Shown here piece by piece: positions 1 through 64,000 of a stretch of 64,000 nucleotides of DNA. Origin of the DNA: an uncultured Alphaproteobacteria bacterium (GTDB lineage Bacteria; Pseudomonadota; Alphaproteobacteria; CAAGCB01; CAG-977). A program made the translations under genes and the position numbers. The stretch spans positions 11,165-75,164 of the forward strand of contig CALYBD010000005.1 of the NCBI GenBank assembly GCA_944393745.1. The letters run 5' to 3'. How positions within the stretch are numbered: the first letter of the stretch is position 1; the number at the start of each line of letters is the position of its first letter. The notes under the pieces were generated by a model. It saw nothing but the letters and a program-made list of their open reading frames with translations, was not told the DNA's origin and searched no databases.

Positions 1-1202
1 ATTTTGACTTCTTCGCCCGTTTTCTTTGGTTTTAAGGCCAGGGCAAAGACCGGCTTCAGCGGTTCCGGGAAAAACGGATTCGGTTCATGTTTGTCCGCAT
101 ACAGCAAATCCCCCGTTTTTAAATCGTCCATTTTATTAAACGCAACGATTTGGCCGGCTTCACCGGCGGCGGCTTTAACGGTTTTTGTGCCTTGAATGAC
201 ATATAATCCGTTGATTTTTTCCGTTCCGAAGACCGTTGCGTCCGTTATTTCGCCGTCAATAATACGGGCATAGGAGAGCTTTCCGATATGCGGCGCATAG
301 CAGGTTTTGAAAATTTGTGCGGCCGGAGCCGTCATTTCCGGCAATCTGGCGCGCACGGTTTGCAGCGCCGTTACATCGTGCCGCAGTGTTTTCAGTAAAC
401 GAAAGACACCGGCATCCTGTTCCGCCGCACCGAAAAATACGGGAACAACCGTATTTTCCGTTAAAGCCGCCGACAAACTGGAAAAGACTTCTTCTTTTGC
501 GGGGACGGCGTCTTCCAGCAGTTTTTCCAACAAAGCATCATTGTGATCTGCCAGTTGTTCCAGCATTTCCCGGCGTTCTTCGTCATGTTTTAAAGAATCG
601 GGTACCTTTACCAAATGCGCAGAGACGTTGTCTTTATATTCGCCGTCTTTAAAAGCATAAGCGCGTTCGCTGATTAAATCCACAAAGCCGGTAATTTTAT
701 CATCTTCGCGAATCGGTACTTCGCGCAAAATCAGCGGCAGATCGGAAACGCCTTGCAACGCATCGAATATTTCGCGGATCGGCGCTTTGGTGTTTTCGAC
801 TTTATTGATGAAAATCAGATGCGGGACGGCCATATCCTTCAGATATTTCAGCAACGGCGCTGCCATGACGGCCCTGGCCGGATCGGGATCGCAGACGACA
901 ATTGCCACATCGCAGACGGTTAAGGCATTATAGACGTCCTGCGTAAATTCGCTGCTGCCCGGACAGTCCAGAAAAATCCACGGCTCGTCTAAAAAGCGCA
1001 TGGCGGCAATGGTTGTATCCGTACCGGTTTGTCTTTTTTTGTTTTCCGAAGCCATGTCGCCGACGCGTGTTAAATCGGCGGCGGTTCCCTTGCGGTCAAT
1101 GGTTCCCGTGACATACAACAAGCTTTCCAACAGACTGGTTTTCCCGGAGGTATACGGCCCGACAATGGCTGCAACGCGGGTTTGAGAGGATTTTTGATTC
1201 AT
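1..1202 (-). CDS. EF-G-like translational GTPase paralog, partial; the start codon is at 1202 and the C-terminus runs off the left edge of the window
   Basis: Reverse translation from the ATG at 1200-1202 gives MNQKSSQTRVAAIVGPYTSGKTSLLESLLYVTGTIDRKGT... with a P-loop GPYTSGKT and a degenerate DCPGSSEF G3-like motif. The frame stays open to position 1. The ORF track omits it because it is truncated. Confidence 0.55.
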   Translation of the reverse strand, partial: MNQKSSQTRVAAIVGPYTSGKTSLLESLLYVTGTIDRKGTAADLTRVGDMASENKKRQTGTDTTIAAMRFLDEPWIFLDCPGSSEFTQDVYNALTVCDVAIVVCDPDPARAVMAAPLLKYLKDMAVPHLIFINKVENTKAPIREIFDALQGVSDLPLILREVPIREDDKITGFVDLISERAYAFKDGEYKDNVSAHLVKVPDSLKHDEERREMLEQLADHNDALLEKLLEDAVPAKEEVFSSLSAALTENTVVPVFFGAAEQDAGVFRLLKTLRHDVTALQTVRARLPEMTAPAAQIFKTCYAPHIGKLSYARIIDGEITDATVFGTEKINGLYVIQGTKTVKAAAGEAGQIVAFNKMDDLKTGDLLYADKHEPNPFFPEPLKPVFALALKPKKTGEEVK

Positions 1203-1285
1203 AAACGCGCTCCCTGATAATTAAAAAAGAAAAAGATCTTCTTTCAGGGTAGCGCGTTATGAGCCGTTTTCAAAATCCTTTTTTT

Positions 1286-2494
<1,209 letters not shown>

Positions 2495-2557
2495 TCATAC
2501 CCCCTTAATCAGCTAAAAACGGTTGATAGCATACTTTAGTCATCTTTTGTCGTAAAG

Positions 2558-4197
2558 CTATTTTGTTATAATAATTTTATCTTTCATTTCCGGCGGATAA
2601 CAAAGTTGAGGCAAACTGAGTTGAGAGCTGACAAATATCCGGGAAATGGTTGCCGAAACGCTTAATTGCCGACATGTCCATTCGCGTATGTCAAAAGGAA
2701 GAAATTTAAATAAATCTTCGTTGCTTTCATAAAGATTTTTTACCATCAGGACAACTTTGTCCGGATGACGTTTTAATAAAAGATCTCTTTTTTCTTTCAT
2801 TTTTCCGTAATTGGCAATGTTCCACTTTTTCCATGAAGACGGGGCAAGAATTTTCATAAATCCCAACAGGGTAATATTTTTGTTTTGTTCCGTGATTTCC
2901 GTTGCAAAGCCTGCCGTCGGGGCTTCTAAAGTGATCAGTAATGTATTGTCGGGTAAGGATATTTTGTCTTTTAAAAAAGAATAAGAATCTCTTTTCCCCC
3001 AGTAATAAGACAAAAACGGTGTTGATAACAAAATACCGGTTAATATGATTAAAAAAGACAGTCCGAAAATTTCTTTAAAGAGATGTTCTTTTATTTTTAT
3101 CCGTGCTCCGGCAAAAACAAAAATAACGGCACAGCTTGTTTCAATGGGAATGGTAAAACGCAGATTCGCGGAAATAAAAAGCCAAATTAAATAGGAAATA
3201 AAAATCCATACGGCATAAAAATTCATTCGGGCTCCCAGAGGATCGGCTTTCTTAAATACTTTAAGAATTCCCCAGACAACCGCAATTATAAAAGCATAAG
3301 CAAAACGCCAGTCGGATAAATCGGTGACAGATCCGATAAAGCAATCATACGGGTGATAAATTAAATAAAACGGCAGAAATATTCTTTGAAACCACGTTAA
3401 AGTGTGCAAATGTAATCGATCGACATAATTGATGTCCAAATAATAAGGGGATTTAAAAATTTTATTCCAGAACGGAAAGACGGGGTTTTCAAAATTTTTC
3501 CATAAGGTAAGGGCCCAGAACCCGTTTGTAATCAAATACCCGATGAAACCGCCGGTTATCAGCAGGGCAATAAACGTTTTGGGTTTTTTCAAAGATCTGT
3601 AAAACAGGATCAAAGTCATTCCCGTTGAAACGCAGTAGATTGCCGCGGTCAGTTTTAACCCGGCGGCAGCCCCCAACAACACACCGGCGATCAGATAAGA
3701 TTTGTTTTCATCGGGATCTTTTAACAGGCAATAAAGAGCGCTTAAAACAAAAACGGCAATCGATATTTCATGGGTTGATGTCCCGATTTGGAACCAAACA
3801 TTGTAACCGCTGACGGCAATACACAAACAAACGACAATGCAAATTTTTGATTTAAAAGTTTTTCCGTCAAAGAATAAAAGAGTTATTTTAAAAAACAGAA
3901 AACAGAGCAGCCCGAACGGCAATCCCATGATGAAATAGTATAAATCGATATTTTCTTTGCAAAATTTATTCAGTAAAAAACACAGACTGTCCAATAAAGG
4001 GTTGTAATAATTCGGGACGGCAGAAACGGCCAGATCTTTTGTCAGTCGGTCGTTGATAAAGGAAAAACCGTTGTAATAATGATACTGTAGGAAATCAAAC
4101 AGCAATTCGTATTTTAAAGCAGCGGAAAGAATTCCGCCGGCAATCAAAAATGCCCCCAGACAAATTAAATTCAATAAAATACGTCGCCGGGTCATTG
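2558..4197 (-). CDS. Polytopic membrane protein with about 11 TM helices and a periplasmic C-terminal domain, putatively a GT-C-fold glycosyltransferase; paralog A of a tandem pair
   Basis: Strongly hydrophobic with repeated TM segments and a soluble C-terminal tail of about 170 aa, the topology of ArnT/PMT-type enzymes. Start chosen at MTRRR (4195-4197), immediately after the stop codon of paralog B. About 60% identical to the neighbouring gene, plus an identical block. Confidence 0.45.
3419..3762. repeat. Copy 1 of a 343 bp segment that is 100% identical between the two tandem paralogs (gene-conversion tract)
   Basis: Direct comparison: tcgacataattgatgtccaaataataagg...aaaacggcaatcg is identical at 3419-3762 and 5012-5354. 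The antisense ORFs at 3625 and 5217 translate identically across this stretch. Confidence 0.9.
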
Positions 4198-5787
4198 CGT
4201 TGTTTCCTTTTTTACATCGGAAGGTTGACATAATTTTATGTTTGAAAACAAAACGGATTTAACGGCATCAGAGGCTTTTAAAGTTTGGCACTTCCAGTCG
4301 CGCAGAAAAGGATTTTCCCGCAAAACCAGCCCGAAAGCATCTTGATATAAAGCATTGCGGTCCTTGGCCGTGTTTAACAGGTGTTCTCTTTTTTCATTCA
4401 TTTTTCCGGTTCGTGCCATATCCCAACCATACCATTTTTCATCGGAAGGCGATATTAAAACAATTTTTACCGTCGGATTGTTTCGTGCGATTTCGGCAGC
4501 GATACCGGCTAACGGAAAGCGGTATATTTCCAAAACGCTGTTTTCGGAAAGTTCGACATTTTCTTTTAAAAACGATTTTTGTTGCCTTTTTCCCCAGGGC
4601 ATGGACAGAAAGATCGTTGAAATGAAAACAAATAAAAGGATCAGCGCGACCGAATAATAAAAAGATTCGGCAAAAAGGGAATTCGGTTTTTTTATTTTGG
4701 CAAAACAGGAAACCAACACAACGGCCCCGATAATTTCAATCGGAATGATAAAACGCAGATTAGCCGAAACGACAAGCCACACAACATAGGAAACAAACAG
4801 CCACAGAACCGTCTTTTTCATTAAAGAAGAAAGAGAGATTTTTTTTAATATAAAAAAAGGCAAAGAGCAGACAGCGATAATAAACAATGCGGCCAATCTG
4901 AAATCCGTCAATTCCTGGAAAGAAGCAACGGGATCATATCGGGAATGAAGAATCAGGAAGAAAGGCAGGAAAAGAAAATGATACCATTCCAATCCGTCAA
5001 GATGAAGCGTATCGACATAATTGATGTCCAAATAATAAGGGGATTTAAAAATTTTATTCCAGAACGGAAAGACGGGGTTTTCAAAATTTTTCCATAAGGT
5101 AAGGGCCCAGAACCCGTTTGTAATCAAATACCCGATGAAACCGCCGGTTATCAGCAGGGCAATAAACGTTTTGGGTTTTTTCAAAGATCTGTAAAACAGG
5201 ATCAAAGTCATTCCCGTTGAAACGCAGTAGATTGCCGCGGTCAGTTTTAACCCGGCGGCAGCCCCCAACAACACACCGGCGATCAGATAAGATTTGTTTT
5301 CATCGGGATCTTTTAACAGGCAATAAAGAGCGCTTAAAACAAAAACGGCAATCGGTATTTCATGGGAACACGTTCCGATTTGAAACCAGGTTGCCGCGCC
5401 GGTGGCCGCGATGATCAGGCAGGCAATACAGCAGCCTTTTCCTTTCGGTGTTTTAAAATCGAAAAACAGCCGGGAAATTTTAAACGCAACAAACATCAAT
5501 AGTCCGAACGGCAGTCCGGCAATAAAACAATAAAGCGTTGTATTGTCTTTGCATAAATCGTTTAACAGAAACAATACGGCGTCCAATAACGGATTATAAT
5601 ATGTTGCAACGGACGCCGGTGCGATATCCGTCATCAGCCGATCGTTGATAAAAGCAAAGCCGTTATAATGATGGTACAGCAAAAGATCATAAGTTATTTC
5701 AAATTTCAGCGCCGCGGATATCAGTCCGCCGGCGATTAAAAACAATGCAAATGTCAGCAGCTGAAGGCAGATTTGCTTTTTTTGCAT
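4192..5787 (-). CDS. Polytopic membrane protein, putatively a GT-C-fold glycosyltransferase; paralog B of the tandem pair
   Basis: 531 aa protein collinear with paralog A, including shared HYYNGF..INDRL and YYNPLLD motifs, TM-rich, with a divergent C-terminal soluble domain. Confidence 0.45.
   Translation of the reverse strand: MQKKQICLQLLTFALFLIAGGLISAALKFEITYDLLLYHHYNGFAFINDRLMTDIAPASVATYYNPLLDAVLFLLNDLCKDNTTLYCFIAGLPFGLLMFVAFKISRLFFDFKTPKGKGCCIACLIIAATGAATWFQIGTCSHEIPIAVFVLSALYCLLKDPDENKSYLIAGVLLGAAAGLKLTAAIYCVSTGMTLILFYRSLKKPKTFIALLITGGFIGYLITNGFWALTLWKNFENPVFPFWNKIFKSPYYLDINYVDTLHLDGLEWYHFLFLPFFLILHSRYDPVASFQELTDFRLAALFIIAVCSLPFFILKKISLSSLMKKTVLWLFVSYVVWLVVSANLRFIIPIEIIGAVVLVSCFAKIKKPNSLFAESFYYSVALILLFVFISTIFLSMPWGKRQQKSFLKENVELSENSVLEIYRFPLAGIAAEIARNNPTVKIVLISPSDEKWYGWDMARTGKMNEKREHLLNTAKDRNALYQDAFGLVLRENPFLRDWKCQTLKASDAVKSVLFSNIKLCQPSDVKKETTQ
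5012..5354. repeat. Copy 2 of the 343 bp identical segment
   Basis: See copy 1; the flanks diverge immediately outside the block. Confidence 0.9.
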
Positions 5788-5866
5788 TTATTTTCCTTTT
5801 ATCTTCTTGCAAAACAACTGGCAGTCTATCTAAATAAGAGAAGATATTCAACTTTTATCGGGGACA

Positions 5867-7915
5867 ATGAACGTGAATACCATTCCGATGTACCGGCCGA
5901 TGACATCAACGGCGCCGGCTGAATTTAAACTGGTGTCGGCTTTTGAACCTGCCGGCGATCAGCCCGAAGCCGTTCAAGCGCTGGTCAACGGTTTGAACGC
6001 CGGCGAACGTAATCAGGTTTTGCTGGGGGTGACGGGATCGGGCAAGACCTTTACGATGGCGCAGATTATCAAACAGATGAAGCGTCCCGCTTTGATTTTG
6101 GCGCCGAACAAGATTCTGGCCGCTCAGCTGTACGGGGAAATGAAGTCGTTTTTTCCGGAAAACGCCGTTGAGTATTTTGTTTCCTATTACGATTATTATC
6201 AGCCCGAAGCCTATATTCCGCGCACGGATACGTATATTGAAAAAGATTCTGCCATTAACGAACAGATTGACCGTATGCGCCACGGTGCGACGCGGCATAT
6301 TCTGGAACGCCGCGACGTCGTGATTGTTGCTTCGGTATCGTGCATTTACGGTCTGGGCAGTGTGGAATCATATTCGTCCATGGCGTTTACGGTGCAGGCG
6401 GGGCAATCGTATGACATTCGGGAAATTGCGCGCCAGCTGGTTGATTTGCAGTATCAGCGCAACGATTTGGCGTTTACGCGCGGCACGTTTCGTTTAAAGG
6501 GTGACGTTTTGGATATTTTTCCGTCCCACTACGAAGATCTGGCCTGGCGGCTGTCCTTTTTCGGCGACGAGCTGGAGTCTGTTTGCGAATTTGATCCGCT
6601 GACGGGTGAAAAGAAGCTGGAATTAAAAGAAATCACCGTTTACCCGGCCAGCCACTACGTTACGCCGCGTCCGGCTTTGTCGCAGGCGATGAAGACAATC
6701 CGCGAAGAATTAAAGGAACGGCTGTATTATTATACCTCTGAAAACAAACCGCTGGAAGCCGAACGGATTGAGCAAAGGACCCGTTTTGATCTGGAAATGC
6801 TGGAAGCGACCGGGCATTGCAAAGGCATTGAAAACTATTCGCGTCATTTAACCGGCCGCGCGCCGGGCGAACCGCCGCCGACTTTGTTTGAATATCTGCC
6901 CAAAGACGCGATTTTATTCGTTGACGAAAGCCACGTTTCCGTCCCGCAACTGGGCGGCATGTACCGCGGCGACTTTAACCGTAAAAGAACGCTGGCAACG
7001 TATGGTTTCCGCTTGCCCAGCTGTGTGGACAACCGACCTTTGAAATTCGAAGAATGGGATAAAATGCGTCCGCAGACGATTTTTGTGTCCGCCACGCCCG
7101 GACCGTGGGAGTTGGATCAGACTCACGGGGAATTTATCGAACAGATTATTCGTCCGACAGGACTGTTGGATCCGTTGTGCGAAGTCCGTCCCGTTTCGTC
7201 GCAGGTGGACGATCTGCTGGCGGAATGTCGCCTTTGCGCCGAAAAAGGACAGCGCGTTCTGGTGACGACCCTGACAAAGAAAATGGCCGAAGACTTAACG
7301 GATTATCTGGCGGAAAACGGAGTTAAAGTTCGTTATATGCATTCGGATATCGACACGCTGGAACGTATTGAAATCGTCCGGGATTTAAGGCTGGGCGTTT
7401 TTGATGTTCTGGTTGGTATCAACCTGCTGCGCGAAGGGTTGGATATTCCGGAATGCGCGTTGGTCGCGATTCTGGACGCGGATAAAGAAGGCTTTTTGCG
7501 TTCCGACCGTTCTTTGATCCAGACGATCGGGCGGGCGGCGCGCAATGCGGAAGGGCGTGTTATCCTTTATGCCGACAGAATAACGGGATCAATGAAGCGG
7601 GCTTTGGACGAAACGGCCCGGCGCCGCGAAAAACAACAAAGGTTTAATGCCGAACACGGCATCGTGCCGCAGACGATCAAGCGCGACGTCGCCGATATTT
7701 TACAGGAACTGTGCGAAAAAGAAGGCGTTGACAAACTGCCGCAGGGCAAGGAAAAAGATCTGCTGGTGAATGAAAAGAAATTAAAGGATACCATTGCCAA
7801 GCTGACCAAACAAATGCGCAAAGCGGCCGAAGATCTGGAATTTGAACAGGCAGCGAAGATCCGTGACGAAATCAAACGGTTGGAAAATTCAGCTTTATCT
7901 TTATCAGGGGCATGA
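5867..7915 (+). CDS. uvrB: Excinuclease ABC subunit B
   Basis: 682 aa protein with GVTGSGKT Walker A, helicase motifs, the beta-hairpin region and a C-terminal UvrC-interaction coiled coil ([12 protein letters not shown]). Confidence 0.95.
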
Positions 7916-8157
7916 CGCAGAGCAGACAGTATCTGCAATTCCTTTGGGAAAGCAGACAAAAGGCACGCTTTGCACATTATGAACACCTTTCATCATACGC
8001 GTGCCGATATTGTACGGGGGCAATAAATCGGCTCTGCACAAAGGAAAACCTGATCACAATAAACTTTAAAACGTAAAAACAGGCTGAAAACAATGCCAAT
8101 CGTGAAACAATCGGTCAAAGCCGAAACTTTTTTAAGAATTGAAAAAGATCAAAGACA

Positions 8158-8694
8158 TCAGCGCAGCGGAAACAAAGAATTATAATCGATACCTTTGTAT
8201 CTTTTTTCAATCGGTTTAGGCATACTCTGTGCCGTTGCCAGCAGTCCGCGTGAACGCAACGTCCATTCCATGTTCTGCATTTTTTCGCGATATTCCGGGT
8301 GATCGCCGATAATAACGCTGAACCAGTAATAGGAATCGATCGGGTTGTATAAAGGCGTCAGTTCGTTTTGATAGAAAAACGCCAGTTGTTCCTGCGCGGC
8401 TCTTTGTCCGGATTGTGCTGCCAATGTCAGCCATTTTTGCGCGGCATAGCTGTTTTTTACACCGGCCAACCCGTACAAATAAGTCATGCCCACGATATAC
8501 TGCGCGTCCATATCGCCGTTTTGCGCCGGTTCGGACAGATATTCCAGCGCCCGAGGATAATCGGCGGCATTAAATGAATTTAATCCCTTTTCAATATCGG
8601 TATGGGCCGTAAACCCGACTGAAAAAGGATCGGGCAACAAAACACAGGCGGACAACCATAAGACAACCGGGAAAATTAACAATGATTTCATCAT
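8158..8694 (-). CDS. Sel1/TPR-like repeat lipoprotein
   Basis: Signal peptide with a lipobox (LWLSAC), then Sel1-like repeats (AQYIVGMTYLYG..., AAQEQLAFFY). Overlaps the upstream gene by 1 bp. Confidence 0.6.
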   Translation of the reverse strand: MMKSLLIFPVVLWLSACVLLPDPFSVGFTAHTDIEKGLNSFNAADYPRALEYLSEPAQNGDMDAQYIVGMTYLYGLAGVKNSYAAQKWLTLAAQSGQRAAQEQLAFFYQNELTPLYNPIDSYYWFSVIIGDHPEYREKMQNMEWTLRSRGLLATAQSMPKPIEKRYKGIDYNSLFPLR

Positions 8695-9323
8695 TATCTG
8701 CCCGCTCTTTGTCGTAAAAGCGCCGCTTGAACAGGGGTTATCTGTTTTTTTGCCGGTGTGTGGTCTTTGGTTCGCTTGTCGTCCAACTGCACATTGATTT
8801 CGAAAACGCGTTTTAAAATGCCGCGGTTTTCTTTTGTCCGTTTACGCAGTTCGCGGCGCAGGTTTTCCAGATCCTGCGGCGCCATATAAGTGGTGTCCAG
8901 CAAAACGGCGACCGGTTCTTTTTTGCCGGTTATTTTGTTCGGGTGATCTTTATCCAGCTGGTCTAAGATCGTTTCCGCATTGCCGGCCGGGTCAAATTCC
9001 CATTTGTCGCCCGGTTTCGGGGACAGCGGCGTTTTGACGTCAAACGGATATCCTTCCCCGTCATAAAAATCGATATAAGGCGAATCCGAACGCGTCACCG
9101 GTCCTTTAATTTTGCCGGACAGATCGGCTTCGGCGGCGGTCATGGCTTCGCGGATGATTTTACCGATTTTGTTGCCGTGATGCGCGGGATCATTTGTTAA
9201 GGCTTCAAAGTTCGGATAATTTTTGTAACGTGCGGGCACGTCGTCCAAAGTCCTGATTTCCGCCTGGCGGTTTTGCTGTCCGCCGGCTGTTTCAACACGG
9301 GAAGGTTCCGGTAAATCCTGCAT
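8694..9323 (-). CDS. Hypothetical cytoplasmic protein, basic and K/R-rich at the C-terminus
   Basis: 209 aa ORF with no signal peptide and no family I recognise. Translationally coupled to the downstream Sel1 lipoprotein. Confidence 0.5.
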   Translation of the reverse strand: MQDLPEPSRVETAGGQQNRQAEIRTLDDVPARYKNYPNFEALTNDPAHHGNKIGKIIREAMTAAEADLSGKIKGPVTRSDSPYIDFYDGEGYPFDVKTPLSPKPGDKWEFDPAGNAETILDQLDKDHPNKITGKKEPVAVLLDTTYMAPQDLENLRRELRKRTKENRGILKRVFEINVQLDDKRTKDHTPAKKQITPVQAALLRQRAGR

Positions 9324-9694
9324 ACGACACCTCTGTTTTTAAAAACTTATTTATTTTGCTCTAAAAGTGCGGGGTTGTCCAGATGTATATTGTTTGGGCC
9401 AAGAGCCGGAAGAAAAAAGAATTTTTATTTGTTCTGTAAGTTGTTGTACGGAAAAAATCGCGCGAAAACACGGTGTGTCATTGTTCGTATTCTCGGCCGA
9501 CGGAGGGGAAAAATAAAAAAACGGGCAAGGGCGTTTTTGTTTTTTCTGAAAGAAGGAATTGATAAAAAAGTCATGCAAAATATCCGTTTTTTCCCGTTTT
9601 TTTGTTTCGACGCCGTACAAAACAAAGGGAAATTGTTTTGTAAACTTGATTGTCCCGGATAAATCTCTTATCTATAGTTTAAAAAGGAGACACG

Positions 9695-10180
9695 ATGATT
9701 TCTTTGCCGGATCAGGCAAGTCCTGAAGAACTGCTGTCTTATGTCCGCCCGTTATATCCAAATGGGATATTTCCTTTAGGGCCGGGTTGGTTGATAGTAT
9801 TCTGTGTTTTGGGCGGTTTTGTTTTGGCGGGGATTTTGGTTTACAACAGCCCTTTTGCAAGACGCCGTCGGGAAGCATTCAAGGCTTTTGACGTTTTGCG
9901 CCGCAATTTTTTTGAAAACGGAGATCTTTCCGTTTTGGCGGCCGATGTGTCGGTTTTGATGCGCCGTACGGCTTTGGTTCGGTTCGGACGGGGAAAAACG
10001 GCGGGCTTAATCGGCCGGGAATGGACGGACTTTTTGCAGCGGACAGGAGCTGATTTAAACGAACAGGATAAACAGCTGCTGGAAAATCAGGCGTATGCGC
10101 CGCCTTTGTATGACGAAGATTTGGCGCGCGGGCGCCATTTGTTGACGACCGCACGTCAATGGCTGGAGAAAAATTTATGA
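9695..10180 (+). CDS. DUF4381-type small membrane protein, the usual first gene of bat aerotolerance operons
   Basis: 161 aa, single TM helix (LIVFCVLGGFVLAGILV). Position immediately upstream of batA, with an ATGA overlap. Confidence 0.6.
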   Translation: MISLPDQASPEELLSYVRPLYPNGIFPLGPGWLIVFCVLGGFVLAGILVYNSPFARRRREAFKAFDVLRRNFFENGDLSVLAADVSVLMRRTALVRFGRGKTAGLIGREWTDFLQRTGADLNEQDKQLLENQAYAPPLYDEDLARGRHLLTTARQWLEKNL

Positions 10181-11175
10181 CCGGTTTTGTTTATCCGATG
10201 ATGTTTTTGCTGCTGCCGCTGCCACTGTTGATGCGCGCCGTTTTGCCGCGTGTGGACGATAAAAACGAAGAAGCGCTGAAAGTACCGTTTTTTGATGATA
10301 TGCGTCGTTTGTCGCCGGTTGGCAGCCGTTCCGTTTTTACCGGGCTGTCTTTTCGGCGACTGTTGGGGGCATTGATTTGGATTTTGCTGGTTACGGCGGC
10401 GGCCGGTCCGCAATGGGTCGGGGAACCGTCAAAGGTTCCTTCCGAAGGGCGCAATCTGATGCTGGTTTTGGACATTTCAGGTTCAATGCAGGAGGCTGAT
10501 TTCACCGTCCGGGATCAGGCTGTGCGACGCTGGGACGCCGTGCAGGCCGTCGCCGACGCTTTCGTGAAAAAACGTCAAGGCGACAGGGTCGGCATTGTTT
10601 TGTTCGGCGAACGGTCTTATGTATATGTGCCGTTGACGTATGATTTAAAAACGGTTTCCGATTTGTTAAAAGAAGCCGATGTCGGCATGGCCGGTTCACA
10701 GACGGCGATCGGGGACGCCTTGGGGCTGGCCTTAAAAACGATGATTGACGTACCGGCTGAAAGTCGTGTTGTCGTCTTGTTGTCCGACGGGGCGGCGAAT
10801 GCCGGGGTGATGAAACCTTTGGAAGCGGCGGAACTGGCTGAAAAAATGGGGGTTAAAGTTTATACGATCGGGGCAGGATCCGATATGGTTCAGATGATGG
10901 GGTTGTTCGGTATGATGCAGATGCCGCGCGGCGATGAAATTGATGAAAAAACGCTGCAGGAAATCGCGCGCAAAACGGGCGGGCGATATTTCAGGGCAAA
11001 AAATACGCAGGAATTGCTTGAAATTTATCGGGAAATTGATCAATTGGAACCGGTTGTTAACGATGCCGTTTTTGTTCGTCCCGTCAAGACGTTGTTTTAT
11101 TATCCGTTGGCTGCGGCGTTTGCTTTGAGTGTTCTGGGCGGATTGCTGCTGACGGCCGTCAGGAGGACGCCATGA
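10177..11175 (+). CDS. batA: BatA, a VWA-domain membrane protein
   Basis: N-terminal TM helices and a vWFA MIDAS motif (LVLDISGSM...SQTAIGDAL...LLSDG). The likely start is the ATG at 10177 overlapping the upstream stop; the ORF track extends to 10159. Confidence 0.85.
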   Translation: MTGFVYPMMFLLLPLPLLMRAVLPRVDDKNEEALKVPFFDDMRRLSPVGSRSVFTGLSFRRLLGALIWILLVTAAAGPQWVGEPSKVPSEGRNLMLVLDISGSMQEADFTVRDQAVRRWDAVQAVADAFVKKRQGDRVGIVLFGERSYVYVPLTYDLKTVSDLLKEADVGMAGSQTAIGDALGLALKTMIDVPAESRVVVLLSDGAANAGVMKPLEAAELAEKMGVKVYTIGAGSDMVQMMGLFGMMQMPRGDEIDEKTLQEIARKTGGRYFRAKNTQELLEIYREIDQLEPVVNDAVFVRPVKTLFYYPLAAAFALSVLGGLLLTAVRRTP

Positions 11176-12983
11176 CGGAATTTCATTTTCTGCGCCCCGA
11201 ATGGTTTTGGGGCTTTGCCGTTTTTCTGCTGTTGCCGTTTTTGGCCAAAAAGACCCGATCCGGCGGAGGATTATGGCAGGCAATTTGCGATAAATTTTTA
11301 TTGCGATCCCAGTTGGTCAGCGGTTCCGGCGTACGTTTGTTCTGGCCGCTTTTTCTGATTTCCGTTTGTTGGATTATTGCTTTGCTTGCTTTGGCGGGGC
11401 CCGCATGGGAAAAATTGCCGCAGCCGGCCGTAAAAAAAGGAACCGATACTGTTTATCTGCTGGATATTTCCGTGTTTATGACGCCGACGGATATTAAGCC
11501 GTCCCGAATGAACAGGGCTTTGTTTAAAATGCATGATTTTCTGCAGGAAACAAAAGACGGACAGAACGCTTTGATTTTGTATGACAACGCGCCTTTTGTC
11601 GCCGTTCCTTTGACAACGGATCAAAAAGTCATAGATCAAATGCTGCCGACCGTTCAGGCCGGTATGATGGGCGGCCGTATGCCCAACGTTAACGCGGCGT
11701 TGCAAAAAGCCGGCGCGTTGCTGAAACAGGCCGGTGCCGCGGAAGGCCGGATTATTATGCTGGCCGGTTATTTATCCGATGATGAAATGCCGCAAACGCT
11801 GGCGACGGCGGAACAACTGCGAAAAGAAGGCTATACCCTGTCGGTTTTGGGAATCGGTTCAAAACACGGGGCGCCCCTTCAGATGGCAGACGGGGATTTT
11901 TTGATGCATCGCGGCAAGCCTGTATTGTCCGCATTGTCCGAACAAAATATGAAAAAAATTGCCGCTGCCGGCGCGGGCGTTTACCGTACAATCACTTTAA
12001 ATGAAAGCGATGTCCGGGCGCTTGTCGGGGAAAAATCACAGGCTGCGGCTGTTTTTGATGCCGAACCGCAAGACGAAATGCAGGCAGATACTTGGAAGGA
12101 TTTCGGCGCGGTTTTATGTATTTTGATTTTGCCTTTTGCCGCTTTCGGATATCGCCGAGGTTGGCTGGGCGGCTTGATCGTATTTGTTGTTTTTTCTTCC
12201 TCACCGGCTTTTGCCTGGTCCGTATCGGATTTGTGGATTCGTCCTGATCGCAAAGAGGCGGAACGCATTACCGCCGGAGAAAAACCCTCAAATCCTTCAA
12301 TATTTAAAGATAACGCCTGGTTGGGCGCTGCGGCCTATAAAGCCGGAGATTATCAAACGGCTGTTACGGCGCTGGCCGATCCGACAGACGCGGAAATGCG
12401 TTATAATCAGGGGAACGCTTTGGCTCAGGCCGGACAATATCGGCAGGCAATAGAAGCGTATAAAAAAGTGCTGGAAGAAAATCCGAATCACGTCGATGCG
12501 GCCTTTAATAAAAAATATTTGGAAGATCAACTGAAAAACAATCAACAGCAGCAGAACCAGGATCAGCAGCAACAACAGAACCAGGATCAACAGCAGCAGA
12601 ACCAGGATCAACAGCAACAACAGAACCAAGATCAACAGCAGCAACAGAACCAAGATCAGCAACAACAACAAAACCAGGATCAACAGCAACAACAGAACCA
12701 GGATCAACAGCAACAACAGAACCAGGATCAACAGCAACAACAGAACCAGGATCAGCAGCAGCAACAGAACCAGGATCAATCTGTATCGGCTGCGCAACAA
12801 CAACAGGAACAGTCGCAGCGTCCGCCGTCGGAAGAAAAGTCTTTGTCCGAACAGCAAACGGATCAGCAAGATCGGGAAAAACAGGAACAGCGTCAATGGC
12901 TCAGTGTGATCAAGGACGATCCGTCCGGTTTACTGCGTGAACGTATCCGCCGGCATAATTTAATTAAAGGAGGAAGAAGATAA
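11172..12983 (+). CDS. batB: BatB/BatC fusion: TM helices, VWA domain, TPR repeats, then a Q-rich repeat linker
   Basis: VWA motif (DISVFMTPTD), TPR repeats (AWLGAAAYKAGDYQTA..., YNQGNALAQAGQYRQAIEAYKK), then 11 copies of NQDQQQQQ. Operon context. Confidence 0.8.
   Translation: MTEFHFLRPEWFWGFAVFLLLPFLAKKTRSGGGLWQAICDKFLLRSQLVSGSGVRLFWPLFLISVCWIIALLALAGPAWEKLPQPAVKKGTDTVYLLDISVFMTPTDIKPSRMNRALFKMHDFLQETKDGQNALILYDNAPFVAVPLTTDQKVIDQMLPTVQAGMMGGRMPNVNAALQKAGALLKQAGAAEGRIIMLAGYLSDDEMPQTLATAEQLRKEGYTLSVLGIGSKHGAPLQMADGDFLMHRGKPVLSALSEQNMKKIAAAGAGVYRTITLNESDVRALVGEKSQAAAVFDAEPQDEMQADTWKDFGAVLCILILPFAAFGYRRGWLGGLIVFVVFSSSPAFAWSVSDLWIRPDRKEAERITAGEKPSNPSIFKDNAWLGAAAYKAGDYQTAVTALADPTDAEMRYNQGNALAQAGQYRQAIEAYKKVLEENPNHVDAAFNKKYLEDQLKNNQQQQNQDQQQQQNQDQQQQNQDQQQQQNQDQQQQQNQDQQQQQNQDQQQQQNQDQQQQQNQDQQQQQNQDQQQQQNQDQSVSAAQQQQEQSQRPPSEEKSLSEQQTDQQDREKQEQRQWLSVIKDDPSGLLRERIRRHNLIKGGRR
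12544..12779 (+). repeat. Imperfect 24 bp tandem repeat (aaccaggatcaacagcaacaacag), 11 copies, encoding (NQDQQQQQ)n inside batB
   Basis: Read directly from the sequence; one unit is 21 bp, and caa/cag wobble differences are the only variation. Confidence 0.9.
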
Positions 12984-14836
12984 TGAAGAATAAAATTATT
13001 TTTGCCTTTTTTATTTTGTTTGCTTTTTGTCGGACGGCCGCGGCCGGTTTTCAGGCCGATGTCAGCCGTACGGTTATTCCCGAAGGTGAAAGCTTTCAGT
13101 TGTATCTGCGTCAGGACGGCGGTGCCGATCAGCCGGATATATCCGTTTTAAACGAAGATTTTTTAATCGTTATGGAACGTAAAAGTTTCAAGTCGAGTTA
13201 TGTCAACGGTAAGACGCAAACGTTTAACGAAAATGTGTTGACATTGATTCCCAAAAAAACAGGGGAAGTGATCCTGCCGTCCATTCGTGCGGGCAAAGAA
13301 CAGACGAAACCCGTTAAACTGACGGTTATTGCCGGCGGGCAGGCTTTACCGTCTGATCCGGCGGACAGAAAGAAAGTGCAGGCGGCTCAGCCCAATGTAT
13401 TTATTCGTTCGTCGGTTGACAATAAAACGCCGTATGTCGGCCAACAGATACCTTTGACGGTCAGGTTATATTCGTTTGTTCAGACGCCGCTGTTGGACGG
13501 TGCCGTCACGCCGCCGCAGGCTGACGGTATTACGGCCGAACAGTGGGGCGATGTCAAACGGTCGCGGGAAACGGTCAACGGCAGAACGTATGATGTTTTG
13601 GAATATAAGTTTTTGTTATTTGCCCAAAAAAGCGGCCGTATCACCTTGTCCCCCGTTCATTTCAGGGGGACGATCAGCGATCCGGAAGGACGCGATGATA
13701 CCATGGAGGATCTGTTCGGTTTCGGCGGTTCGGACTTTTTTTCGGGCTTTTTCGGCCAGAAAAATATAGCGGTGCAATCGCCCGGCATTACTTTGGACGT
13801 TCAGGGAAAGCCGGATCAGGCAGATACGGGCAATATATGGTTGCCGGCTTTGGACGTTGCCGTTTCCGAAGATTTTACCCCGCCGAAACAAACGATTGCG
13901 TTGGGCGAAGCGTTGACCCGGACGGTGACGGTTATGGCCGCCGGCGTGCGTGATACGCAGCTGCCCGATTTGTTGTTTCCGGACGGGACGGATTATAAAC
14001 AATATCCCGGAAAAACGGATTCAAAAAACCTGTTTGACAACAACGGCATCGTAGGGGTAAAGACCCGCCAGATTGTCTTTATGCCGCTCAAAGCCGGGCA
14101 GATTACTTTGCCGCAGATGGAAATTCCCTGGTTTGACGTTAAATCAAAGCAGATTAAAAAAGCCGTTTTGCCGGCGCGTACGATCACGGTAACACAAACG
14201 GAAGGATCTGCGGTTGTTCCCGAAAATCCGTCTGTTTCCGCAAAAACCGTTTTACCACCGCCTTCGCCCGTTTCCGAACGCCGGGATCCGGCAGAATCCG
14301 AATTTGCACAGGCTTTTTCCCAACCGCCGGAAAATACGGCCGAACAGCAGGCCGCGGCGGCTTTTTGGGAAAAATATGCCGCTTTGCCGCCCGGATATTT
14401 GTTTTTGGCAGGCATCTTGGCCGGCGGCGCGGCTGTCGGCATTTTATGGCTGATTTTCTATTTTCTGCTTTTTAAAAGAAAACCGGCGGCTGAAGTGCAA
14501 AACAACCGTTCGGCCTTGCAATACCGCGAAAGCATTAATCGGGTGAAAACGGCCTGTCTGTCCGGTTCCGCCGAACAAACAAAACAGGCTTTGTTGGACT
14601 TAGGGGGCGTGTTATGGCCGCAAAATCCGCCGTTGACGCTTTCGGATCTGGCAAATCGGTTTGAAGATGAGTCTTTGTCAAAACAGATGGAAAATCTGAA
14701 TCGAGCCTTGTATGCCGGCGCGGCAGCCGATTGGAATGCAAAAGAATTCTGGGCGATTTTTAAAAAAATTGACGCCAAAGCTCAAAAACAAAAACACAAT
14801 GAAAAAATTCCGGTCCCGCCGCTTTATCCCGATTAA
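12983..14836 (+). CDS. batD: BatD, the secreted or membrane-anchored aerotolerance-operon protein
   Basis: 617 aa protein with a signal peptide, a C-terminal TM helix (LFLAGILAGGAAVGILWLIFYFLLF), and the size and operon position typical of BatD. Confidence 0.7.
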   Translation: MKNKIIFAFFILFAFCRTAAAGFQADVSRTVIPEGESFQLYLRQDGGADQPDISVLNEDFLIVMERKSFKSSYVNGKTQTFNENVLTLIPKKTGEVILPSIRAGKEQTKPVKLTVIAGGQALPSDPADRKKVQAAQPNVFIRSSVDNKTPYVGQQIPLTVRLYSFVQTPLLDGAVTPPQADGITAEQWGDVKRSRETVNGRTYDVLEYKFLLFAQKSGRITLSPVHFRGTISDPEGRDDTMEDLFGFGGSDFFSGFFGQKNIAVQSPGITLDVQGKPDQADTGNIWLPALDVAVSEDFTPPKQTIALGEALTRTVTVMAAGVRDTQLPDLLFPDGTDYKQYPGKTDSKNLFDNNGIVGVKTRQIVFMPLKAGQITLPQMEIPWFDVKSKQIKKAVLPARTITVTQTEGSAVVPENPSVSAKTVLPPPSPVSERRDPAESEFAQAFSQPPENTAEQQAAAAFWEKYAALPPGYLFLAGILAGGAAVGILWLIFYFLLFKRKPAAEVQNNRSALQYRESINRVKTACLSGSAEQTKQALLDLGGVLWPQNPPLTLSDLANRFEDESLSKQMENLNRALYAGAAADWNAKEFWAIFKKIDAKAQKQKHNEKIPVPPLYPD

Positions 14837-14905
14837 GTTGTTCACTGTTTATTTACGATACGGGCGTATAACCTGTAAATAACAGTTAATGTCGGGAAAG
14901 TCGGA

Positions 14906-15973
14906 TTGATGCGCAGTCAGCATTTAAATCATGCCGTTTTGGTGTCGCTTTTATGGTGCGCGGCCGTGTTTGTTTTTGTCGGTATGAATTTTATGAAATT
15001 TGAATCCGCGTCCCGTGATTTGCGGGATTCCAGAATTGAAACGGCTTTGACGGAATTGCAGCGCGCGCTGCAGACCGAAATGGACAAAGGAACAATCCTG
15101 CCGGGTATTGAAAAGGCCGAAGACCGCTTGTTTCATTATGCCGCCGAAAATGACGATGTTCTGTCCGTTATGGTGTTTGATACGAAAACGGGGAAAATTC
15201 TGTTCAGTACCGTTGCGGCACAGATCGGGGTAAACGTACCTGATCTTTGGCGTGAAAAATGTGCCGCCCCGGGGACGGTTTTTGTTGAAACGCAGGAAGA
15301 CAAAGAAACAGTCGGTCTGCCGGTTTTAAATTCTTTTTTGGAAACGGAAGGCTGCCTGGCGGCCGAATATAAAACGGAAATAAATAAAGTCGTTCGGGAA
15401 AAAATGATATCGACGTCGTTTCATTTCGCCGTCCGTCTGGCGGTTATCGGCGTTGCCGCCGCTTTTTTGATTTGTTTTTATCCGACATGGTCTTTTTTTA
15501 TTTTCGGAACAAAAAAAATCCGTTCGATCGTGGCGGCGGTTGTTTTTTCGGGCATATTGCTTTTGATGCTTCAGATGAATTTTTCGACAATGTTTCGAAA
15601 GTTCGAACAGGATTTGCGTATGCAAACGGCGGCCAAAACACAAACAATCGCCCGGCAGGTCAAAAATTTAATAGAACTGGCCGTACACAGCGGAATGCCG
15701 TTTAAATCCGTCAGCGGATTGGAAGCTTATCTGGATCAGATTCGTCAGAAAAACAAAGAGATTTTGTTTATTCTGGTAACGGATAAAACCGGACGCGTCC
15801 TGTATGAATCGGGGGCTGCTGCCAAGGCGTTTGATGCCGATCCGCGTACGGGGAAGATTTCTTTGCGTGACGGCTTTTATAATGCTGCGGAACCTGTCAG
15901 CGATGACGAATCCGCGGTGGGCTGGGTTCAGATCGGCGTTAACGAAAGGTTTGTGCGTGAAAAAATTTTTTAG
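14906..15973 (+). CDS. Membrane protein with two TM regions flanking soluble domains; sensor-like, with no kinase or output domain
   Basis: 355 aa protein with a TM helix near aa 10-30 and a TM cluster near aa 185-235. No catalytic motif I recognise. Confidence 0.45.
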   Translation: MMRSQHLNHAVLVSLLWCAAVFVFVGMNFMKFESASRDLRDSRIETALTELQRALQTEMDKGTILPGIEKAEDRLFHYAAENDDVLSVMVFDTKTGKILFSTVAAQIGVNVPDLWREKCAAPGTVFVETQEDKETVGLPVLNSFLETEGCLAAEYKTEINKVVREKMISTSFHFAVRLAVIGVAAAFLICFYPTWSFFIFGTKKIRSIVAAVVFSGILLLMLQMNFSTMFRKFEQDLRMQTAAKTQTIARQVKNLIELAVHSGMPFKSVSGLEAYLDQIRQKNKEILFILVTDKTGRVLYESGAAAKAFDADPRTGKISLRDGFYNAAEPVSDDESAVGWVQIGVNERFVREKIF

Positions 15974-16958
15974 TTGGTTTTTCTTTTTGCTGATTTTTCC
16001 GTTTTTCAGCGCCCAGGCGCAGGCGCCGGCAAAAGTTTATATGGTTTTGTGGGACGGCTGCGAAGAAGCCTGCCGGGGATTTTTGGATTATTTAAAATCC
16101 GTTCACTATGATGTGGAAATCATTCAACGCAACCTGAATAAAAAAACAGATAAAATTCCAGATTTAACGGCGGAAGTCAAAGAACTTTCCCCTGATCTGC
16201 TGGTGACTTGGGGGACTTTGGCTACATTAAAGATGTTGGGGACCCAGGATAACGGCCCCGTTTCGAAATACGGTGCGGTACCGGCTTTGTTTATGGTTGT
16301 TTCCCAGCCGGTGGAAAGCGGGCTGGTTTCTTCTTTGGTGTCGCAGGGACGCAACATTACGGGGGTCATGCATTTGGTTCCTTTGTCCGAACAGCTGCAA
16401 TATGCCAGACAGATTATGCCGTTTAAGCGTTTGGGGATTATTTATAATCCGGCGGAAACAAATGCGCAGATTGCCGTGGATCAGTTAAAACGATATGCCT
16501 CCATGATGAATTTTGAATTGTTGGATCGTCCCGTTCCTTTGGACAAGAAGGGGAATCCCAAGGCCGAAGAAATTGCTGCTCAGGTTGCCGAATTGGCCGA
16601 AAACAAAACAGATTTGATTTATTTGGGCCCGGACGCCTTCATGAATGCGAACCGTCGGACTTTGATCGATACGGCCGCGGCTTTTTCCATTCCGGTGTTT
16701 TCGGCTTCCGAAGGGGCCGTGCGGCATGATAATGCCTTGTTTGCTTTTGTTCACCGCTATTACACGGTCGGACAGATGGCCGGCAGAAAAGCAATGAAAA
16801 TTTTAAAAGATAAAATTCAGGCGTACGATATCCCGATTGAAGCCCCGCCGCGCGCTTTATTGGTTGTGAATATGTCGGCGGCACAGAAAACGGGTGTTTA
16901 TCCGCCCTTGGCATTAATTCAAAATGCGGATTTAATCAATATTCCCGAAAAGAAATAA
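15957..16958 (+). CDS. Periplasmic ABC-type substrate-binding-like protein (PF04392-like)
   Basis: An in-frame GTG at 15957 gives a signal peptide (VKKFFSWFFFLLIFPFFSAQA). The motifs VYMVLWDG, GIIYNPAE and LIYLGPDAF resemble the uncharacterised ABC substrate-binding protein family. No permease or ATPase gene is adjacent. Confidence 0.5.
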   Translation: MKKFFSWFFFLLIFPFFSAQAQAPAKVYMVLWDGCEEACRGFLDYLKSVHYDVEIIQRNLNKKTDKIPDLTAEVKELSPDLLVTWGTLATLKMLGTQDNGPVSKYGAVPALFMVVSQPVESGLVSSLVSQGRNITGVMHLVPLSEQLQYARQIMPFKRLGIIYNPAETNAQIAVDQLKRYASMMNFELLDRPVPLDKKGNPKAEEIAAQVAELAENKTDLIYLGPDAFMNANRRTLIDTAAAFSIPVFSASEGAVRHDNALFAFVHRYYTVGQMAGRKAMKILKDKIQAYDIPIEAPPRALLVVNMSAAQKTGVYPPLALIQNADLINIPEKK

Positions 16959-17402
16959 TTATTTGCGCGGTTGTGTTTTCGGATAAGTTCTGACGGCGCC
17001 GTCTGCCAGTTTTCGCTGGCCGCGCGGGTATAAAAATTGTCCGTTCGGCGTTTTCAACGTCCCGTCCGAATAAAGTTCGAATTTAAAAATATCCATTTTT
17101 GAGAAATCGGCAATGGTCTGAGCACAGTCCCGTTTGCTGCGGCCGCGTTGAAAAATATAACTGTTTGCTTTTGCCGTGGCATATAAACGCAACGCGGCGT
17201 CTTCGGCCGCCTGGGTCGGCGATGTATTGCTGAAGTATCTGCTGAGAATTTCTTCAAACTGGTAGAGTTGGCGATAAGCACCGCACGCCAAAACAACACC
17301 GGCCAGCGTTCCGATACCTTCCGTATTTTGTGCGGACCGCGTCTGCGCCAAAGCGTTGAACGGCGCCGAAAAGATTAGAAATACAAGTAAAAAAACACGC
17401 AT
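16959..17402 (-). CDS. Secreted hypothetical protein
   Basis: Signal peptide MRVFLLVFLIFSAPFNALAQ; no family I recognise. Confidence 0.45.
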   Translation of the reverse strand: MRVFLLVFLIFSAPFNALAQTRSAQNTEGIGTLAGVVLACGAYRQLYQFEEILSRYFSNTSPTQAAEDAALRLYATAKANSYIFQRGRSKRDCAQTIADFSKMDIFKFELYSDGTLKTPNGQFLYPRGQRKLADGAVRTYPKTQPRK

Positions 17403-17565
17403 TTTTAAACTCTTAAAAAAAGACACATTAAAAGTTAATTTAGCAAACAAAGGTTCATAAAATACTAACATTCTTTTGACGACGGGATTTTCTCAATCAG
17501 TGTTTGACGAAAGTTTGCCGCCTCGTTTAAACTAAAAGGAAACAATCGTTTTAAAGGGGGTAGCC

Positions 17566-18837
17566 ATGCCGTATGAAAAAATAAAAGGAAAACTTCTGGT
17601 CGCGCAGGGCGGCGGGCCGACAGCCGTTATTAATCAATCGTTGGTCGGCGTTGTGCTGGAAGCGCGCAAATTCAATCGTGTCGATCTGGTTTACGGCGCC
17701 GTACACGGTGTACGCGGCATTGTGAATGAAGATCTGGTCAATTTGTCCAGTGAAACATCTCATAATCTGGAAATGGTGGGCAACACGCCTTCTTCTGCTT
17801 TGGGAACAACCCGGGACAAGCCGGATTTGAAATACTGTCAGCAGATGCTGAAGGTCATGCAGGCGCACGATATCCGTTACTTTTTGTATATCGGCGGGAA
17901 CGATTCGGCTGATACGACGCGTATTATCAGCGAAGAAGCCAAAAAAGCGAACTATCAGTTGCGCTGCATTCATATTCCCAAGACAATTGACAATGATTTG
18001 ATGCATAACGACCATTGTCCGGGCTATCCGTCGGCTGCGCGTTATGTGTCGCAGGCTTTTGTCGGATTGAACCGTGACAGTTGGGCTTTGGGCGGAACGG
18101 TAATTGCCGTTGTTATGGGACGCCACGCCGGATTTTTAACGGCGGCCGCCGCCATGGGTAAAAAATTTCCGGACGACGGGCCGCATCTGATCTATATGCC
18201 GGAACGCACGTTTGACATTAATGTCTTTGCCGAAGACGTCCGGCGCGTTTATGAAAAATATGACCGCTGTGTCGTTGCGGTCAGCGAAGGCATTCATGAT
18301 GCTTCCGGTCGCCCCGTCATTACACAATTGACAAATTGCCAGGAACGTGATGCGCACGGCAATATTCAGTTGTCCGGCTCCGGCGCTTTGGGAGATTGTC
18401 TGGCGCAGGTATTGCGTGAAAAGGTCGGGATTAAACGTGTGCGTGCCGATACGTTGGGGTATATGCAGCGTTCTTTTGTCGGTTGCGTTTCCGATGTTGA
18501 TCAGCGCGAAGCCCGTGAAGTCGGCGAAAAAGCCGTTCAATTTGCCATGTGGGGAAAATCCGACGGTTCCGTTGTTATTCGGCGCATCGGGTTCTATATG
18601 TGCGATTATGACTTGATTCCTCTGGATCAGGTGGCTGCAAAAACCCGAACGATGCCCGATGAATTCATTACACCTGAAGGCAATGACGTTACGGATGCTT
18701 TTCGTATGTATTTGCGGCCTTTGCTGGGATCAAGAATGCCGGACGCGTATCGTTTGCGTGCGCCGTTTATTCCGAAAATTTTAAACGAAGGCGCACCGTG
18801 TTCTTCGGAACGCCAGCCGAAATTGCCGCAGTGGTGA
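17566..18837 (+). CDS. 6-phosphofructokinase, likely the pyrophosphate-dependent type
   Basis: GGGPTAVIN, FLYIGGNDS and PKTIDNDL motifs; 423 aa, a length typical of the PPi-PFK group; RBS aaaggggg. Confidence 0.85.
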   Translation: MPYEKIKGKLLVAQGGGPTAVINQSLVGVVLEARKFNRVDLVYGAVHGVRGIVNEDLVNLSSETSHNLEMVGNTPSSALGTTRDKPDLKYCQQMLKVMQAHDIRYFLYIGGNDSADTTRIISEEAKKANYQLRCIHIPKTIDNDLMHNDHCPGYPSAARYVSQAFVGLNRDSWALGGTVIAVVMGRHAGFLTAAAAMGKKFPDDGPHLIYMPERTFDINVFAEDVRRVYEKYDRCVVAVSEGIHDASGRPVITQLTNCQERDAHGNIQLSGSGALGDCLAQVLREKVGIKRVRADTLGYMQRSFVGCVSDVDQREAREVGEKAVQFAMWGKSDGSVVIRRIGFYMCDYDLIPLDQVAAKTRTMPDEFITPEGNDVTDAFRMYLRPLLGSRMPDAYRLRAPFIPKILNEGAPCSSERQPKLPQW

Positions 18838-18870
18838 TCAAAAAAACCGGACGCGATGCGCCCGGTTCTT

Positions 18871-19584
18871 TTATTCTTTTTTAAAAACGATTTGTTTTAA
18901 AAATATACGCCAGGCGGCAGTGACGGCAGACGGATTTTCCAGCGGCGGCAGATGTCCGCTGTTTGTAATAACGGCATGAACGGCCGTCGGGATCTGCGCC
19001 GTCATCTGATCCAGTGATTCCGGCGGGGAAAGGGTATCCTGCGCGCCGCCCAAAACCAAAACGGGGCAGGGAATGTTTTTTAATAATTCCGTTGAATCGG
19101 GACGGCTCATAATCGTTTTTTGTTCGTTAACATATTTATCAACGCCCGTCGTTTGTGCCATATGTTCCAAAATATGGCGGATAACGTCGTTTTGACGATG
19201 TTCGGGGGAAATAATGCCGATCAAAGCGGACTCCACAACGGCTTCAATTCCCTGTGCCTGTGCCGTTTCGATCATTTCCAGACGCTTTTTGCGCGCCGGT
19301 TCGGGATCGGCATGGGCATTTGTGTCCATTAAAATCAGCCCGGCAACGCGCTGCGGTGCCTGACGCAGAATTTCAAAAGCGACATAGCCCCCCATTGAAA
19401 TGCCGCCCAGAACAAATTGCCCGCGGATTTGGGATAAAATCCGCCGCGCAGCGTCCGCGACGTTTGTATCCAATCCCAGATCAGGGACAAAAAAGTCGGC
19501 TTCGTTTTCCAACGCTTTGATCTGATGGATAAACAATCCGGCATTACATAACAGCGCGGGCAGTAAAACAACAGGCGTTTTCAT
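18871..19584 (-). CDS. Alpha/beta-fold hydrolase
   Basis: GxSxG nucleophile elbow (GISMGG) and a length typical of the fold. Confidence 0.7.
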   Translation of the reverse strand: MKTPVVLLPALLCNAGLFIHQIKALENEADFFVPDLGLDTNVADAARRILSQIRGQFVLGGISMGGYVAFEILRQAPQRVAGLILMDTNAHADPEPARKKRLEMIETAQAQGIEAVVESALIGIISPEHRQNDVIRHILEHMAQTTGVDKYVNEQKTIMSRPDSTELLKNIPCPVLVLGGAQDTLSPPESLDQMTAQIPTAVHAVITNSGHLPPLENPSAVTAAWRIFLKQIVFKKE

Positions 19585-19596
19585 AAATAAAAATCC

Positions 19597-20145
19597 TTAT
19601 CTGATCAAACGGTTTTGTATGTCTTTGAATTCCGGGGTGCCTGCTTTTCTTAACCATTCGAATAAAACCATTTCCACGGTGGTCAGGAAAATGCCTTCCT
19701 GGCGGAAACGGGTTTCGGCGGCAGTTTCGTTTTCCGCGGTACGACTGCCCGAAGCATCGGTAACGATAAAAACATCAAAGCCTTTTTCTTTTAATTCGAC
19801 GGCAGTTTGTAAAACGCAGATGTGTTCTTCGATGCCGGCAATGATGATCTGTTTTTTGCACAGATCGTTTAATTTTTCCATAAATCCTTCTTCCTGCACG
19901 GCGGACAGGCTGATTTTCGGGAAATAAAGCGCATTTTGCGGCGCGGCGTCCTTGATGTCGAAAATAGAGGCACCGAGCCCTTTGGGATACTGCTCTGTAA
20001 TGATGACGGGAATGTTTAAAATGTCGGCACCTTTTAACAAACGGGCGCACCCGTCAATAACGCGCCGAGGGGCGTTTGTCGCAGGAGCCAGGCGTTCTTG
20101 AACGTCTATGATCAAAAGACATGAATCGGTTTTGTTAATTAACAT
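19597..20145 (-). CDS. Isochorismatase-family cysteine hydrolase
   Basis: LLIIDVQE...ITEQYPKG...catalytic Cys in EEHICVLQTAVE. Start taken at MLINKTD; the ORF track extends to 20208. Confidence 0.75.
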   Translation of the reverse strand: MLINKTDSCLLIIDVQERLAPATNAPRRVIDGCARLLKGADILNIPVIITEQYPKGLGASIFDIKDAAPQNALYFPKISLSAVQEEGFMEKLNDLCKKQIIIAGIEEHICVLQTAVELKEKGFDVFIVTDASGSRTAENETAAETRFRQEGIFLTTVEMVLFEWLRKAGTPEFKDIQNRLIR

Positions 20146-20216
20146 TGTTCTGACCTTCGTTTCGGTATATAACTTTTTTATTCGTGCCACATTTTTAACG
20201 GAATACAAACATAAAA

Positions 20217-21647
20217 ATGAAATTTTCTGATTTAGGATTGAATGAAAACACTCTGAAAGCCGTTGCCGATGTCGGTTACAAGGAACCGACGCCGATACAG
20301 CAAAAGGCTATTCCCGAAATTTTAAAACGCAATGATGTGATGGGGATTGCTCAGACGGGAACGGGCAAGACTGCCGCGTTTACTTTGCCGATGATTGATA
20401 TTCTGGCAAACGGGCGGGCAAAGGCGTTGATGCCCAGAACGCTGATTTTGTCACCGACACGCGAATTGGCCATGCAAATAGCCGAATGTTTTCAGAATTA
20501 CGGTAAATATCAAAAACTGTCGATGGCGTTGCTGATCGGCGGGGAATCCATGATTGAACAGCAAAAGATTTTGTCTCGCGGCGTTGATGTGTTGATCGCG
20601 ACGCCGGGGCGTATGATAGATTTATGTGAACGCGGGCGAATTTTGTTGCGTGACGTACAGATATTCGTGTTGGACGAAGCGGACAGAATGCTGGATATGG
20701 GATTTATTCCCGATGTTGAAAAAATTGCGGCAAAGCTGCCCGCAATGCGTCAGACGTTGTTGTTTTCCGCAACGATGTTGCCGGAAATCAAAGCGTTGGC
20801 AAAAAAGTTTATGAAGTTTCCCGTTGAAGTCCGGGTCGATCCGGCAATGTCTGCGGCGGACACGGTTGAACATTTTATTGTTAAAACGAACGAACGGGGA
20901 AAACGCGAAGTGCTGCGCAATCTGATCCGGTCCGAAAATGTTCAAAACGCAATGATTTTCTGCAACCGCAAGAAGGACGTCGATATTTTGTTTAAATCCT
21001 TTACGAAACATCGATTTTCGGTTGCCGCGTTGCACGGAGATATGGCGCAGGGGGCGCGGACGGAAACGCTGAATGATTTTCGTGACGGCAAGGTACAATT
21101 GTTAGTATGTTCGGACGTTGCCGCGCGCGGCCTGGATTTGCCGGACGTGTCGCACGTATTTAATTTTGATGTTCCCGTTAATCCCGAAGACTACATTCAT
21201 CGGATCGGGCGCACGGGGCGTGCGGGAAAGACGGGGCGGGCTTTTATGCTGGTGACGTCTGCGGATTTTAAAGCTTTGGCTTTGATCGAGAAGATGATCG
21301 GTAAAAAAATCGAAGAAATGTCACGCTTTTCCATTGAAATGGATCCGCCGCCGGAACCCAAAAGCAGGCGGCACGGCAAAAACGGAAAGCAGGTAAGGCC
21401 GGAAAAACCGACACCTGAAAAAAAAGGAAAAGAAAAACGGAAAAAATCCGAGATGGCGGCGAAAAAGGCGGCTTCCGCGCAGGAAGCAAAGGAAAAAAAA
21501 GAAGTGAAAAAAGAAAATTTCCGGCACAAAAAGCATGGCGGTCATATCAGAAAAACGGCAGGAGTTTCTGTTTCCGATGCCGTAGAAATTAAGGCGTTCG
21601 GTAAAACGATGCCGGCGTTTATGATGAATGAGGTGAAGTTGTCATGA
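20217..21647 (+). CDS. DEAD-box ATP-dependent RNA helicase with a Lys-rich C-terminal tail
   Basis: Q-motif, AQTGTGKT, DEAD, SAT and HRIGRTGRAG motifs. Confidence 0.9.
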   Translation: MKFSDLGLNENTLKAVADVGYKEPTPIQQKAIPEILKRNDVMGIAQTGTGKTAAFTLPMIDILANGRAKALMPRTLILSPTRELAMQIAECFQNYGKYQKLSMALLIGGESMIEQQKILSRGVDVLIATPGRMIDLCERGRILLRDVQIFVLDEADRMLDMGFIPDVEKIAAKLPAMRQTLLFSATMLPEIKALAKKFMKFPVEVRVDPAMSAADTVEHFIVKTNERGKREVLRNLIRSENVQNAMIFCNRKKDVDILFKSFTKHRFSVAALHGDMAQGARTETLNDFRDGKVQLLVCSDVAARGLDLPDVSHVFNFDVPVNPEDYIHRIGRTGRAGKTGRAFMLVTSADFKALALIEKMIGKKIEEMSRFSIEMDPPPEPKSRRHGKNGKQVRPEKPTPEKKGKEKRKKSEMAAKKAASAQEAKEKKEVKKENFRHKKHGGHIRKTAGVSVSDAVEIKAFGKTMPAFMMNEVKLS

Positions 21648-22351
21648 AACGGATTTTGACGGATTTGCCGCTGCGGACGTATGCTTCTTTGCCCGAAGGC
21701 AATATTGAGCAGGTCGGGGTATTTTTTCACGGTTACGGCGCTGACGGGCAGGATTTATTTAATATCAGCGGTGTTCTGCGCCATTTTTTCCCGAATGCGG
21801 CGTTTTATTTTCCCGATGCGCCGGAAGAATTGGGGTTTTTCGGCGGTTATCAATGGTTTTCTTTGGACGATTATAATCCCGTTGTTTTGTCGGATCCGAT
21901 GGCCGGAGAAAAATATTTGAATTCTTTGATGCCGTTGGCGGAAATAGCCCGCGGCGTGACGGATCCTTATATGCACGCCGTTCTGGAACACAGCGGTGTT
22001 TCGGCAAATAAAGCGGTTTTATGCGGATTTTCCCAAGGCGGGCTGATGGCCGTTTATACGGCGCTGCGTTTTTCGCAAAAACTGGCCGGATCGGTCGGTT
22101 TGTCCGCCGTGGCCGTTATGTTTGACGGCAATACTTTTTCGCCGGACAAAATTGTTTCCGATCCGCCGATAACGCTTATTCACGGTGATGCGGACAATGT
22201 GGTGCCGCCGGCTGTTTTTGAACGTAACAAACAAAATCTGAAAAACGCCGGTTTGTCGGTTGAAAGCTTTGTTGTGCCGCACTTAATGCACGGCATAGAT
22301 GAAACGGCGCTGAATCACTTGTGTTCTTCACTGAAAAAATATTTTTCTTAA
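21644..22351 (+). CDS. Phospholipase/carboxylesterase-family alpha/beta hydrolase
   Basis: GFSQGG nucleophile motif, an HG pair near the C-terminus, 235 aa. Confidence 0.7.
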   Translation: MKRILTDLPLRTYASLPEGNIEQVGVFFHGYGADGQDLFNISGVLRHFFPNAAFYFPDAPEELGFFGGYQWFSLDDYNPVVLSDPMAGEKYLNSLMPLAEIARGVTDPYMHAVLEHSGVSANKAVLCGFSQGGLMAVYTALRFSQKLAGSVGLSAVAVMFDGNTFSPDKIVSDPPITLIHGDADNVVPPAVFERNKQNLKNAGLSVESFVVPHLMHGIDETALNHLCSSLKKYFS

Positions 22352-22357
22352 AAACAT

Positions 22358-22390
22358 GAAGAGAGCTGTTAAAGGCTCTCTTTTTTGTTT
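22358..22390 (+). terminator. Rho-independent terminator after the carboxylesterase gene
   Basis: gaagagagc-tgttaaag-gctctctt followed by ttttttg. Confidence 0.7.
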
Positions 22391-22452
22391 TATTTCTCTG
22401 CTTTTTTATATTCGGAAAGGTATTTTTAACGAAATAGAGCCACTATTAAAGA

Positions 22453-23157
22453 ATGGAAAAAAGTATGTCAAATGCATCTGTTCGCCAAAATATCAAGAAA
22501 ACCGCGGCTTTGGGAATGCCTGCGGAAAACGGCGGGCGTTTGTCCATGTTTATGTGGTTATCGCGTTTTTTCAGTGTATTGTGCTTTTTTTTAGTAACTT
22601 CGCTTGCCGTTCTGGCATTGTCATTAATACATATTACCAAGGAATTGGAAGTAAATTCCGTTTTGGTAACAGCGCCGACGTATTCGGAAAATCTGGCTTA
22701 TTTCGAACCGCTGCACCCGGATATGCCCGCGATGGATATTCTGGCGGAAATGTTCGTGCGCCAGTATGTGACGGCCAGAAATAACGTTTGGCGTCATGCT
22801 CAGGAAATGCGCCGTATGTGGGGACGCGGCGGTATTGTTCGTTATATGTCGACACCTGCTGTATATGAAGAATTCGCCCGTCGGGAAGTCCCCAGATACT
22901 TTCCCGATCCGGCACAGCCGCCAACGGTTATGGTTGAAACGGATATTAAACGGATTATTAAAGAGGGATGGAACAGCTGGCAGATTTTCTTTGATACCCG
23001 TCGAATGGATACATCGATCAGTATGCCGGTTGTTGAACATTGGATTGCTACCATACAGTTTCGTTATTATTCCGATAACGCCATTATGTTTTTCCGTTTG
23101 CGCAATCCGTTGGGATTTACGGTAACGCAGTATCATTTGGCTCGTCAGAAAATATAA
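22453..23157 (+). CDS. virB8: T4SS VirB8-like protein, paralog 1 (bitopic, NTF2-like periplasmic domain)
   Basis: N-terminal TM helix (FFSVLCFFLVTSLAVLALSLI) and a C-terminal RLRNPLGFTVTQYHL matching the VirB8 NPLGF-V--Y signature. Collinear with paralog 2. Confidence 0.7.
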   Translation: MEKSMSNASVRQNIKKTAALGMPAENGGRLSMFMWLSRFFSVLCFFLVTSLAVLALSLIHITKELEVNSVLVTAPTYSENLAYFEPLHPDMPAMDILAEMFVRQYVTARNNVWRHAQEMRRMWGRGGIVRYMSTPAVYEEFARREVPRYFPDPAQPPTVMVETDIKRIIKEGWNSWQIFFDTRRMDTSISMPVVEHWIATIQFRYYSDNAIMFFRLRNPLGFTVTQYHLARQKI

Positions 23158-23180
23158 TTGTCAGGGAGAGGAGCAAAAAG

Positions 23181-23379
23181 AATGAAAAAAAGACTGTTCG
23201 GAAGAATATTTTTTATAACGGCTTTATGCGCTGTTGTAAGTGCCTGCGGCTCTATTTACGAAAAGGAACCTGTCGGGATCGGTCCCGATATTTCGGAATT
23301 AAAGCGTTCTCCGTGCGCTTGCATGCTTTTAAAGCTGCCGGCGGGCTTGCCCGACTGGATAACGACGGCTCAGGGATAA
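23181..23379 (+). CDS. virB7: Small lipoprotein, VirB7-like by size and position
   Basis: 66 aa; the lipobox, RBS and placement between two virB8 paralogs match the rvh-type cluster layout as I recall it. No strong sequence signature beyond that. Confidence 0.4.
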
Positions 23380-23393
23380 CAGGATAAAAAAAT

Positions 23394-24164
23394 ATGCCAA
23401 CTCCGGTAAAATCAAAACAACAGCTGACAGTGAAAACGCCTGAAAACAACCCGGTTCAAAAGGGTTCCGTTTCCGGCGGATCCAATTTGAAAAAAAATGT
23501 TGTTCGTCAACCCGAACGTGAAGAAATTTCAATTGATCAGCTGCGGGAACGGCGTTATTTGTGGACGGCGCGGGCTTTTGCAATCGTGTCGGCCGTGGCG
23601 TTATGCGTTAATTTGGTTTTGTTGTTGGCGATTATTCATATTATGCCGCTGAAACGCGTTGAACCGTTTTTGCTGACGTTTCAGAACAGAGACGAACAGG
23701 TTGTAAAAATTCGTCCTTTGGCAAAGGATATGGCGGCGGAAGATATTATTTCCGAAGCCATGATCAGACAGTATGTGTTGTTAAGAAATACGATGATTTC
23801 GGACGTTGACGAGATGTCTTTCCGTTGGGGGCAGGACGGTCCTTTGCGCTGGATGTCTTCGGCGCAGGTGTATAACCAGTTTGCCAAAACGGTCAAGGAT
23901 TGGCTGTCAAGAATTAAACTGGAAGGCTTAACGCGCGAAGTCCGAATTGAATCCGTTGTTCGAAATCAAAACATCTGGCTGGTTTATATTGTGACGCGCG
24001 ATATGCTGCCGGAAGCCGAAGAACCCGCTATTTCGCGTTGGCGTATCCGTTTGTCGGTCAAATACTTTGCCAAAGATCAAAAAGAAGTCAAATATATTGA
24101 CCGGTTAAAGAATCCTTTGGGGTTTGCCGTTGACGGATATGCGATTGAAAGTGCTAACGATTAA
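23394..24164 (+). CDS. virB8: T4SS VirB8-like protein, paralog 2
   Basis: TM helix (AFAIVSAVALCVNLVLLLAII) and C-terminal RLKNPLGFAVDGYAI. An EAMIRQYV region parallels paralog 1 (EMFVRQYV). Confidence 0.75.
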   Translation: MPTPVKSKQQLTVKTPENNPVQKGSVSGGSNLKKNVVRQPEREEISIDQLRERRYLWTARAFAIVSAVALCVNLVLLLAIIHIMPLKRVEPFLLTFQNRDEQVVKIRPLAKDMAAEDIISEAMIRQYVLLRNTMISDVDEMSFRWGQDGPLRWMSSAQVYNQFAKTVKDWLSRIKLEGLTREVRIESVVRNQNIWLVYIVTRDMLPEAEEPAISRWRIRLSVKYFAKDQKEVKYIDRLKNPLGFAVDGYAIESAND

Positions 24165-24176
24165 AGAAGGTGTCCC

Positions 24177-25706
24177 GTGAAAAGAAATTTGAAAATTCGC
24201 CTTTTTGCTTTTGTTTCGTTGTCTTTTTGTTTTTTGCCGCAGGTCGTTTCGGCACAACAGACGGCTGCGCGTGAATCCATGGATGCGGCGATTGAACAGT
24301 CAAACGGGCAGTATTCTGAAATCGATATGCCGTTTTGGTCTTTGGGAATGCAACAAAAAGCATGGAATAAACCGATGGAACATATGGGGGAAGGCCAGTC
24401 CAAGCCGGGATATTCCAGATATTTTTGGACGCCTGATCTGGTTTTGCCGCTGCGGATTCGGGAAGGTATGCATACGCTGATTAACTTTCCGTCATGGGAA
24501 TTGATTGAAAATGTTTTTCTGGGAAATGAAAGTGCTTTCGGGGCACAGAAGGTCGCGCAGAATGCGTTGATGGTTTTTGCGGCAAATGTTGACCTGGTCG
24601 GTATGGATACGAATATGATTGTTTTCGGCCGTTCCGGGAACAGATATGTTTTTTATTTAAGAAGCGAAACCTTTAATACGGACAGAATAACCAATTCCGT
24701 CGTGGATATCGTTGTCAATGATGCAAAGTTTGTTCCCGATGATTCCGGGCAAACGCCGTTTGCTTCCGGTGCAGTCGGATCCGGCGCCGTTTCTTTTGGC
24801 GGGTCAGGCGGTTTCGGCGGCGCTTTGCGCGGCGCAAAAAAGACAACAACAAAAAACGGAACGGAAGACTGGTTGGCCGATATTGAAGTCGACCCCGAAA
24901 AATTGCGTTTTGATATTGATGTGTTTGTGCCTAATCCGGCGGATATGGAAATTGCGCCCGAACGCGTCTGGCGTGATGAGATTTTCACGTATATTGATTT
25001 CGGTCCGAAGGCGTTGACAATGACGGAACGTCCGATTGTTAATCTTTTGTCTCAGGGATCCGAAGTGCCGATCGGCTTCAGGACGCGCGGCCCCAACGGC
25101 CGACTGATGGTTGTGGAAGGCATCGGCGATTTGGTTTTGCGTAACGGGAAACGGATTTTATGCCTGAAGATCAGAAAAGATCCTGCTTTTGGCACCGAAT
25201 GGGTAGAATACGAAAAATCCGTTCAGCCGGAATGGTCGCCGGGGCCGATGATAACAACGGGCGGCTATAATGCTCCGTCTGCCGGCGGTGTTGCAAACAA
25301 TGCCGATAATACAAATATGCAGGCGGCAAATGCCATGATGATGCAGGCAGGACCGAACGGTATATTATCGGCCAATCAGATTGCTCAGTTTTCACAGCAG
25401 GGACGGGACAGTTCCCGCATGATCCGCCGTTATCGCGACACGTCTATGGAAACGATTGCGGTTGAACTGGGATCAGACAGCGAAATTGCTCCGTTGGAAC
25501 AGAAATGGGACAATATTTCACGTAAAAACAGGGATTTGCTTAATGCGTATGAACCGTATTACTCTGTTGACGCAGTCGCGGAAGGCGAATCAAAAGATTT
25601 ATTCCGTCTGCGCATCGGTCCGGTCGACAGCATTGAAGCAGGGGATAAACTATGTAATCAATTAGGTCGCCGCGGGGTGACGTGTATGGTTGTGCGGACA
25701 CAATGA
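24177..25706 (+). CDS. virB9: T4SS VirB9-like outer-membrane core protein, extended with a Gly/Ser-rich linker and a C-terminal SPOR-like segment
   Basis: GTG start with RBS; signal peptide (FLPQVVSA). A VirB9 N-domain pattern (HTLINFPSWELIENVFLGNE...MVFAANVDLVGMDTNMIVFGRSGNRYVFYL) and a C-domain pattern (YIDFGPK...IVNLL...GRLMVVEGIGDLVLRNGKRILCLKI). The terminal LFRLRIGPVDSIEAGDKLCNQLGRRGVTCMVV resembles a SPOR second half. Confidence 0.7.
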   Translation: MKRNLKIRLFAFVSLSFCFLPQVVSAQQTAARESMDAAIEQSNGQYSEIDMPFWSLGMQQKAWNKPMEHMGEGQSKPGYSRYFWTPDLVLPLRIREGMHTLINFPSWELIENVFLGNESAFGAQKVAQNALMVFAANVDLVGMDTNMIVFGRSGNRYVFYLRSETFNTDRITNSVVDIVVNDAKFVPDDSGQTPFASGAVGSGAVSFGGSGGFGGALRGAKKTTTKNGTEDWLADIEVDPEKLRFDIDVFVPNPADMEIAPERVWRDEIFTYIDFGPKALTMTERPIVNLLSQGSEVPIGFRTRGPNGRLMVVEGIGDLVLRNGKRILCLKIRKDPAFGTEWVEYEKSVQPEWSPGPMITTGGYNAPSAGGVANNADNTNMQAANAMMMQAGPNGILSANQIAQFSQQGRDSSRMIRRYRDTSMETIAVELGSDSEIAPLEQKWDNISRKNRDLLNAYEPYYSVDAVAEGESKDLFRLRIGPVDSIEAGDKLCNQLGRRGVTCMVVRTQ

Positions 25707-28700
25707 ACGAAGATTTACTCAGCTCATCAGACAGATATTTAAAAAAGTCCAACAGAACACTGTTGATTGTCGGGATTATAGCCTTTTTGGCTTTTCTGAC
25801 AGGCGTCATCGTGCTGTTGAGCGGAGAAGAAGAACGTAAAAAAGATGCCGAAGTAACGATTGAAGGATCAGCGGAAAGCTCCAGCAGTATCGTTGGCGGC
25901 GACGCCGATACCTTTAGTCTGCCCGAAGAGGCAACAGCATCTACGGTGCGTTTGGTCGTTACCCCCGAAACCATGCGGTTTGATCAGGTCGTTCTGGGAA
26001 CAATGGCGGAAGGAACATTGACGTTATCGGCTTCTTCCGGGCGGATCAGCGTGACGGCAATCGAATTTGAAAATAAACAGGAAGACGGCTTTGTTCTGGA
26101 AAATAAATGTCGTAAAGATATTGTCCTGACCGGAGACGTCACCTGTAACGTTGTCGTGCGCTGGGAACCGAAAACGGCGCGGACGATTCAGTCTAATCTG
26201 GCTGTTCGCTGGACAGATGAAACGTTCGGCGGTATCGGGCGAAAAGTTATTGTTCCCATTTCGGCAATGGCAATTGATACCAGTATGTGCGGCGTTTGTG
26301 ATGAAGTGCCGGGCAGCAGCGGATCCATGCTGGATCAGCTGCGTCAAAAAGGTCGTGTCATTTTGGGGCCTGACGGGAAACCGATCGGATATGCCGACGA
26401 AAACGGTGTTGTTTACGGGTTGGACGGCAAAAGAATCGGAACTTTGCGCGAAGACGGAACCGTTGTTGATGATCAGGGCTATGTGATCGGTGTTGCGGAA
26501 GGCAGCAGAATAGCCATCGGTCCGAACGGGGAAATCCTGGGTACGATTCTGCCGGACGGCCGCGTAATAGATAAAGACGGCCGTTTGATCGGTTATGCTT
26601 TGCCGGACGGTACCATTGTTGATGAAAACGGAAACGTGATCGGATCTGCGATTAAAACGGGAATCGCGTATGATAAAAACGGCAATCCGATCGGGCGGAT
26701 TATGCCGGACGGGACGGTTGTCGACGATGAAGGCAACGTGATCGGCTATGTGAATCCGGACGGGACGATCGTTGATGCCAACGGTAATATTATCGGATCC
26801 GTTGCGCCGCAGGGAACGGTGGTTGACGCTTCGGGAAAACCGCTGGGAATTGTTATGCCGGACGGGACGGTCGTTGATGCTGACGGCAATATTATCGGCC
26901 GGACTTTACCAAACGGCTTTGTCGTTGACAGAGACGGCAATATTATCGGCCGTGTTGTCAAAGAAGGATTGGCAATCGGGCCCGGTTGCCGCATGATCGG
27001 CAGAATCAGTACGGACGGTTCCGTTATGTCTTCAAACAGACAGGTGGGGCGTTTAACGGCTTCCATGACCGTTGTCGATATGGCGGGCAATCCGATCGGC
27101 GGCTATGTTGAAGAAGGCGCTCTGATTGACTGGGCGGGGAAAATTATCGGTAAGGTCGATCAGGACGGACACCCCGTTTCTTTTAAAGGGGATCCTCTGG
27201 GGTGTTTAACGCCGTACGGGACGGTTGTTAACGATTCTGAAGAAATTATTGCCGCCGTTTTGCCGAAAGGAACGGTTGTCGGAACGCAGTGCGGCGTTGT
27301 CGGACGTGTTATGCCGGACGGCAGTGTTGTCGGCGATGGTCAGATTAAAGGACGCATTTTGCCGGATAAATCATTTTTATCGACAGAAGGGAAAATTGCG
27401 GGCGCTTTGGCGCGTCAGAATGTCGGTGTCGGACCGGGGTGTATGTCTTTGGGATATGTCAATCTTGACGGACAGGTTATGACAGCCAAGGGCGAACTGG
27501 TCGGCTGTCTGGCGGCGAACGGGGAAATCCTTGATAATCAAAAAGTCGTTTTGGGAAAAATATTGGATTCCGCCGTTGCCATAAATCCCGACGGGCGGGT
27601 TGTCGGCGTAATGGATCCGGTCGGCAGAATTCAGGATAAAGAAGGAAAAATTTTAGGCTGTGCGGATCCTGACGGGCTGGTTATTAACTCCAAAAACGAA
27701 TCGGTCGGCATAATGATGCCGACGGGCGGTGTTTTGGATCGTGACGGGCGTACAATCGGCTGGGTTATGCCGGACGGTTCTGTTTCAAACGGAAAAAACA
27801 GCACTGTCGGTAAAGTCATGCCGGACGGGACTGTCATTGACCTGACCGGACAAACGGTTGCTCGTGTCGCACCGTATAAAGGACTGGCTTTAAGAGGCAG
27901 CTGTGAACCGGTCGGCAACGTTTTGATTGACGGGCGTGTCGTTGATAATGAATTTAAACGGACGGCTTATATCCGCATGGACGACAGTCTGGCAAACGAA
28001 GCCGGTGATTTTGTCGGCCGTATCGCTTATGGCGCCAGAGGCATCAGTGCCAAAGACGTTTATTTGGGGGCAACGGGAAATGACGGCACGTTATATAATC
28101 CGGCCGGCGAAAAAATCGGTTGCTTGCGCCCGGATTCTTTATTCGTTGACGCAGAAAATAAATTTTTGGGCGCGGCTCTTCCCGAAGGAGTGGCTGTTAA
28201 TGATAAATCAGAACTGTATGCCCGAGGCGATTCGATCGCCAAAGCGCTGGATCTGAAAGGATCGGAATTTATCGGTTCGGTGACGCTCAGCGGCTTTATC
28301 AAAGAAGGCGACAGAATTTCCGGCGGAATTATTCCGGACAGAGCTGATGTTTTGGATATTAAAACCAGTGAAAAAATCGGTCGTTTATTGCCTGACGGTA
28401 CGGCGCTGGATTTGCTCAGCCGTTATTTGGGACGGTTAAGAATGCCCAGTGGGGAAATTGTCAATAAAGACGGCCGCGTCGTCGGTAAGATCTTTGTCGG
28501 TATGCGCCAAGTGATCGGCCCGAACGGAGAAATTCTGGGGGTGGTGATGCCGGACGGTACCGTGGTAGATGCTTCGGGTCGCGTTATCGGCAAAGCCGAT
28601 TTGAACGGTAAAGTCGTTGATAAAGACGGACGGGTCATCGGTGAAGTCATTCCGGTCGGCCAGCCGATTATCGGCCCTGACGGGAAAATTATCGGTTACG

Positions 28701-31700
28701 TCGGTGTCGACGGCCAGATTGTTGACAAAGACGGGAATCCCGTTTTAGGTCCCGACGGAAAGCCTTTGCGTTATCGTGCCGGCGGTTCTGTCGTTGAAGA
28801 CGGCGGAGAAGTGATCGGAAAAATCGGCGAGACTCTGGAACGTCTGGTTTATGATGAAAACGGCAATGTGATCGGCCGGGTATTGCCGGACGGAACGGTC
28901 GTTGATTTGGAAGGCAACGTGATCGGCACGATGCGTCCGGACGGCACGGTGGTGGATAAAGACGGCAATGTGATCGGCAGGGCAGGTCAGCCGGAACGTC
29001 TGGTTTATGATGAAAACGGTAATTTAATCGGTCGCGTATTGCCGGACGGAACGGTCGTCGATCTGAAAGGCAACGTGATCGGCCGTGTTCAGGACGACGG
29101 TACGGTGACGGCTTTGGGCTCTAAAGTGATCGGCTATACGGTCAAAGACGGTCTGGGACTGAACTTTAAAAATGAAATTATCGGTAAAATCAATTCTTCC
29201 GGTCAGCTTAAAGAACCCGGTTCGGATAAATCTTTGGGTTTTTTGCAGGCAGATGACACCATTACGGACGCAACGAATACCGTTATCGGCAAAGGGGTTG
29301 TTAATGCCGTTCCCATTGGTCTGCAATGTCAGATGCTGGGGACGATTGACGATAACGGGCAGGTTATTGATACAACGGGACGGCAGATCGGCCGGCTGAA
29401 TTATGATCGTTCTTTGGTTAATGCTTCGAATGCTCAGATCGGTTTGGCTTTGGGGCAGGAATCCATTATTAATGAACCGTGTGAGATTATCGGGCAGATT
29501 ACGACCGAAGGAAAAGCAGTCGATACCAAAGGTCAGGAAATCGGCTGTGTTGATTTTGAAGGGCTGGTAAAAGATAAAAACGGAAAACGACTGGGACGAA
29601 TCGTTCAGAAAGGACAGGTGCGCGGCCCCGATGATCAGATTATCGGCAGGATCGTTGCCAACGGTGAAGCGTTGGGATCTCAGGGGGACGTGTTAGGGTG
29701 TTTTTCGATTGACGGTGCCGTTTTGGATAAAAATAAAAAAATCCTGGGGGTTTCTGCCGACATGAAATATGCCATTGACGATCAGGGGAAAGTCATTGCT
29801 CATATTTTGGGCGGCACGTACGGCGTTAATCCTGCAGGCGGATCTTTTGTCGGTATGTTAAACGGGCAAAATCTGATCGGCGCAGAAAATCGTCAGTTGG
29901 GCGTACTTGTTCCTGCCGGCAGAAAAGTCATTGCAACGGACGGTAAGATTGTCGGAACCGTTCTGCCGCGCGGGCAGGTTCATAATGACCGCGGAGAAGA
30001 TGTCGGTTATGCCACTTCGTCCATGCGAGTTTTAACCGCAGATCGTAAATTTTTGGGACGCGTCGTCCCGATCGGCGAAGAATGTAAAGACGGTAAAAAC
30101 AACGTTGTCGGTACCGTCCACTTTGACGGCACGATTATTGACGAAAGAAAACAGGTCTTAGGACGTTTGCTGGCCAGCGGCCAGGCTTTGGACAATTCCG
30201 GTGCTCATTTATGTATGATTTCTTTGATCAGTACAAATGATGACGGGTCTTTGTTCCCGAAAGGGTTGATCGGAAAAATGGTTTACGGTCCGGACGGAAA
30301 GCCGTTGGGTGTTATCGGTGAAGACGGGTTTATTCGTGATGCAAACGGTAATATTATCGGACGTGTTTTGCCGGACGGCACGGTCGTCGATTTGGACGGC
30401 AACGTGATCGGCAAGGCTTATCCGAAAGGGGCTGTTTTCAGTCCTGACGGTAAATTTTTGGGTATTGTTGACGCAGACGGGTATTTGCGGGACGAAAACG
30501 GCAATATCATCGGCAGAATGTTGCCGGACGGTACCGTTGTCGATATGAACGGTAACATTATCGGCCGGGCTTTGCAGGAAGACGGTATTGTCGATTCAAA
30601 AGGGAATTTCCTGACAAAAGCAGGCGAAGACCGTTTGGTTTATGATGCCAACGGCAACGTGATCGGACGTGTTTTGCCGGACGGTACCGTTGTTGATTTA
30701 AAGGGGAACGTTATCGGCAGAATGTTGCCGGACGGTACGGTCGTTGATGCAAACGGCAATGTGATCGGTCGGGCGGGGCCGCCCGAGCGTTTGGCCTATG
30801 ATGCGAACGGCAATGTGATCGGTCGGGTATTGCCGGACGGTACCGTTGTTGATTTTAAAGGCAATGTAATCGGAAGAGTACAGCCCGACGGGACAATTGT
30901 TGATGCGACCGGGAAAGTTATCGGTCGGGCCGGGCCGCCTGTTGAGGCAAAAAATGTTCGTATTGCTGTCGGGCGTGACGGTAAATTTTTGGGTGTTGTC
31001 GGTGAAGACGGTCTTGTCCGTGACGAAAACGGCAATGTGATCGGCCGGGTATTGCCGGACGGAACGGTTGTTGACATGAACGGAAATGTAATCGGTTCTG
31101 TGATTGAAGGAGAACCGATGCGTGATGCAAACGGCAATATTATCGGTGTTATCATGCCGGACGGCCGCGTTGTTGATTTAGACGGCAATGTGATCGGTCG
31201 CATTAATGCAAACGGGGAAATCGTTGATGCGGACGGAACGGTTTTGGGCACATGGCGCGGCGGGAAACTGACGGCAATGAGCGATAAGCTGCAGAAAAAA
31301 CGTTTTGCGTTCGGCAAGGACGGCAAAAGAATCGGTATGATTATGCCGGACGGAACGGTTGTTGATGAAAACGGCAATATTATCGGTCGCGTTGATGAAG
31401 ACGGTAATGTGGTCGATTTAGACGGCAACATCATCGGGACGGTTGAAGAACCGTCTGCGGGAGGGCCGGCAGAAGAAGATAAAAAAGAAGGCAGTGTTTC
31501 CATTTTTGGTGCTTTTGATCCGGAAAATTACCGGTATCGCGGTAAATCTTTGGGATCCGGCGGCGGTACGGGAAAAGGGGAACGTTATGATCCCGCCCGC
31601 ATAAAACAGCTTCGGGCATTGCAATTGGCTTATCGTCGTCAGATCAGACCCGGACGGGGGATCGGCATTGCCTCGACCGAAGAAGATTTGCTGAAAAAGC

Positions 31701-32728
31701 AAAAACGCAGCAAAAGTTGGGCTGATTTGGGTGTGCTGAAGAATGTATCATCATATCGTGTCAATATGGATAATATGATTTTGGCGGATAAAGCCATACC
31801 GGCCGTTTTGGCGCGTTCCATTGATACGGAACAGGAAGATATTCCCATTTCCGCAATTGTTGAACGCAACATTTATTCGGAATCGGGACGTAAAATTATT
31901 ATTCCCGCCGGCAGCCGTGTTATTGGCGAACTCAGCGGTTCTTCGGCCAGTGAAGAAGTCGGAGCGGCTTCAAAAGTCGAAATTTCCTGGACACGCCTGA
32001 TTCGTCCGGACGGTGCGGCGTTCCAGTTTGACGAAGGATCTTCGGGTGATGCTTCCGGTCGTGCGGGCGTCGGCGCGTATATGGACCGACAGTTGATGAA
32101 GAAATACGGACTGCCGATGGTTCAGTCGACAATTACTTCTGCAATTTTGTATGCCATGGCAACGGATGACGCGGCCGAAGTCGGATCAGAAGGTGAAGTT
32201 GCCATGTCGGGTCGTCAGCAGGCGGCTGAAGATGCACGTACCAGATTTTCCGATACGATGCAGCAGATTTTTGATGATATCATCAGTGAAACGTCACAGT
32301 TAAAAACGCGCTTGTTTGTTCCTTCCGGTACACGAATTACGATTTTTGCAAACGCGGATTTATGGCTGCGCAGTGAAGCAGAAGATGAAGATGAAGCGTC
32401 TATCGGCAAGAAAGATGTTTTGATTGATCCAGATAAAGATGATGACAGAAATGTTGTTGATGATCCTTCTACGATTTCTTCGGGTACGACGACTCCGCAT
32501 GATCCGAACGCTCAAAATGTCCAAAATGATCCAAATAACTTGCAACAACAGCAGCAAATTTACTATAATAATTATGCTGGTCAGCAGGCGCCGCAACAGC
32601 AACAGCCTCCGCAGGGCAGATTGATCGACAGTAATAAGCAGCAACAACAACAGCAGCAGCCACTTCCGCCGCCGATTATACAGGAAAAGAAAGAAGAACC
32701 GGTTGATCCCGTTCCCGAACTTTTCTAA
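25703..32728 (+). CDS. virB10: Giant T4SS VirB10-like protein (about 2,340 aa): N-terminal TM anchor, a beta-rich domain, an internal repeat array of about 1,700 aa, a canonical VirB10/TrbI C-terminal domain, and a Q/P-rich tail
   Basis: Likely ATG at 25703 overlapping the virB9 stop (ATGA); the track starts at the GTG at 25682. TM helix LLIVGIIAFLAFLTGVIVLL. The C-terminal block IIPAGSRVIGELSG...KVEISWTRLIRPDGAAFQFDEGSSGDASGRAGVGAYMDRQLMKKYG matches the conserved VirB10/TrbI signature (IPAG-R-IGE...W-RLI-PDG....G.D..GRAG..G). Confidence 0.8.
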   Translation: MNEDLLSSSDRYLKKSNRTLLIVGIIAFLAFLTGVIVLLSGEEERKKDAEVTIEGSAESSSSIVGGDADTFSLPEEATASTVRLVVTPETMRFDQVVLGTMAEGTLTLSASSGRISVTAIEFENKQEDGFVLENKCRKDIVLTGDVTCNVVVRWEPKTARTIQSNLAVRWTDETFGGIGRKVIVPISAMAIDTSMCGVCDEVPGSSGSMLDQLRQKGRVILGPDGKPIGYADENGVVYGLDGKRIGTLREDGTVVDDQGYVIGVAEGSRIAIGPNGEILGTILPDGRVIDKDGRLIGYALPDGTIVDENGNVIGSAIKTGIAYDKNGNPIGRIMPDGTVVDDEGNVIGYVNPDGTIVDANGNIIGSVAPQGTVVDASGKPLGIVMPDGTVVDADGNIIGRTLPNGFVVDRDGNIIGRVVKEGLAIGPGCRMIGRISTDGSVMSSNRQVGRLTASMTVVDMAGNPIGGYVEEGALIDWAGKIIGKVDQDGHPVSFKGDPLGCLTPYGTVVNDSEEIIAAVLPKGTVVGTQCGVVGRVMPDGSVVGDGQIKGRILPDKSFLSTEGKIAGALARQNVGVGPGCMSLGYVNLDGQVMTAKGELVGCLAANGEILDNQKVVLGKILDSAVAINPDGRVVGVMDPVGRIQDKEGKILGCADPDGLVINSKNESVGIMMPTGGVLDRDGRTIGWVMPDGSVSNGKNSTVGKVMPDGTVIDLTGQTVARVAPYKGLALRGSCEPVGNVLIDGRVVDNEFKRTAYIRMDDSLANEAGDFVGRIAYGARGISAKDVYLGATGNDGTLYNPAGEKIGCLRPDSLFVDAENKFLGAALPEGVAVNDKSELYARGDSIAKALDLKGSEFIGSVTLSGFIKEGDRISGGIIPDRADVLDIKTSEKIGRLLPDGTALDLLSRYLGRLRMPSGEIVNKDGRVVGKIFVGMRQVIGPNGEILGVVMPDGTVVDASGRVIGKADLNGKVVDKDGRVIGEVIPVGQPIIGPDGKIIGYVGVDGQIVDKDGNPVLGPDGKPLRYRAGGSVVEDGGEVIGKIGETLERLVYDENGNVIGRVLPDGTVVDLEGNVIGTMRPDGTVVDKDGNVIGRAGQPERLVYDENGNLIGRVLPDGTVVDLKGNVIGRVQDDGTVTALGSKVIGYTVKDGLGLNFKNEIIGKINSSGQLKEPGSDKSLGFLQADDTITDATNTVIGKGVVNAVPIGLQCQMLGTIDDNGQVIDTTGRQIGRLNYDRSLVNASNAQIGLALGQESIINEPCEIIGQITTEGKAVDTKGQEIGCVDFEGLVKDKNGKRLGRIVQKGQVRGPDDQIIGRIVANGEALGSQGDVLGCFSIDGAVLDKNKKILGVSADMKYAIDDQGKVIAHILGGTYGVNPAGGSFVGMLNGQNLIGAENRQLGVLVPAGRKVIATDGKIVGTVLPRGQVHNDRGEDVGYATSSMRVLTADRKFLGRVVPIGEECKDGKNNVVGTVHFDGTIIDERKQVLGRLLASGQALDNSGAHLCMISLISTNDDGSLFPKGLIGKMVYGPDGKPLGVIGEDGFIRDANGNIIGRVLPDGTVVDLDGNVIGKAYPKGAVFSPDGKFLGIVDADGYLRDENGNIIGRMLPDGTVVDMNGNIIGRALQEDGIVDSKGNFLTKAGEDRLVYDANGNVIGRVLPDGTVVDLKGNVIGRMLPDGTVVDANGNVIGRAGPPERLAYDANGNVIGRVLPDGTVVDFKGNVIGRVQPDGTIVDATGKVIGRAGPPVEAKNVRIAVGRDGKFLGVVGEDGLVRDENGNVIGRVLPDGTVVDMNGNVIGSVIEGEPMRDANGNIIGVIMPDGRVVDLDGNVIGRINANGEIVDADGTVLGTWRGGKLTAMSDKLQKKRFAFGKDGKRIGMIMPDGTVVDENGNIIGRVDEDGNVVDLDGNIIGTVEEPSAGGPAEEDKKEGSVSIFGAFDPENYRYRGKSLGSGGGTGKGERYDPARIKQLRALQLAYRRQIRPGRGIGIASTEEDLLKKQKRSKSWADLGVLKNVSSYRVNMDNMILADKAIPAVLARSIDTEQEDIPISAIVERNIYSESGRKIIIPAGSRVIGELSGSSASEEVGAASKVEISWTRLIRPDGAAFQFDEGSSGDASGRAGVGAYMDRQLMKKYGLPMVQSTITSAILYAMATDDAAEVGSEGEVAMSGRQQAAEDARTRFSDTMQQIFDDIISETSQLKTRLFVPSGTRITIFANADLWLRSEAEDEDEASIGKKDVLIDPDKDDDRNVVDDPSTISSGTTTPHDPNAQNVQNDPNNLQQQQQIYYNNYAGQQAPQQQQPPQGRLIDSNKQQQQQQQPLPPPIIQEKKEEPVDPVPELF
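26350..31450 (+). repeat. In-frame tandem repeat array inside virB10: on the order of 100 units of about 17 aa (consensus LPDGTVVDxxGNVIGRx, two G-x-(V/I)-(V/I) half-units), with higher-order units of about 50 aa
   Basis: Visible directly in the translation (for example RVLPDGTVVDLKGNVIGRMLPDGTVVDANGNVIGRAGPPERLAYDANGNVIGR...) and at DNA level, with related copies at 28848-29085 and 30625-30950. The repeat generates many spurious antisense ORFs. Confidence 0.9.
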
Positions 32729-32746
32729 ATTGAAAAGGATATTGAA

Positions 32747-33724
32747 ATGAGTATGGATTCTTTTCAGGTTTTAAGATCGACATTGCGTTATCTGTCATAT
32801 TGGTATGAACAAGATAACGTCGAAGAAGTCGCGATTAACCGTCCGAACGAAATTTGGTTGCGTTTGCGCGGACGCAGGGCTCATCCTTGGGCATGCCAGC
32901 AGGACGCCAATCTGTCCAGAACGTATCTGACGGACATCATGCATATTATCGCCAACACGTTTGAACTGCCGTTTGATCCCGAACAGGGATCGCCGGCCGT
33001 GTATGCCACGCTGCCGGGCGATCACCGTTTTACGGGAATTGCGGGCAAAAACGTTATGTATGATAACGAGGATCTGACCGGCGGTATTGCCATGTGCGTT
33101 CGTGTTCATTCCGATGATGTGAAATTCGGATTGGGGGATTACGGCCTGAAATCGGGGGAACGCCTGCAAAAGCTTAATAAATTGAAAGAAGTTGAAAATC
33201 CGGAAGATCCGTATGAACGCCTGATTTTATCAATTAAGCGCGGCGACCATATTTTGGTTTCCGGGGCAACGGCAACCGGTAAAACGACATTTTTGAATAA
33301 CCTGCTGACCATTTTGGATTCGCATAAACGGGTAATTACGATTGAAGATACCCGCGAATTAATTGTGCCGCATCCCAACCATGTACATTTGGTGTTATCG
33401 CGTACGGAACAAACAAACACAATGACATATCCGAAATTGATTGACCTGGTTGTTCGTTTTACGCCGGATGCGATTATCGGCGGGGAAATTTCAACGGCTA
33501 ATGCCGGGGCGTTGTGGGAATTGATGGGATCCGGGCATGACAACTGCTTTGCGACAATTCACGCCGAAAATTCCGAAGCGGCCTATAAAGCGTTTACGGA
33601 TCGTATTCTGCATTGCTATCCGACGATTGACCGTGAAAAAACAATTGCCGAAATGCATGATAAGCTGCGGGTGGTTCAGATCAATCGTCAGGGAAATATC
33701 CGTGCCGTGACAGAAGTGACCTAA
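32747..33724 (+). CDS. virB11: T4SS ATPase VirB11 (traffic ATPase)
   Basis: Walker A GATATGKTT, Asp box IEDTRELIV, His box GSGHDNCFATIHA; 325 aa; directly downstream of virB10. Confidence 0.85.
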   Translation: MSMDSFQVLRSTLRYLSYWYEQDNVEEVAINRPNEIWLRLRGRRAHPWACQQDANLSRTYLTDIMHIIANTFELPFDPEQGSPAVYATLPGDHRFTGIAGKNVMYDNEDLTGGIAMCVRVHSDDVKFGLGDYGLKSGERLQKLNKLKEVENPEDPYERLILSIKRGDHILVSGATATGKTTFLNNLLTILDSHKRVITIEDTRELIVPHPNHVHLVLSRTEQTNTMTYPKLIDLVVRFTPDAIIGGEISTANAGALWELMGSGHDNCFATIHAENSEAAYKAFTDRILHCYPTIDREKTIAEMHDKLRVVQINRQGNIRAVTEVT

Positions 33725-33764
33725 AAGTACGCCTGCGAATTACTTTTCAGTTAGGATCTGGTTT

Positions 33765-35252
33765 TTGCGTTTAAGTTTTACACTTTATATTTCCGGTTAT
33801 CTTTTGTTGTTTCTGGGGATTTCCATGCTTATTCCGGCAGGATTGGATTATGCCCAGGGGCGGGGTGATTTTGCGTTTTCTTTCGTAAAGTCGTCGGGTG
33901 TAACAGTGTTTTGGGGAACATTGTTTGTTCTGGCTTTCAAGGGGGTTTATAAAAAACTGACTCTTGCTCAGATGTATTTGGCAACGACATTATCGTGGAT
34001 TTTGATGTGTTCTTTTGCCGCAATACCGTTTGTCTTTGCGCCGTATTCCATTTCGTATACGGATGCTTTTTTTGAATCAATGTCCGGATTAACGACTTCG
34101 GGAGCAACGATCTATTCTGATTTGACGCTTTGTTCGAACGGTATTATTTTATGGCGCAGTTTGTTGCATTGGTTTGGCGGACTGGGAATTGTCGCGTTGG
34201 CCATGCTGTTGTTGCCGTTTTTAAGAATAGGCGGCATGCAGTTGTTTCAGATGGAAAGTTCTGATAAAAACGATAAAGTAAAGCCCAGAACGGTACAGGT
34301 TATCGGGACAATTACGGTTGTTTATGTCGTTGTTACGGCGTTATGCGTGGCATGCCTGTTATTAACGGAATTGGATTTTTTTGAAGCATTGAATTTCAGT
34401 ATGGCCAGTATTTCCACCGGCGGTTTTGCCCCGCGCAATACGTCGGCCGTTGATTTGTCCCCTGCGGCGCAGTATATCATAGCCTTTTTTATGTTTATTT
34501 CGGGTATGCCGTTGTTTTCCTTATATTTTATTTATAAAAGGGAATGGAAAAAAGTCACGGAAGATATTCAGATCAAAACTTATTTTTGGGTTGTTGCCGC
34601 TTTAACCGCCGTTGTGACGGCATGGCTGATGATCCATTATCCGGAAACGGATTTTTTCAAAATTTTCAGGACGACTTTATTTAATGTTATTTCGATTATT
34701 TCTTCCACCGGTTTTAACGCATCGAATTTGGAAACGGGCGGAGCCTTTGTTATTTGCATTTATTCGCTGCTGACGGTCATCGGCGCTTGTACCGGATCAA
34801 CCAGCGGCGGCATAAAAATCTTTCGTTTCAACATCCTGGCCATAACCGTTATTCAGTCGCTGCGCCAAAAAATAATGCCGCATACGGTTTTAATGCCTAA
34901 ATTTAACAATCGTCCGCTGACAACGGACGTTGTTTTCAGCGTGGTTGTGTTCATGGTGATGTTCTTTTTAACATCTGTTGTTTCCATTTTACTGTTGTCG
35001 ATGTACGGCTTGGATTTTTTAACATCGGTTTCTTCGGTTTTTTCGGCGATCGGAAATACGGGAATCGGACTGGGCCCCGTTGTCGGCAGTTCCGGAGGCG
35101 GTTATTGTTCTTTGCCGACTTTTGTTAAGTGGGTTTTATCCGCAGATATGCTTTTGGGGCGTTTGGAATTTATGAGCATTTTTATTTTGATTATGCCCAT
35201 GACGTGGCGTCGCAACAGTTTAAAGCGCACCAAGTCAGAAACGGCGCTTTAA
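33765..35252 (+). CDS. trkH: TrkH/KtrB-family potassium uptake protein
   Basis: A TTG start is the only in-frame start before TM1. Repeated membrane-pore-membrane architecture with glycine-containing selectivity-filter motifs (SGLTTSGAT, STGGFA, SSTGFN, GNTGIG). Confidence 0.8.
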   Translation: MRLSFTLYISGYLLLFLGISMLIPAGLDYAQGRGDFAFSFVKSSGVTVFWGTLFVLAFKGVYKKLTLAQMYLATTLSWILMCSFAAIPFVFAPYSISYTDAFFESMSGLTTSGATIYSDLTLCSNGIILWRSLLHWFGGLGIVALAMLLLPFLRIGGMQLFQMESSDKNDKVKPRTVQVIGTITVVYVVVTALCVACLLLTELDFFEALNFSMASISTGGFAPRNTSAVDLSPAAQYIIAFFMFISGMPLFSLYFIYKREWKKVTEDIQIKTYFWVVAALTAVVTAWLMIHYPETDFFKIFRTTLFNVISIISSTGFNASNLETGGAFVICIYSLLTVIGACTGSTSGGIKIFRFNILAITVIQSLRQKIMPHTVLMPKFNNRPLTTDVVFSVVVFMVMFFLTSVVSILLLSMYGLDFLTSVSSVFSAIGNTGIGLGPVVGSSGGGYCSLPTFVKWVLSADMLLGRLEFMSIFILIMPMTWRRNSLKRTKSETAL

Positions 35253-35261
35253 AGTCGGGGA

Positions 35262-35684
35262 TTATTTTTGTTCGGCCGATGCGGAAGGGGCTTGTTCTTT
35301 TTCATTTTGCTGTTGTGCCCGGCGCAGACTTTGTTCGTTTAATCCGCGGGCAATATTCATGTTGATGCTGATCAAAATTTCCAAAGACTGAGCCGATGGT
35401 TTTGCCATAACGGCGAAAGTATGCTTAAAAATAAAATGAGCCAGATTAAAAATATTTTGTTTGATTTCCAACGGCAGCGGATTGGATTCTTCCGTTGCGC
35501 CGGTGACCAGAATTGTCCACAATTTTCTGTTCAGATCCAGGGCTTCATGCAATTCGGCGGTCGGCACGGGCCAGCGTTCTTTGATTGTGTTCAGCCGGGA
35601 AGCCGTTCGGATCAAAGCGCGGGCTTCCAGTTCGTTTTGGGGCAGGGCGGAAGATTCTGTGGCAGCATACGGATTGATGGTCAT
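35262..35684 (-). CDS. flaF: Flagellar biosynthesis regulator FlaF
   Basis: 140 aa protein; LEARALIRTASRL...LNRKLWTILVTGATEESNPLPLEIKQNIFNLAHFIF matches the FlaF family pattern. Confidence 0.7.
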   Translation of the reverse strand: MTINPYAATESSALPQNELEARALIRTASRLNTIKERWPVPTAELHEALDLNRKLWTILVTGATEESNPLPLEIKQNIFNLAHFIFKHTFAVMAKPSAQSLEILISINMNIARGLNEQSLRRAQQQNEKEQAPSASAEQK

Positions 35685-35746
35685 GACGGGCTCCTTTTTA
35701 AAAACAAAATTATGATAACCGAAGGTGTGTTAAAAAGCAAAAATCT

Positions 35747-36235
35747 TTGCTAAATTATAAAAATGAAAAGATTAAAGATGGGTTGAATATGACGGAAAAC
35801 GAAGACGTTTTTTCATGGGAAGGCGATGCCTGTCGCGATATGGTGACATATCGTTTTATTGAATTGTCCGGGACTGCTTTGGCCGTGGCGTTTGAACAGG
35901 ATCCGGAACTGCGTAAAAAATACGCTTTATGGCTGTCACAAAAAGAGATCGGAACAAAGCCGGTCATTTTATATACCTTTGAATTGGAACACGATGATGA
36001 GGTTTCTGTTTTTGCCATGCCGCGGGAAAATCATTTTCTGGTGCGGTTTCATACCTCATTGTTTGAAACATTGGTTTCAATCGTTTATGATATGGAATTA
36101 ATGAATATCCGTGCGGCCAGAATCGTGATGTTCACCGGCAAAGCTTTGTATGCCGTTTCATGGGCAGAGGCCTTGCATGACATATGGGGCGATGAGTTTA
36201 TGGCTTTGATGCGTTCAAAAGGAGATGATGCATGA
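35747..36235 (+). CDS. Hypothetical protein
   Basis: ORF with an ATGA overlap onto the downstream gene. The start may be the internal Met at 35789. No family I recognise. Confidence 0.4.
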   Translation: MLNYKNEKIKDGLNMTENEDVFSWEGDACRDMVTYRFIELSGTALAVAFEQDPELRKKYALWLSQKEIGTKPVILYTFELEHDDEVSVFAMPRENHFLVRFHTSLFETLVSIVYDMELMNIRAARIVMFTGKALYAVSWAEALHDIWGDEFMALMRSKGDDA

Positions 36236-37179
36236 TAATACGGTTTTGTATAGCTGTTCTTACAATACTTTTTTTGTCGTCCGATCCGGCTTTTGCCGCA
36301 CCGATTAAGGAAAAAAGTCCGTATCCCGTAGATAATTGCGGCGCAACATATAACAGCCAACCGTTCAGGATTGTCGGTTTTAAAGATTATCCGCCTTTTT
36401 CCTGGGGGGAATTAGATGAAAGATTTTATCAGGATACGGGGAAAAAACGTTATACATTTCACGGTTTTATTCTGGATCCTTTAAAACAGGCTCTGGCAGA
36501 TATTCATGTCAAACAAATCAGTGATCTGGCTTTTGATGATTTTAATGAGGCACAGAAAGCCATGTTGCACGGCAAAGCGGATTTGTTGTTTATCGGTTAT
36601 TATATCGATGAAAGCAAATCGGGAATGGATTATATTTATCCGGCTTATTTCGGAAATCCTTTTGTTGTTGTGTCCCGGAAAACAAAGAAAATTGACGTGG
36701 AAGATTTTTCCGGATTAAAAGGACTGAAGGGGGTCGTCCGCCGAGAAGAAGAAGTCGAACCGTTAATTCGCGGTTTGTTGCCGACGGATACAAAGCTGGA
36801 GGTTGTTGACGGTCCCGAAACGGCTTTTCGCAAGCTGCTGTCCGGCGATGTGGATTTTATGATTACCAGTCCTTATGCTGCCGATGCCGAATCGAAACGT
36901 TTTAAGGTCAAAGATAAATTGCATTTCGGAACAAAAGTGTTGCGCCATATCAAATATTTTATGGCTTTTTCGAAAATGTCGGTTTGCCGCCGTTATAAGG
37001 ATATCTTTACTCAAAAACTAGACGCGCGCATCAGAAACAAGGCGGAAATAGAAAAACTGATCCATAAATATATTGATATCTGGGTCGAAAAGCATGCCGA
37101 TGAACCGCCGCTGGAATATGTTCCCGCCAATGATACGCCTGCGGCCGCAGCTCAGCCGTCGGCCGTTCCGCAGGCCTAA
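36232..37179 (+). CDS. Periplasmic solute-binding-domain protein (amino-acid SBP family 3-like), with no transporter partner
   Basis: Signal peptide (LTILFLSSDPAFAAP); ADLLFIGYYIDESKSG...YIYPAYFGNPFVVVSRK resembles SBP_bac_3. Confidence 0.5.
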   Translation: MIIRFCIAVLTILFLSSDPAFAAPIKEKSPYPVDNCGATYNSQPFRIVGFKDYPPFSWGELDERFYQDTGKKRYTFHGFILDPLKQALADIHVKQISDLAFDDFNEAQKAMLHGKADLLFIGYYIDESKSGMDYIYPAYFGNPFVVVSRKTKKIDVEDFSGLKGLKGVVRREEEVEPLIRGLLPTDTKLEVVDGPETAFRKLLSGDVDFMITSPYAADAESKRFKVKDKLHFGTKVLRHIKYFMAFSKMSVCRRYKDIFTQKLDARIRNKAEIEKLIHKYIDIWVEKHADEPPLEYVPANDTPAAAAQPSAVPQA

Positions 37180-37261
37180 AACCGGGTAGGGGATTTTTTC
37201 CCGAAAAGGGGCAAAAGGGATACCCCCCCCCCTTGAAACCGACAGAACGACGGACAAGAAT

Positions 37262-37300
37262 AAAAAAGGTAAAAGAGGGAACGCTCTTTTACCTTTTTGA
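37262..37300. terminator. Bidirectional intrinsic terminator
   Basis: aaaaaa-ggtaaaagag-ggaacg-ctcttttacc-ttttt: a perfect 10 bp stem flanked by an A-run and a T-run. Confidence 0.7.
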
Positions 37301-37593
37301 CGTTTATGTCGGGAACAACAATAAAGGATTGTTCGAGTTTTAAACTGTTTTCGGACGGTCGGGCCGAAAAACACTTTTTTAAAAGACGGGTACTTTTCGG
37401 CCTGCCGGCGATTTTATCGATAAAAGAAGGGAGCGTATGGCAGAGTTTATTTTGATTTGCCGTAATGCAGAGGGGGGATATCCGGATTTTTGGCAACACG
37501 CCGTTATGATAAGGCAATGTTTTTTATGACGGATTTGTTCAAAAGAGCAAGAGTCTTTTCTCTTCAGACTGAAAAAGCAGATACAAAAAAACA

Positions 37594-37622
37594 GGCCGCG
37601 AAGAAAATATCGCGGCCCGTTT
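37594..37622 (-). terminator. Intrinsic terminator for the adenosine deaminase gene on the minus strand
   Basis: ggccgcga-agaaaata-tcgcggcc; on the minus strand it is followed by a run of seven T. Confidence 0.65.
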
Positions 37623-37635
37623 GAAAAAGTTTCGG

Positions 37636-38910
37636 TTATGACCTGCCGGCAGATTTTTGTGCCAGTAACGCAAACCGGGACGCCTTCATGGTTTTCATGG
37701 TTTTTGCGCGCCGTTTTTGGATTTCAAGCTTTTTTGCTGTTTTTTCACTTTCGGCAACGCGGGTTTCCAGACGTTTTTTCAAATACGGATTTTTGGCATT
37801 ATCTGCCAGATCTTTCATTTCCCGACGATCATCAGCGGTCATTTTTTTATAGATATTTTCTTTGACCTGTTTGCGAGTTTTAACGTCGGCAAACGAATTT
37901 TCAACGGCACATAAAGTAATGTCGAGCATTTCAGCCTTTGTAAATCCGAATTTTTCGGCACTGATCCGGTGTTCTTTTCCCGTATGCGTTCCGAAAATTC
38001 CGGCATCGTCCGGGTTTAGGGAAATACGTATGCCGGCATCATATAATTGACGTGCCGGGTGATTGGCCAGATCGCCTTTTAAATCGGTGACCAAAATGCG
38101 GTTGGAGGTCGGGCAGACTTCAACCATGATATTTTTTTCCGCCAGTTCTTTCATAACTGCCGGATCTTGCGGCGCGGAAACACCGTGTCCGATTCGCGCA
38201 GCGCCCAGACGTACGGCGTCTTTAATGCTTTCGGGGCCGCAGATTTCCCCGGCATGCAGAGCCAGCTTTAACCCGGCCGATTTTGCGATGGACAACGCTT
38301 CGGCAAAATCATCAAATTTGCCGGCGCGTTCGTTTCCGGCAATTCCGAATCCCGTTACCAGCGGGTGGGGGTTGTCACGAATAAATTCGGCAACCTGTTT
38401 GACGTTTTCGGCCCCCAGATTGCGTACCCCCGTTGCGATGAAACGCGTTTCCAGTCCGGTTTCTTCTTTGACTTCGTCGGCGGCTTTGGTAATGGCTTCC
38501 ATCATTGCGCGATAACGCGGGGCGGATAATTCGCTTTTGCCGGTTTCGGGGTTGACTTCCACCGCCATATGGGCCGGAGATAAAATCAATTCCGCATAGA
38601 CGCCGCCTTCCGCAGCGTTTTTGCTGAGATAATCTTTTGTGACATCATAATAATCCTGCGGCGTGCGCATCATGTCCGCCACATTGTCGTATGTGTTGAT
38701 GAAAGCCCAAAAATCGCTTTCGTCATAGGCATAACGACCGTTCGGAAAATCATTTTTATCGTATTGTCCTTCAGCCATGACAAAGTTGTCCGGCAGCGTA
38801 ATATGATGACGCTGAGCCAGTTTGGCCGCCATTTCGGGCGTAACGGTTCCTTCAATATGTTCGTGCAGTGTTGCTTTGGGCAAAGACGCCGTATTAAATT
38901 CTTTTGTCAT
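37636..38910 (-). CDS. Adenosine/adenine deaminase-family metallohydrolase with a Lys-rich C-terminal extension
   Basis: HEHIEGT metal-binding start, HAGE, EVCPTSN, SLNPDDAGIFGT motifs. Confidence 0.8.
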   Translation of the reverse strand: MTKEFNTASLPKATLHEHIEGTVTPEMAAKLAQRHHITLPDNFVMAEGQYDKNDFPNGRYAYDESDFWAFINTYDNVADMMRTPQDYYDVTKDYLSKNAAEGGVYAELILSPAHMAVEVNPETGKSELSAPRYRAMMEAITKAADEVKEETGLETRFIATGVRNLGAENVKQVAEFIRDNPHPLVTGFGIAGNERAGKFDDFAEALSIAKSAGLKLALHAGEICGPESIKDAVRLGAARIGHGVSAPQDPAVMKELAEKNIMVEVCPTSNRILVTDLKGDLANHPARQLYDAGIRISLNPDDAGIFGTHTGKEHRISAEKFGFTKAEMLDITLCAVENSFADVKTRKQVKENIYKKMTADDRREMKDLADNAKNPYLKKRLETRVAESEKTAKKLEIQKRRAKTMKTMKASRFALLAQKSAGRS

Positions 38911-39184
38911 AGTTCACCTTCTTGGGGCATTCCGGCCCTCTGTTTATTTATTTCTTACACTTCTTCCATTATTAACGATTCAGCATACCTGATTTTAAAA
39001 CAGATGTCAACAATTTGTCCAATTTGTCCATTAAGCAATTATTAACGGTTTGTTTAGAAATAAATTTTTGTGTTTGTAATAATTTTATTTTCTGAAAAAG
39101 AAGGATAAAAGTCTTTCTTGCTCTTTTTTATGTGTCCCTGTAATATCCTAGGCAAAGAATGATATTGTTTTTTTGGGGGGAAAT

Positions 39185-40078
39185 ATGGCTGTTTCTTCGG
39201 TGTTTGTTCGAACCGGCTTGTTTGTTTTGCTTGCGTTTCTGGGGGCGTGTTCTTCCGTTGACGAGGAAGAATTGTTCGGCTACGGATACGAAGAAGACTT
39301 TAGTGTCCCGCCGCCGGATATGGTGCCGGTTACGCCTGACGACAATCCCGGACGGACGGTGGACGAGATGTTGAATTTAAAACCGTCCGTAACGGTTAAA
39401 AAAGCTGATTATCAGACTTCCGATCAGCCGCAACAGGTTTATGAACATTCCGGTCGTTTCGGGTCAAAGGAAAAAATATCTTTGCGTAAAGGGTTAAATG
39501 CACCGGATTCGGGGATTGTTTACAGTCCGCGCAAACGCCGGGCGGCCGAAGTGGTGCGGCCTTTGGAATTAAAAGAACAGGAAAAGGACGAATTGCTGGC
39601 CGCTTCCGAAGAAGAAATGTTGGCAGATATCGTTGCTCCGAAAACGCAAAAAGTCGAAATGATCGAGGTTGTTCCGGCTTCTGTTCCGGAAAAAACCGAA
39701 TTGGCGGAAAAAACAAAAGAATCCGTTTCCTCCGCATCAAATGAAAAACCGGTATCCGAACCGATTGTTCCGGCGGTTCAGATGACGCCGCCGACGGAAA
39801 AAGAACCTGTTTTTGAAAAGGCCGCCACACTTTCTGAGCCGGAATCCCCGATGCAGCCGTTGGTCCCGGCTCGGGAAACGTTGGTTTTTGAACCGTTGGT
39901 TCAGCCGGAACCGGTTGTGGCATTAACGCCTCCCGGCGAAACGGGCGGCATTGTTTTAACGCCTCCCGAAACAACGGAAGGGATTGTTTTAACGCCTCCC
40001 GGCGAAACGGGCGACATTGTTTTGACACCTCCGCCGGGCGAGGAGTCGGAATCTTCGATAGAACTCTTTTTGGAATAA
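39185..40078 (+). CDS. Acidic, P/E-rich lipoprotein with three IVLTPP tandem repeats at the C-terminus
   Basis: Lipobox LAFLGAC; low-complexity body; GETGGIVLTPPETTEGIVLTPPGETGDIVLTPPPGEE at the end. Confidence 0.55.
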   Translation: MAVSSVFVRTGLFVLLAFLGACSSVDEEELFGYGYEEDFSVPPPDMVPVTPDDNPGRTVDEMLNLKPSVTVKKADYQTSDQPQQVYEHSGRFGSKEKISLRKGLNAPDSGIVYSPRKRRAAEVVRPLELKEQEKDELLAASEEEMLADIVAPKTQKVEMIEVVPASVPEKTELAEKTKESVSSASNEKPVSEPIVPAVQMTPPTEKEPVFEKAATLSEPESPMQPLVPARETLVFEPLVQPEPVVALTPPGETGGIVLTPPETTEGIVLTPPGETGDIVLTPPPGEESESSIELFLE

Positions 40079-40086
40079 ACAGGTGC

Positions 40087-41385
40087 GTGATGTCAGAGGT
40101 ATTTAAAGTTGCCGTTGCCGGATTGGGAACCGTTGGCAGCGGAGTTGTTCGGTTGTTGCAGGAACAAAAGGACGTTTTATTAAAACGCTGCGGCCGGCAG
40201 ATCAAGTTAACAGCCGTTTCCGATTTAAATCCTGCCCGTATGAAAGAGCTGAACCTGCCCGATAGTGTTTCTTTTTACGGCGATGCGCGGGAAATGGCCG
40301 ATAAAGCATCGGCAGACATTATGATCGAATTGATCGGCGGCGCGGACGGAATTGCTTATGATGTTTGTCGTTGTGCTTTGAATCGGGGCATGAATTTTGT
40401 GACGGCGAATAAAGCCATGATTGCGCATCATGGCAATGAACTGGCGCGTCTGGCTGAAGAAAAAGGCGTCTTTTTCGGTTATGAAGCCGCGGTTGCCGGC
40501 GGTATTCCGATTATCAAAGCGTTGCGCGAAGGGTTGGTCGGCAACAGAATTTCCGAAGTTTACGGGATCTTGAACGGCACGTGTAACTATATCCTGACGA
40601 TGATGCGCGAAACGGGACGCCCGTTTGACGAAGTGCTGGCCGATGCGCAAAAACTGGGCTATGCCGAAGCGGATCCGAGCTTTGATATTGACGGTATCGA
40701 TACGGCGCACAAAACGTGTATTTTGGGGTCATTGGCTTTTGGCATGCCGATAGATCTGAAGGCATTAAGCGTTGAAGGAATTCGTTTTATTACGGACGCG
40801 GACATTGCTTTTGCCGAGGAGCTGGGATTCAGAATCAAGCTTTTGGGGGTCGGACGACGTTATGCCGAAGGTGTGTCGTTGAACGTGTATCCGTGTATGA
40901 TCCCGCAGACGGCTGAAATCGCCCATGTGGACGGTGTTTTTAATGCCGTGATTACCGAAGGGGATTTTGTCGGCCATTCAATGTTTGTCGGCCGCGGTGC
41001 GGGCGAACGTCCCACGGCATCGGCTGTTGTTGCCGACATCGCAGACGCGGCGATGCATCGCGGGTTGCCGTTGCTGACGGTGGCAAATAAGGAAATCCGA
41101 CCGGTTCCGGTTATTTCTTTGGCACAGCGCGAAGGGGAATACTATGTCCGTTTTGAAGTGCGGGATCAACCGGGCGTCATCGCGGATATTGCACGGATTT
41201 TAGGCAATGAAAAGGTATCGATTGCATCTATGATACAACGCGGTCGGGCACAGGGCGGCACGGTGCCTTTGATCATGACGTTTCATAAATCAAAAGAAAG
41301 TGCGGTAACGGCGGCATTGGCGGAAATAGAGCGTCTGGACTGCGTTTTGGATAAGCCTTGCATGATCAGAATCGAACGGTTATGA
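40087..41385 (+). CDS. hom: Homoserine dehydrogenase with a C-terminal ACT domain
   Basis: NAD-binding VAVAGLGTVGSG, catalytic-domain motifs, ACT region (YYVRFEVRDQPGVIADIARILG). Confidence 0.9.
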   Translation: MMSEVFKVAVAGLGTVGSGVVRLLQEQKDVLLKRCGRQIKLTAVSDLNPARMKELNLPDSVSFYGDAREMADKASADIMIELIGGADGIAYDVCRCALNRGMNFVTANKAMIAHHGNELARLAEEKGVFFGYEAAVAGGIPIIKALREGLVGNRISEVYGILNGTCNYILTMMRETGRPFDEVLADAQKLGYAEADPSFDIDGIDTAHKTCILGSLAFGMPIDLKALSVEGIRFITDADIAFAEELGFRIKLLGVGRRYAEGVSLNVYPCMIPQTAEIAHVDGVFNAVITEGDFVGHSMFVGRGAGERPTASAVVADIADAAMHRGLPLLTVANKEIRPVPVISLAQREGEYYVRFEVRDQPGVIADIARILGNEKVSIASMIQRGRAQGGTVPLIMTFHKSKESAVTAALAEIERLDCVLDKPCMIRIERL

Positions 41386-41386
41386 C

Positions 41387-43159
41387 ATGAAACAAAAAGC
41401 GGTTTTAGGCGTTGAAAATTCTTTGACGTCTCAGTTTTGGGCGGCACACGAGGTCAATCCCGAATCGGTGGCGGCGATTGCCCGTACGGCAAATGTTCCC
41501 GAAATTGTTGCGCGACTGTTGGCCGTGCGTCAGGTTACGCCTGAAAATGCGTTGTTTTTTCTTACTCCTTCTTTCAGAAATCATTTGCCCGATCCGTATA
41601 TTCTGCGCGATATGGAAAAAGCGGCGGAACGTATTGCCGCAGCCGTTATCAACAAGGAAAAAATCGCTGTTTTCGGAGATTATGACGTTGACGGCGCCAC
41701 GTCCAGCGCCGTAATGGTCAGGTTTTTGAAAATGCTTGACGGAGACGTCATCGTACGTATTCCCGAACGCGAAGAAGGATACGGTCCCGGCGAAAAAGCC
41801 ATGCGGGAGTTTGTCGAAGCCGGCGTTTCACTGACGATTACGGTTGACTGCGGCACAACGGCTTTTGAACCGTTGGGATTTTTAACAAAACAAGGTAAAG
41901 ATGTTATCGTGATCGATCATCACGAACCTGATGTGACGCTGCCGGATGTTTACGCCGTGGTTAATCCGAAACGGCTGGACGAACCGACGGATAACCCTTG
42001 CCGTCAGATGGCGGCCGTAGGGGTTGTCTTTATGACGATTGTCGCCGTTAACCGCCTGCTGCGCGAAAAAGGATACTACGCAAACAGAACCGAACCGAAT
42101 TTGATGCAGTTTTTGGATCTGGTCGCGTTGGGAACAGTGTGCGACGTTGTTGCTTTGCGCGGATTGAACAGATTGTTCGTTAAATCCGGTCTGGCCGCCA
42201 TGGCGCAAAGAAGAAATAAAGGGCTGTGCGTTTTAAGCGATTTGGCACACATAAAGGAAAAACCGTCCGCTTATCATCTGGGATTTGTTCTCGGGCCGCG
42301 TTTAAATGCCTGCGGCCGGATCGGAGAAGCTTCTTTGGGCACAAAATTGTTGTGCGCTTCAGATGAGGCGGAAGCAATGGAAATTGCCCGTCATTTGGAC
42401 GAATTAAACACGATCCGCCGTCAGATGTGCGAAGATATTTATAAACAGGCCATTGCGCAAATGGAACGAACGACGGAAGCTGATAAAATTGCTTTTGTCT
42501 GCGGCAAAGGGTGGCATTCCGGCGTTGTCGGCATTATTGCCGGTCGGTTAAAAGAACGCTATAACATTCCGTCTTTGGTTATGTCGCAAAACGAAGACGA
42601 ACTGCGCGGTTCCGGACGTTCCGTTGCCGGCGTCGATCTGGGGGCGGCCGTTCTGGCGGCCAAGGAAAAAGGAATCCTGATAACGGGCGGCGGTCATGCG
42701 ATGGCGGCGGGATTTTCGTTAAAAACGGAAAAAGCCGATGAATTTAAAAACTTTTTGATCGATTATTTTGAAACGCATAAACACGGACAGGAACAGCCGG
42801 CAGATTACCGGATCGATTCCGTTATTGACATCGGCGCCGTTTCAGGCCGTCTGCTGGAAACGTTAAACGCGATGGAACCGTTCGGCGAAGGCAATCCCGA
42901 ACCGCGTTTTGCCATTCCGGACATAGCCGTTTCTTCGGCGCGTATTGTCGGTTCGGGACATATTTCCTGTTCTTTTGTCGGGCGCAACGGCAAAACCCGT
43001 CTGCGTGCCATTGCTTTTCGTGCGGCCGATTCGATTATCGGCTGTTCTTTGCTGAATCATAAGGGCGCCTTGTTTCATGCCGCCGGGTATATTCGCCCCG
43101 ATACGTTCCGCGGCGGGGATCATGTTCAGTTTGTGATTGAAGATCTGGCTTTGGCGTAA
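41387..43159 (+). CDS. recJ: Single-stranded-DNA-specific exonuclease RecJ
   Basis: DHH motifs (GDYDVDGATS, VDCGT, DHH), a DHHA1 region (GGGHAMAAG), 590 aa. Confidence 0.9.
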   Translation: MKQKAVLGVENSLTSQFWAAHEVNPESVAAIARTANVPEIVARLLAVRQVTPENALFFLTPSFRNHLPDPYILRDMEKAAERIAAAVINKEKIAVFGDYDVDGATSSAVMVRFLKMLDGDVIVRIPEREEGYGPGEKAMREFVEAGVSLTITVDCGTTAFEPLGFLTKQGKDVIVIDHHEPDVTLPDVYAVVNPKRLDEPTDNPCRQMAAVGVVFMTIVAVNRLLREKGYYANRTEPNLMQFLDLVALGTVCDVVALRGLNRLFVKSGLAAMAQRRNKGLCVLSDLAHIKEKPSAYHLGFVLGPRLNACGRIGEASLGTKLLCASDEAEAMEIARHLDELNTIRRQMCEDIYKQAIAQMERTTEADKIAFVCGKGWHSGVVGIIAGRLKERYNIPSLVMSQNEDELRGSGRSVAGVDLGAAVLAAKEKGILITGGGHAMAAGFSLKTEKADEFKNFLIDYFETHKHGQEQPADYRIDSVIDIGAVSGRLLETLNAMEPFGEGNPEPRFAIPDIAVSSARIVGSGHISCSFVGRNGKTRLRAIAFRAADSIIGCSLLNHKGALFHAAGYIRPDTFRGGDHVQFVIEDLALA

Positions 43160-43174
43160 AAGGATTTTCTGATT

Positions 43175-44932
43175 ATGCGGCGTTTTGTTTTTATTTTGTC
43201 GGGCATTTTGATTGCTGTTGTTTCGTCGTACAAATTTTATTTGCGTGACAATGCTCCGCAATCTTTGGAAAACAAACACGGATCCGTTTTTCTTTATTTT
43301 TCGGACGCTTCCCGTAAAGACGTTCGTGTTTCGGATTTGCACGGCGCCAGACGCGAGGAGAAATTGGATTATTGTTTATCCCCCGGTTCAAACTGCCTGC
43401 TTTTTTCGCTTGATACGGAATTGTCTTTTAAAAAAGCGGAAATCCGCCTGCTTTCCGATAAAGATACAGAGGCTGAAATTATTTTTACCGGTCCTTTGTC
43501 GGAACGGCTGAAAGAAAAAAGAATAGAGGTTGATTTTAAAAACTTTTATCTGGACGGCGAACCTGTTTTTCAAAAAACGCAAAGCAGCTGGCGACGCTAC
43601 CAGATTATTTACGGCTTTAAAATTGAAAAAGAAAAACCTGTTTCGATATCGTTCGAATACCGCAGGCATATTCCGGATTATGAAAATATCAGCTGGCTTG
43701 TTTTGTTAACGGTTATTTTGCTGGCAGGTGTGATTTTTGATCGGCTTGAAAAACCGTTTTTCGGCTTTTTTTATCGGCTGTACGGTAAAGGAACAGTCGG
43801 GCAAAAGATTTTTTTGACATTGTTCTTTTTGATACTGTGCGTACCGGCCGTACGTTTGGATCATAGGGAAGAATCTGTTTTTGAAAACAGAAAACTGGCG
43901 AAAAAACCGTCTCTGGTCGTAAAAACAAAAAGAGGGGATAACGGTTTGGCATTGGAATACGGAAAGTATTTCGATTATTGGTTCAGTGATCGCTTTTTCG
44001 GTCGGTTGGAAGTGATTTCTTTTTATCATGCCTTACAAAAAAGTTTGCGATTTCGTTTAAAAACGCGAACGGCTTTTGTCGGAAGGGATAATGATATTTT
44101 TCAAATCCGGGATTTAAAAGTCTTTGATCCCGCTTTTTTAAAACAGTTGGAACGGGAATCCGAAAAATACATAAATGTTTTGCAGAAACTGAAAAAATGG
44201 ACCGATCAAAAAAACATGAAACTGTATGTGGTTCTTGTCCCGGTCAAAGAAAGTATTCTGTATGATCGTTTGGGAAAAGGAATGCCCGCGCAAACAGCGG
44301 CTTTTGATCAATGGGTCGGGGAAATAAAAGAAGCTTCCGGTGTTAATATCATTTATCCGAAAAAAGAAATCAGACAAGCGGTTTTGAATAATCGGGATTT
44401 AATCTTTTTTAAACAGGACCATCATTATACGGACTTCGGAATGACGTTTTTGATCCGAGAACTCATGAAACAGATAACGCATGATTTTCCGGATATTCCC
44501 GTCTTGTCGGAAAAAGACTTTAGCGTTACGTATGATCACCGTATCCGCCACGGTGCCAGCTTATCTAAATGGCAGACGTTGTCGCATTTATGCACGCTGT
44601 TGATGATTTTTGACAAAGAAGAATGCCGCAGCTATGCAAAACCGTATCGGTATTATCGAAACAAAAATCAGAATGTGGAAATTGATGTCATAAACAACAA
44701 AACGACAACTTATTTCAATCCCGAAGGGAAATATTCATTATATCTTTTGGGAACATCGCATACAAATCAGATGTCAGTCTTTTTGCCGTTTTCATTTAAA
44801 CAAGTGATTAAAGAAGTAAAAGCGGATACCAATATTACGCTAAAGAACGTTTCCCGATATAATCCCGATGCGTTGATTGTCGTTTTGCAAACGACGGTTG
44901 CGGACCGTTTGAAAGATTTGTTTAAGGAATAA
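43175..44932 (+). CDS. DHHW-family protein (AlgJ/AlgX-like, putative polysaccharide O-acetyltransferase periplasmic component)
   Basis: N-terminal TM helix and a DHHYT motif in the KQDHHYTDFGM context. Located upstream of an MBOAT gene. Confidence 0.5.
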   Translation: MRRFVFILSGILIAVVSSYKFYLRDNAPQSLENKHGSVFLYFSDASRKDVRVSDLHGARREEKLDYCLSPGSNCLLFSLDTELSFKKAEIRLLSDKDTEAEIIFTGPLSERLKEKRIEVDFKNFYLDGEPVFQKTQSSWRRYQIIYGFKIEKEKPVSISFEYRRHIPDYENISWLVLLTVILLAGVIFDRLEKPFFGFFYRLYGKGTVGQKIFLTLFFLILCVPAVRLDHREESVFENRKLAKKPSLVVKTKRGDNGLALEYGKYFDYWFSDRFFGRLEVISFYHALQKSLRFRLKTRTAFVGRDNDIFQIRDLKVFDPAFLKQLERESEKYINVLQKLKKWTDQKNMKLYVVLVPVKESILYDRLGKGMPAQTAAFDQWVGEIKEASGVNIIYPKKEIRQAVLNNRDLIFFKQDHHYTDFGMTFLIRELMKQITHDFPDIPVLSEKDFSVTYDHRIRHGASLSKWQTLSHLCTLLMIFDKEECRSYAKPYRYYRNKNQNVEIDVINNKTTTYFNPEGKYSLYLLGTSHTNQMSVFLPFSFKQVIKEVKADTNITLKNVSRYNPDALIVVLQTTVADRLKDLFKE

Positions 44933-44936
44933 AAAA

Positions 44937-46328
44937 ATGCTTTTTTCGTCAATGACTTTTTTATTTCTGTTTTTGCCGGTAGTTTGCGCCGCTTATTATT
45001 TATCGCCCAAACGTTTCAGAAACGATGTGTTGCTGTTTGCCAGCATTTTCTTTTACGCTTGGGGGGAACCGCGCTATGTTTCCATTATGCTTTTGGTGAT
45101 TTTTATTAATTATTTCGGGGCGTTGTTTATTGAAAAAACAAACAGGAAAAAGCTTTTTTTAATTTTAACGATTGTTTTGAATCTGTCTTTTTTGGCGTAC
45201 TTTAAGTACATGAATTTCTTTATCGAAAATATCAACCGGCTGTTTCATGCAAATATTGATTTTCTGTATGTCATTATGCCGATCGGCATATCTTTTTATA
45301 CGTTTCAGGCAATGTCATATGTGTGTGACGTTTACGCCAAAACAGTTCCGGCGCAGAAAAATGTTTATAATCTGATGCTGTATATTGTTCTGTTTCCTCA
45401 ATTGATTGCGGGGCCGATCGTAAAATATCACGATATCGCCGATCAGATTGCGTCCCGTAACGAAAATATCGATAAGGTATATCGCGGTGTTTTGCGCTTT
45501 ATCGGCGGTTTGGCCAAAAAAGTGTTGTTGGCAAATACTCTGGGAGCCGTTGCCGATGAGATCTTTGCTTCCGATCTGCAATACATTTCCGTTTCTTTGG
45601 CTTGGATCGGCGCAGTGGCCTATGCTTTTCAGATTTATTTTGATTTCAGCGGTTATTCCGATATGGCCATCGGATTATGTCTGATATTCGGTTTTAACAT
45701 TCCGGAAAACTTTAATTATCCGTATATTTCGAAATCCGTTACGGAATTTTGGCGACGCTGGCATATTTCCTTGTCAACATGGTTTAAACAGTATTTGTAT
45801 ATTCCTTTAGGCGGGAACAGAATTTCCAAATTCAGAACAGCGGTTAATTTAATGATAGTTTTTTTCGTCACCGGTTTTTGGCACGGAGCCAGCTGGAATT
45901 TTATCGTATGGGGACTTTGGCACGGCTTTTTTGTCGTTATGGAAAAGCTGATTGCTCCGGATACGCAGAAAAAGGGAATTATCCGAAACGGTTTGTTGCA
46001 TTGTTATGCTTTGCTGACGGTATTGTTCGGCTGGATTATTTTTCGTGCCGAAACATTGCCGAGAGCCTGGGAATATATCCGCAAAATGTTCGGCTTTATT
46101 CCGAATCGGTATGAAGCGTTGGACTTGTTATATTATGTCGACGGACAAGAGCTGCTGACTTTTGTTTTTGCGATTTTGCTTTCAACGCCGCTGGCCAAAG
46201 GATTTTTTAATGCTTCCGGAAAGCTTAAAAGTGCCGGTATTCAGGTGTTTGCGTTGCTGTTGTTTTTGCTGTCGTCCGTTATGATTGCGGCCGGAACGTA
46301 TAATCCGTTTATTTATTTCCGGTTTTAG
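44937..46328 (+). CDS. MBOAT-family membrane O-acyltransferase (AlgI/DltB-like)
   Basis: Multi-TM; the conserved His region FWRRWHISLSTWFKQYLYIPLGGNR and FFVTGFWHGASW. Confidence 0.85.
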   Translation: MLFSSMTFLFLFLPVVCAAYYLSPKRFRNDVLLFASIFFYAWGEPRYVSIMLLVIFINYFGALFIEKTNRKKLFLILTIVLNLSFLAYFKYMNFFIENINRLFHANIDFLYVIMPIGISFYTFQAMSYVCDVYAKTVPAQKNVYNLMLYIVLFPQLIAGPIVKYHDIADQIASRNENIDKVYRGVLRFIGGLAKKVLLANTLGAVADEIFASDLQYISVSLAWIGAVAYAFQIYFDFSGYSDMAIGLCLIFGFNIPENFNYPYISKSVTEFWRRWHISLSTWFKQYLYIPLGGNRISKFRTAVNLMIVFFVTGFWHGASWNFIVWGLWHGFFVVMEKLIAPDTQKKGIIRNGLLHCYALLTVLFGWIIFRAETLPRAWEYIRKMFGFIPNRYEALDLLYYVDGQELLTFVFAILLSTPLAKGFFNASGKLKSAGIQVFALLLFLLSSVMIAAGTYNPFIYFRF

Positions 46329-46330
46329 GA

Positions 46331-47443
46331 TCAGTTAATCGGAATAATTCGTTCGTAGGTTTTGTGTTCGTCAACGCCCTGCAGCACAACGCCGTCAAAT
46401 CCCAGATCCATAATGCTTTTAAAATAAACGCCCAGTATGCGTTTCCAGGCGGGATTCCAATAATCGACGACAATGCCGGCCGGATTTGTTCTGGATTGAA
46501 AGCGCAGCCATACCGGTTCGCGCAGTTTCCATGAAGGTTCCCAATAAAGGCGGGTGTCTTCGGCCACGGCGACATTCAGCACGGCAAAAACCAGCCGCCG
46601 TGCGCCGAGCTTTTTTGCTTGGATTTGTTTGACTTCTTCTTTGGTTAAAGGAATATTTGATTTAAAAAACGGTTCAATGATCAGTAAATCGTAATTTGTA
46701 TCGCCCAACGCCTTGACCCACAAATCTTTGTCCGTAAAGTTTCTTGTGTTGGTCATGATCAGCATATTGCGGACTTTTGCCAAAGAATCAATGTTTTCCG
46801 GATTTTCCAAAAACAATTCTGTTTCAACGGGGATACGGTCGAAAACAGCGGTTTTATCCGTATCGGCGTGGACGGGTATTTTTTTGCGCGCCAAAGTCAA
46901 AACGGCGTTTTCCCGTTGTTTTTCGGAATCGCAATGTTCCGCGCCGATAACGGCCAGTCCGTATTGTTCGGCAATTTTTTTTACTTGCGAAGAAAGGGCA
47001 CCCTTTGCCGGCGAACAGACCTGATTGGTAACCAGCAGCCCGTTGACGGCCATAATGTATCTGCGGATCGGCGTTCCGGCCGGGACCGGGTGTTCCGGGG
47101 AAAACAATTTTAACAAAAAGCGTTCGTCGTCCGTTTGTGCGCCGGCCATTTCCGCACGGTGCAAATCGTCCAGGTCGTTTTCCCACTGTCCGCGGGTCAG
47201 CAGATCCAGCCCGCCGTCCAGGATAATTTGAAATTCCGGCCTGTTTTCCCGCGCATATTGTCCCAGCGCGACAATAACGTCACGCATCATTTCCCGATAA
47301 TTGGGAATATAGGCGGCTTCGATTTTAAAGCGTTCTTCCAGCGGATCAAAATCTTCGGGAATCTGCGATGTTTCCTGGGCCTTTCCCGGACCGAGCAAGG
47401 CCAAGATCAGACAAAGTGCATAAAAATATGCTTTTTTGATCAT
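46331..47443 (-). CDS. Secreted TIM-barrel glycoside hydrolase-like protein (GH114/endo-alpha-1,4-polygalactosaminidase-like)
   Basis: Signal peptide; VFAVLNVAVAEDTRLYWEPSW and GFDGVVLQGVDE resemble GH114 conserved blocks. Confidence 0.45.
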   Translation of the reverse strand: MIKKAYFYALCLILALLGPGKAQETSQIPEDFDPLEERFKIEAAYIPNYREMMRDVIVALGQYARENRPEFQIILDGGLDLLTRGQWENDLDDLHRAEMAGAQTDDERFLLKLFSPEHPVPAGTPIRRYIMAVNGLLVTNQVCSPAKGALSSQVKKIAEQYGLAVIGAEHCDSEKQRENAVLTLARKKIPVHADTDKTAVFDRIPVETELFLENPENIDSLAKVRNMLIMTNTRNFTDKDLWVKALGDTNYDLLIIEPFFKSNIPLTKEEVKQIQAKKLGARRLVFAVLNVAVAEDTRLYWEPSWKLREPVWLRFQSRTNPAGIVVDYWNPAWKRILGVYFKSIMDLGFDGVVLQGVDEHKTYERIIPIN

Positions 47444-47532
47444 AAAAGAGTACTTTCTTAATGTTTTTTTTCCTTAATTTTAGGTATTCTATTTTAAATT
47501 CATTTGAAATTCATTAACAAAAGAAGGGTAAA

Positions 47533-48513
47533 GTGACTGATAAAACAATATGGGTGCTGGCCGATGACAGAGCCGGCAATACGGCGCAGGCTTTGGGAAC
47601 GGCGGAAGCCGTCGGCGCAAATACCATCATCAAAAAAGTGCGTTACACCAAGACAATCGTTCTGCCGAATGTATTAAGAGGCGCTTCGGCAATCGGGGTA
47701 ACACCGGAAACGCTGGCGGAAATAACGGAACCTTTCCCCGATGTCGCCATTGCGGCCGGACGACGTGCCGCGCCGTTGTTGCGCTATATTAAAAAGCGTT
47801 CGGGCGGGAAAACAAAAATTGTTCAGATTATGTTTCCCGGATATTTCGGTTTGTCGGATTTTGATTTGGTTGTTCTGCCCGGCCACGACGGCTGCAAACT
47901 GGTTCGCCCCAATATTATGCGTACGACGGGGGCGCCGCATCGTATTACGCCCGAACGGCTGGCGGCGGAAAAAGAAAAATGGAACAGCGTTTTTGAAAGC
48001 CTTCCGGCGCCGCGTGTTGCTCTGATTGTCGGCGGCGCAACAAAGGACAAGCCCTTTAGCGTCGAAATGGCAAAGGATTTGGCACAGCGTTCCGTGGCGC
48101 TTTTGCGGGCGCTGGGCGGCGGATCTTTTCTGGTTACAACGTCCCGACGCACCGGAGAACAACAGGAAAAAATTATCCGCGAGGCTTTGCCCGAACCGAC
48201 ATTTTTTTACGGGTGGGGTAATAAGGAAATCGAAAACCCTTACTTTGGCTTTTTGGCTCTGGCGGATCATATTATCGTGACCGGAGATTCCGTTTCCATG
48301 TGTTCGGAAGCCTGTGCGGCCGGTGTCCCCGTTTATATTTACGCTCCGCCGGGCAGCGTCGGGAAAAAACATGCTTTGCTGCACCGGGAATTATATGAAA
48401 AGGGGTATGCCGTTGAGTTGACGGAAAATCCCGTTCCCGTTTCGCTTGGCGAACCCAAACGGCTGAATGCGGCCTGGGACGTTGCTGCCAGAATAAAGGA
48501 AATGATCGGATAA
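47533..48513 (+). CDS. ELM1/DUF1022-family protein (GT-B-like, uncharacterised)
   Basis: GTG start; the IWVLADDRAGNTAQALG N-terminus is typical of bacterial Mito_fiss_Elm1-family proteins. Confidence 0.5.
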   Translation: MTDKTIWVLADDRAGNTAQALGTAEAVGANTIIKKVRYTKTIVLPNVLRGASAIGVTPETLAEITEPFPDVAIAAGRRAAPLLRYIKKRSGGKTKIVQIMFPGYFGLSDFDLVVLPGHDGCKLVRPNIMRTTGAPHRITPERLAAEKEKWNSVFESLPAPRVALIVGGATKDKPFSVEMAKDLAQRSVALLRALGGGSFLVTTSRRTGEQQEKIIREALPEPTFFYGWGNKEIENPYFGFLALADHIIVTGDSVSMCSEACAAGVPVYIYAPPGSVGKKHALLHRELYEKGYAVELTENPVPVSLGEPKRLNAAWDVAARIKEMIG

Positions 48514-49274
48514 TGGTTTCTTTTTGTGCCGATATAGATCGCCTGTTTGCCGATATGCCTTTTTTGGAACGCTGCAAGGCGGCGAAGGATAACGGTTTTT
48601 CTTCGGTGGAATTTACCCTGCCCGATAAGGTCGGACTGGGACAACTGGGGGACGCTGCCGCGTATAAAGGATTAAAAGTCATGGTTTTGACCATGCCGGC
48701 AGATCAGGCGGCTTTGGCTTTTGAAAAAAAAGAAAAATCAAAATTTCTGGCAGCGTTTGACGCTTTGCTGGACAAGGCGGATTTTCTGGAATGTAAAAAA
48801 ATTTTCATTCCGGGAAAAGTAATTGCCGAAAATGAATTTGACGAAGCGCATGATGCTTTTGTTTCTGCTTTGCACGCTGCGGCGCCGCGGGCGCGTCATG
48901 CCGGCGTGAAAATTCTGCTGGGATTTAAAAACCCGATTGAAAATCCGGATTTTTATCCGGCTTCAACGTCGGAAGTTTTGGACCTGCTGGACGAATTAAA
49001 TGACGATAAGGCTTTCGGATATTTGTTTGACGTTTATCAGACGCAGACGGGGGAGGGCGGATTAAGCAATACGATTGATGCGCTGATTTCTTTGATCGGG
49101 CACGTCCGTATTGCCGGCGTTCCGGCCGGGGAAGAACCCGATACGGGCGAAGTTAATTACGATTATTTGCTGTCTTTGTTGGAAATGCAGGGGTATCAGG
49201 GGCATATCGGGTGTTCTTATACGCCGCGCATGAAAACGACGGACGGACTGAAGTGGATGAAAAAATATGTTTGA
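48513..49274 (+). CDS. Hydroxypyruvate isomerase-family / xylose-isomerase-like TIM-barrel protein
   Basis: FSSVEF and the overall pattern resemble the Hyi/OtnI family; 1 bp overlap with the upstream gene. Confidence 0.65.
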   Translation: MVSFCADIDRLFADMPFLERCKAAKDNGFSSVEFTLPDKVGLGQLGDAAAYKGLKVMVLTMPADQAALAFEKKEKSKFLAAFDALLDKADFLECKKIFIPGKVIAENEFDEAHDAFVSALHAAAPRARHAGVKILLGFKNPIENPDFYPASTSEVLDLLDELNDDKAFGYLFDVYQTQTGEGGLSNTIDALISLIGHVRIAGVPAGEEPDTGEVNYDYLLSLLEMQGYQGHIGCSYTPRMKTTDGLKWMKKYV

Positions 49275-50043
49275 AGCGCAGACTGCTTTGGCTCAACAAA
49301 TGGCTGATGCTTCCGGCGAACTGATTTTAAAATATTTCCGCTGCCCGGTCGATATCAGCGATAAAGCAGACGCTTCGCCCGTTACCGAAGCCGATAAAAA
49401 AGCAGAGCTGTTGATGCGCTCTATGATAGAACGTTATTTCCCGGATGACGGCATTATCGGGGAAGAGTACGGCAGGAAAAAAGAAAACGCCGAATTTGTC
49501 TGGGTGCTGGACCCGATTGACGGAACGCAGTCGTTTGTTGCGGGCGTCCCATTGTTCGGAACACTGATCGCTTTGCTGCAAAACGGCAAACCCGTTCTGG
49601 GGCTGATCAATCAGCCGTATACAAAAGAACGTTGGATCGGTGTGACGGGAACCCGTACGACATTTAACGGATCCGTTATTCGGACGCGCCGTTGTGCCGA
49701 ATTGCAACAGGCCGTTTTGTTTTCGACGGCCGACAAGCAAATGTTTGCCGATCCTGACGATAAACGGCGTTTTACGGCTTTGTGCGATCGGGTGAAAACA
49801 GCACGGTTCAGTACGGACTGCTACGGATATGCCTTGCTGGCCGCAGGTTGTGCGGACATTGTCTGCGAAGCCGATATGAAGCTGTATGATTATGCGGCGT
49901 TGATGCCGATTATTGCCGGCGCCGGCGGTATGATGTCGGATTGGGAAGGCAATCCTTTGTCCGAAAACAAAGGGGCGGGTCATATCCTGGCGCTTGGGGA
50001 TCCGCTGCTGCTGCCCGCTGCGCTGGAGGCGTTGAATCAATGA
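49267..50043 (+). CDS. Inositol monophosphatase-family phosphatase (SuhB/HisN-like)
   Basis: EEYG, WVLDPIDGTQSFV and the other IMPase motifs. Confidence 0.85.
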   Translation: MFEAQTALAQQMADASGELILKYFRCPVDISDKADASPVTEADKKAELLMRSMIERYFPDDGIIGEEYGRKKENAEFVWVLDPIDGTQSFVAGVPLFGTLIALLQNGKPVLGLINQPYTKERWIGVTGTRTTFNGSVIRTRRCAELQQAVLFSTADKQMFADPDDKRRFTALCDRVKTARFSTDCYGYALLAAGCADIVCEADMKLYDYAALMPIIAGAGGMMSDWEGNPLSENKGAGHILALGDPLLLPAALEALNQ

Positions 50044-51926
50044 AAATATTCCGGCTGATTTTTTGTTTTATGCTTTTATCGTTTTCTGCCGACGCGCAAC
50101 AGTACCAGGCAACGCCGGCCAAAGGGGTCGCCATGCACGGAAAACCGCGTTACGGCTGGAATTTCAGGTATTTTGATTACGCCAATCCCGACGCACCGAA
50201 AGGCGGCACATTAAAAATGTCGGCTTTTGGCAGTTTTGACACGTTTAATCCGTTTACGATCAAAGGCGTGGCTGCCGCCGGGACGGGTATGCTGTATGAT
50301 ACGCTGATGGTTGAATCGGCGGACGAACCGTTTTCGGAATACGGTCTGATCGCCGAAACGATTGAAATGCCCGCGGACAGATCCTGGGTTGCCTTTAATA
50401 TCAATAAAAAAGCCCGCTTTCACGACGGGACGCCCGTAACCGCGGAAGATGTCGTTTTTTCGTTTGATCTGTTACGTGCAAAAGGCCTGCCGATGTTTCG
50501 GTATTACTACGGCAATGTTGATAAAGCCGTAGCCGAAAAACCGATGCGCGTTTTGTTTACGTTCAAACCCGGCGACAACCGCGAATTACCGCTGATTTTG
50601 GGGCAGATGCCCGTTTTTTCAAAAAAATACTGGCAGGACAAAGATTTTGAAGCAACGACTTTGGATCCGCCGATTGGCAGCGGGCCTTATAAAATCGCCG
50701 AATTTGAAACGGGACGTTATATTGTTTACGAACGTGATCCGAACTATTGGGCACAGGATTTGCCGCCGGTCAAGGGCTTTTATAACTTTGATCAAATCCG
50801 CTATGACTATTACCGGGACGCAACGGTCGCGGTAGAGGCTTTTAAAGCCGGCGCTTTTGATCTGCGCATAGAAAACGAAGCAAAAAAGTGGGTGTCGGCT
50901 TATGAAGGCTTTGATAAAAAAAAGGGGGTAATCAAAAAAAATTTCGGTCATGCTCTGCCTTCGGGCATGCAGGGATTTGTTTTTAACACTCGCCGTCCGA
51001 TTTTTTCGGACAGACGCGTGCGCCAAGCTTTGGGGTTAGCCTTTGATTTTGAATGGTCAAATAAAAATCTGTTTTACGGATTATACAAAAGGACGCAAAG
51101 CTATTTTGACAATTCGGAAATGGCGGCCAAAGGATTACCGCGCGGCGAAGAATTAAAGTTATTGAACAAATATCGCGATCAATTGCCGCCGGAAGTCTTT
51201 AAACAGCCGTTTTCATTGGAAAAAACAACGGCAGACGGTAATATTCGCCCGCAGTTGGAAAAGGCGTTTAAATTGTTGGAAGAAGCCGGCTGGACAGTAC
51301 GGGACGGCGTTTTAAAAAACGAAGCGGGTGATCCGTTTCGTTTTGAAATCTTAATTGATGCGGCGTCTTCGTCTGCCTGGGAACGGATAACGTTGCCTTA
51401 TATTCGTAATTTAAAACGTCTGGGAATCGAGGCCGTTTTGCGTTCGGTTGATACAACGCAGTATAAAAACCGAACGGATTCCTATGATTACGACATGATT
51501 GTCAATATTTGGGGACAATCGACTTCCCCGGGTAACGAACAGCGTTATTTTTGGGGATCTGCCGCCGCCGATCTGCCCGGAACACAAAATTATGCAGGCA
51601 TAAAAAATCCTGTCGTTGATGAATTGATTGAAAAAATTATCGAAGCACCCGACAGAAAAAAACTGGTTGCTGCCGTTAAGGCGCTGGATCGCGTGTTATT
51701 GTGGGAATATTATGTTGTTCCGCATTGGTTTGTTCCTTCGGTGCGCTTGGTTTATTGGGACAAATTCGGCGTGCCGGCCGATTCTGTCATGAAAGGGGCG
51801 CAGATTATGACCTGGTGGGTTGATCCGAAAAAAGAACGACGGCTGAATATTTTGCGCAAAAAAGAAAAAGATCAGCAGGCAGCCGGGAAAAAAACGGTGT
51901 TTCAGCGGTTAAAGGAGTGGTTTTGA
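50040..51926 (+). CDS. yejA: ABC transporter periplasmic substrate-binding protein, family 5 (oligopeptide/microcin C-type, YejA-like)
   Basis: ATG at 50040 (ATGA overlap) gives the signal peptide [19 protein letters not shown]; about 630 aa SBP_bac_5 architecture, upstream of yejBEF. Confidence 0.8.
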
Positions 51927-53038
51927 TGTTTCGGTATTTTTTACGCCGTTTGGCCTTAATTCCTTTAACTTTGTTCGGCATTATGGCTGTTAACTTTCTG
52001 TTTGTTCAATTGGCGCCGGGCGGTCCCGTGGAACAAGTGATTGCCAAACTGCAAAACGGATCAGGATCGCCGGCGGCTAAAATCGGCGGCGCCGCCGGGG
52101 CGGAAGGCGGCATGATCGGCGCACAGACCGGGCGGCAGAATTATGCCCTCCAGTCGAAATATCGCGGGGCGCAGGGGCTGGATCCCGCTTTGATCAAAGA
52201 ATTGGAAATCCAGTTCGGTTTTGACAAGCCTTTGCATGTTCGTTTCTTTACCATGATTAAAAACTATCTGTTTTTTGATTTCGGAAAAAGCTTTTACCGC
52301 GATACGCCCGTTACACAGCTGATCGGGGAAAAAATGCCGGTGTCCGTTTCTTTGGGCGTTTGGACAACGTTGATCATTTATCTGATATCCATACCGTTGG
52401 GAATTCTCAAAGCCGTTCGGGACGGGTCGAAATTTGATGCCGTTTCCAGCTGGGTGATTATTATCGGCTATGCCGTGCCGGCTTTTTTGTTTGCCATGCT
52501 GCTGATCGTTTTGTTTTGCGGGGGCAGGTATTTCAGCTGGTTTCCTTTGCGCGGTTTGTTTTCCGAAAATTGGGATCAGCTCGATATGTTTGGTAAGCTC
52601 AAAGATTACTTTTGGCATCTGGCCATGCCCGTGTGCGCCATGGTTGCCGGCGGATTTGCCGGATTGACAATGTTAACGAAAAATTCGTTTTTGGAAGAAA
52701 TTTCAAAGCAGTACGTCCTGACGGCCAAAGCTAAAGGATTGGACGGCACGTCGATTTTATACGGTCATGTTTTCAGGAATGCCATGTTGGTCGTATTGGC
52801 CGGATTTCCGGCTGTTTTGGTGGGAATGCTGTTTACGGGATCTGTCTTGATCGAAGTTATTTTTTCTTTGGACGGCCTGGGGCTGCTGGGGTTCGAGGCT
52901 GTCATGACGCGTGATTATCCCGTTATTTTCGGGACGTTGTATATTTTCGGATTGATCGGGCTTTTATTAAATCTGGCCAGCGATATGACTTATCACCTGG
53001 TTGATCCGCGCATTGATTTCGGAGGCCGCCATGAATGA
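51917..53038 (+). CDS. yejB: ABC transporter permease (YejB-like, DppB/OppB family)
   Basis: Multi-TM; the EAA-like region ([20 protein letters not shown]) is typical of BPD permeases. Confidence 0.85.
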
Positions 53039-54047
53039 ACGCACCCGTGAACGCTGGCGAAAATTCAAAGCCAATAAGCGCGGTTATTATGCTTTTGTAT
53101 TGTTTTGTTTTATTCTGGTGTTCGTTTTGGCAGCGGATTTTATTGCTAATGACAAACCGTTGATCGTCCGCTATGACGGACAGTGGTACTTTCCGATTTT
53201 TAAAGAATATCCCGAAACTGTTTTCGGGGGCTCTTTTAAAACGCAGGCGGATTATCGGGATCCTTATGTTCAAAAGAAAATCAACGAAAAAGGATTTTAT
53301 GTTATGCCGCCCGTCCCGTACCGTTATGATACGATTAATTATAATTTGCCGTCTGCGGCACCGTCTGCACCGTCTGCGGAAAATTGGCTGGGCACGGACG
53401 ATCTGGGACGTGATGTTCTGGCTCGATTGATTTACGGGCTGCGTTCGTCTTTGCTGTTCGGATTGATTTTAACGGTTGTTTCTTCTGTATTCGGCGTTTT
53501 TGCCGGTGCCGTGCAGGGATATTTCGGCGGTAAAATCGATTTGTTTGCTCAGCGCTTTTTGGAAATATGGGCGTCTTTGCCGCAGTTGTTTGTGTTGATT
53601 ATCGTGTCCAGCATTATTGCACCGGGATTTTGGACACTGCTGTTTGTGTTGTTGTTGTTTTCTTGGACGGCGCTGGTGCCGGTCGTCCGCGCCGAATTTC
53701 TGCGTGCCAGGAATTTTGACTATGTCCGGGCGGCTTATGCTTTGGGCGTTCCGGATTTTGTGATTATGTTTAAACACGTATTTCCTAATGCCATGGTGGC
53801 AACGCTGACATATTTACCGTTTATTTTATCCGGTGCGGTCGTGTCTTTGACGGCATTGGATTTCTTGGGCTTTGGTCTGCCGCCGGGATCGCCGTCTTTG
53901 GGGGATTTGGTTCGTCAGGGCAAAGAAAACCTTCAGGCGCCGTGGCTGGCGGCGTCGGCTTTTGTTGCTTTGGCTTTTTTGTTGACTGTCCTGGTCTTTA
54001 TCGGGGAAGCCGTGCGGGACGCTTTTGATCCGAGGAAAAACAAATGA
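53031..54047 (+). CDS. yejE: ABC transporter permease (YejE-like, DppC/OppC family)
   Basis: ATG at 53031 overlapping the yejB stop; multi-TM; the permease signature ([22 protein letters not shown]). Confidence 0.85.
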
Positions 54048-55627
54048 CACTGCTGTCCGTTCAAAATTTAAGCGTACGTTTCGGCCCAAATCCGCCGGTG
54101 GTTGACGGCGTGTCTTTTCAAATTGCCAAAGGAGAAACGTTGGCCTTGGTCGGTGAAAGCGGATCGGGAAAGTCGGTAACGGCATTGTCGATTATGCAGC
54201 TGTTGGATTATCCGTATGCGTCGCACCCGTCGGGATCAATAAAATTCAACGGTCGCGAGCTGATCGGCGCAAGTGAATATGTTTTGCGTGATTTTCGCGG
54301 TAATCGGGCGGCAATGATTTTTCAGGAACCGATGACATCGCTGAATCCGCTGCATACTATAGAAAAACAGGTGGCAGAAACAATGATTCTGCATGCCGGC
54401 ATGACAAAAGACGACGCGACAGAACAGGTAAAAGAATTGTTGGAATTGGTCGGTTTGCGTGATGCAGACCGGCGTCTGAATGCTTTGCCCCATGAATTAT
54501 CCGGCGGTGAACGTCAGCGTGTGATGATCGCCATGGCTTTGGCCAACAAGCCCGATTTGCTGATTGCCGATGAACCGACAACGGCTTTGGACGTAACGGT
54601 TCAGGCACAGATACTGAATTTGCTGTCTTCGTTGCAAAAAAAACTGGGGTTGGCCGTTTTGTTTATTTCTCATGATCTGGACGTTGTGGCGCGGGTGGCT
54701 TCGCGCGTTTGTGTGATGAAAGACGGTCGGATTGTCGAAAGCGGGTCAAGCGAAACGGTTTTAAAAAATCCGTCGCATGCATATACGAAAATGCTGGTCG
54801 CTTCCAAGCCGTCCGGGATTCCCGTCGGCAGCGCAAAAAACGCATCGGATTTGGTCAGAGCGGAAAATGTAAAAGTTTCGTTTGTTTTGAAAAAAACTTT
54901 TTTCGGGCAGGCATTGTCGGTTTTAAATGCGGTTGACGGCGTTGATCTGAAAATAAAGGAAGGCCAGGCCGTCGGTCTGGTCGGCGAAAGCGGATCGGGA
55001 AAATCGACGTTGGGATTTTCGTTGTTAAAATTACAAAAAGCCGGCGGCAAAATTATTTTCAACGGAACGGACATAACCGGTTTAAAAGGGGAAAAATTGC
55101 GCCGGTTAAGAACGCAGATGCAGATTGTTTTTCAGGATCCTTATTCTTCGCTCAGCCCGCGTTTGACGGTGGAACAAATCATTGCCGAAGGGTTGAATGT
55201 TCACCGGCGCGATTTAACGGCGGATCAGAAAAAAGCACTGATCGAACAGGCGGTAAAGGACGTCGGTTTGTCAACGGATATTTTAAACCGTTATCCGAAT
55301 ATGTTTTCGGGCGGCCAGCGTCAAAGAATTGCTTTGGCGCGTGCGTTGGTGTTAAAACCGCGTCTGATTGTTTTGGACGAACCGACCAGCGCTTTGGACG
55401 TTACCGTTCAGGCGCAGATGATAGAGCTTTTGAAAAATTTGCAAAAACAGTATAAGATGGCTTATCTGTTCATCAGTCACGATATGCGCGTTGTCAAAGC
55501 TTTGGCCGAATATATCTATGTGATGAAGGACGGCCGTATCGTTGAATCGGGAAAAAATCCCGATTTGTTTGAAACCCCGCAGCAGCCGTATACCCGTCAA
55601 TTAATGGCCGCCGCATTTGATTTTTAA
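54044..55627 (+). CDS. yejF: Dual-ABC-domain ATPase (YejF-like)
   Basis: Two Walker A motifs (GESGSGKS twice), two LSGGERQR/FSGGQRQR signatures, two Walker B motifs (IADEPT/VLDEPT). Confidence 0.9.
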   Translation: MTLLSVQNLSVRFGPNPPVVDGVSFQIAKGETLALVGESGSGKSVTALSIMQLLDYPYASHPSGSIKFNGRELIGASEYVLRDFRGNRAAMIFQEPMTSLNPLHTIEKQVAETMILHAGMTKDDATEQVKELLELVGLRDADRRLNALPHELSGGERQRVMIAMALANKPDLLIADEPTTALDVTVQAQILNLLSSLQKKLGLAVLFISHDLDVVARVASRVCVMKDGRIVESGSSETVLKNPSHAYTKMLVASKPSGIPVGSAKNASDLVRAENVKVSFVLKKTFFGQALSVLNAVDGVDLKIKEGQAVGLVGESGSGKSTLGFSLLKLQKAGGKIIFNGTDITGLKGEKLRRLRTQMQIVFQDPYSSLSPRLTVEQIIAEGLNVHRRDLTADQKKALIEQAVKDVGLSTDILNRYPNMFSGGQRQRIALARALVLKPRLIVLDEPTSALDVTVQAQMIELLKNLQKQYKMAYLFISHDMRVVKALAEYIYVMKDGRIVESGKNPDLFETPQQPYTRQLMAAAFDF

Positions 55628-55639
55628 CGGATAAAGAAA

Positions 55640-55987
55640 ATGACACAGGAACAGGAAAATGAAGATTTAAAAGAAACCGTTCTTCAGCGTGTGTTCGGCG
55701 ACGAAGCGTTGATGGGCGTTAATGTTGATCTGTCCGTTGTTTTGGGGCGGACGCTTTTGCGGGTTTATCAGTTGTTGAAGCTGGGGCGCGGCGCTGTTGT
55801 CGAACTTAACCAGCTGTTAAACGAACCCGTTGAGATTTTGGCAAACGAAATCCCGATTGCCAAAGGGGAAATCATTGTTACGGACGAAGGATACATCGGT
55901 GTTAAAATTACCGATTTGATGATTTCCCGCAAAGGATCGGACGGATCGCTGATCAGTAAATCGGCAGTCGGTTCTTTTGGCAAATAA
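55640..55987 (+). CDS. fliN: Flagellar motor switch protein FliN (SpoA domain)
   Basis: VDLSVVLGRTLLRVYQLLKLGRGAVVELNQLLNEPVEILANEIPIAKGEIIV matches the FliN SpoA pattern. Confidence 0.75.
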   Translation: MTQEQENEDLKETVLQRVFGDEALMGVNVDLSVVLGRTLLRVYQLLKLGRGAVVELNQLLNEPVEILANEIPIAKGEIIVTDEGYIGVKITDLMISRKGSDGSLISKSAVGSFGK

Positions 55988-55995
55988 AGCGATAC

Positions 55996-56433
55996 TCAGG
56001 AAATTGAAGTGTCTGTCGACAAGGAACGCAGGGCTCTGATCCGGCGGCACAGCGATTGAATGATGTTTCTTTCCAGCGCCTTATGTTCATTCATCAGTCG
56101 GTACAAAGCCGGACCGGAAATTTTAAATAAAGTCGAATCTTCCAAAGCGGTAACGGTTATATCGGCCTGCACCGGATCCAAAGCGGCCAATTCGCCAAAG
56201 ACTTCCAACGCATTGCATTCCCGAAGGGTTTGGCCGTTTTTATGAAAGCGAACTTGTCCTTGCAAAATAATATACATATCATTCCATTCACTGCCTTCTT
56301 TGATAATATCCGTACCGATCATGGCGGCTGTTTCTTCGCTGGCAGCGATAATATCGGACAATGCGGCTTCGGGAATGCCGGCAAACAGCGGAATATTTTT
56401 TAAGATCAGAACTTTTTCAAGCGTTAAGCGCAT
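55996..56433 (-). CDS. Cyclic-nucleotide-binding-domain protein with no DNA-binding domain
   Basis: An LKNIPLFAGIPEAAL start and an FGELAAL phosphate-binding cassette-like motif. Start chosen at MRLTLEK; the ORF track extends to 56499. Confidence 0.65.
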   Translation of the reverse strand: MRLTLEKVLILKNIPLFAGIPEAALSDIIAASEETAAMIGTDIIKEGSEWNDMYIILQGQVRFHKNGQTLRECNALEVFGELAALDPVQADITVTALEDSTLFKISGPALYRLMNEHKALERNIIQSLCRRIRALRSLSTDTSIS

Positions 56434-56446
56434 AATTGACAACTCC

Positions 56447-59269
56447 TTAAAAAACAGTTTGGCCCGTTCCGTCAATAATAAAGCGGGCAGTTCGGGCAAC
56501 GCCGCTGGCCGGATCCGTCAGACAGCCGGCAAGCAAACGAGAAGATTCTTCACGCGGCAGAATTTGTCCGATGGCCCATACGGCCGTTTCCCGTACGATC
56601 GGATCCGGATCGTCCAATAAAGCCGTTAAACTGTTGACGAACGAGATTTCTTTGATATTGCCGGCGCTATAAGCGGCACATGCACGCGTCCAATCCGTCA
56701 GCTCTCCTTTCGGCGTGTCCAAAAGATCGCGGATATGTCCGTCAACGGAAAGAACGGGCGGAAAGAAATGCGGACGCAGTAATGCCAGCTGCTGGCGGAC
56801 AGTCTTTTTTTCAAATAAAGGCAGGCAAAGCGTTCTGAGTTCGCCGGATAAGATTTTATCAACGATTTTTATCGTTTCATTGCTTGTTTCGTCCGCACCG
56901 GCGGCATAACGGCGGTCCAGAAATTCTCTGATGGCAGCGGAAGGCTGTAACAATGCCAGCAAAAGCAAGATGCGTTCTTTGATATATTCTATTTCGCCGG
57001 TTAAAGCGGATTTTAAAATTTCCAAAGATTCCGCATGATCCGGATTGTCGTCTTTGTCAAATACGCTGACAGCGGCCAACAGCCCCGTTGCCGTTTCAAT
57101 TTCATCATACAGACACAAACGGACGGCATTGACGTTTTTGCCGACAGCCTTGCTGCCGGATAAAACCAGCGATTTGGCAATGTTGAAACGAATTTCCCGA
57201 TCTTCGATTCGAATGTGCTTAAACAGGAATTTTTCCGATTCCGGCGAAGAAATTCGGCTGACCACACGTGTCAGCAGGATTCGGAATTGAACGGGGTAAT
57301 CCTTACTTAACAAAACAGTTTCAATTTGCCGAAAAGCTTTTTCACCGAATTGCAACAAAACATCAACGCCGCTTTCACGCAGTTCCGGAAAACGGAATGT
57401 TTCCATCACGGCGGGCAATAAGCGGGGATTTTGCAGTTTTCCCGCGGCGTCCAGTGCGGCTTTGCAAACGGAGATATCTTCATCGTTCAATAAATGAATC
57501 AACGGATGATAAAACGCCGGATTGCCGGCATTGCCCAAAACAACGGCGGCCAGCAGTCTGTCCGCGGGATCCTCCGATACAGCCAAAGATGCCGTTCGTT
57601 CAATGGCAACGAAGACGCCTTCTCGTCCGACGGCCAGCAGTCCGGCCAGTGCTCCGGCACAGACGTCCCGGTCATTAATTAAATCAACGGCTTTGTCGCG
57701 TGCTTCCTCTCCGCCCAGACGACACATAACACGTAAAGCCGTCCGGCGCACGTTCAAACTTTCGTCATTTTGTACCATCAGTTCCACAAAGCCGACCGCT
57801 TCGTAAAACTTTAAAGATTCGATTTTTGCCAGCGCATACAGGCGGACATCTTCGTTTTTGTGATGCAATGCCCGTTCCAAGCAATCAAAGAAAATCGGAC
57901 TTTGAGCTTCTTCCAAAGCGCGCAGAGCGTATAAAACTTTTTGTGTATCCGAATCGGCAAGACAGGACGTCAGATATTTTGAAACTCTTTTTCCCGTCAG
58001 CAACAGCCGGCCGCCGCGCCATAAATACGATTTCAGCATATTTAAAATCAAACGCAGGTATACGCGGCGCATGATCAAAACAGCAACGAAAACAATAACA
58101 GCCAGCATTGTCATAACGTAAATCAGAATCTGTTCTGCCATTTTGTTTTCCGCATACCAGACAAACACCCCGCACAAGGCCATTGCAAACGGTTCGACCA
58201 CGGATTTGCGCAACATGTTTGCCCGGAATCCCGTGCGCAAAGAAACAGCCAAAGGAATAGTTAAAAGGGTGGATTCTCGTGCTTCGGGGGCTGCCAGATC
58301 CAAAACGGCTTTGCCCGCGGCAATCAGCCCGAAAATTGAAAACCAGCCGCCGCCGGCCGCTGCCAGCAAAGCAACAGGAATGACGTACAACAAGAAAAAG
58401 GGAGAGAGTTTTCCTTTGGCCGATAACTGCAGCAAAGCGAAACTCAAAACCGCCGTTAAAGCAAAAACGACACTGTAAACGTTCGCCATTTCCGCCGGTC
58501 GGTTTTCATACGTCAGGGCGGTCAGACTCAGGAAGTAATAATTGAAAAGGCCTGCGGCAAAAAATAACAGCCCGGATAAAACATAAAAGCAAAGATATAT
58601 TTCCCGCTGGACGGAATCGCTGCCGGATCGTTTGATTTTTTGTTTGCGGAAAGCCGGTTTTTCCACAATCGGCATGGCTGTATCGGCGATTAATGTGTTT
58701 AATGTGAATGCTGCGGCAAAAGTAAAGACGGCCGACCAAAGCATTAAACTGTCCAGCAGGGCGTTCGGCGTTAAACGGATCAGTCCCGCCGCACATAAAA
58801 CGGCAAAAGCCTGGGCGGTTAAAATGAAAAGAAGCTTTTTGGATCGGCCGTTGAAAACACCGAAACGAAAAGCGGCAACCCAGAAAACCGTTTCCGCAAT
58901 AATTTTAAATCCTTCTTTCCATACCATGGCGCCCGCATAGATCAGCGGTTCGGCCGTTAAAAAAGAAAGCGCATAAAAAATAAGGCTGATCACGCCGGCG
59001 ATAAAAAGAATAACGGCCAGGCGTCCGGCTTTTTTCCCGCGTAAAGTTGCCAGTCCCGGCCAGATCAGAAAAAACAATACGGCCGTTGCGATAAAAATTT
59101 GCGCAATATTGTGTCCCGAATAGGCGTTTAAAAACAAAACGGAGGATCCGGCGTCCAAAGAAACAACGGCGAACGTTTTAAAAAACGAACATAAAACCAA
59201 TAAAACGGCCGGCAGAATTTCCTGTACCGACAGATAAGCGTCCGTTCCTAATTTTTTTATGCGAGCCAT
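56447..59269 (-). CDS. Fusion protein: an N-terminal multi-TM transporter-like domain (TLC/Npt ATP:ADP-translocase-like) plus about 500 aa of C-terminal HEAT repeats
   Basis: About 12 TM segments in the first 420 aa. The N-terminal pattern EILPAVLLVLCSFF...LDAGSSVLFL...IFIATAVL parallels the TLC-family N-terminus. PBS-lyase-type HEAT repeats (DPDPIVRETAVWAIGQI, NEDVRLYALAKI). The start ATG overlaps the ftsY stop. Confidence 0.55.
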   Translation of the reverse strand: MARIKKLGTDAYLSVQEILPAVLLVLCSFFKTFAVVSLDAGSSVLFLNAYSGHNIAQIFIATAVLFFLIWPGLATLRGKKAGRLAVILFIAGVISLIFYALSFLTAEPLIYAGAMVWKEGFKIIAETVFWVAAFRFGVFNGRSKKLLFILTAQAFAVLCAAGLIRLTPNALLDSLMLWSAVFTFAAAFTLNTLIADTAMPIVEKPAFRKQKIKRSGSDSVQREIYLCFYVLSGLLFFAAGLFNYYFLSLTALTYENRPAEMANVYSVVFALTAVLSFALLQLSAKGKLSPFFLLYVIPVALLAAAGGGWFSIFGLIAAGKAVLDLAAPEARESTLLTIPLAVSLRTGFRANMLRKSVVEPFAMALCGVFVWYAENKMAEQILIYVMTMLAVIVFVAVLIMRRVYLRLILNMLKSYLWRGGRLLLTGKRVSKYLTSCLADSDTQKVLYALRALEEAQSPIFFDCLERALHHKNEDVRLYALAKIESLKFYEAVGFVELMVQNDESLNVRRTALRVMCRLGGEEARDKAVDLINDRDVCAGALAGLLAVGREGVFVAIERTASLAVSEDPADRLLAAVVLGNAGNPAFYHPLIHLLNDEDISVCKAALDAAGKLQNPRLLPAVMETFRFPELRESGVDVLLQFGEKAFRQIETVLLSKDYPVQFRILLTRVVSRISSPESEKFLFKHIRIEDREIRFNIAKSLVLSGSKAVGKNVNAVRLCLYDEIETATGLLAAVSVFDKDDNPDHAESLEILKSALTGEIEYIKERILLLLALLQPSAAIREFLDRRYAAGADETSNETIKIVDKILSGELRTLCLPLFEKKTVRQQLALLRPHFFPPVLSVDGHIRDLLDTPKGELTDWTRACAAYSAGNIKEISFVNSLTALLDDPDPIVRETAVWAIGQILPREESSRLLAGCLTDPASGVARTARFIIDGTGQTVF

Positions 59270-60198
59270 CAGACCTCCTTTTCCGTCAGTCCCATCAGGG
59301 ATCGGGCATAATCCCGGGCTTTAAACGGTTGCAAATCGGTGATTTGTTCCCCGACACCGATCAGATATACGGGTAATTTAAATTCGTCGGCCAGCGCAAT
59401 GGTCACACCGCCTTTGGCCGTACCGTCCAATTTTGTTAAAACCAGTCCCGTGACGGGGATCATTTCGGAAAAAATTTTAACTTGGGAATGAGCGTTCTGA
59501 CCGACAGTCGCGTCCAAAACCTGCAGACAGGCATGCGGCGCATCGGGAATTTGTTTTTTTATGGTGCGAATGATTTTTTGTAATTCTTCCATCAGTTCCG
59601 ATTTGTTTTGCAGTCGTCCGGCCGTATCGATAAATAAAACGTCATCATTGTTTTTGCGCGCTTCGGTCAGCGCGTCGAACACCAGTCCGGCCGCATCTGC
59701 GCCTGTCGGGCGGGAAACAACGGGACAGCCCGTGCGTTCTCCCCATATTTTTAATTGTTCGACGGCTGCGGCTCTGAAAGTATCGGCGGCCGCAAAGCGA
59801 ACTTTGAGCCCTTTGGATTTGTATACATAAGCCAGTTTGCCGATCGTTGTTGTTTTCCCCGCGCCGTTGACGCCGGCCATTAAAATAACAAAAGGCTTTC
59901 GGGTCGGATCGATTTTTAATTCCTGCGCATAAGGCGCCAGCTTTTCTGCGATTTTATCGGCAAAGAAAGAGCGAACTTCTGCGGAATCGACTTCTTTGTC
60001 AAATTTTTCTTTGGCCAGTTCGGCGGTCAGATCGGCGGCCGTTTTCGTTCCGACGTCTGCCATAATCAGCAGATCCTCAATGTCGTTCAGCGTTTCTTTA
60101 TCAAGCTTTTTTTTGGTCAGCAAACCGCCGATTCCCGAAACCAGCGGCGCGGCGGTGCGCGATAATCCTTGCTTTATGCGTTCAAACCAGCCCGACAT
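59269..60198 (-). CDS. ftsY: Signal recognition particle receptor FtsY
   Basis: NG domain motifs: GVNGAGKTTT, DTAGR, TKLDG. Confidence 0.9.
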   Translation of the reverse strand: MSGWFERIKQGLSRTAAPLVSGIGGLLTKKKLDKETLNDIEDLLIMADVGTKTAADLTAELAKEKFDKEVDSAEVRSFFADKIAEKLAPYAQELKIDPTRKPFVILMAGVNGAGKTTTIGKLAYVYKSKGLKVRFAAADTFRAAAVEQLKIWGERTGCPVVSRPTGADAAGLVFDALTEARKNNDDVLFIDTAGRLQNKSELMEELQKIIRTIKKQIPDAPHACLQVLDATVGQNAHSQVKIFSEMIPVTGLVLTKLDGTAKGGVTIALADEFKLPVYLIGVGEQITDLQPFKARDYARSLMGLTEKEV

Positions 60199-60201
60199 TT
60201 T

Positions 60202-61413
60202 TTAAAGAACGCTCCCTTCAAAAATTCCTGTTTGCTTTATTCCCGTCAGCCGGACGGGGATAAACTCTCCTGCTTTAAAGCGGCCGGCAACGTGTACGTT
60301 CAGATAATGTTCGCACAGTCCTTTTTGGTCTGTTTCATACAACACAACGGCCGTTTGCCCTATTCTGCCCCGCATATATTCAAAAAGCAAGCGTTCTCCG
60401 GCGTCTCTTAATATTTTCGCCCGTTCTTTGCGTACGGGGACGGGAATCTGCGGCATTTTGGCAGCCGGCGTTCCCGGTCGCACGGAGTACGGAAAAACGT
60501 GCAGATGCGTCAGGCCGGCCGTTTCCGTCAGATCAATCGTATTGCGGAACATTTCGTCTGTTTCCGTCGGAAAGCCTGTAATAAAATCGGCGCCGAAAAC
60601 AATATCCGGCCGTGCGGCGCGCAGTTTTTGACACAAGGTCAGAATATCCTCGCGCGTATGCCGGCGGGCCATGCGTTTTAAGATCATGTTATCGCCGGAC
60701 TGGGCGGACAAATGAACGTGCGGCTGTAAAATATCGGACCGGCCGAACAGAGAAATCAGATCATCGCGGATACATGCCGGATCAAGCGATCCCAGCCGCA
60801 GCCGTTTAAGTCCGTTGATTTTTGTCAAGGCTTCGACCAGCTTTGCAAAATCGGGATAATCCGTGATCTCAACGCCGGTCAGGTTAATTTCGGCGTATCC
60901 CCGATCAACCAGTTTTCGGGCGTGGTTTAAAATTTTTTGTGCCGGCAGATAAACGCTTTTGCCGCGCGCCTGCGGGACGATGCAAAACGTGCAGTGATTG
61001 TTGCAGCCCTGCTGGATTTGAATAAACGCCCGGCAGCGCCCGTCAAAGAAAACGGGTTCCGGCGCTTTAAAGTCAACGGGCGTGTCAAGTCCGGCGGCCA
61101 GAACGGCAGGTTTTTCGGGCGTGAAGTTGTCGGCGTTCAGCTTTTCCCGATTACCTAAAACGCGATCGACTTCGGGCATTTGCGCGTAAAGTTCGGGGTG
61201 AACCTGGGCGGCGCAGCCGGTAACGACCAGATAAGCGTCCGGGTGTTCGCGGCGCAGTTTTCGGATCATTTGCCGGCACTGACGTTCCGCTTCGCCCGTT
61301 ACGGCGCAGGTGTTAACAATAACGATATTGTCCGGCAGGCCGCTCATTTCCTGTATGGCGGCGGATTCATAAGCGTTTAAGCGGCAGCCGAAAGTAATAA
61401 TTTGCACGGGCAT
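60202..61413 (-). CDS. mtaB: MiaB-like radical-SAM methylthiotransferase (MtaB-type)
   Basis: An N-terminal MTTase domain with a Cys triad and a radical-SAM motif (CNNHCTFCIVP). Upstream of ftsY, the arrangement I recall as usual in alphaproteobacteria. Confidence 0.8.
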   Translation of the reverse strand: MPVQIITFGCRLNAYESAAIQEMSGLPDNIVIVNTCAVTGEAERQCRQMIRKLRREHPDAYLVVTGCAAQVHPELYAQMPEVDRVLGNREKLNADNFTPEKPAVLAAGLDTPVDFKAPEPVFFDGRCRAFIQIQQGCNNHCTFCIVPQARGKSVYLPAQKILNHARKLVDRGYAEINLTGVEITDYPDFAKLVEALTKINGLKRLRLGSLDPACIRDDLISLFGRSDILQPHVHLSAQSGDNMILKRMARRHTREDILTLCQKLRAARPDIVFGADFITGFPTETDEMFRNTIDLTETAGLTHLHVFPYSVRPGTPAAKMPQIPVPVRKERAKILRDAGERLLFEYMRGRIGQTAVVLYETDQKGLCEHYLNVHVAGRFKAGEFIPVRLTGIKQTGIFEGSVL

Positions 61414-61522
61414 GATGTATCCTGAATTTTAAACAGCGGCTAACTTAACAAAAAACAAACTGCGGAGCAAACAATTGCTGTTAAATTTTTTGTTTTTATC
61501 GGCGAAAAAGAGTCTTTCTGTG

Positions 61523-61551
61523 TTGACTCCGCCTTGTTAAAAGGATATAAA
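61523..61551 (+). promoter_or_regulatory. Sigma70-type promoter candidate upstream of ffh
   Basis: TTGACT, a 17 nt spacer, then TATAAA; reads toward ffh. Confidence 0.45.
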
Positions 61552-61663
61552 AAAACCTGATTTCATATAGGTTTTAACAGCCTTATGCCTCTAAGGAGGT
61601 CCGTCTGCCGGTGAAGGTACGCTCACAGACGCCTTTTTTGTGTGCATGGGGGACAAGGGAAAA

Positions 61664-63052
61664 ATGTTTGATACTTTGGCAGAAAAATTAGGCGGCGTGT
61701 TTGACCGTCTGGCACGCAGGGGCGCTTTAAGCGAGGCCGATGTCGATGCGGCTATGCGCGAAATCCGCATTGCGCTGCTGGAGGCCGATGTCGCTTTGCC
61801 CGTCGTGAAGGATTTTGTCGCCAAAGTCAAAGAGCAGGCTGTCGGCCAGGCCGTTATTAAATCCGTTACCCCGTCACAGATGGTTGTCAAAATCGTTCAT
61901 GACGCTTTGAAAGAAATGTTGGGCGGGGAAAATGCCGCGCTGGATCTGGCCGCCGTTCCGCCCGTACCGGTTTTAATGGTCGGTCTGCAGGGATCGGGAA
62001 AAACAACGACGTCGGCCAAGCTGGCCTTGCGTCTGAAAAAGGAAAAAAAGAAAGTATTGCTGGCCTCTTTGGATATTTACCGACCGGCGGCACAAGAACA
62101 GTTGGCTCAATTGGGGCGCCAGATCGGAGTCAGTACGCTGCCCGTCATTATCGGCGAAAAGCCCAAAGCGATTGCACAGCGCGCCATGACCGAAGGACGT
62201 ACCGGAAATTATGATGTCGTTATTCTGGATACGGCCGGGCGGCTGCATATTGATCTGGACATGATGGGCGAAGTGGCCGAAATCCGCGCGCTGGTTCAAC
62301 CGAAGGAAACGCTTTTGGTTGTTGACGCGCTGGCCGGACAGGACGCGGTAAATATTGCACGCGAATTTAACGATAAAATCGGCGTGACGGGCATTATTCT
62401 GACTCGTATTGACGGCGATTCGCGCGGCGGGGCGGCTTTGTCGATGCGCGCGGTGACGGGGCGGCCGATCAAGTTTTTGGGGGCCGGCGAAAAAGTTGAA
62501 GCGTTGGAACCTTTTCACCCGGATCGTCTGGCCGGCCGTATTTTAGGCATGGGCGACGTTGTTTCTTTGGTGGAAACGGCGGCCGAAAAAATGGATAAGG
62601 ACGAGGCGGAACGCGTTGCCAAACGCATGATGGACGGCCGCTTTGATTTAAACGATATGCTTTCGCAGTTGCGTCAGATGCAAAAAATGGGCGATTTAAA
62701 GGGGTTGCTGGGTATGTTGCCGGGAATCGGTAAATTTAAGGCACAGCTGGACGCAGCCAAAATCGACAATAAGGTTTTTAAACGGCAGGAGGCGATCATT
62801 CTTTCCATGACACCTCGGGAACGCCGTAATCCGGATATCATCAAAGCGGCGCGCAAAAAACGCATTGCCGCGGGGTGCGGTTTGTCCGTTCAGGACGTCA
62901 ACAAGTTGTTGAAGCAGTATGAACAAATCGCGGATATGATGAAAAAAATGAAAAAAATGGGTCATCGGGGACTGTTCGGGGGTCTGCCCGGCGGTTTCGG
63001 CGGCGGAAACGGGACGGGAGGTTTTCCTCCGTTCGGCGGTTTTTCGTCATAA
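61664..63052 (+). CDS. ffh: Signal recognition particle protein Ffh (SRP54)
   Basis: The canonical MFDTLAEKL start; GLQGSGKTTT, DTAGR and TRIDGD motifs; an M-domain with a Met-rich C-terminus. Confidence 0.9.
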   Translation: MFDTLAEKLGGVFDRLARRGALSEADVDAAMREIRIALLEADVALPVVKDFVAKVKEQAVGQAVIKSVTPSQMVVKIVHDALKEMLGGENAALDLAAVPPVPVLMVGLQGSGKTTTSAKLALRLKKEKKKVLLASLDIYRPAAQEQLAQLGRQIGVSTLPVIIGEKPKAIAQRAMTEGRTGNYDVVILDTAGRLHIDLDMMGEVAEIRALVQPKETLLVVDALAGQDAVNIAREFNDKIGVTGIILTRIDGDSRGGAALSMRAVTGRPIKFLGAGEKVEALEPFHPDRLAGRILGMGDVVSLVETAAEKMDKDEAERVAKRMMDGRFDLNDMLSQLRQMQKMGDLKGLLGMLPGIGKFKAQLDAAKIDNKVFKRQEAIILSMTPRERRNPDIIKAARKKRIAAGCGLSVQDVNKLLKQYEQIADMMKKMKKMGHRGLFGGLPGGFGGGNGTGGFPPFGGFSS

Positions 63053-63092
63053 AGCAGACAGTAATTTAATTTTTAAAGTGAGGTAATAAAAT

Positions 63093-63488
63093 ATGTCAGT
63101 TCGTATCAGACTTGCCCGCGGCGGATCGAAAGGAGCTCCTTTCCATAAGATCGTTGTGGCCGACCAGCGCGCACCGCGCGATGGCCGTTTTATTGAACGT
63201 GTCGGTTCTTACAACCCGTTGTTGCCGGCGGAACACGCCGAACGCGTTGTTGTCAAAGCCGACCGGATCAAGTATTGGTTGGGTGTCGGGGCTCAGCCGA
63301 CCGAACGCGTTGCAAAGCTGTTGTCCAAAATGGGGCTGTGCGCCGCGCCGGTAATTAATGACCGGCCGAAAAAATCAGCGCCGAAGGCAAAGGCTCAGGA
63401 ACGCGCAAAGGCGAAGGCCGAAGCTGCCGCCGCCGCTGCTGAAGCTGCTGCTCCGGCTGCGGATTCTGCCGAACCGGCCGAAGCTTAA
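63093..63488 (+). CDS. rpsP: 30S ribosomal protein S16 with an Ala/Lys-rich C-terminal extension
   Basis: [24 protein letters not shown]... is the canonical S16 N-terminus. Confidence 0.9.
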
Positions 63489-63511
63489 TTTCTTTTAAGG
63501 AAGAAAACGGC

Positions 63512-64000
63512 AATGACAGTTTCCGGGGAACGTAACAATCTGGTTTGCGTGGGCGTCATTACGACGGTTCACGGCGTGCGCGGAAATGTCAAAGTCAAAA
63601 GCTTTACACAAAAAGCGGCTGATTTTGCCGGTTTTGGGGCTTTATGCGATGCTGCCGGCAAGCGTTCGTTTAACGTAAAGATCATCGGGGAAAGCAAAGG
63701 AATTTTTCTGGTGCAGATTGACGGGATAACGGACAGAACGGCGGCCGAAGCACTGCGGGGAACAGAGTTGTATGTTTCCCGTGATAAATTGCCCGAAACG
63801 GCGGAAAACGAATTTTACTATACGGATTTAGTCGGCATGACGGCAAAATCGCCGGACGGTAAAGTTCTGGGACAGGTTAAGGCTGTTTATAATTTCGGCG
63901 CGGGGGATATGCTGGAAATCAACGGTGTGGACGATTTTGTTTCGTTTTGCGATCAAAATATTCCCGATGTTGATTTGAAAAACCGCGTGATAACGGTCTG
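63512..64000 (+). CDS. rimM: Ribosome maturation factor RimM, partial; runs off the right edge of the window
   Basis: LVCVGVITTVHGVRGNVKVKSFT is the RimM N-terminal motif. Standard ffh-rpsP-rimM order. Confidence 0.8.

Follow-up and report, generated by a model that had tools for sequence, protein, structure and literature searches.

A giant VirB10/TrbI homologue, encoded in the 64-kb stretch of DNA analysed here (the window), carries a long tandem array of beta-hairpin repeats. Judged by profile searches, this array is of the Pfam beta-flower/DUF3659 type and distantly YD/Rhs-like. A moderately probable role, which we infer from the combined evidence, is that of a scaffold or collar in the periplasm, rigid, probably held by disulfide staples and part of an expanded T4SS.

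Gene, operon and protein layout

A mechanical open reading frame call spans 25682 to 32728 on the forward strand (2,348 aa), starting at GTG 25682 and overlapping virB9. The true start is likely to be ATG 25703, which gives 2,341 aa (Table 1). All orthologues start at MNE(E/D)LL, and public gene calls likewise begin at the position of ATG 25703. At least six public (metagenome) contigs from at least two separate assemblies carry a gene call for exactly this 2,341-aa protein, and the virB10-virB11 gene order recurs on public contigs. The operon reads as virB8-virB9-virB10-virB11. Together with one transmembrane helix and a TrbI/VirB10 domain, it bears out what the first-pass annotation had said of the repeat's location, namely the periplasmic portion of a T4SS core protein.

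Kyte-Doolittle hydropathy (19-residue windows, >1.6) passes at aa 23-32 alone in the giant VirB10. In the N-terminal periplasmic domain, which has a weak choice-of-anchor D match below the cut-off (E 0.0015), Cys143/Cys155 and a C-x-x-C at 203-206 are kept in 99-100% of 117 homologues. The TrbI/VirB10 domain is by homology the outer-membrane core-complex domain, with PDB sequence matches to ComB10 (2bhv, 1.3e-17), TrwE (7o3j, 3.4e-9), CagY and Xanthomonas VirB10. Because the array is placed between the transmembrane helix and this domain, it is periplasmic by topology. Pfam searches of the whole giant VirB10 found no family beyond the repeat families and TrbI, and NCBIfam equivalog models scored far under their cut-offs (95 vs 220; 114 vs 300).

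Table 1. Coordinates of the giant virB10 gene, its parts and its neighbours in the window.
Feature	Position	Strand	Description
Upstream operon partners	22453..25706	+	two virB8 paralogues, then virB9
virB8 paralogues, two	22453-23157 and 23394-24164	+	upstream of virB10
virB9 with C-terminal SPOR domain	24177-25706	+	upstream of virB10
Giant virB10/trbI homologue	25703..32728	+	2,341 aa from ATG 25703 (likely start)
Transmembrane segment, aa ~25-47	25754..25822	+	sole hydrophobic segment; short cytoplasmic tail precedes
N-terminal periplasmic non-repeat domain, aa 51-223	25832..26350	+	cysteine conservation
Repeat array, aa 224-1925, 1,702 aa	26351..31456	+	about 95-100 predicted beta-hairpins of 17 aa, beta-flower/DUF3659 type
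Canonical block 1, aa 224-430	26351..26971	+	near-perfect 17-aa units, lag-17 identity 0.43; within the protein's most conserved stretch across the family (approximate dN/dS 0.03-0.05)
Degenerate block A, aa 431-950	26972..28531	+	contains co-varying cysteine pairs 436/508, 537/609, 587/660; aa 835-885 low-confidence, indel-prone
Middle canonical block, aa 951-1140	28532..29101	+	two tandem 52-aa modules begin here
Tandem 52-aa three-hairpin modules, aa 1053 to 1156	28838-29149		both missing in four orthologues
Degenerate block B, aa 1141-1540	29102..30301	+	subclade-specific cysteine pairs 1216/1289, 1267/1340
Canonical block 2, aa 1541-1925	30302..31456	+	52-aa modules at aa 1650-1753 (30629-30940)
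Basic linker, aa 1926-2030	31457..31771	+	pI 9.9; joins array to TrbI domain
TrbI/VirB10 C-terminal domain, aa 2033-2229	31778..32368	+	PF03743, 106.7 bits vs cut-off 35
C-terminal tail	32378..32725	+	acidic, Q/P-rich, low-complexity; conserved ending ...PVPELF
virB11-type ATPase	32747..33724	+	directly 3' of virB10; PF00437

The repeat, its family and its predicted structure

The array (176.5 kDa, pI 4.8) has a consistent period of about 17 residues, as the first-pass annotation had described. In an identity autocorrelation of aa 216-1930, lag 17 stands highest (0.244, with the background near 0.055), and harmonics follow at lags 34, 51 and 68. Every sub-block has 17 or 34 as its top lag, above the 95th percentile of shuffles, and lag identity runs from 0.43 (aa 225-430) through 0.15-0.17 (431-950), 0.28 (951-1140) and 0.16 (1141-1540) to 0.36 (1541-1925). 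Autocorrelation gives no 17-residue period for the first 224 aa. The last 423 aa have a weak lag-17 signal (0.118), second in rank to lag 1, which stems from the Q/P-rich tail. With an HMM of the unit, derived from the protein itself, 51 units score above 0 bits, compared with 0-1 in each of 20 shuffles. The motif G-x-h-h-G is found at 67 places in the array (33 of the spacings being exactly 17) and at one place outside it. The repeat was found in no other open reading frame of the window.

Roughly 100 copies had been reported for 26350-31450, which corresponds to aa 223-1923. This is a fair count with degenerate units included, since 1,702 aa have room for 100 slots of 17 aa and the strands predicted by AlphaFold2 (AF2) run at 8-9-residue spacing. 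Canonical units (LPDGTVVDxxGNVIGRx) number about 50, and the remainder are degenerate yet predicted as hairpins, for a total of roughly 95-100. The reported super-units of about 50 residues are 52-residue modules of three hairpins, with four clean copies (aa 1053, 1105, 1650 and 1702) and a TRF period of 156 nt; the short degenerate form ILGPDGKPIGYADENGVVYGLDGKRIG was located at aa 227-253.

The repeat had been left unassigned, but profile search puts the whole array in Pfam Bflower_2 (PF21785), Bflower (PF21784) and DUF3659 (PF12396). PF21785 scores 452.6 bits against a cut-off of 38 (E 2.9e-138) over 18 stretches, and the other two match the giant VirB10 with E 2e-42 and 2.6e-52, respectively. 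Each of ten 190-aa slices cut from the array matched PF21785, and nine exceeded the gathering score. A relationship to YD repeats had been denied, a view that does not stand against RHS_repeat (74.4 vs cut-off 22) and TIGR01643 (101.4 vs 15.8); the aa 1689-1722 unit alone passes the RHS/YD model, being the only stretch matched in the aa 1584-1773 slice (43.4 bits for the slice in total). Pentapeptide, LbH, RTX, MORN and WG repeats had been rightly excluded, as no such Pfam model matches the whole protein at E <= 0.01. In short, the original observation was confirmed and its interpretation partly supported.

The array is predicted with high confidence to be an all-beta, largely rigid body. AF2 models of aa 224-640 (417 aa; pLDDT 90.4, pTM 0.85) and aa 224-1042 (819 aa; pLDDT 77.1, pTM 0.68) have the strand pattern E5-loop4-E3-loop5, which is kept in the 'degenerate' part, and the high pTM values suggest rigidity. 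The extended rigid stalk of the first-pass annotation is one possible form; the hairpins may also make up a stack of closed flowers, an open spiral or a compact body. The longer model contains 91 strands whose starts lie alternately 8 and 9 residues apart. The proposed beta-strand character is therefore upheld, with two AF2 strands per unit, but the two half-motifs, said to be related, have no detectable sequence similarity, with lags 8 and 9 at background. Foldseek found no solved structure in the PDB that is globally alike, the best matches being Rhs proteins (E 6e-12 to 7e-11, TM <= 0.10).

Cysteines add a further regularity. Among 117 homologues, Cys 436/508 are both present in 113, both absent in four and single in none; Cys 537/609 are both present in 101, both absent in 15 and single in one; and Cys 587/660 are invariant. 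Such co-varying pairs lie 72-73 residues apart, and 73 is the commonest Cys-Cys spacing across the family. On this pattern, the pairs are probably disulfide staples between adjacent three-hairpin modules.

Conservation across gut Alphaproteobacteria

Bflower and TrbI are combined in more than 100 protein clusters (2,150-2,430 aa) from gut Alphaproteobacteria, and this length of ~2,150-2,430 aa is kept among relatives sharing just ~30% identity. The array is collinear across the whole clade. Purifying selection on the array is as strong as on the TrbI domain (dN/dS 0.03-0.08 vs 0.06-0.09, values that are only approximate because dS is close to saturation, at about 1-2). Family identity to the reference in 50-aa windows is 0.38-0.47 (aa 251-550), compared with 0.43-0.62 in TrbI-domain windows.

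DNA copies of the repeat are 60-78% identical, with a longest exact repeat of 44 nt, and the tandem modules at aa 1053 and 1105 use the same codon at 83% of identical residues. Orthologue indels measure 52 or 104-106 aa and fall inside canonical blocks; in canonical block 2, orthologues differ in the copy number of modules of 52 and ~105 aa. The more distant orthologues supply the exceptions, a deletion of 17 aa and an insertion of 12 aa. Module gain and loss were seen solely between species-level relatives. Given the low dN/dS, the identical protein on at least six contigs, the diverged DNA copies, the co-varying cysteine pairs and the whole-module indels, the array is conserved and not hypervariable.

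Known systems and possible roles

Canonical VirB10/TrbI proteins, including Agrobacterium VirB10, R388 TrwE, Xanthomonas VirB10 and H. pylori ComB10, share the N-terminal transmembrane helix, the C-terminal TrbI domain and the virB8-virB9-virB10-virB11 order with the giant VirB10 locus. However, their solved chains measure about 250-450 aa, against 2,341 aa. Their periplasmic linker is short and proline-rich, whereas in the giant VirB10 its place is taken by hairpins over 1,700 aa and a 170-aa Cys-containing domain. YD/Rhs repeats (PF05593, TIGR01643), found in Rhs toxins, Tc toxin BC components and teneurins, share with the array a Y-D-x-x-G-N/R-x-I motif ('RLVYDENGNVIG'). The array differs in its period of 17 aa, in T/V replacing Y in most units and in having no global structural match to them. 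Rhs repeat cocoons are accompanied by N- and C-terminal domains, of which Pfam gave no sign in the giant VirB10.

Beta-flower families were defined by Durairaj et al., Nature 2023 (PMC10584680), and belong to clan CL0395, which also takes in Tubby/scramblase barrels. Like the array, they have short antiparallel hairpins with a semi-conserved [DNEQ]xxG at the tip. Those described are small single domains of ~96 aa with 8, 10 or 12 strands, many of which enclose a C-terminal helix or bear a lipoprotein signal (PMC10584680), whereas the VirB10 array has ~100 continuous, helix-free hairpins within a T4SS core protein. Loops are 4 and 5 residues in the array, compared with 4 and 9 in the beta-flower archetype.

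Other VirB10 homologues also carry repeats. In Helicobacter pylori CagY (~2,000 aa), too, repeats account for the extra mass and precede the TrbI domain; they fall into 5' and middle repeat regions, and the C-terminal domain is homologous to that of the giant VirB10. Both proteins change length in frame, in whole modules. The repeats of CagY are not known to be beta-hairpins of the 17-residue type. In Legionella/Coxiella DotG, the repeat array likewise lies between membrane anchor and TrbI domain. Its 10-residue motif, [KR]xAG[FY][STND]xxx[LI], has no confident structure prediction (10.1101/2023.03.22.533729), whereas the giant VirB10 repeat is a confidently predicted 17-residue hairpin, and the total is ~3x longer. 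DotG and CagY have been argued, as a proposal only, to build a periplasmic collar from their repeat-rich middle domains, 13-fold for DotG in an expanded T4SS, and conjugative VirB10 proteins to have neither such a domain nor a collar (10.1101/2023.03.22.533729).

The hairpin array is inserted between inner-membrane anchor and TrbI domain, at the usual VirB10 linker position. VirB10 is present in about 14 copies per machine, as known from R388 and Cag structures, and the arrays would thus add roughly 2.5 MDa of periplasmic beta structure. In an 'expanded' T4SS they may serve as a structural collar, as a cage or as a sheath of the stalk, the part proposed for the middle domains of CagY and DotG, but with a different fold. 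In a sister clade the gene is split and encodes two polypeptides, in which the Cys-Cys spacing of 72-74 recurs, so a continuous membrane-to-membrane chain is not required. This agrees with a scaffold and weakens the idea of a stalk that transmits force. Against the scaffold, 1,700 residues in 14 copies is very large for a periplasm of ordinary width.

It is possible, if unlikely, that the array binds peptidoglycan, fixing the machine in the wall or spacing it off. Hairpin repeats of the choline-binding and CROP types have carbohydrate ligands, and Foldseek matched TcdA CROP repeats and the choline-binding autolysin LytC, but only locally (TM <= 0.15). The machine does appear to contact the wall, given the peptidoglycan-binding SPOR domain of the neighbouring VirB9; however, the array (3.5% aromatics) has no evident aromatic-rich ligand pocket, no known peptidoglycan-binding Pfam family matched, and 100 hairpins in 14 copies far exceeds anchoring needs. 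Wall binding and a scaffold are compatible.

More doubtful is a flexible spacer or length ruler that fits VirB10 to a wide or variable periplasm, or to an extension, without defined quaternary structure. Length is conserved while module copy number differs between species, and for Dot/Icm it has been speculated that repeats permit expansion in width or height (10.1101/2023.03.22.533729). The pTM values nevertheless favour fixed relative positions over beads on a string, position-specific conservation and co-varying cysteine pairs exceed what a spacer needs, and the split-gene clade breaks the chain altogether.

We give little credence to a variable switch, possibly surface-exposed and in contact with the host, in which recombining repeats alter T4SS activity or antigenicity. 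The precedent is CagY, whose huge repeat region consists of highly similar DNA copies that recombine in frame during infection and tune secretion (PMC5954226, PMC3585145), and both the whole-module differences between orthologues and the codon sharing of the modules at aa 1053/1105 fit it. In contrast to CagY, the giant VirB10 has diverged DNA copies, a protein identical across samples and strong purifying selection without sign of diversification; its module changes are confined to species-level relatives, and its array is periplasmic by topology. It is highly improbable that the array binds or transfers lipids as a relative of the Tubby or scramblase barrels, a reading prompted by the shared clan and by the likeness between six-fold flowers and the C-terminal domain of Tubby (PMC10584680).

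As a scaffold, the array would be a fixed architectural element and not a recombination switch. The repeat family itself was already known; what is unusual is its presence over 1,700 residues in the periplasmic middle of a VirB10 from uncultured gut Alphaproteobacteria.

Identity and topology of the giant VirB10 homologue

Judged by its sequence, the giant repeat protein is a VirB10 homologue, since it combines a TrbI domain, a gene neighbourhood of virB8 (two paralogues), virB9 and virB11, matches to solved structures and a single transmembrane helix. Its C-terminal 422 residues match the PDB sequences of ComB10 (2bhv, 1.3e-17), TrwE, CagY and Xanthomonas VirB10, and the one hydrophobic helix (aa ~25-47) gives it the bitopic topology of VirB10. 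Scores against equivalog-level VirB10/ComB10/TrbI models stay below their cut-offs (NF038091, 95.1 vs 220; NF038092, 114.3 vs 300), as does that against PRK13831 (43.9 vs 386). Ordinary VirB10 proteins have a proline-rich linker and are ~250-450 aa long, whereas this one reaches 2,341 aa. As the first-pass annotation proposed, the repeat is periplasmic: aa 223-1923 follow the membrane anchor and precede the outer-membrane domain.

The likely true start of the gene is ATG 25703, which is preferred because all orthologues start MNE(E/D)LL and public gene calls give exactly the 2,341-aa product. This ATG overlaps the virB9 stop by 4 nt, suggesting translational coupling of the two genes.

Features of the giant virB10 gene and its neighbours
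Feature	Window positions	Strand	Residues	Remarks
Giant virB10 ORF	25682..32728	+	2,348 aa	Mechanical ORF from GTG 25682, overlapping the virB9 end
Non-repeat periplasmic domain	25832-26350		51-223	Precedes the array
Repeat array	26351-31456	+	224-1925	
Low-confidence stretch of array	28185-28337		835-885	pLDDT < 50
TrbI/VirB10 domain			2033-2229	PF03743, 106.7 bits vs cut-off 35
C-terminal tail after TrbI domain	32378-32725		2233-2348	Acidic, Q/P-rich
Long antisense ORF	30796-31503		235 aa	Crosses repeats
Long antisense ORF	26746-27090			Crosses repeats
First virB8 paralogue	22453-23157			
Second virB8 paralogue	23394-24164			
VirB9/CagX homologue	24177-25706		509 aa	
SPOR domain of VirB9	~25563-25697		463-507 of VirB9	PF05036, E 3.8e-5
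ELM1-like ORF	47533-48513			PF06258, E 5e-81

The domain preceding the array retains Cys143, Cys155 and a C-x-x-C motif (aa 203-206) in 99-100% of 117 homologues. It matches choice-of-anchor D weakly, below threshold, and one homologue has a precomputed PF15780 hit on record. The C-terminal tail is weakly conserved (61-68% identity to close orthologues, vs 77-95% for the array) and ends, in closer orthologues, in a conserved ...(D/E)P(V/A)PELF motif. GC skew over the giant gene (window 26001-32000) is 0.22-0.23, against roughly 0.04-0.17 in the flanks. Both this skew and the long antisense ORFs, of which the table gives examples, look like consequences of a repetitive codon usage rich in G (Gly, Asp, Val), not like genes.

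Among the neighbours, the VirB9 homologue carries a C-terminal SPOR domain, which is to our knowledge unusual on VirB9 and suggests that this type IV secretion system (T4SS) is connected to the cell wall. Upstream of the virB9-virB10-virB11 run lie two virB8 paralogues side by side. Genes for virB2-B6, virB4 and virD4 were not found among the larger window ORFs scanned, which are housekeeping genes (PFK, DEAD helicase, TrkH, homoserine dehydrogenase, RecJ and others). The scattered, chromosomal T4SS genes with duplicated virB8 recall rvh of the Rickettsiales, a scattered chromosomal T4SS with duplicated components. A further ORF strongly matches 'Mitochondrial fission ELM1' and is unrelated to the repeat.

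Repeat family and predicted fold

The repeat is real. Identity autocorrelation peaks at lag 17 (0.244, vs ~0.055), with harmonics at 34, 51 and 68. When aa 225-1925 are divided into five sub-blocks, lag 17 or 34 ranks top in each and exceeds the 95th percentile of shuffles. The N-terminal flank shows no lag-17 period, and in the C-terminal flank lag 17 is weak and second-ranked behind lag 1. The first-pass estimate of roughly 100 copies is a fair count, as several measures indicate. A unit hidden Markov model (HMM) recognised 51 units above 0 bits from a broader seed (~40 from a narrow one), compared with 0-1 in shuffled sequence. The motif G-x-h-h-G occurs 67 times inside the array and once outside, with a spacing of exactly 17 in 33 cases. 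Dividing 1,702 aa by 17 gives 100 slots, and AlphaFold2 places 91 strands in the first 819 aa, their starts alternately 8 and 9 residues apart. About 50 units are canonical and the remainder degenerate, the latter evidenced by autocorrelation and AlphaFold2 rather than by the unit HMM. The super-units noted earlier were also recovered, as a 52-aa three-hairpin unit with four clean copies (aa 1053, 1105, 1650, 1702) and several looser ones. No other ORF of the 64-kb window contains the repeat.

The repeat had been called unassigned, a claim that fails because the region matches the Pfam beta-flower and DUF3659 families. Over the whole protein, PF21785 (Bflower_2) reaches E 2.9e-138 and 452.6 bits in 18 stretches (gathering score 38), PF21784 (Bflower) E 2e-42 and 144.6 bits (vs 25), and PF12396 (DUF3659) E 2.6e-52 and 175 bits (vs 24.8). 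PF21785 is matched by all ten overlapping 190-aa slices of the array, nine of them above the gathering score. YD repeats had been excluded, wrongly: the whole protein scores 74.4 bits against RHS_repeat PF05593 (cut-off 22) and 101.4 against TIGR01643 (cut-off 15.8), each a sum over many weak units. One unit, GPPERLAYDANGNVIGRV... (aa 1689-1722), passes the YD model alone, as the only matched stretch of a slice totalling 43.4 bits. With both the single unit and the whole protein above YD cut-offs, the hairpin is YD-like. By these sequence matches, the repeat itself is already known, as a beta-flower/DUF3659 repeat with YD-like units. The identity of the array and its topology can both be taken as established. 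The remaining exclusions (RTX, pentapeptide, hexapeptide-LbH, MORN and WG) stand, with no such Pfam model at E <= 0.01 in the whole protein or its slices. A calcium-binding beta-roll, considered for the D/G-rich turns, has neither an RTX match nor a GGxGxD motif here.

The beta-flower Pfam families were set up by Durairaj et al. (Nature 2023; PMC10584680), and the fold consists of hairpin 'petals' arranged as a shallow barrel, with the tip motif [DNEQ]xxG (PMC10584680). The present unit has such a hairpin (..TVV-D-x-x-G-N-VIG..), in which AlphaFold2 models DxxGN as the loop connecting strands TVV and VIGRx. Beta-flower barrels have 8, 10 or 12 strands and 4-, 5- or 6-fold symmetry. Here, the indirect clues to symmetry conflict: the best-scoring Pfam model is a 5-fold flower, the sequence super-period is three hairpins (51-52 aa) and the cysteine pairs, which interleave, lie 4.3 hairpins apart. 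The C-terminal hydrophobic helix that the barrel encloses in many, not all, beta-flowers is absent from the models, with 3 helical residues in 819 modelled. We know of no function and no experimental structure for the beta-flower or DUF3659 families.

For aa 224-640, AlphaFold2 gave a pLDDT of 90.4 and a pTM of 0.85 (29-sequence alignment). For aa 224-1042, the values were 77.1 and 0.68, the lower pLDDT being due to the shallower alignment of 14 sequences. Both models are all-beta, repeating a 5-residue strand (VIGRx), a 4-residue loop (xPDG), a 3-residue strand (TVV) and a 5-residue loop (DxxGN), and this pattern runs on through the 'degenerate' part. The high pTM of the models suggests a body whose parts keep fixed positions to one another, unlike beads on a string. 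The only low-confidence stretch of the array is also indel-prone, and occupancy in the family alignment is lowest (0.48-0.74) over aa 751-900; this stretch may be a variable loop or hinge. Foldseek found no globally similar structure in the PDB (TM <= 0.19), where its best E-values went to Rhs proteins, teneurins, TcdA CROPs and fascin. A repeat-alignment profile had no matches among PDB sequences, and viral models matched the array model only locally.

Family distribution, cysteine pairs and split genes

A word-index search recovered over 100 clusters (at 90% identity) of proteins 2,150-2,430 aa long that carry Bflower and TrbI at 27-53% identity. They are annotated as 'DUF3659 domain-containing', 'TrbI/VirB10 family' or 'hypothetical' and, where a source is named, come from Alphaproteobacteria MAGs, except for one labelled Lactobacillales. 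The genome loci studied derive from human, primate and rumen gut MAGs. The family is rare: scanning 1.84 billion representatives with an aa 224-640 profile in HMMER yielded only 901 hits at E <= 1e-3 and 89 at <= 1e-30.

Between aa 436 and 660 the family has six cysteines, each conserved in 86-100% of its members, which co-vary as pairs 72-73 residues apart. Among 117 homologues, for instance, both members of pair 436/508 are present in 113, neither in 4 and a single one in none; for pair 537/609 the counts are 101, 15 and 1, and pair 587/660 is invariant. The commonest Cys-Cys spacing across the family is 73, the close subclade adds pairs 741/814, 1216/1289 and 1267/1340, and the split-gene clade has an equal spacing. 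Within a pair, one cysteine takes the place of the tip glycine (GxxC) and its partner comes after the long strand (hGC); the pairs interleave at a 51-residue offset. From this co-variation, we read the pairs as predicted disulfides that would link successive three-hairpin modules, in keeping with a periplasmic location.

A sister clade has the gene split into two ORFs (genome loci L010:1665-10966, L011:1971-10969 and L012:1971-10969). The first product (1,588-1,691 aa, stop to stop) comprises the transmembrane helix, the N-terminal Cys domain and repeats, while the second (1,417-1,428 aa) starts with a predicted signal peptide, continues with further repeats and includes the TrbI domain. At the junction the reading frames overlap as TAATG, closely preceded by GGAGGA. 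The split indicates that a chain running unbroken from inner to outer membrane is not needed for the array to work. Numerous representatives of 1,400-1,650 aa match the profile from residue ~30 on and are probably of the split type.

A possible periplasmic collar

The VirB10 homologues of two 'expanded' systems, CagY of H. pylori and DotG of Legionella, have a repeat-rich middle domain, which cryo-ET and modelling led others to propose as a periplasmic 'collar', missing from conjugative systems and of unclear purpose (10.1101/2023.03.22.533729). From the position, size, rigidity and conservation of the array, we infer a similar role: it would serve as a structural collar, cage or sheath in the periplasm, like the CagY and DotG middle domains but built from a different repeat. 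Core complexes contain ~14 VirB10 copies (R388 and Cag structures), and the PDB entries for CagY and for Xanthomonas VirB10 each hold 14 chains. With 176.5 kDa per chain, 14 assembled copies would bring the arrays of one machine to ~2.5 MDa. The fuller proposal is that a third 'expanded' T4SS evolved independently in gut Alphaproteobacteria, with ~14 VirB10 chains of ~100 disulfide-stapled hairpins forming a megadalton periplasmic beta-sheet collar or cage; this we put forward tentatively, as a rather doubtful whole.

The array could possibly also bind peptidoglycan, which is compatible with a scaffold role. Pointing this way are 'cell wall-binding' annotations among beta-flower relatives (PMC10584680), a local resemblance between the array and CROP or choline-binding repeats, and the SPOR domain that the adjoining VirB9 carries.

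The evidence argues against a CagY-like recombination switch. CagY-type genes have long near-identical direct DNA repeats for frequent in-frame recombination, whereas here unit copies share only 60-78% DNA identity and no exact repeat exceeds 44 nt. An identical 2,341-aa protein occurs on at least six contigs, which derive from two or more separate assemblies. Comparison with close orthologues gives a dN/dS of 0.03-0.08 for repeat blocks and 0.06-0.09 for the TrbI domain, values that are approximate because dS is near saturation. The 117-sequence alignment is collinear, with identity to the reference of 0.38-0.47 per 50-aa window over aa 251-550 and 0.43-0.62 in TrbI-domain windows. CagY-type length variation by whole modules does occur, but only at species-level divergence. 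Among orthologues at 61-88% identity, repeat-region indels are whole 52- or 104-106-aa blocks, except for one 17-aa deletion (locus L008) and one 12-aa insertion (L007, L009). These indels fall in canonical blocks, near aa 1043-1148 and 1547-1775, and aa 8-1042 contain no indel of >= 5 residues in this set. Such between-species changes keep a slow version of the switch alive. Collinearity, low dN/dS, diverged DNA copies, identical proteins and block indels together indicate that the array is not a fast recombination substrate. On these comparisons, it is best described as old, position-specific and selectively maintained, with slow modular change in copy number.

A flexible spacer is likewise argued against by the pTM values, position-specific conservation and cysteine pairs, and Tubby-like lipid binding lacks both an enclosed helix and a structural match.

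No paper on a giant beta-flower VirB10 or its architecture was found in the searchable literature. What appears new against that literature is this architecture, in which ~1,700 residues of repeat stand in place of the VirB10 periplasmic linker, and which is kept in more than 100 protein clusters of host-associated Alphaproteobacteria. It adds a third VirB10 with a giant repeat-rich middle domain, structurally unrelated to CagY and DotG, and is the first clear indication of where in a cell the beta-flower repeat sits: in the periplasm, as part of a secretion machine and probably disulfide-bonded. If the fuller proposal is true, VirB10 in such machines need not be a continuous inner-to-outer-membrane chain, since the sister clade encodes the array as two translationally coupled polypeptides. 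Since its structure can be predicted with confidence, which is not so for the repeats of CagY and DotG, the array would also be a possible first tractable model for the nature and workings of T4SS collars. The purpose of collars is an open T4SS question, which an array that is modular and predicted with high confidence makes more approachable. More broadly, the finding points to an uncharacterised secretion system in common gut commensals.

What the first reader, a model, noticed from the sequence alone, without database searches (positions are those of the whole stretch)
28840..30960. DNA-level higher-order repeats within virB10 that could support in-frame recombination and length variation
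Blocks of about 150 bp recur with high nucleotide similarity. One example is gaacgtctggtttatgatgaaaacgg...gtattgccggacggaacggtcgt at 28848 and again at 28993. Related copies lie at 30625-30950, each beginning (g/c)gtttgg(t/c)(t/c)tatgatgc(c/g)aacggcaatgtgatcgg. Such direct repeats in phase with the reading frame are the substrate for RecA-mediated deletion or duplication, the mechanism that makes CagY a molecular rheostat. The locus may be similarly variable between cells or strains.
Basis: partly seen in the sequence, partly recalled or inferred. Interest (0 to 1): 0.6.

Follow-up and report, generated by a model that had tools for sequence, protein, structure and literature searches.

The report
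Copy-variable repeat modules in giant VirB10
A 2,341-residue type IV secretion protein of an uncultured gut alphaproteobacterium is built from about 100 beta-hairpin repeats, and the two flagged pairs of 156-bp repeats are the modules that related species have gained or lost in frame, though slowly, not as a fast CagY-like switch.

Summary
ORF 25703-32728 is a giant VirB10: an N-terminal membrane anchor, about 100 17-codon beta-hairpin ("beta-flower") repeats, and a C-terminal TrbI domain. It lies between virB8/virB9 and virB11. Two tandem pairs of 156-bp (52-codon) modules sit at 28838-29149 (A1, A2) and 30629-30940 (B1, B2). They are 73-81% identical, and their longest tandem exact runs are 27 and 26 bp. 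One 44-bp run links A1 to 31025. Codon-shuffle controls show more DNA identity than the peptide repeat alone gives.

Nine orthologues from other species differ from the window almost only by whole-module in-frame indels at these two sites (A: 0, 2 or 3 copies; B: 0, 1 or 2). Sister species carry within-species 51-, 59- and 79-aa indels, with junction homologies of 13 and 37 nt measured for two of them. So repeat-mediated length change is real.

The CagY "rheostat" analogy is not supported. Exact-repeat density is 7.4/kb against 43-52/kb in cagY. The window's allele is identical on six contigs. Three related species show no module-scale length variant, and family length stays within 2112-2609 aa. 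Change is evolutionary and slow. Population-level heterogeneity could not be tested.

The parts
25703..32728 (+). Giant virB10 homologue, 2341 aa from ATG 25703 (the mechanical ORF starts at GTG 25682, 2348 aa)
   Evidence: ORF list. Pfam TrbI, Bflower_2, Bflower, DUF3659 and RHS_repeat. Public gene calls use the 2341-aa product. The C-terminal domain matches ComB10 2BHV, TrwE and CagY chains.
26372..31450 (+). Array of about 100 17-codon (51-nt) beta-hairpin repeats, consensus NGNVIGRVLPDGTVVDx, aa 224-1916 (ATG numbering)
   Evidence: the repeat finder families D1-D11. 63 profile hits, mostly 17 aa apart. Bflower_2 scores 452.6 bits in 18 stretches. AF2 gives all-beta hairpins.
28838..28993 (+). 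Module A1 (52 codons, ERLVYDENGNVIGRVLPDGTVVDLEGNVIGTMRPDGTVVDKDGNVIGRAGQP)
   Evidence: The A1+A2 pair is absent in L002 and L008-L010, present twice in most ingroup species and three times in L006.
28994..29149 (+). Module A2, 73% nt identity to A1, with the same codon at 29 of 35 identical residues
30629..30784 (+). Module B1
   Evidence: B copy number is 0 (L002), 1 (L004-L008, L010) or 2 (window, L003).
30785..30940 (+). Module B2, 81% nt identity to B1. B1+B2 together are predicted as one 104-aa, 12-strand domain.
   Evidence: AF2 pLDDT 93.6, pTM 0.74.
28856..28899 (+). Longest exact direct repeat in the gene (44 nt), first copy, inside A1
   Evidence: It exceeds every one of 200 codon shuffles (maximum 29). 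The two sites are more alike in the window (52/57) than in any orthologue (43-48/57), which suggests a short intragenic conversion.
31025..31068 (+). Second copy of the 44-nt exact repeat, 2169 nt (723 codons) downstream
30500..31011 (+). Mosaic tract about 96% identical to orthologue L003 (3 mismatches in 30721-31011), against a 79% gene-wide background. It covers B2 and part of B1.
   Evidence: Only the window and L003 carry two B modules.
31778..32368 (+). C-terminal TrbI/VirB10 barrel domain
   Evidence: Pfam PF03743 at aa 2033-2229 (GTG numbering), 106.7 bits. PDB sequence hits to ComB10, TrwE, CagY and VirB10.
22453..24164 (+). Two virB8 paralogues (22453-23157 and 23394-24164)
   Evidence: Pfam VirB8, 53.9 and 78.6 bits.
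24177..25706 (+). virB9/CagX homologue with a C-terminal SPOR domain
   Evidence: Pfam CagX 51.7 bits and SPOR 24.4 bits.
32747..33724 (+). virB11 ATPase
   Evidence: Pfam T2SSE. NCBIfam VirB11 145.8 bits, below the equivalog cut-off of 249.95.

Best explanation
The flagged blocks are 52-codon super-repeats, each three beta-hairpins long, inside the roughly 1,700-residue beta-hairpin (beta-flower type) array of a giant VirB10. This array lies between the inner-membrane anchor and the outer-membrane TrbI domain.

The modules are both products of and substrates for occasional unequal recombination or replication slippage between in-frame direct repeats. There is also short gene conversion between the A and B sites, and exchange of segments between lineages. 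Each event adds or removes whole 3-hairpin modules, or 6-hairpin domains, without breaking the reading frame.

The process is slow. It is visible between species and as rare polymorphisms within some species. Total protein length stays constrained. It is not a fast, population-level switch of the CagY type.

Shown: the repeat anatomy, DNA identity above the codon null, module copy-number differences among orthologues, junction homologies in sister species, and the mosaic tract. Inferred: the molecular mechanism (RecA-dependent or not), the direction of individual events, and any functional effect of module number.
For: Anatomy.

DNA identity beyond the peptide constraint.

Orthologues from nine other species (80-88% and about 61% aa identity) differ from the window almost only by indels of 51, 52, 105 or 106 aa at window aa 1036-1141 and 1644-1749. 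These are modules A and B.

A neighbour-joining tree on non-repeat parts puts L007 (A x2, B x1) at the base of the ingroup and L002 (0, 0) inside it. This implies both gains and losses.

Within-species evidence:
- In the P0001 species, 7 sequences of 2290 aa and 6 of 2211-2212 aa are 98.7-99.9% identical.
- The long allele carries 237-nt tandem units that are 90.7% identical, with a 37-nt junction homology.
- Short alleles have two different crossover points, aa 1488-1511 and aa 1549-1561.
- A 51-aa indel in the P0002 species has a 13-nt junction.

Gene conversion signals:
- L007's A1 is 87% identical to its own B module but 78% to the window's A1.
- Exact runs of 33-35 nt lie at the A-to-B spacing of 1791 nt in L004 and L005.
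- The 44-nt run in the window is lineage-specific.

Inter-lineage exchange: the window and L003 are about 96% identical over 30500-31011 against 79% overall.

Slow tempo:
- The allele is identical on 6 contigs.
- Three related species show no module-scale length variant.
- 105 near-full-length family members at about 27-33% identity span only 2112-2609 aa, median 2213.
Against: No reads or isolates of the source organism were available. Low-frequency length variants within its population cannot be excluded.

Within-species sampling for the window's own species may represent a single clone (0 nt differences over 10-11 kb).

All comparison sequences are short-read metagenome assemblies.

The NJ tree has short internal branches, so the polarity of some events is uncertain.

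The excess of synonymous identity could partly reflect position-specific codon preference rather than recent conversion.
Confidence: 0.75

Rival explanations
1. CagY-like contingency locus. Frequent recombination among the modules generates coexisting length variants within a population and tunes type IV secretion activity.
For: It is a VirB10 homologue with a huge in-frame repeat region. All 52 exact repeats of at least 16 nt are in frame. Module copy number varies among relatives. One sister species has two length alleles at similar frequency, with two crossover points.
Against: Repeat density is 7.4/kb with mean 18.6 nt, against 43-52/kb and 35-48 bp in cagY. Tandem modules are only 73-81% identical, with exact runs of 26-27 nt. 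These resemble the runs of 25-29 nt in the species without length variants, not the 60, 46 and 37 nt in the polymorphic one. The allele is identical on 6 contigs. Species about 20% diverged in DNA differ by 0-1 module. The repeats are unrelated to CagY repeats (no CagY repeat family among the Pfam hits).
Confidence: 0.1
2. Pure protein-level repetition. The DNA similarity is only a by-product of a strongly conserved peptide repeat and has no role in recombination.
For: A-versus-B module pairs are close to synonymous saturation (z = 1.2-2.4). Only one exact run exceeds 30 nt.
Against: Codon shuffles never reach the observed repeat load. A1/A2 share codons far above expectation (29/35 against 14.6). 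Indels among orthologues fall exactly on module boundaries. Real junctions carry 13 and 37 nt of homology. A mosaic tract and paralogues more similar than orthologues indicate DNA exchange.
Confidence: 0.1
3. Assembly artefact. The repeats, or the copy-number differences among relatives, come from mis-assembly of short reads in a repetitive gene.
For: All sequences are metagenome assemblies. L020 has only 2.7x coverage.
Against: Exact repeats in the window are at most 44 nt, shorter than the k-mer sizes seen in the relatives' contig names (k119, k141). Two assemblies from different samples are identical to the window over 10-11 kb. Both alleles of the P0001 species recur in many independent assemblies. 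Tandem units there differ at about 9% of positions. The window-L003 tract carries about 20 mismatches, so it is not a simple chimera.
Confidence: 0.03

Closest known systems
Helicobacter pylori CagY (Cag7), the VirB10 homologue with FRR/MRR repeat regions
   Same: It is a VirB10-family C-terminal domain (CagY chains hit at E 4e-7 to 1e-5) preceded by a very large repeat region. All direct repeats are in frame. Recombination between repeats yields in-frame deletions or duplications (PMC2194252), as seen here between species and in sister species.
   Different: The repeat type is unrelated: 17-aa beta-hairpins, with no CagY repeat family among the Pfam hits. Exact-repeat density is about 6-fold lower and the runs about half as long. 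There is no evidence of within-host or strain-to-strain hypervariability. The organism is an uncultured gut alphaproteobacterium, and the genes sit among housekeeping genes rather than on a pathogenicity island.
Legionella/Coxiella DotG (IcmE), the VirB10-like type IVB core protein with a central repeat region (from my own knowledge, not tested here)
   Same: It is a VirB10-like C-terminal domain with an expanded, repetitive middle region.
   Different: DotG repeats are reported as pentapeptide-type. No pentapeptide family appears among the Pfam hits at E <= 0.01. The neighbours here are type IVA genes virB8, virB9 and virB11.
Beta-flower proteins (Pfam PF21784/PF21785/PF21786, clan CL0395; Durairaj et al. 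2023, PMC10584680)
   Same: There are strong sequence matches to Bflower_2 (452.6 bits) and Bflower (144.6 bits). The hairpin repeat carries a [DNEQ]xxG tip motif. AF2 predicts all-beta hairpin domains with no PDB fold match, as that paper reports for the fold.
   Different: The proteins described are single small domains of about 96 residues, 8-12 strands. Here about 100 hairpins are concatenated and fused to a T4SS core subunit. I found no paper linking this fold to VirB10.
Rhs/YD-repeat proteins
   Same: Sequence matches to RHS_repeat (74.4 bits) and the TIGR01643 YD repeat (101 bits). Rhs and teneurin shells are the top local Foldseek hits.
   Different: TM-scores are only 0.1-0.17, so only the hairpin is shared. 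No Rhs core or toxin domain was detected.
Canonical VirB10/TrbI (ComB10 2BHV, TrwE of R388, Xanthomonas VirB10)
   Same: C-terminal barrel domain (E 1.4e-17 to ComB10), an N-terminal membrane anchor, and position between virB9 and virB11.
   Different: Canonical proteins are about 380-450 aa with a short proline-rich linker (from my own knowledge). This one is 2341 aa, and NCBIfam equivalog cut-offs are not reached (95 against 220 bits).

Membership tests
VirB10/TrbI type IV secretion core subunit | C-terminal TrbI/VirB10 beta-barrel domain | tested here: met
   Pfam PF03743 scores 106.7 bits (cut-off 35) at aa 2033-2229. PDB sequence hits to ComB10, TrwE, CagY and VirB10.
VirB10/TrbI type IV secretion core subunit | Gene order with other T4SS core genes (virB8, virB9 upstream; virB11 downstream) | tested here: met
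   VirB8 x2, CagX/VirB9 and T2SSE/VirB11 flank the gene. The same order is seen in relatives.
VirB10/TrbI type IV secretion core subunit | N-terminal inner-membrane anchor | tested here: inconclusive
   The hydrophobic stretch LLIVGIIAFLAFLTGVIVLLSG at aa 25-46 (GTG numbering) is read directly from the translation and conserved in orthologues. No topology predictor was run.
VirB10/TrbI type IV secretion core subunit | Full-length equivalog score (NCBIfam VirB10 / ComB10) | tested here: not met
   95.1 against 220 bits and 114.3 against 300 bits. The domain is homologous, but the protein is not an equivalog of canonical VirB10.
CagY-type recombination 'rheostat' | VirB10 homologue with a large repeat region in which all direct repeats are in frame | tested here: met
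   52 of 52 exact repeats of at least 16 nt are spaced by multiples of 3.
CagY-type recombination 'rheostat' | Very dense, long exact DNA repeats (43-52 per kb of at least 16 nt; mean 35-48 bp) | tested here: not met
   7.4 per kb, mean 18.6 nt, one run above 30 nt, against PMC2194252 Table I.
CagY-type recombination 'rheostat' | Length alleles differ between strains and within one host population | tested here: inconclusive
   The window allele is identical on 6 contigs. Three related species show no module-scale length variant, and three have rare or common indel alleles. No read-level data exist for the source population.
CagY-type recombination 'rheostat' | Repeat changes alter T4SS function | not testable with these tools
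CagY-type recombination 'rheostat' | Repeats homologous to CagY FRR/MRR motifs | tested here: not met
   Pfam hits at E <= 0.01 are only Bflower_2, DUF3659, Bflower, TrbI and RHS_repeat.
Beta-flower fold (Pfam clan CL0395) | Sequence match above the gathering score to PF21784 or PF21785 | tested here: met
   PF21785 scores 452.6 bits (cut-off 38) and PF21784 scores 144.6 bits (cut-off 25).
Beta-flower fold (Pfam clan CL0395) | Beta-hairpin 'petals' with a [DNEQ]xxG tip motif | tested here: met
   The consensus NGNVIGRVLPDGTVVD carries NGN.IG and PDG motifs. DSSP on the models shows regular hairpins.
Beta-flower fold (Pfam clan CL0395) | Closed 4-, 5- or 6-fold symmetric shallow barrel | tested here: inconclusive
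Rhs/YD-repeat toxins | YD-repeat sequence signature | tested here: met
   RHS_repeat scores 74.4 bits (cut-off 22) and TIGR01643 scores 101.4 bits (cut-off 15.8).
Rhs/YD-repeat toxins | Rhs shell fold with core domain and C-terminal toxin | tested here: not met
   Foldseek TM-scores to Rhs shells are 0.1-0.17. No Rhs core or toxin family was hit. The C-terminus is a TrbI domain.

The most novel reading that the evidence does not exclude
Uncultured gut Alphaproteobacteria carry an undescribed class of type IV secretion system. Its VirB10 spans the envelope with a string of about 16 six-hairpin beta-flower domains. The number of these domains would be adjusted by in-frame module recombination, intragenic conversion and exchange between species. 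That would make it a second, independently evolved modular-VirB10 system analogous to CagY, with module number under selection, for example for envelope span or host or partner contact.
Probability: 0.2. Interest if true: 0.7.

Novelty: new variant of a known kind. Interest (0 to 1): 0.5.

Why it matters
CagY has been the only well-documented case in which a T4SS core subunit changes length by recombination between in-frame DNA repeats.

This locus shows the same genetic logic in an unrelated repeat fold (beta-flower hairpins) and an unrelated lineage (uncultured gut Alphaproteobacteria), but at an evolutionary tempo. Comparative data show that whole modules are the unit of change.

The locus also links the recently named, function-less beta-flower fold to a defined cellular machine. 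It gives T4SS structural biology a natural series of VirB10 variants differing by 3 or 6 hairpins.

For annotation and metagenomics, it warns that length differences in this gene are real alleles, not assembly noise.

Tried and rejected
- A protein search with the N-terminal 226 aa returned only short fragments and gave no length data.
- An exact look-up of the window protein in the cluster table failed, so no 90%-identity cluster for the window's own species could be listed.
- The JGI metagenome scan added four same-species replicates of other species, all length-invariant, but none of the window's species.
- The Rfam and tRNA scans of the window were empty.
- A regular-expression parse of the hairpins failed and was replaced by a profile scan.
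- Literature searches for VirB10 with DUF3659, with gut Alphaproteobacteria, or with RF32 found nothing.
- I considered the antisense ORF 30796-31503 and judged it an unsupported by-product of the repeat. Only the + strand frame has domain hits.
- I considered that the window-L003 high-identity tract is an assembly chimera. I rejected this because the tract still differs at about 20 positions and the window version is reproduced in two samples.
Full report
**1. What is at the coordinates**

The flagged interval lies inside one long ORF, 25682-32728 on the + strand. Public gene calls start it at ATG 25703, giving 2341 aa. I use ATG numbering unless stated.

Pfam places a TrbI/VirB10 domain at the C-terminus (106.7 bits, cut-off 35). 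It covers most of the rest with beta-flower families: Bflower_2 at 452.6 bits in 18 stretches and Bflower at 144.6 bits. DUF3659 and RHS/YD-repeat matches overlap these.

The C-terminal 440 aa hit solved ComB10, TrwE, CagY and Xanthomonas VirB10 chains. Upstream lie two virB8 paralogues and a virB9/CagX homologue with a SPOR domain. Downstream lies virB11.

Beyond these the window holds housekeeping genes: RhlE-type helicase, esterase, TrkH, UvrB, RecJ, homoserine dehydrogenase and PFK. This is therefore a chromosomal, partial T4SS operon. "virB10" is a correct call at the domain level. The NCBIfam equivalog cut-offs are not reached.

**2. The observation**

The gene is built from a 51-nt (17-codon) unit with consensus NGNVIGRVLPDGTVVDx. 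The repeat finder shows 25 clear copies. A profile made from them finds 63 units between aa 224 and 1916, mostly 17 aa apart.

Two tandem pairs of a 156-nt (52-codon) module lie on top of this array:
- A1 at 28838-28993 and A2 at 28994-29149
- B1 at 30629-30784 and B2 at 30785-30940

The quoted strings are present.

Identities are 73% (A1/A2), 81% (B1/B2) and 79% (A1/B1). The longest exact runs between tandem modules are 27 and 26 nt. The longest in the gene is 44 nt, linking A1 (28856) to 31025.

**3. Is the DNA similarity more than the peptide repeat would give?**

Yes, moderately.
- I shuffled synonymous codons among positions with the same residue, 200 times. The longest exact repeat averaged 20.5 nt and never exceeded 29. 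Pairs of at least 20 nt averaged 0.83, against 12 observed.
- A1/A2 use the same codon at 29 of 35 identical degenerate residues, with 14.6 expected at saturation (z = 5.2).
- B1/B2 do so at 26 of 44, with 17.2 expected (z = 2.8).
- A-versus-B comparisons are near saturation.

It is not met for the gene as a whole, but it is nearly met for the flagged tandem pairs.

**4. Comparison with cagY on its own metric**

Aras et al. counted exact direct repeats of at least 16 nt. The cagY middle repeat region has 235-302 of them, with mean size 35-48 bp. The cagY gene as a whole has 43-52 per kb. All are in frame. One observed deletion used a 156-bp identical repeat. They reported the rearrangement as RecA-independent (PMC2194252).

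This gene has 52 such pairs, mean 18.6 nt, 7.4 per kb, all 52 in frame. Other 7-kb pieces of the window have 0-2. The one exception is a piece holding a 24-nt microsatellite-like array. The gene is clearly repeat-rich, but about six-fold poorer than cagY, with runs about half as long.

**5. Relatives: the decisive evidence**

A genome scan with the C-terminal region found orthologues in 13 species-representative genomes. All appear to be uncultured gut or rumen Alphaproteobacteria MAGs; two carry other taxon names and are probably mis-binned. Nine full-length orthologues could be aligned.

Against the six closest (80-88% aa identity), the window differs almost only by indels of 51, 52, 105 or 106 aa. 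These fall at two places, aa 1036-1141 and aa 1644-1749, which are modules A and B.

| Module | 0 copies | 1 copy | 2 copies | 3 copies |
|---|---|---|---|---|
| A | L002, L008-L010 | none | window, L003, L004, L005, L007 | L006 |
| B | L002 | L004-L008, L010 | window, L003 | none |

L009 has a 228-aa deletion spanning the B region.

A neighbour-joining tree on non-repeat columns places L007 at the base of the ingroup and L002 inside it. Both gains and losses must therefore have occurred. The internal branches are short, so polarity is provisional.

**6. Evidence that DNA exchange, not only indels, acts here**

(a) The window and L003 are 79% identical over the gene. They are about 96% identical over 30500-31011, with 3 mismatches in 30721-31011. 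These are the only two genomes with two B modules. An imported segment is the simplest reading. A chimeric assembly is unlikely, because about 20 differences remain and the window version is reproduced in two samples.

(b) L007's A1 is 87% identical to its own B module, but 78% identical to the window's A1. L004 and L005 carry exact runs of 35 and 33 nt at the A-to-B spacing of 1791 nt.

(c) The 44-nt run in the window joins two sites that are 52/57 identical here. The same sites are 43-48/57 identical in every orthologue. This pattern fits short intragenic conversion.

**7. Within-species variation**

Sister-species clusters at 90% identity or more give a direct view.

| Species group | Lengths seen (aa) | Notes |
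|---|---|---|
| P0004 | 2201 in 14 of 15 listed | the other, 2202 aa, is 94% identical and differs only by 1-2-aa indels; L010 and L024 also 2201 |
| P0003 | 2203 in 15 of 15 listed | L008 and L023 also 2203 |
| L004 | 2292 in 3 of 3 | |
| P0001 | 2290 (7) and 2211-2212 (6) | 98.7-99.9% identity |
| P0002 | 2205 and 2154 | 51-aa indel |
| P0005 | 2202, 2203 and 2142 | 59-aa indel |

In the P0001 species, the long allele carries 237-nt tandem units that are 90.7% identical. The junction homology is 37 nt. Short alleles show two different crossover points, so events there are recurrent. The 51-aa indel in the P0002 species has a 13-nt junction. The 59-aa indel junction was not examined at DNA level.

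Exact-repeat load tracks this behaviour. The polymorphic long allele has runs of 60, 46 and 37 nt at the unit spacing. The invariant species reach at most 25-29 nt. The window's tandem runs (27 and 26 nt) resemble the invariant class, although its total repeat count is higher.

The window's own protein is found unchanged on 6 contigs. Two loci from different samples are identical to the window over 10-11 kb. This probably samples one clone, so it is weak evidence on strain diversity.

**8. Family-wide constraint**

The full-length search returned 870 relatives. Among the best 120, 105 are near full length and span 2112-2609 aa (median 2213), at only about 27-33% identity to the window. Such length conservation across deep divergence argues that total array size is under selection. 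Module changes are small excursions of 2-5%.

**9. Structure**

AF2 on aa 1525-1850 gives uninterrupted beta-hairpins (mean pLDDT 74.5). Low-confidence linkers split it into three blocks of about 100 aa, and the middle block is B1+B2.

B1+B2 alone is predicted with pLDDT 93.6 and pTM 0.74 as a 12-strand domain. No PDB fold matches it globally (TM of 0.33 or less; only local hairpin similarity to Rhs/YD shells). This agrees with what the paper defining the beta-flower fold reported (PMC10584680).

**10. Verdict**

These modules really are the units of in-frame length change in this gene family, driven by homology at their boundaries. Everything measurable points to a slow, evolutionary process under a length constraint, not a CagY-like rheostat. 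"RecA-mediated" remains an assumption.

I found no publication describing this giant beta-flower VirB10 family. The gene family itself is the more novel object. The repeat-recombination behaviour is a new variant of a known kind.

Noticed in passing
window 12552-12779: A 24-nt tandem repeat, 9.6 copies, 89% matches (unit CAGAACCAGGATCAACAGCAACAA), inside the VWA/TPR (BatB-like) ORF 11172-12983. It is a far better slippage substrate than the virB10 modules.
   Followed up: partly
window 32400-32725: The VirB10 tail after the TrbI domain is Q/N/P-rich with short 6-9-nt tandem repeats. It shows small indels of 3-24 aa among orthologues. This is a second, minor length-variable zone.
   Followed up: partly
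L011 1977-11278; L012 and L013 2286-11284; L026; L027: In more distant relatives (43-44% identity) the giant VirB10 is split into two overlapping ORFs. One is an N-terminal anchor plus repeats (1588-1691 aa). The other has its own signal-like N-terminus, repeats and the TrbI domain (1416-1428 aa).
   Followed up: no
window 24177-25706: The virB9/CagX homologue carries a C-terminal SPOR (peptidoglycan-binding) domain at aa 463-507.
   Followed up: no
window 30500-31011 vs L003: A mosaic tract about 96% identical to the L003 orthologue, against 79% gene-wide, with 3 mismatches in 30721-31011. L003 (BRZ_DM) and a contig identical to the window (BRZ_N) have sample names with the same BRZ prefix, perhaps from one study.
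   Followed up: yes
window 22453-33724: Only virB8 x2, virB9, virB10 and virB11 are present, flanked by housekeeping genes. Among the ORFs scanned, no virB1-7 or virD4 homologue was found in the 64-kb window, so the T4SS genes appear to be scattered in the genome.
   Followed up: partly
L009 and L012 (record titles): Contigs carrying this alphaproteobacterial virB10 are filed under Limosilactobacillus gorillae and Bacteroidaceae bins. They are probably mis-binned.
   Followed up: no
window 25970-26230 (aa 91-178 of the GTG-start ORF): A weak match of the pre-repeat N-terminal region to the NCBIfam 'choice-of-anchor D' domain (E 0.0015, below cut-off). This may be an Ig-like module before the hairpin array.
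   Followed up: no
window 30796-31503 (- strand): A 235-aa antisense ORF lies inside the repeat array. It is probably a by-product of the periodic codon pattern. No evidence that it is a gene was sought beyond noting that domain hits lie on the + strand.
   Followed up: no

Follow-up and report, generated by a model that had tools for sequence, protein, structure and literature searches.

The closest described systems are the NTT-HEAT proteins, in which a single polypeptide combines an N-terminal 12-TM NTT-like domain with C-terminal HEAT repeats, and a cNBD is encoded by an adjacent gene or fused to the protein. They form a monophyletic group that is widely distributed among free-living bacteria (Major, Embley & Williams 2017, Genome Biol Evol 9:480, PMC5381601). 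The group includes a gene of Chlamydia trachomatis, cyanobacterial proteins that carry the annotation 'PBS lyase', and the NTT-HEAT-cNBD proteins of oomycetes (PMC5381601). The characterised NTTs all belong to a subfamily other than NTT-HEAT. A demonstrated substrate or ligand is reported for no NTT-HEAT protein in PMC5381601, and no later functional paper was found. The gut Alphaproteobacteria considered below were not found in the supplementary lists of that study. The second group of described systems comprises the characterised TLC/NTT transporters, namely the plastid transporter NTT1 of Arabidopsis (AtNTT1; PDB 9j3j, 9j3l and 9j3m), Rickettsia Tlc1 and Chlamydia Npt1 and Npt2, which have a 12-TM MFS-type fold.

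The window, i.e. the whole stretch of 64,000 nucleotides that was analysed, contains a gene for a 940-aa protein and, directly downstream, a gene for a 145-aa protein. With regard to identity and anatomy, the two are very probably a divergent representative, made up of two genes, of the NTT-HEAT(+cNBD) family. The features of the locus are listed in Table 1.

Table 1. Position of the genes, domains, junctions and motifs of the locus in the window.
Feature	Coordinates	Strand	Evidence
mtaB (radical-SAM methylthiotransferase, 403 aa), first gene of the operon	60202..61413	(-)	Pfam UPF0004 and Radical_SAM
ftsY (SRP receptor, short NG-type, 309 aa)	59269..60198	(-)	SRP54 GTPase domain (239 bits) and SRP54_N
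TGATG junction: TGA of ftsY and ATG of the 940-aa gene, one base in common	59267..59271	(-)	sequence
NTT-HEAT ORF, 940 aa	56447..59269	(-)	HEAT-repeat C-terminus, multi-TM N-terminus
Predicted 12-TM, MFS-fold, NTT/TLC-like domain, highly divergent, residues 1-433	57971..59269	(-)	profile, hhalign, AF2, Foldseek
HEAT-repeat solenoid, predicted cytoplasmic, residues 434-940 and stop	56447..57970	(-)	HEAT_2, HEAT and AlphaRep matches
GGAG ribosome-binding site of the cNBD gene, within the 13-nt spacer	56443..56446	(-)	sequence
Stand-alone cNMP-binding-fold protein, 145 aa	55996..56433	(-)	PF00027, 53 bits, E 3.5e-14
Degenerate phosphate-binding cassette, cNBD residues 79-96, FGELAALDPVQADITVTA	56146..56199	(-)	alignments of partners and PKG

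A first difference from the published family is that the module is embedded in the mtaB-ftsY operon with a start/stop overlap. The assignment of the 940-aa gene to this operon, made in an earlier note on this DNA, is borne out: all genes lie on the same strand, 3 nt separate the stop of mtaB from ftsY, and the 940-aa gene is tightly coupled to ftsY. The boundary between the latter two reads ...GAGGTCTGATGGCT..., so that the ATG indeed overlaps the stop codon of ftsY; the overlap comprises 1 nt (TGATG) and not, as had been stated, the 4 nt of an ATGA. In the 24 orthologous loci the ftsY junction is an ATGA in 12 and a 1-nt overlap in eight; three have a gap of 9-12 nt with a ribosome-binding site, and in one the distance is 661 nt. 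In every ftsY-linked locus mtaB precedes ftsY, and the overlap with ftsY persists at an FtsY identity of only ~50% between ftsY-linked lineages. Such coupling would lead to constitutive, stoichiometric co-expression of the NTT-HEAT module with a housekeeping operon. The gene calls themselves are reproducible, as those of 940 aa and 145 aa recur on 11 metagenome contigs that are independent of each other.

When 1.84e9 representative proteins were searched with a profile, only 39 relatives emerged, nearly all of which are ~930-960 aa long, and intact ORFs of 930-963 aa occur in 24 species. The relatives stem from alphaproteobacterial MAGs of gut, rumen and faecal origin and further from free-living Desulfobacteraceae, Pyrinomonadaceae, Pseudomonadales and Chloroflexota. 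All 33 relatives that were scanned contain HEAT_2.

The membrane domain escapes the Pfam model of the family: PF03219 (TLC; gathering cutoff 21 bits) has no match on the whole 940-aa protein at E<=1 and none on residues 1-433 alone at E<=10, and PF07690 (MFS_1; gathering cutoff 33.4 bits) matches neither the whole protein nor residues 1-433. PF03219 was likewise missed in the ten closest members of the subfamily, and no scanned member of the ftsY-linked clade matches it, which distinguishes the subclade from the published NTT-HEAT proteins. In contrast, profile comparisons connect the domain to TLC proteins. When the PDB was searched with the family profile, Arabidopsis NTT1 (9j3j_A) was the sole match at E<=10 (E 3.1e-5). 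The comparison by hhalign of the gut clade with the broader NTT-HEAT proteins gave a probability of 99.5 and an E-value of 7e-23 over 439 columns of the N-terminal domain; the broader NTT-HEAT proteins in turn matched single-domain PF03219 proteins with E 2e-38 over 411 columns, and the direct comparison of the gut clade with single-domain TLC proteins gave a probability of 86 and E 5e-6. The AF2 model of the domain (pLDDT 84.7, pTM 0.85) contains 12 TM helices in a 6+6 arrangement, in agreement with the multi-TM region proposed previously. Foldseek ranked AtNTT1 first (9j3l_A, E 1.2e-7; 9j3m_A, E 7.9e-7; TM 0.68-0.69), at a sequence identity of only ~14%; generic MFS transporters followed with E ~1e-5 and TM 0.52-0.60. 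Taken together, profiles and model indicate that the membrane domain is a real but remote TLC/NTT homologue.

These data also bear on the idea of a generic MFS permease that is unrelated to TLC and became fused to HEAT repeats by chance. Such an origin might be read from the MFS_1 matches found in 11 of the 33 relatives at E<=0.01, with E-values similar to those of their TLC matches, from the name 'MFS transporter' that one relative bears at NCBI, and from the many MFS transporters returned by the fold search. However, AtNTT1 is the sole sequence match in the PDB and provides the two best fold matches, and the broader family is linked to single-domain PF03219 proteins as given above. PF03219 is matched by 13 of the 33 scanned relatives. 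Among the scans shown individually, the MFS_1 cutoff was reached in two of six matches (P0025, 37.9 bits; P0021, 33.7 bits) and the TLC cutoff in three of four, i.e. in three of the ten relatives shown, with 26.5-38.8 bits. A chance fusion with an unrelated permease is thus extremely improbable.

The TLC relationship claimed for the N-terminus consequently holds as distant ancestry and not as membership in PF03219. In a three-group alignment, in which the assignment of single residues is uncertain, the canonical TLC motifs (Lys in TM1, FW.F.ND in TM4, VsT..D in TM7 and KYKAKA.ID..V.R in TM11) are not conserved; remnants are the FW in TM4, P298 and basic residues near TM11. The acidic D-G motif highlighted in the earlier note is real, since D39-x-G41 is located within TM1 and conserved in the clade. 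It is no TLC signature, as canonical TLC proteins have a Lys at about the position of Asp39. Further residues conserved within the clade in or next to TM helices are K31, E126, E332, R345, R354, K355, E359 and P360. The window protein differs from the characterised transporters additionally by a HEAT domain of 500 aa and a partner protein, and it comes neither from an obligate intracellular organism nor from an organelle.

It had been suggested that the locus encodes a system for the scavenging of host nucleotides, i.e. a true ATP/ADP or nucleotide importer of a host-dependent bacterium, with the HEAT repeats as an anchoring or regulatory module. The ancestry of the domain is compatible with this idea, as are the basic residues R345, R349, R354 and K355 around TM11, roughly at the canonical KYKAK cluster, and the association of the organisms with the gut. 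Against it stand the failure of PF03219, the loss of the canonical motifs and the placement of all characterised NTTs in a different subfamily. The organisms are represented by MAGs from rumen, faeces and human gut and the relatives include free-living taxa; the window also encodes FliN, ABC importers, a homoserine dehydrogenase, RecJ and a type IV secretion system. Judged by this gene content, the source genome does not look strongly reduced. The earlier note had regarded the arrangement as unusual and had itself named a wide occurrence of the fusion in free-living bacteria as one half of what would speak against its reading; the NTT-HEAT fusion is widespread in precisely such bacteria (PMC5381601). 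The proposed scavenging is therefore unsupported, and we consider an importer of host nucleotides improbable. NTT-HEAT(+cNBD) proteins occur in cyanobacteria, C. trachomatis, oomycetes and many free-living bacteria.

The C-terminal ~500 aa are HEAT repeats, as previously recognised. Within residues ~430-930, Pfam assigns 104.7 bits to HEAT_2 in five stretches and 54.9 bits to HEAT, and a PDB search with the domain returned AlphaRep matches. The solenoid is preceded by an LWRGGRL motif, which lies after TM12 and whose LWRGG is at least 92% conserved within the clade. The label "PBS-lyase type" is only loosely right, because HEAT_PBS (PF03130) reaches 15.2 bits on the 940-aa protein and its cutoff is 20.9 bits. 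Membership among the PBS-lyase HEAT proteins (CpcE/F, CpeY, NblB) was rejected, the scores of the NCBIfam equivalogs being likewise below their cutoffs (NblB, 39.1 versus 300 bits; CpeY, 21.5 versus 600 bits; CpcE, 16.5 versus 330 bits).

The gene of the cNBD partner was absent from the earlier note. It has the same orientation as the 940-aa gene and begins 13 nt past its stop, which agrees with the 'several nucleotides' described for the published family. The layout TAAGGAG...ATG in front of it is common to most orthologous loci. Without exception, the 24 full loci from Alphaproteobacteria have a cNBD gene next to the NTT-HEAT gene, and most of the distant loci have one as well. In the distant loci it is the sole recurrent neighbour, again as in the published family; in L033, L046, L048 and P0021 the cNBD is fused to the HEAT protein. 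The partner carries the signature of the fold shared by PKA and PKG, the CRP/FNR sensors and the SthK and MloK1 channels, and it aligns along its length with the cNBDs of PKG and PKA. However, an intact phosphate-binding cassette (FGE...PR[ST]A) is not present in this protein. The FGE is kept; the Arg is replaced by Ala90 and the subsequent Ser/Thr by Asp91, so that the phosphate site now bears the opposite charge. Both exchanges were confirmed by the alignment with Plasmodium PKG cNBDs from the PDB. The Arg is gone in every ftsY-linked partner examined and is kept in every non-linked one, whose cassette reads FGE[LM]AALDPEPR[SMA]A. When the cassette Arg is missing, CRP/FNR-type domains frequently recognise ligands that are not cNMPs, or bind none.

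In neighbour-joining trees the ftsY-linked subfamilies form one clan, with bootstrap support of 74/100 for HEAT alone, 100/100 for the N-terminal domain and 100/100 for the full-length protein; these trees are based on simple distances, and fast-evolving N-terminal domains could cluster by long-branch attraction. The clan is located among the NTT-HEAT proteins. Going by these comparisons, what is new with respect to the published family is a monophyletic, ftsY-linked subclade without a Pfam TLC match, with a fast membrane domain and with an Arg-less cNBD.

The two halves of the protein evolve at different rates. Identity to the window protein across the clade is 27-65% for the N-terminal domain, 39-71% for HEAT and 52-79% for the cNBD. 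The N-terminal domain is less conserved than HEAT in 99% of the ftsY-linked pairs, compared with 44% elsewhere in the family, so that the membrane domain outpaces HEAT in this clade in a manner not seen in the published proteins. Its dN/dS of 0.14-0.26 is 1.3-2.3 times that of HEAT (0.07-0.15) and still corresponds to strong purifying selection. Together with the intact ORFs in 24 species and the residues conserved in or next to the TM helices, these values speak for a protein that has remained functional. The faster evolution of the membrane domain would be explained equally well by a changed substrate and by a reduced role, e.g. that of a membrane anchor.

A reduced role would imply that the membrane domain no longer transports and that the protein serves as a HEAT scaffold or sensor anchored in the membrane (a 'transceptor'), which recruits or regulates cytoplasmic partners together with the Arg-less cNBD. 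The elevated rate and dN/dS of the N-terminal domain are in line with this proposal, as is the loss of the ancestral ligand site of the partner. Moreover, conserved residues cluster on the cytoplasmic face, in the R135-F-G-x-F loop, between S343 and P360 and in LWRGG. However, the whole 12-TM MFS fold has been kept and is confidently modelled, the domain is under the purifying selection just described, and the conserved intramembrane charges K31, E126, E332 and E359 are unexpected in a pure anchor. A transport-dead scaffold is for these reasons considered unlikely, but worth keeping in mind.

As a whole, the findings are best explained by a divergent NTT-HEAT/cNBD module, putatively a HEAT/cNBD-regulated permease, with probably shifted ligand and substrate (probability of the explanation as a whole roughly 0.6). 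The 940-aa protein very probably resides in the inner membrane, with a 12-TM domain descended from the TLC/NTT branch of the MFS fold and the HEAT solenoid on the cytoplasmic side. The small cNBD-fold protein is probably made from the same transcript. Its most likely docking site is the HEAT domain, since the cNBD is fused to the HEAT C-terminus in other lineages; this is Rosetta-stone logic only. In the putative mechanism, the membrane domain is a solute permease that is gated or tuned by the HEAT/cNBD module in response to a small-ligand signal. Transport and gating are deduced from fold and architecture, and for this part of the reading the odds seem slightly less than even. In the ftsY-linked clade, which consists of uncultured Alphaproteobacteria, the module appears to have shifted: the partner lost the Arg that contacts the cyclic phosphate, and the faster-evolving membrane domain lost recognisable TLC motifs. 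This makes cAMP or cGMP an improbable ligand of the cNBD, and an ATP/ADP exchange of the kind known from Rickettsia, Chlamydia or plastids an improbable activity of the membrane domain.

The clade can be regarded as a natural experiment, in which HEAT and the cNBD fold remained strongly constrained while the Arg disappeared and the membrane domain moved beyond recognition by Pfam. The clade thus speaks for a conserved core of the system that consists in the pairing of HEAT with cNBD and not in ATP/ADP exchange, and it is also a warning that TLC-like domains are not safe markers of energy parasitism. The value of the finding is incremental, and no long-standing question is opened to direct test. 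A more radical repurposing, in which both nucleotide transport and cNMP sensing were abandoned in favour of a membrane HEAT platform tied to the SRP receptor, would explain the persistence of the ftsY overlap across lineages with so dissimilar FtsY proteins. Such a platform might, for example, respond to a non-cNMP ligand by tuning the docking of FtsY or the co-translational insertion of membrane proteins; we regard it as very improbable.

With respect to annotation, the genes discussed here currently go by 'hypothetical protein', 'MFS transporter' or 'HEAT repeat domain-containing protein'. Such generic names keep their relationship to the family out of sight in the databases, and the lesson is that membership in a family can be hidden in this way.

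The 940-aa protein is encoded by the third of four tightly packed, co-oriented genes beginning with mtaB and ending with the gene of a 145-aa protein. At the junction of ftsY and the 940-aa ORF (GAGGTCTGATGGCT), one base is common to the TGA stop and the ATG start. The overlap described in the earlier note and the coupling it implies therefore stand, in the form TGATG and not ATGA. The 145-aa ORF starts 13 nt past the stop codon of the 940-aa ORF and has a GGAG in front. Identical 940-aa and 145-aa products were called on 11 independent metagenome contigs. A search of Rfam with positions 55000..64000 (E ≤ 0.1) yielded no RNA family. Along the operon, sites resembling promoters or terminators did not exceed the shuffle expectation, and no internal promoter or terminator signal was seen. 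The simplest reading is therefore a single transcript reaching from mtaB to the 145-aa gene.

Genes of the operon and further features of the window
Feature	Position	Strand	Remarks
mtaB	60202..61413	minus	gene 1 of four
ftsY	59269..60198	minus	gene 2 of four
940-aa ORF	56447..59269	minus	gene 3 of four
145-aa ORF	55996..56433	minus	gene 4 of four
FliN/SpoA-domain protein, 115 aa	55640..55987	plus	stand-alone; PF01052, 66 bits
326-aa protein	47533..48513	plus	strong full-length match to "Mitochondrial fission ELM1" (PF06258, 272.6 bits)
Adenosine deaminase, 424 aa	37636..38910	minus	equivalog models cover residues ~8-355 only
VirB8	23394..24164	plus	type IV secretion cluster (23394..33724)
VirB9/CagX	24177..25706	plus	type IV secretion cluster
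Giant 2348-aa ORF	25682..32728	plus	type IV secretion cluster
VirB11	32747..33724	plus	type IV secretion cluster

HEAT-type repeats were the sole Pfam matches of the 940-aa protein (HEAT_2, 104.7 bits; HEAT, 54.9 bits; residues ~430-930), which confirms the C-terminal repeats reported earlier. The HEAT_PBS score was under its cutoff, those of the NCBIfam lyase and NblB models were far under theirs, and the PDB sequence matches were designed AlphaRep proteins only. The 145-aa protein is a cNMP-binding domain (cNBD; PF00027, 53 bits), in which the domain search found no DNA-binding domain. With residues 1-433 alone (N-domain), Pfam gave zero matches at E ≤ 10. Taken at face value, this is a negative outcome of the check for the TLC family of nucleotide transporters (NTT; PF03219), which the earlier note had suggested for residues 1-430.

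Due to its word index, a single-sequence search with the N-domain returned just three fragmentary relatives. In order to reach more of them, an index-free HMMER search over 1.84 billion representative proteins was needed, which gave 39 relatives, nearly all with a length of 930-960 aa. Of these, 33 were scanned: all 33 contained HEAT_2, 13 matched PF03219, and 11 matched MFS_1. Among the relatives with individually listed scans, P0015, P0025, and P0030 passed the TLC cutoff of 21 bits (26.5-38.8 bits), and the MFS_1 matches were mostly under the cutoff of that model. The ten closest relatives matched neither family. A profile of 23 N-domains had a single match in the PDB at E ≤ 10, the Arabidopsis plastid ADP,ATP carrier NTT1 (9j3j_A, E 3.1e-5). 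By means of hhalign, the profile of the close uncultured alphaproteobacterial relatives (gut clade) was aligned to broader NTT-HEAT N-domains (Prob 99.5, E 7e-23, 439 columns), and the latter to single-domain PF03219 proteins (E 2e-38); the direct comparison of the gut clade with PF03219 proteins gave Prob 86 and E 5e-6. AlphaFold confidently predicted 12 helices in a 6+6 arrangement from a 23-sequence alignment (pLDDT 84.7, pTM 0.85), which replaced a discarded AF2 model based on four sequences (pLDDT 41.7). The best Foldseek matches of the predicted model were two structures of AtNTT1 (E 1.2e-7 and 7.9e-7, TM 0.68-0.69). Ordinary MFS transporters ranked behind them (E ~1e-5, TM 0.52-0.60), and descent from a generic MFS protein unrelated to TLC is nearly excluded. 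Taken together, the PDB match, the chain of profile alignments, the model, and its structural neighbours indicate that the N-domain descends from the TLC/NTT branch of the MFS fold and has diverged very strongly. Thus, of the proposed TLC assignment, remote descent holds and a PF03219 match and TLC motifs do not: the canonical motif columns are not kept, and Asp39 of the 940-aa protein occupies a TM1 position that contains a Lys in TLC. The "D-G motif", previously taken as the TLC pattern, is a feature of this clade and not of TLC.

According to Major, Embley & Williams (2017; PMC5381601), fusions of NTT and HEAT domains form a monophyletic group that is "very broadly conserved" among bacteria, free-living species included. 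A cNBD gene often follows "at a distance of several nucleotides", or is fused, and the function of NTT-HEAT proteins, that of Chlamydia trachomatis likewise, is uncharacterised (PMC5381601). The window locus has this architecture, its cNBD being encoded separately. The 940-aa protein is a member of this published kind, and the fusion is not the unusual arrangement it was first taken for. Our literature search found no later functional study; apart from the 2017 work, it returned two papers in which the term NTT-HEAT occurs. Acetobacter, CAG, Rhodospirill*, and Azospirillum are not among the entries in the supplement of the 2017 study (PMC5381601), and the variant linked to ftsY in Alphaproteobacteria is a diverged, previously undescribed one. 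In current databases, such genes go by the labels "hypothetical", "MFS transporter", and "HEAT repeat protein". In 19 distant loci, neighbour clustering identified the cNBD as the only recurrent neighbour. Some relatives (P0021, L033, L046, L048) are fused three-domain versions, which by Rosetta-stone logic supports a physical link between the cNBD and the HEAT C-terminus.

A locus search over species-representative genomes found 26 loci (33-66% identity) in uncultured Alphaproteobacteria of sources such as human gut, rumen, and horse faeces; "Acetobacter sp. CAG:977" and UMGS, RGIG, and UBA MAGs are among them. The search also found weaker relatives in Desulfobacteraceae, Pyrinomonadaceae, Pseudomonadales, Myxococcota, and Chloroflexota. 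The window also codes for FliN, a YejABEF-like ABC importer, homoserine dehydrogenase, RecJ, TrkH, adenosine deaminase, and a type IV secretion system; its gene content bears no mark of an obligate intracellular lifestyle. The scavenging of host nucleotides, as proposed in the earlier note, finds no support past the distant TLC ancestry and is unlikely. That note was right in its observation, and in part of its interpretation. Locus L014 (CAVCSV010000018.1), labelled "Limosilactobacillus gorillae", carries an alphaproteobacterial mtaB-ftsY-[TM-HEAT]-cNBD-fliN-yejF block whose identity to the window is 43-76%; the species label is probably a MAG binning or labelling error.

The order mtaB-ftsY-[TM-HEAT]-cNBD is kept in 24 of 24 complete alphaproteobacterial loci, and the stop/start-codon overlap with ftsY in 20 of them. 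Both recur in three far more divergent subfamilies, P0016/L055, P0017/L061 ("Alphaproteobacteria bacterium"), and P0020/L057, whose FtsY proteins are 51-56% identical to that of the window and whose other flanking genes differ. In relatives lacking ftsY linkage, the cNBD still adjoins. None of the scanned ftsY-linked proteins matched Pfam TLC. In neighbour-joining trees, which long-branch attraction may affect, the ftsY-linked subfamilies form one clan with a bootstrap of 74/100 for HEAT alone and 100/100 each for the N-domain and the full length. The lasting coupling to ftsY may be no more than a result of compact operons being inherited vertically; that the module is functionally tied to SRP targeting is very unlikely. 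We downgraded the idea that the short FtsY needs the 940-aa protein as a membrane tether, because FtsY starts with a GWFERIKQGLSRT segment, which, given its similarity to such helices, is probably an amphipathic membrane-binding helix of its own.

In every ftsY-linked partner examined, the arginine of the phosphate-binding cassette is lost. The cassette reads FGELAALDPVQADITVTA in the window partner, ...SPYQSEVAISA in L055, FAELTALAPDIVDVSVVA in L057, and FGATYAFDPAPINLTISA in L061; every non-linked partner examined retains FGE[LM]AALDPEPR[SMA]A. Independently of this comparison, HMMER alignments to the cNBDs of Plasmodium PKG show Ala in place of the Arg and Asp in place of the Ser/Thr. The canonical cNMP contact is thus lost, and the ligand in the ftsY-linked clade would be one other than cAMP or cGMP.

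The module combines a membrane domain of 12-TM NTT-like fold with a HEAT solenoid in the cytoplasm and a co-encoded partner of cNBD fold. Basic residues in the TM2-3, TM4-5, TM6-7, and TM8-9 loops agree with the positive-inside rule; both termini are presumably cytoplasmic. The N-domain is less conserved than HEAT in 99% of ftsY-linked pairs, versus 44% in the rest of the family. ORF lengths are steady (930-963 aa), and dN/dS ranges over 0.14-0.26 in the N-domain and 0.07-0.15 in HEAT; the module is not decaying, and all parts are under purifying selection. A set of charged residues in or near the TM helices and a post-TM12 LWRGG motif are at least 92% conserved. The cNBD may dock on the HEAT domain, and the two would jointly gate or tune a permease, whose substrate in the ftsY-linked clade is probably not ATP/ADP. 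A membrane domain turned anchor or sensor for the HEAT scaffold, the main rival to a permease, is possible but doubtful.

Within the fast-evolving membrane domain of the gut clade, the cytoplasmic TM6-TM7 loop NGSAP...K.SG (residues 197-217) and the post-TM12 segment LWRGGRLL.TGK (residues 416-427) are among the best-conserved stretches. Both are candidate contact sites for HEAT and cNBD.

L026, from a horse faeces MAG, is the most divergent locus of the gut clade. Here an insert of 661 nt (~5320..5980) that seems to code for a small protein of its own lies between ftsY and the TM-HEAT gene, and yejF and fliN are located upstream of mtaB, not downstream. The yejF-fliN pair adjoins the operon in most gut-clade loci; in the window, fliN directly follows a yejF-like ABC ATPase gene and converges with the cNBD gene, with 8 nt between the stop codons. 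The metagenome protein P0002 (ENA, 672 aa) joins an N-terminal ion-transport-like segment (PF00520) to TM4-TM12/HEAT of a close homologue and has a scrambled C-terminus; the C-terminal end of P0001 is unrelated sequence. Both are probably assembly or frameshift chimeras and not real architectures.

The adenosine deaminase has a C-terminal extension of ~70 aa outside the equivalog models. In the 2348-aa ORF, ~10 five-fold beta-flower repeats (PF21785, 452 bits) occur together with RHS repeats and with a TrbI/VirB10 domain at the C-terminal end (residues 2033-2229); a VirB10 of such size with beta-flower and RHS decoration is unusual.
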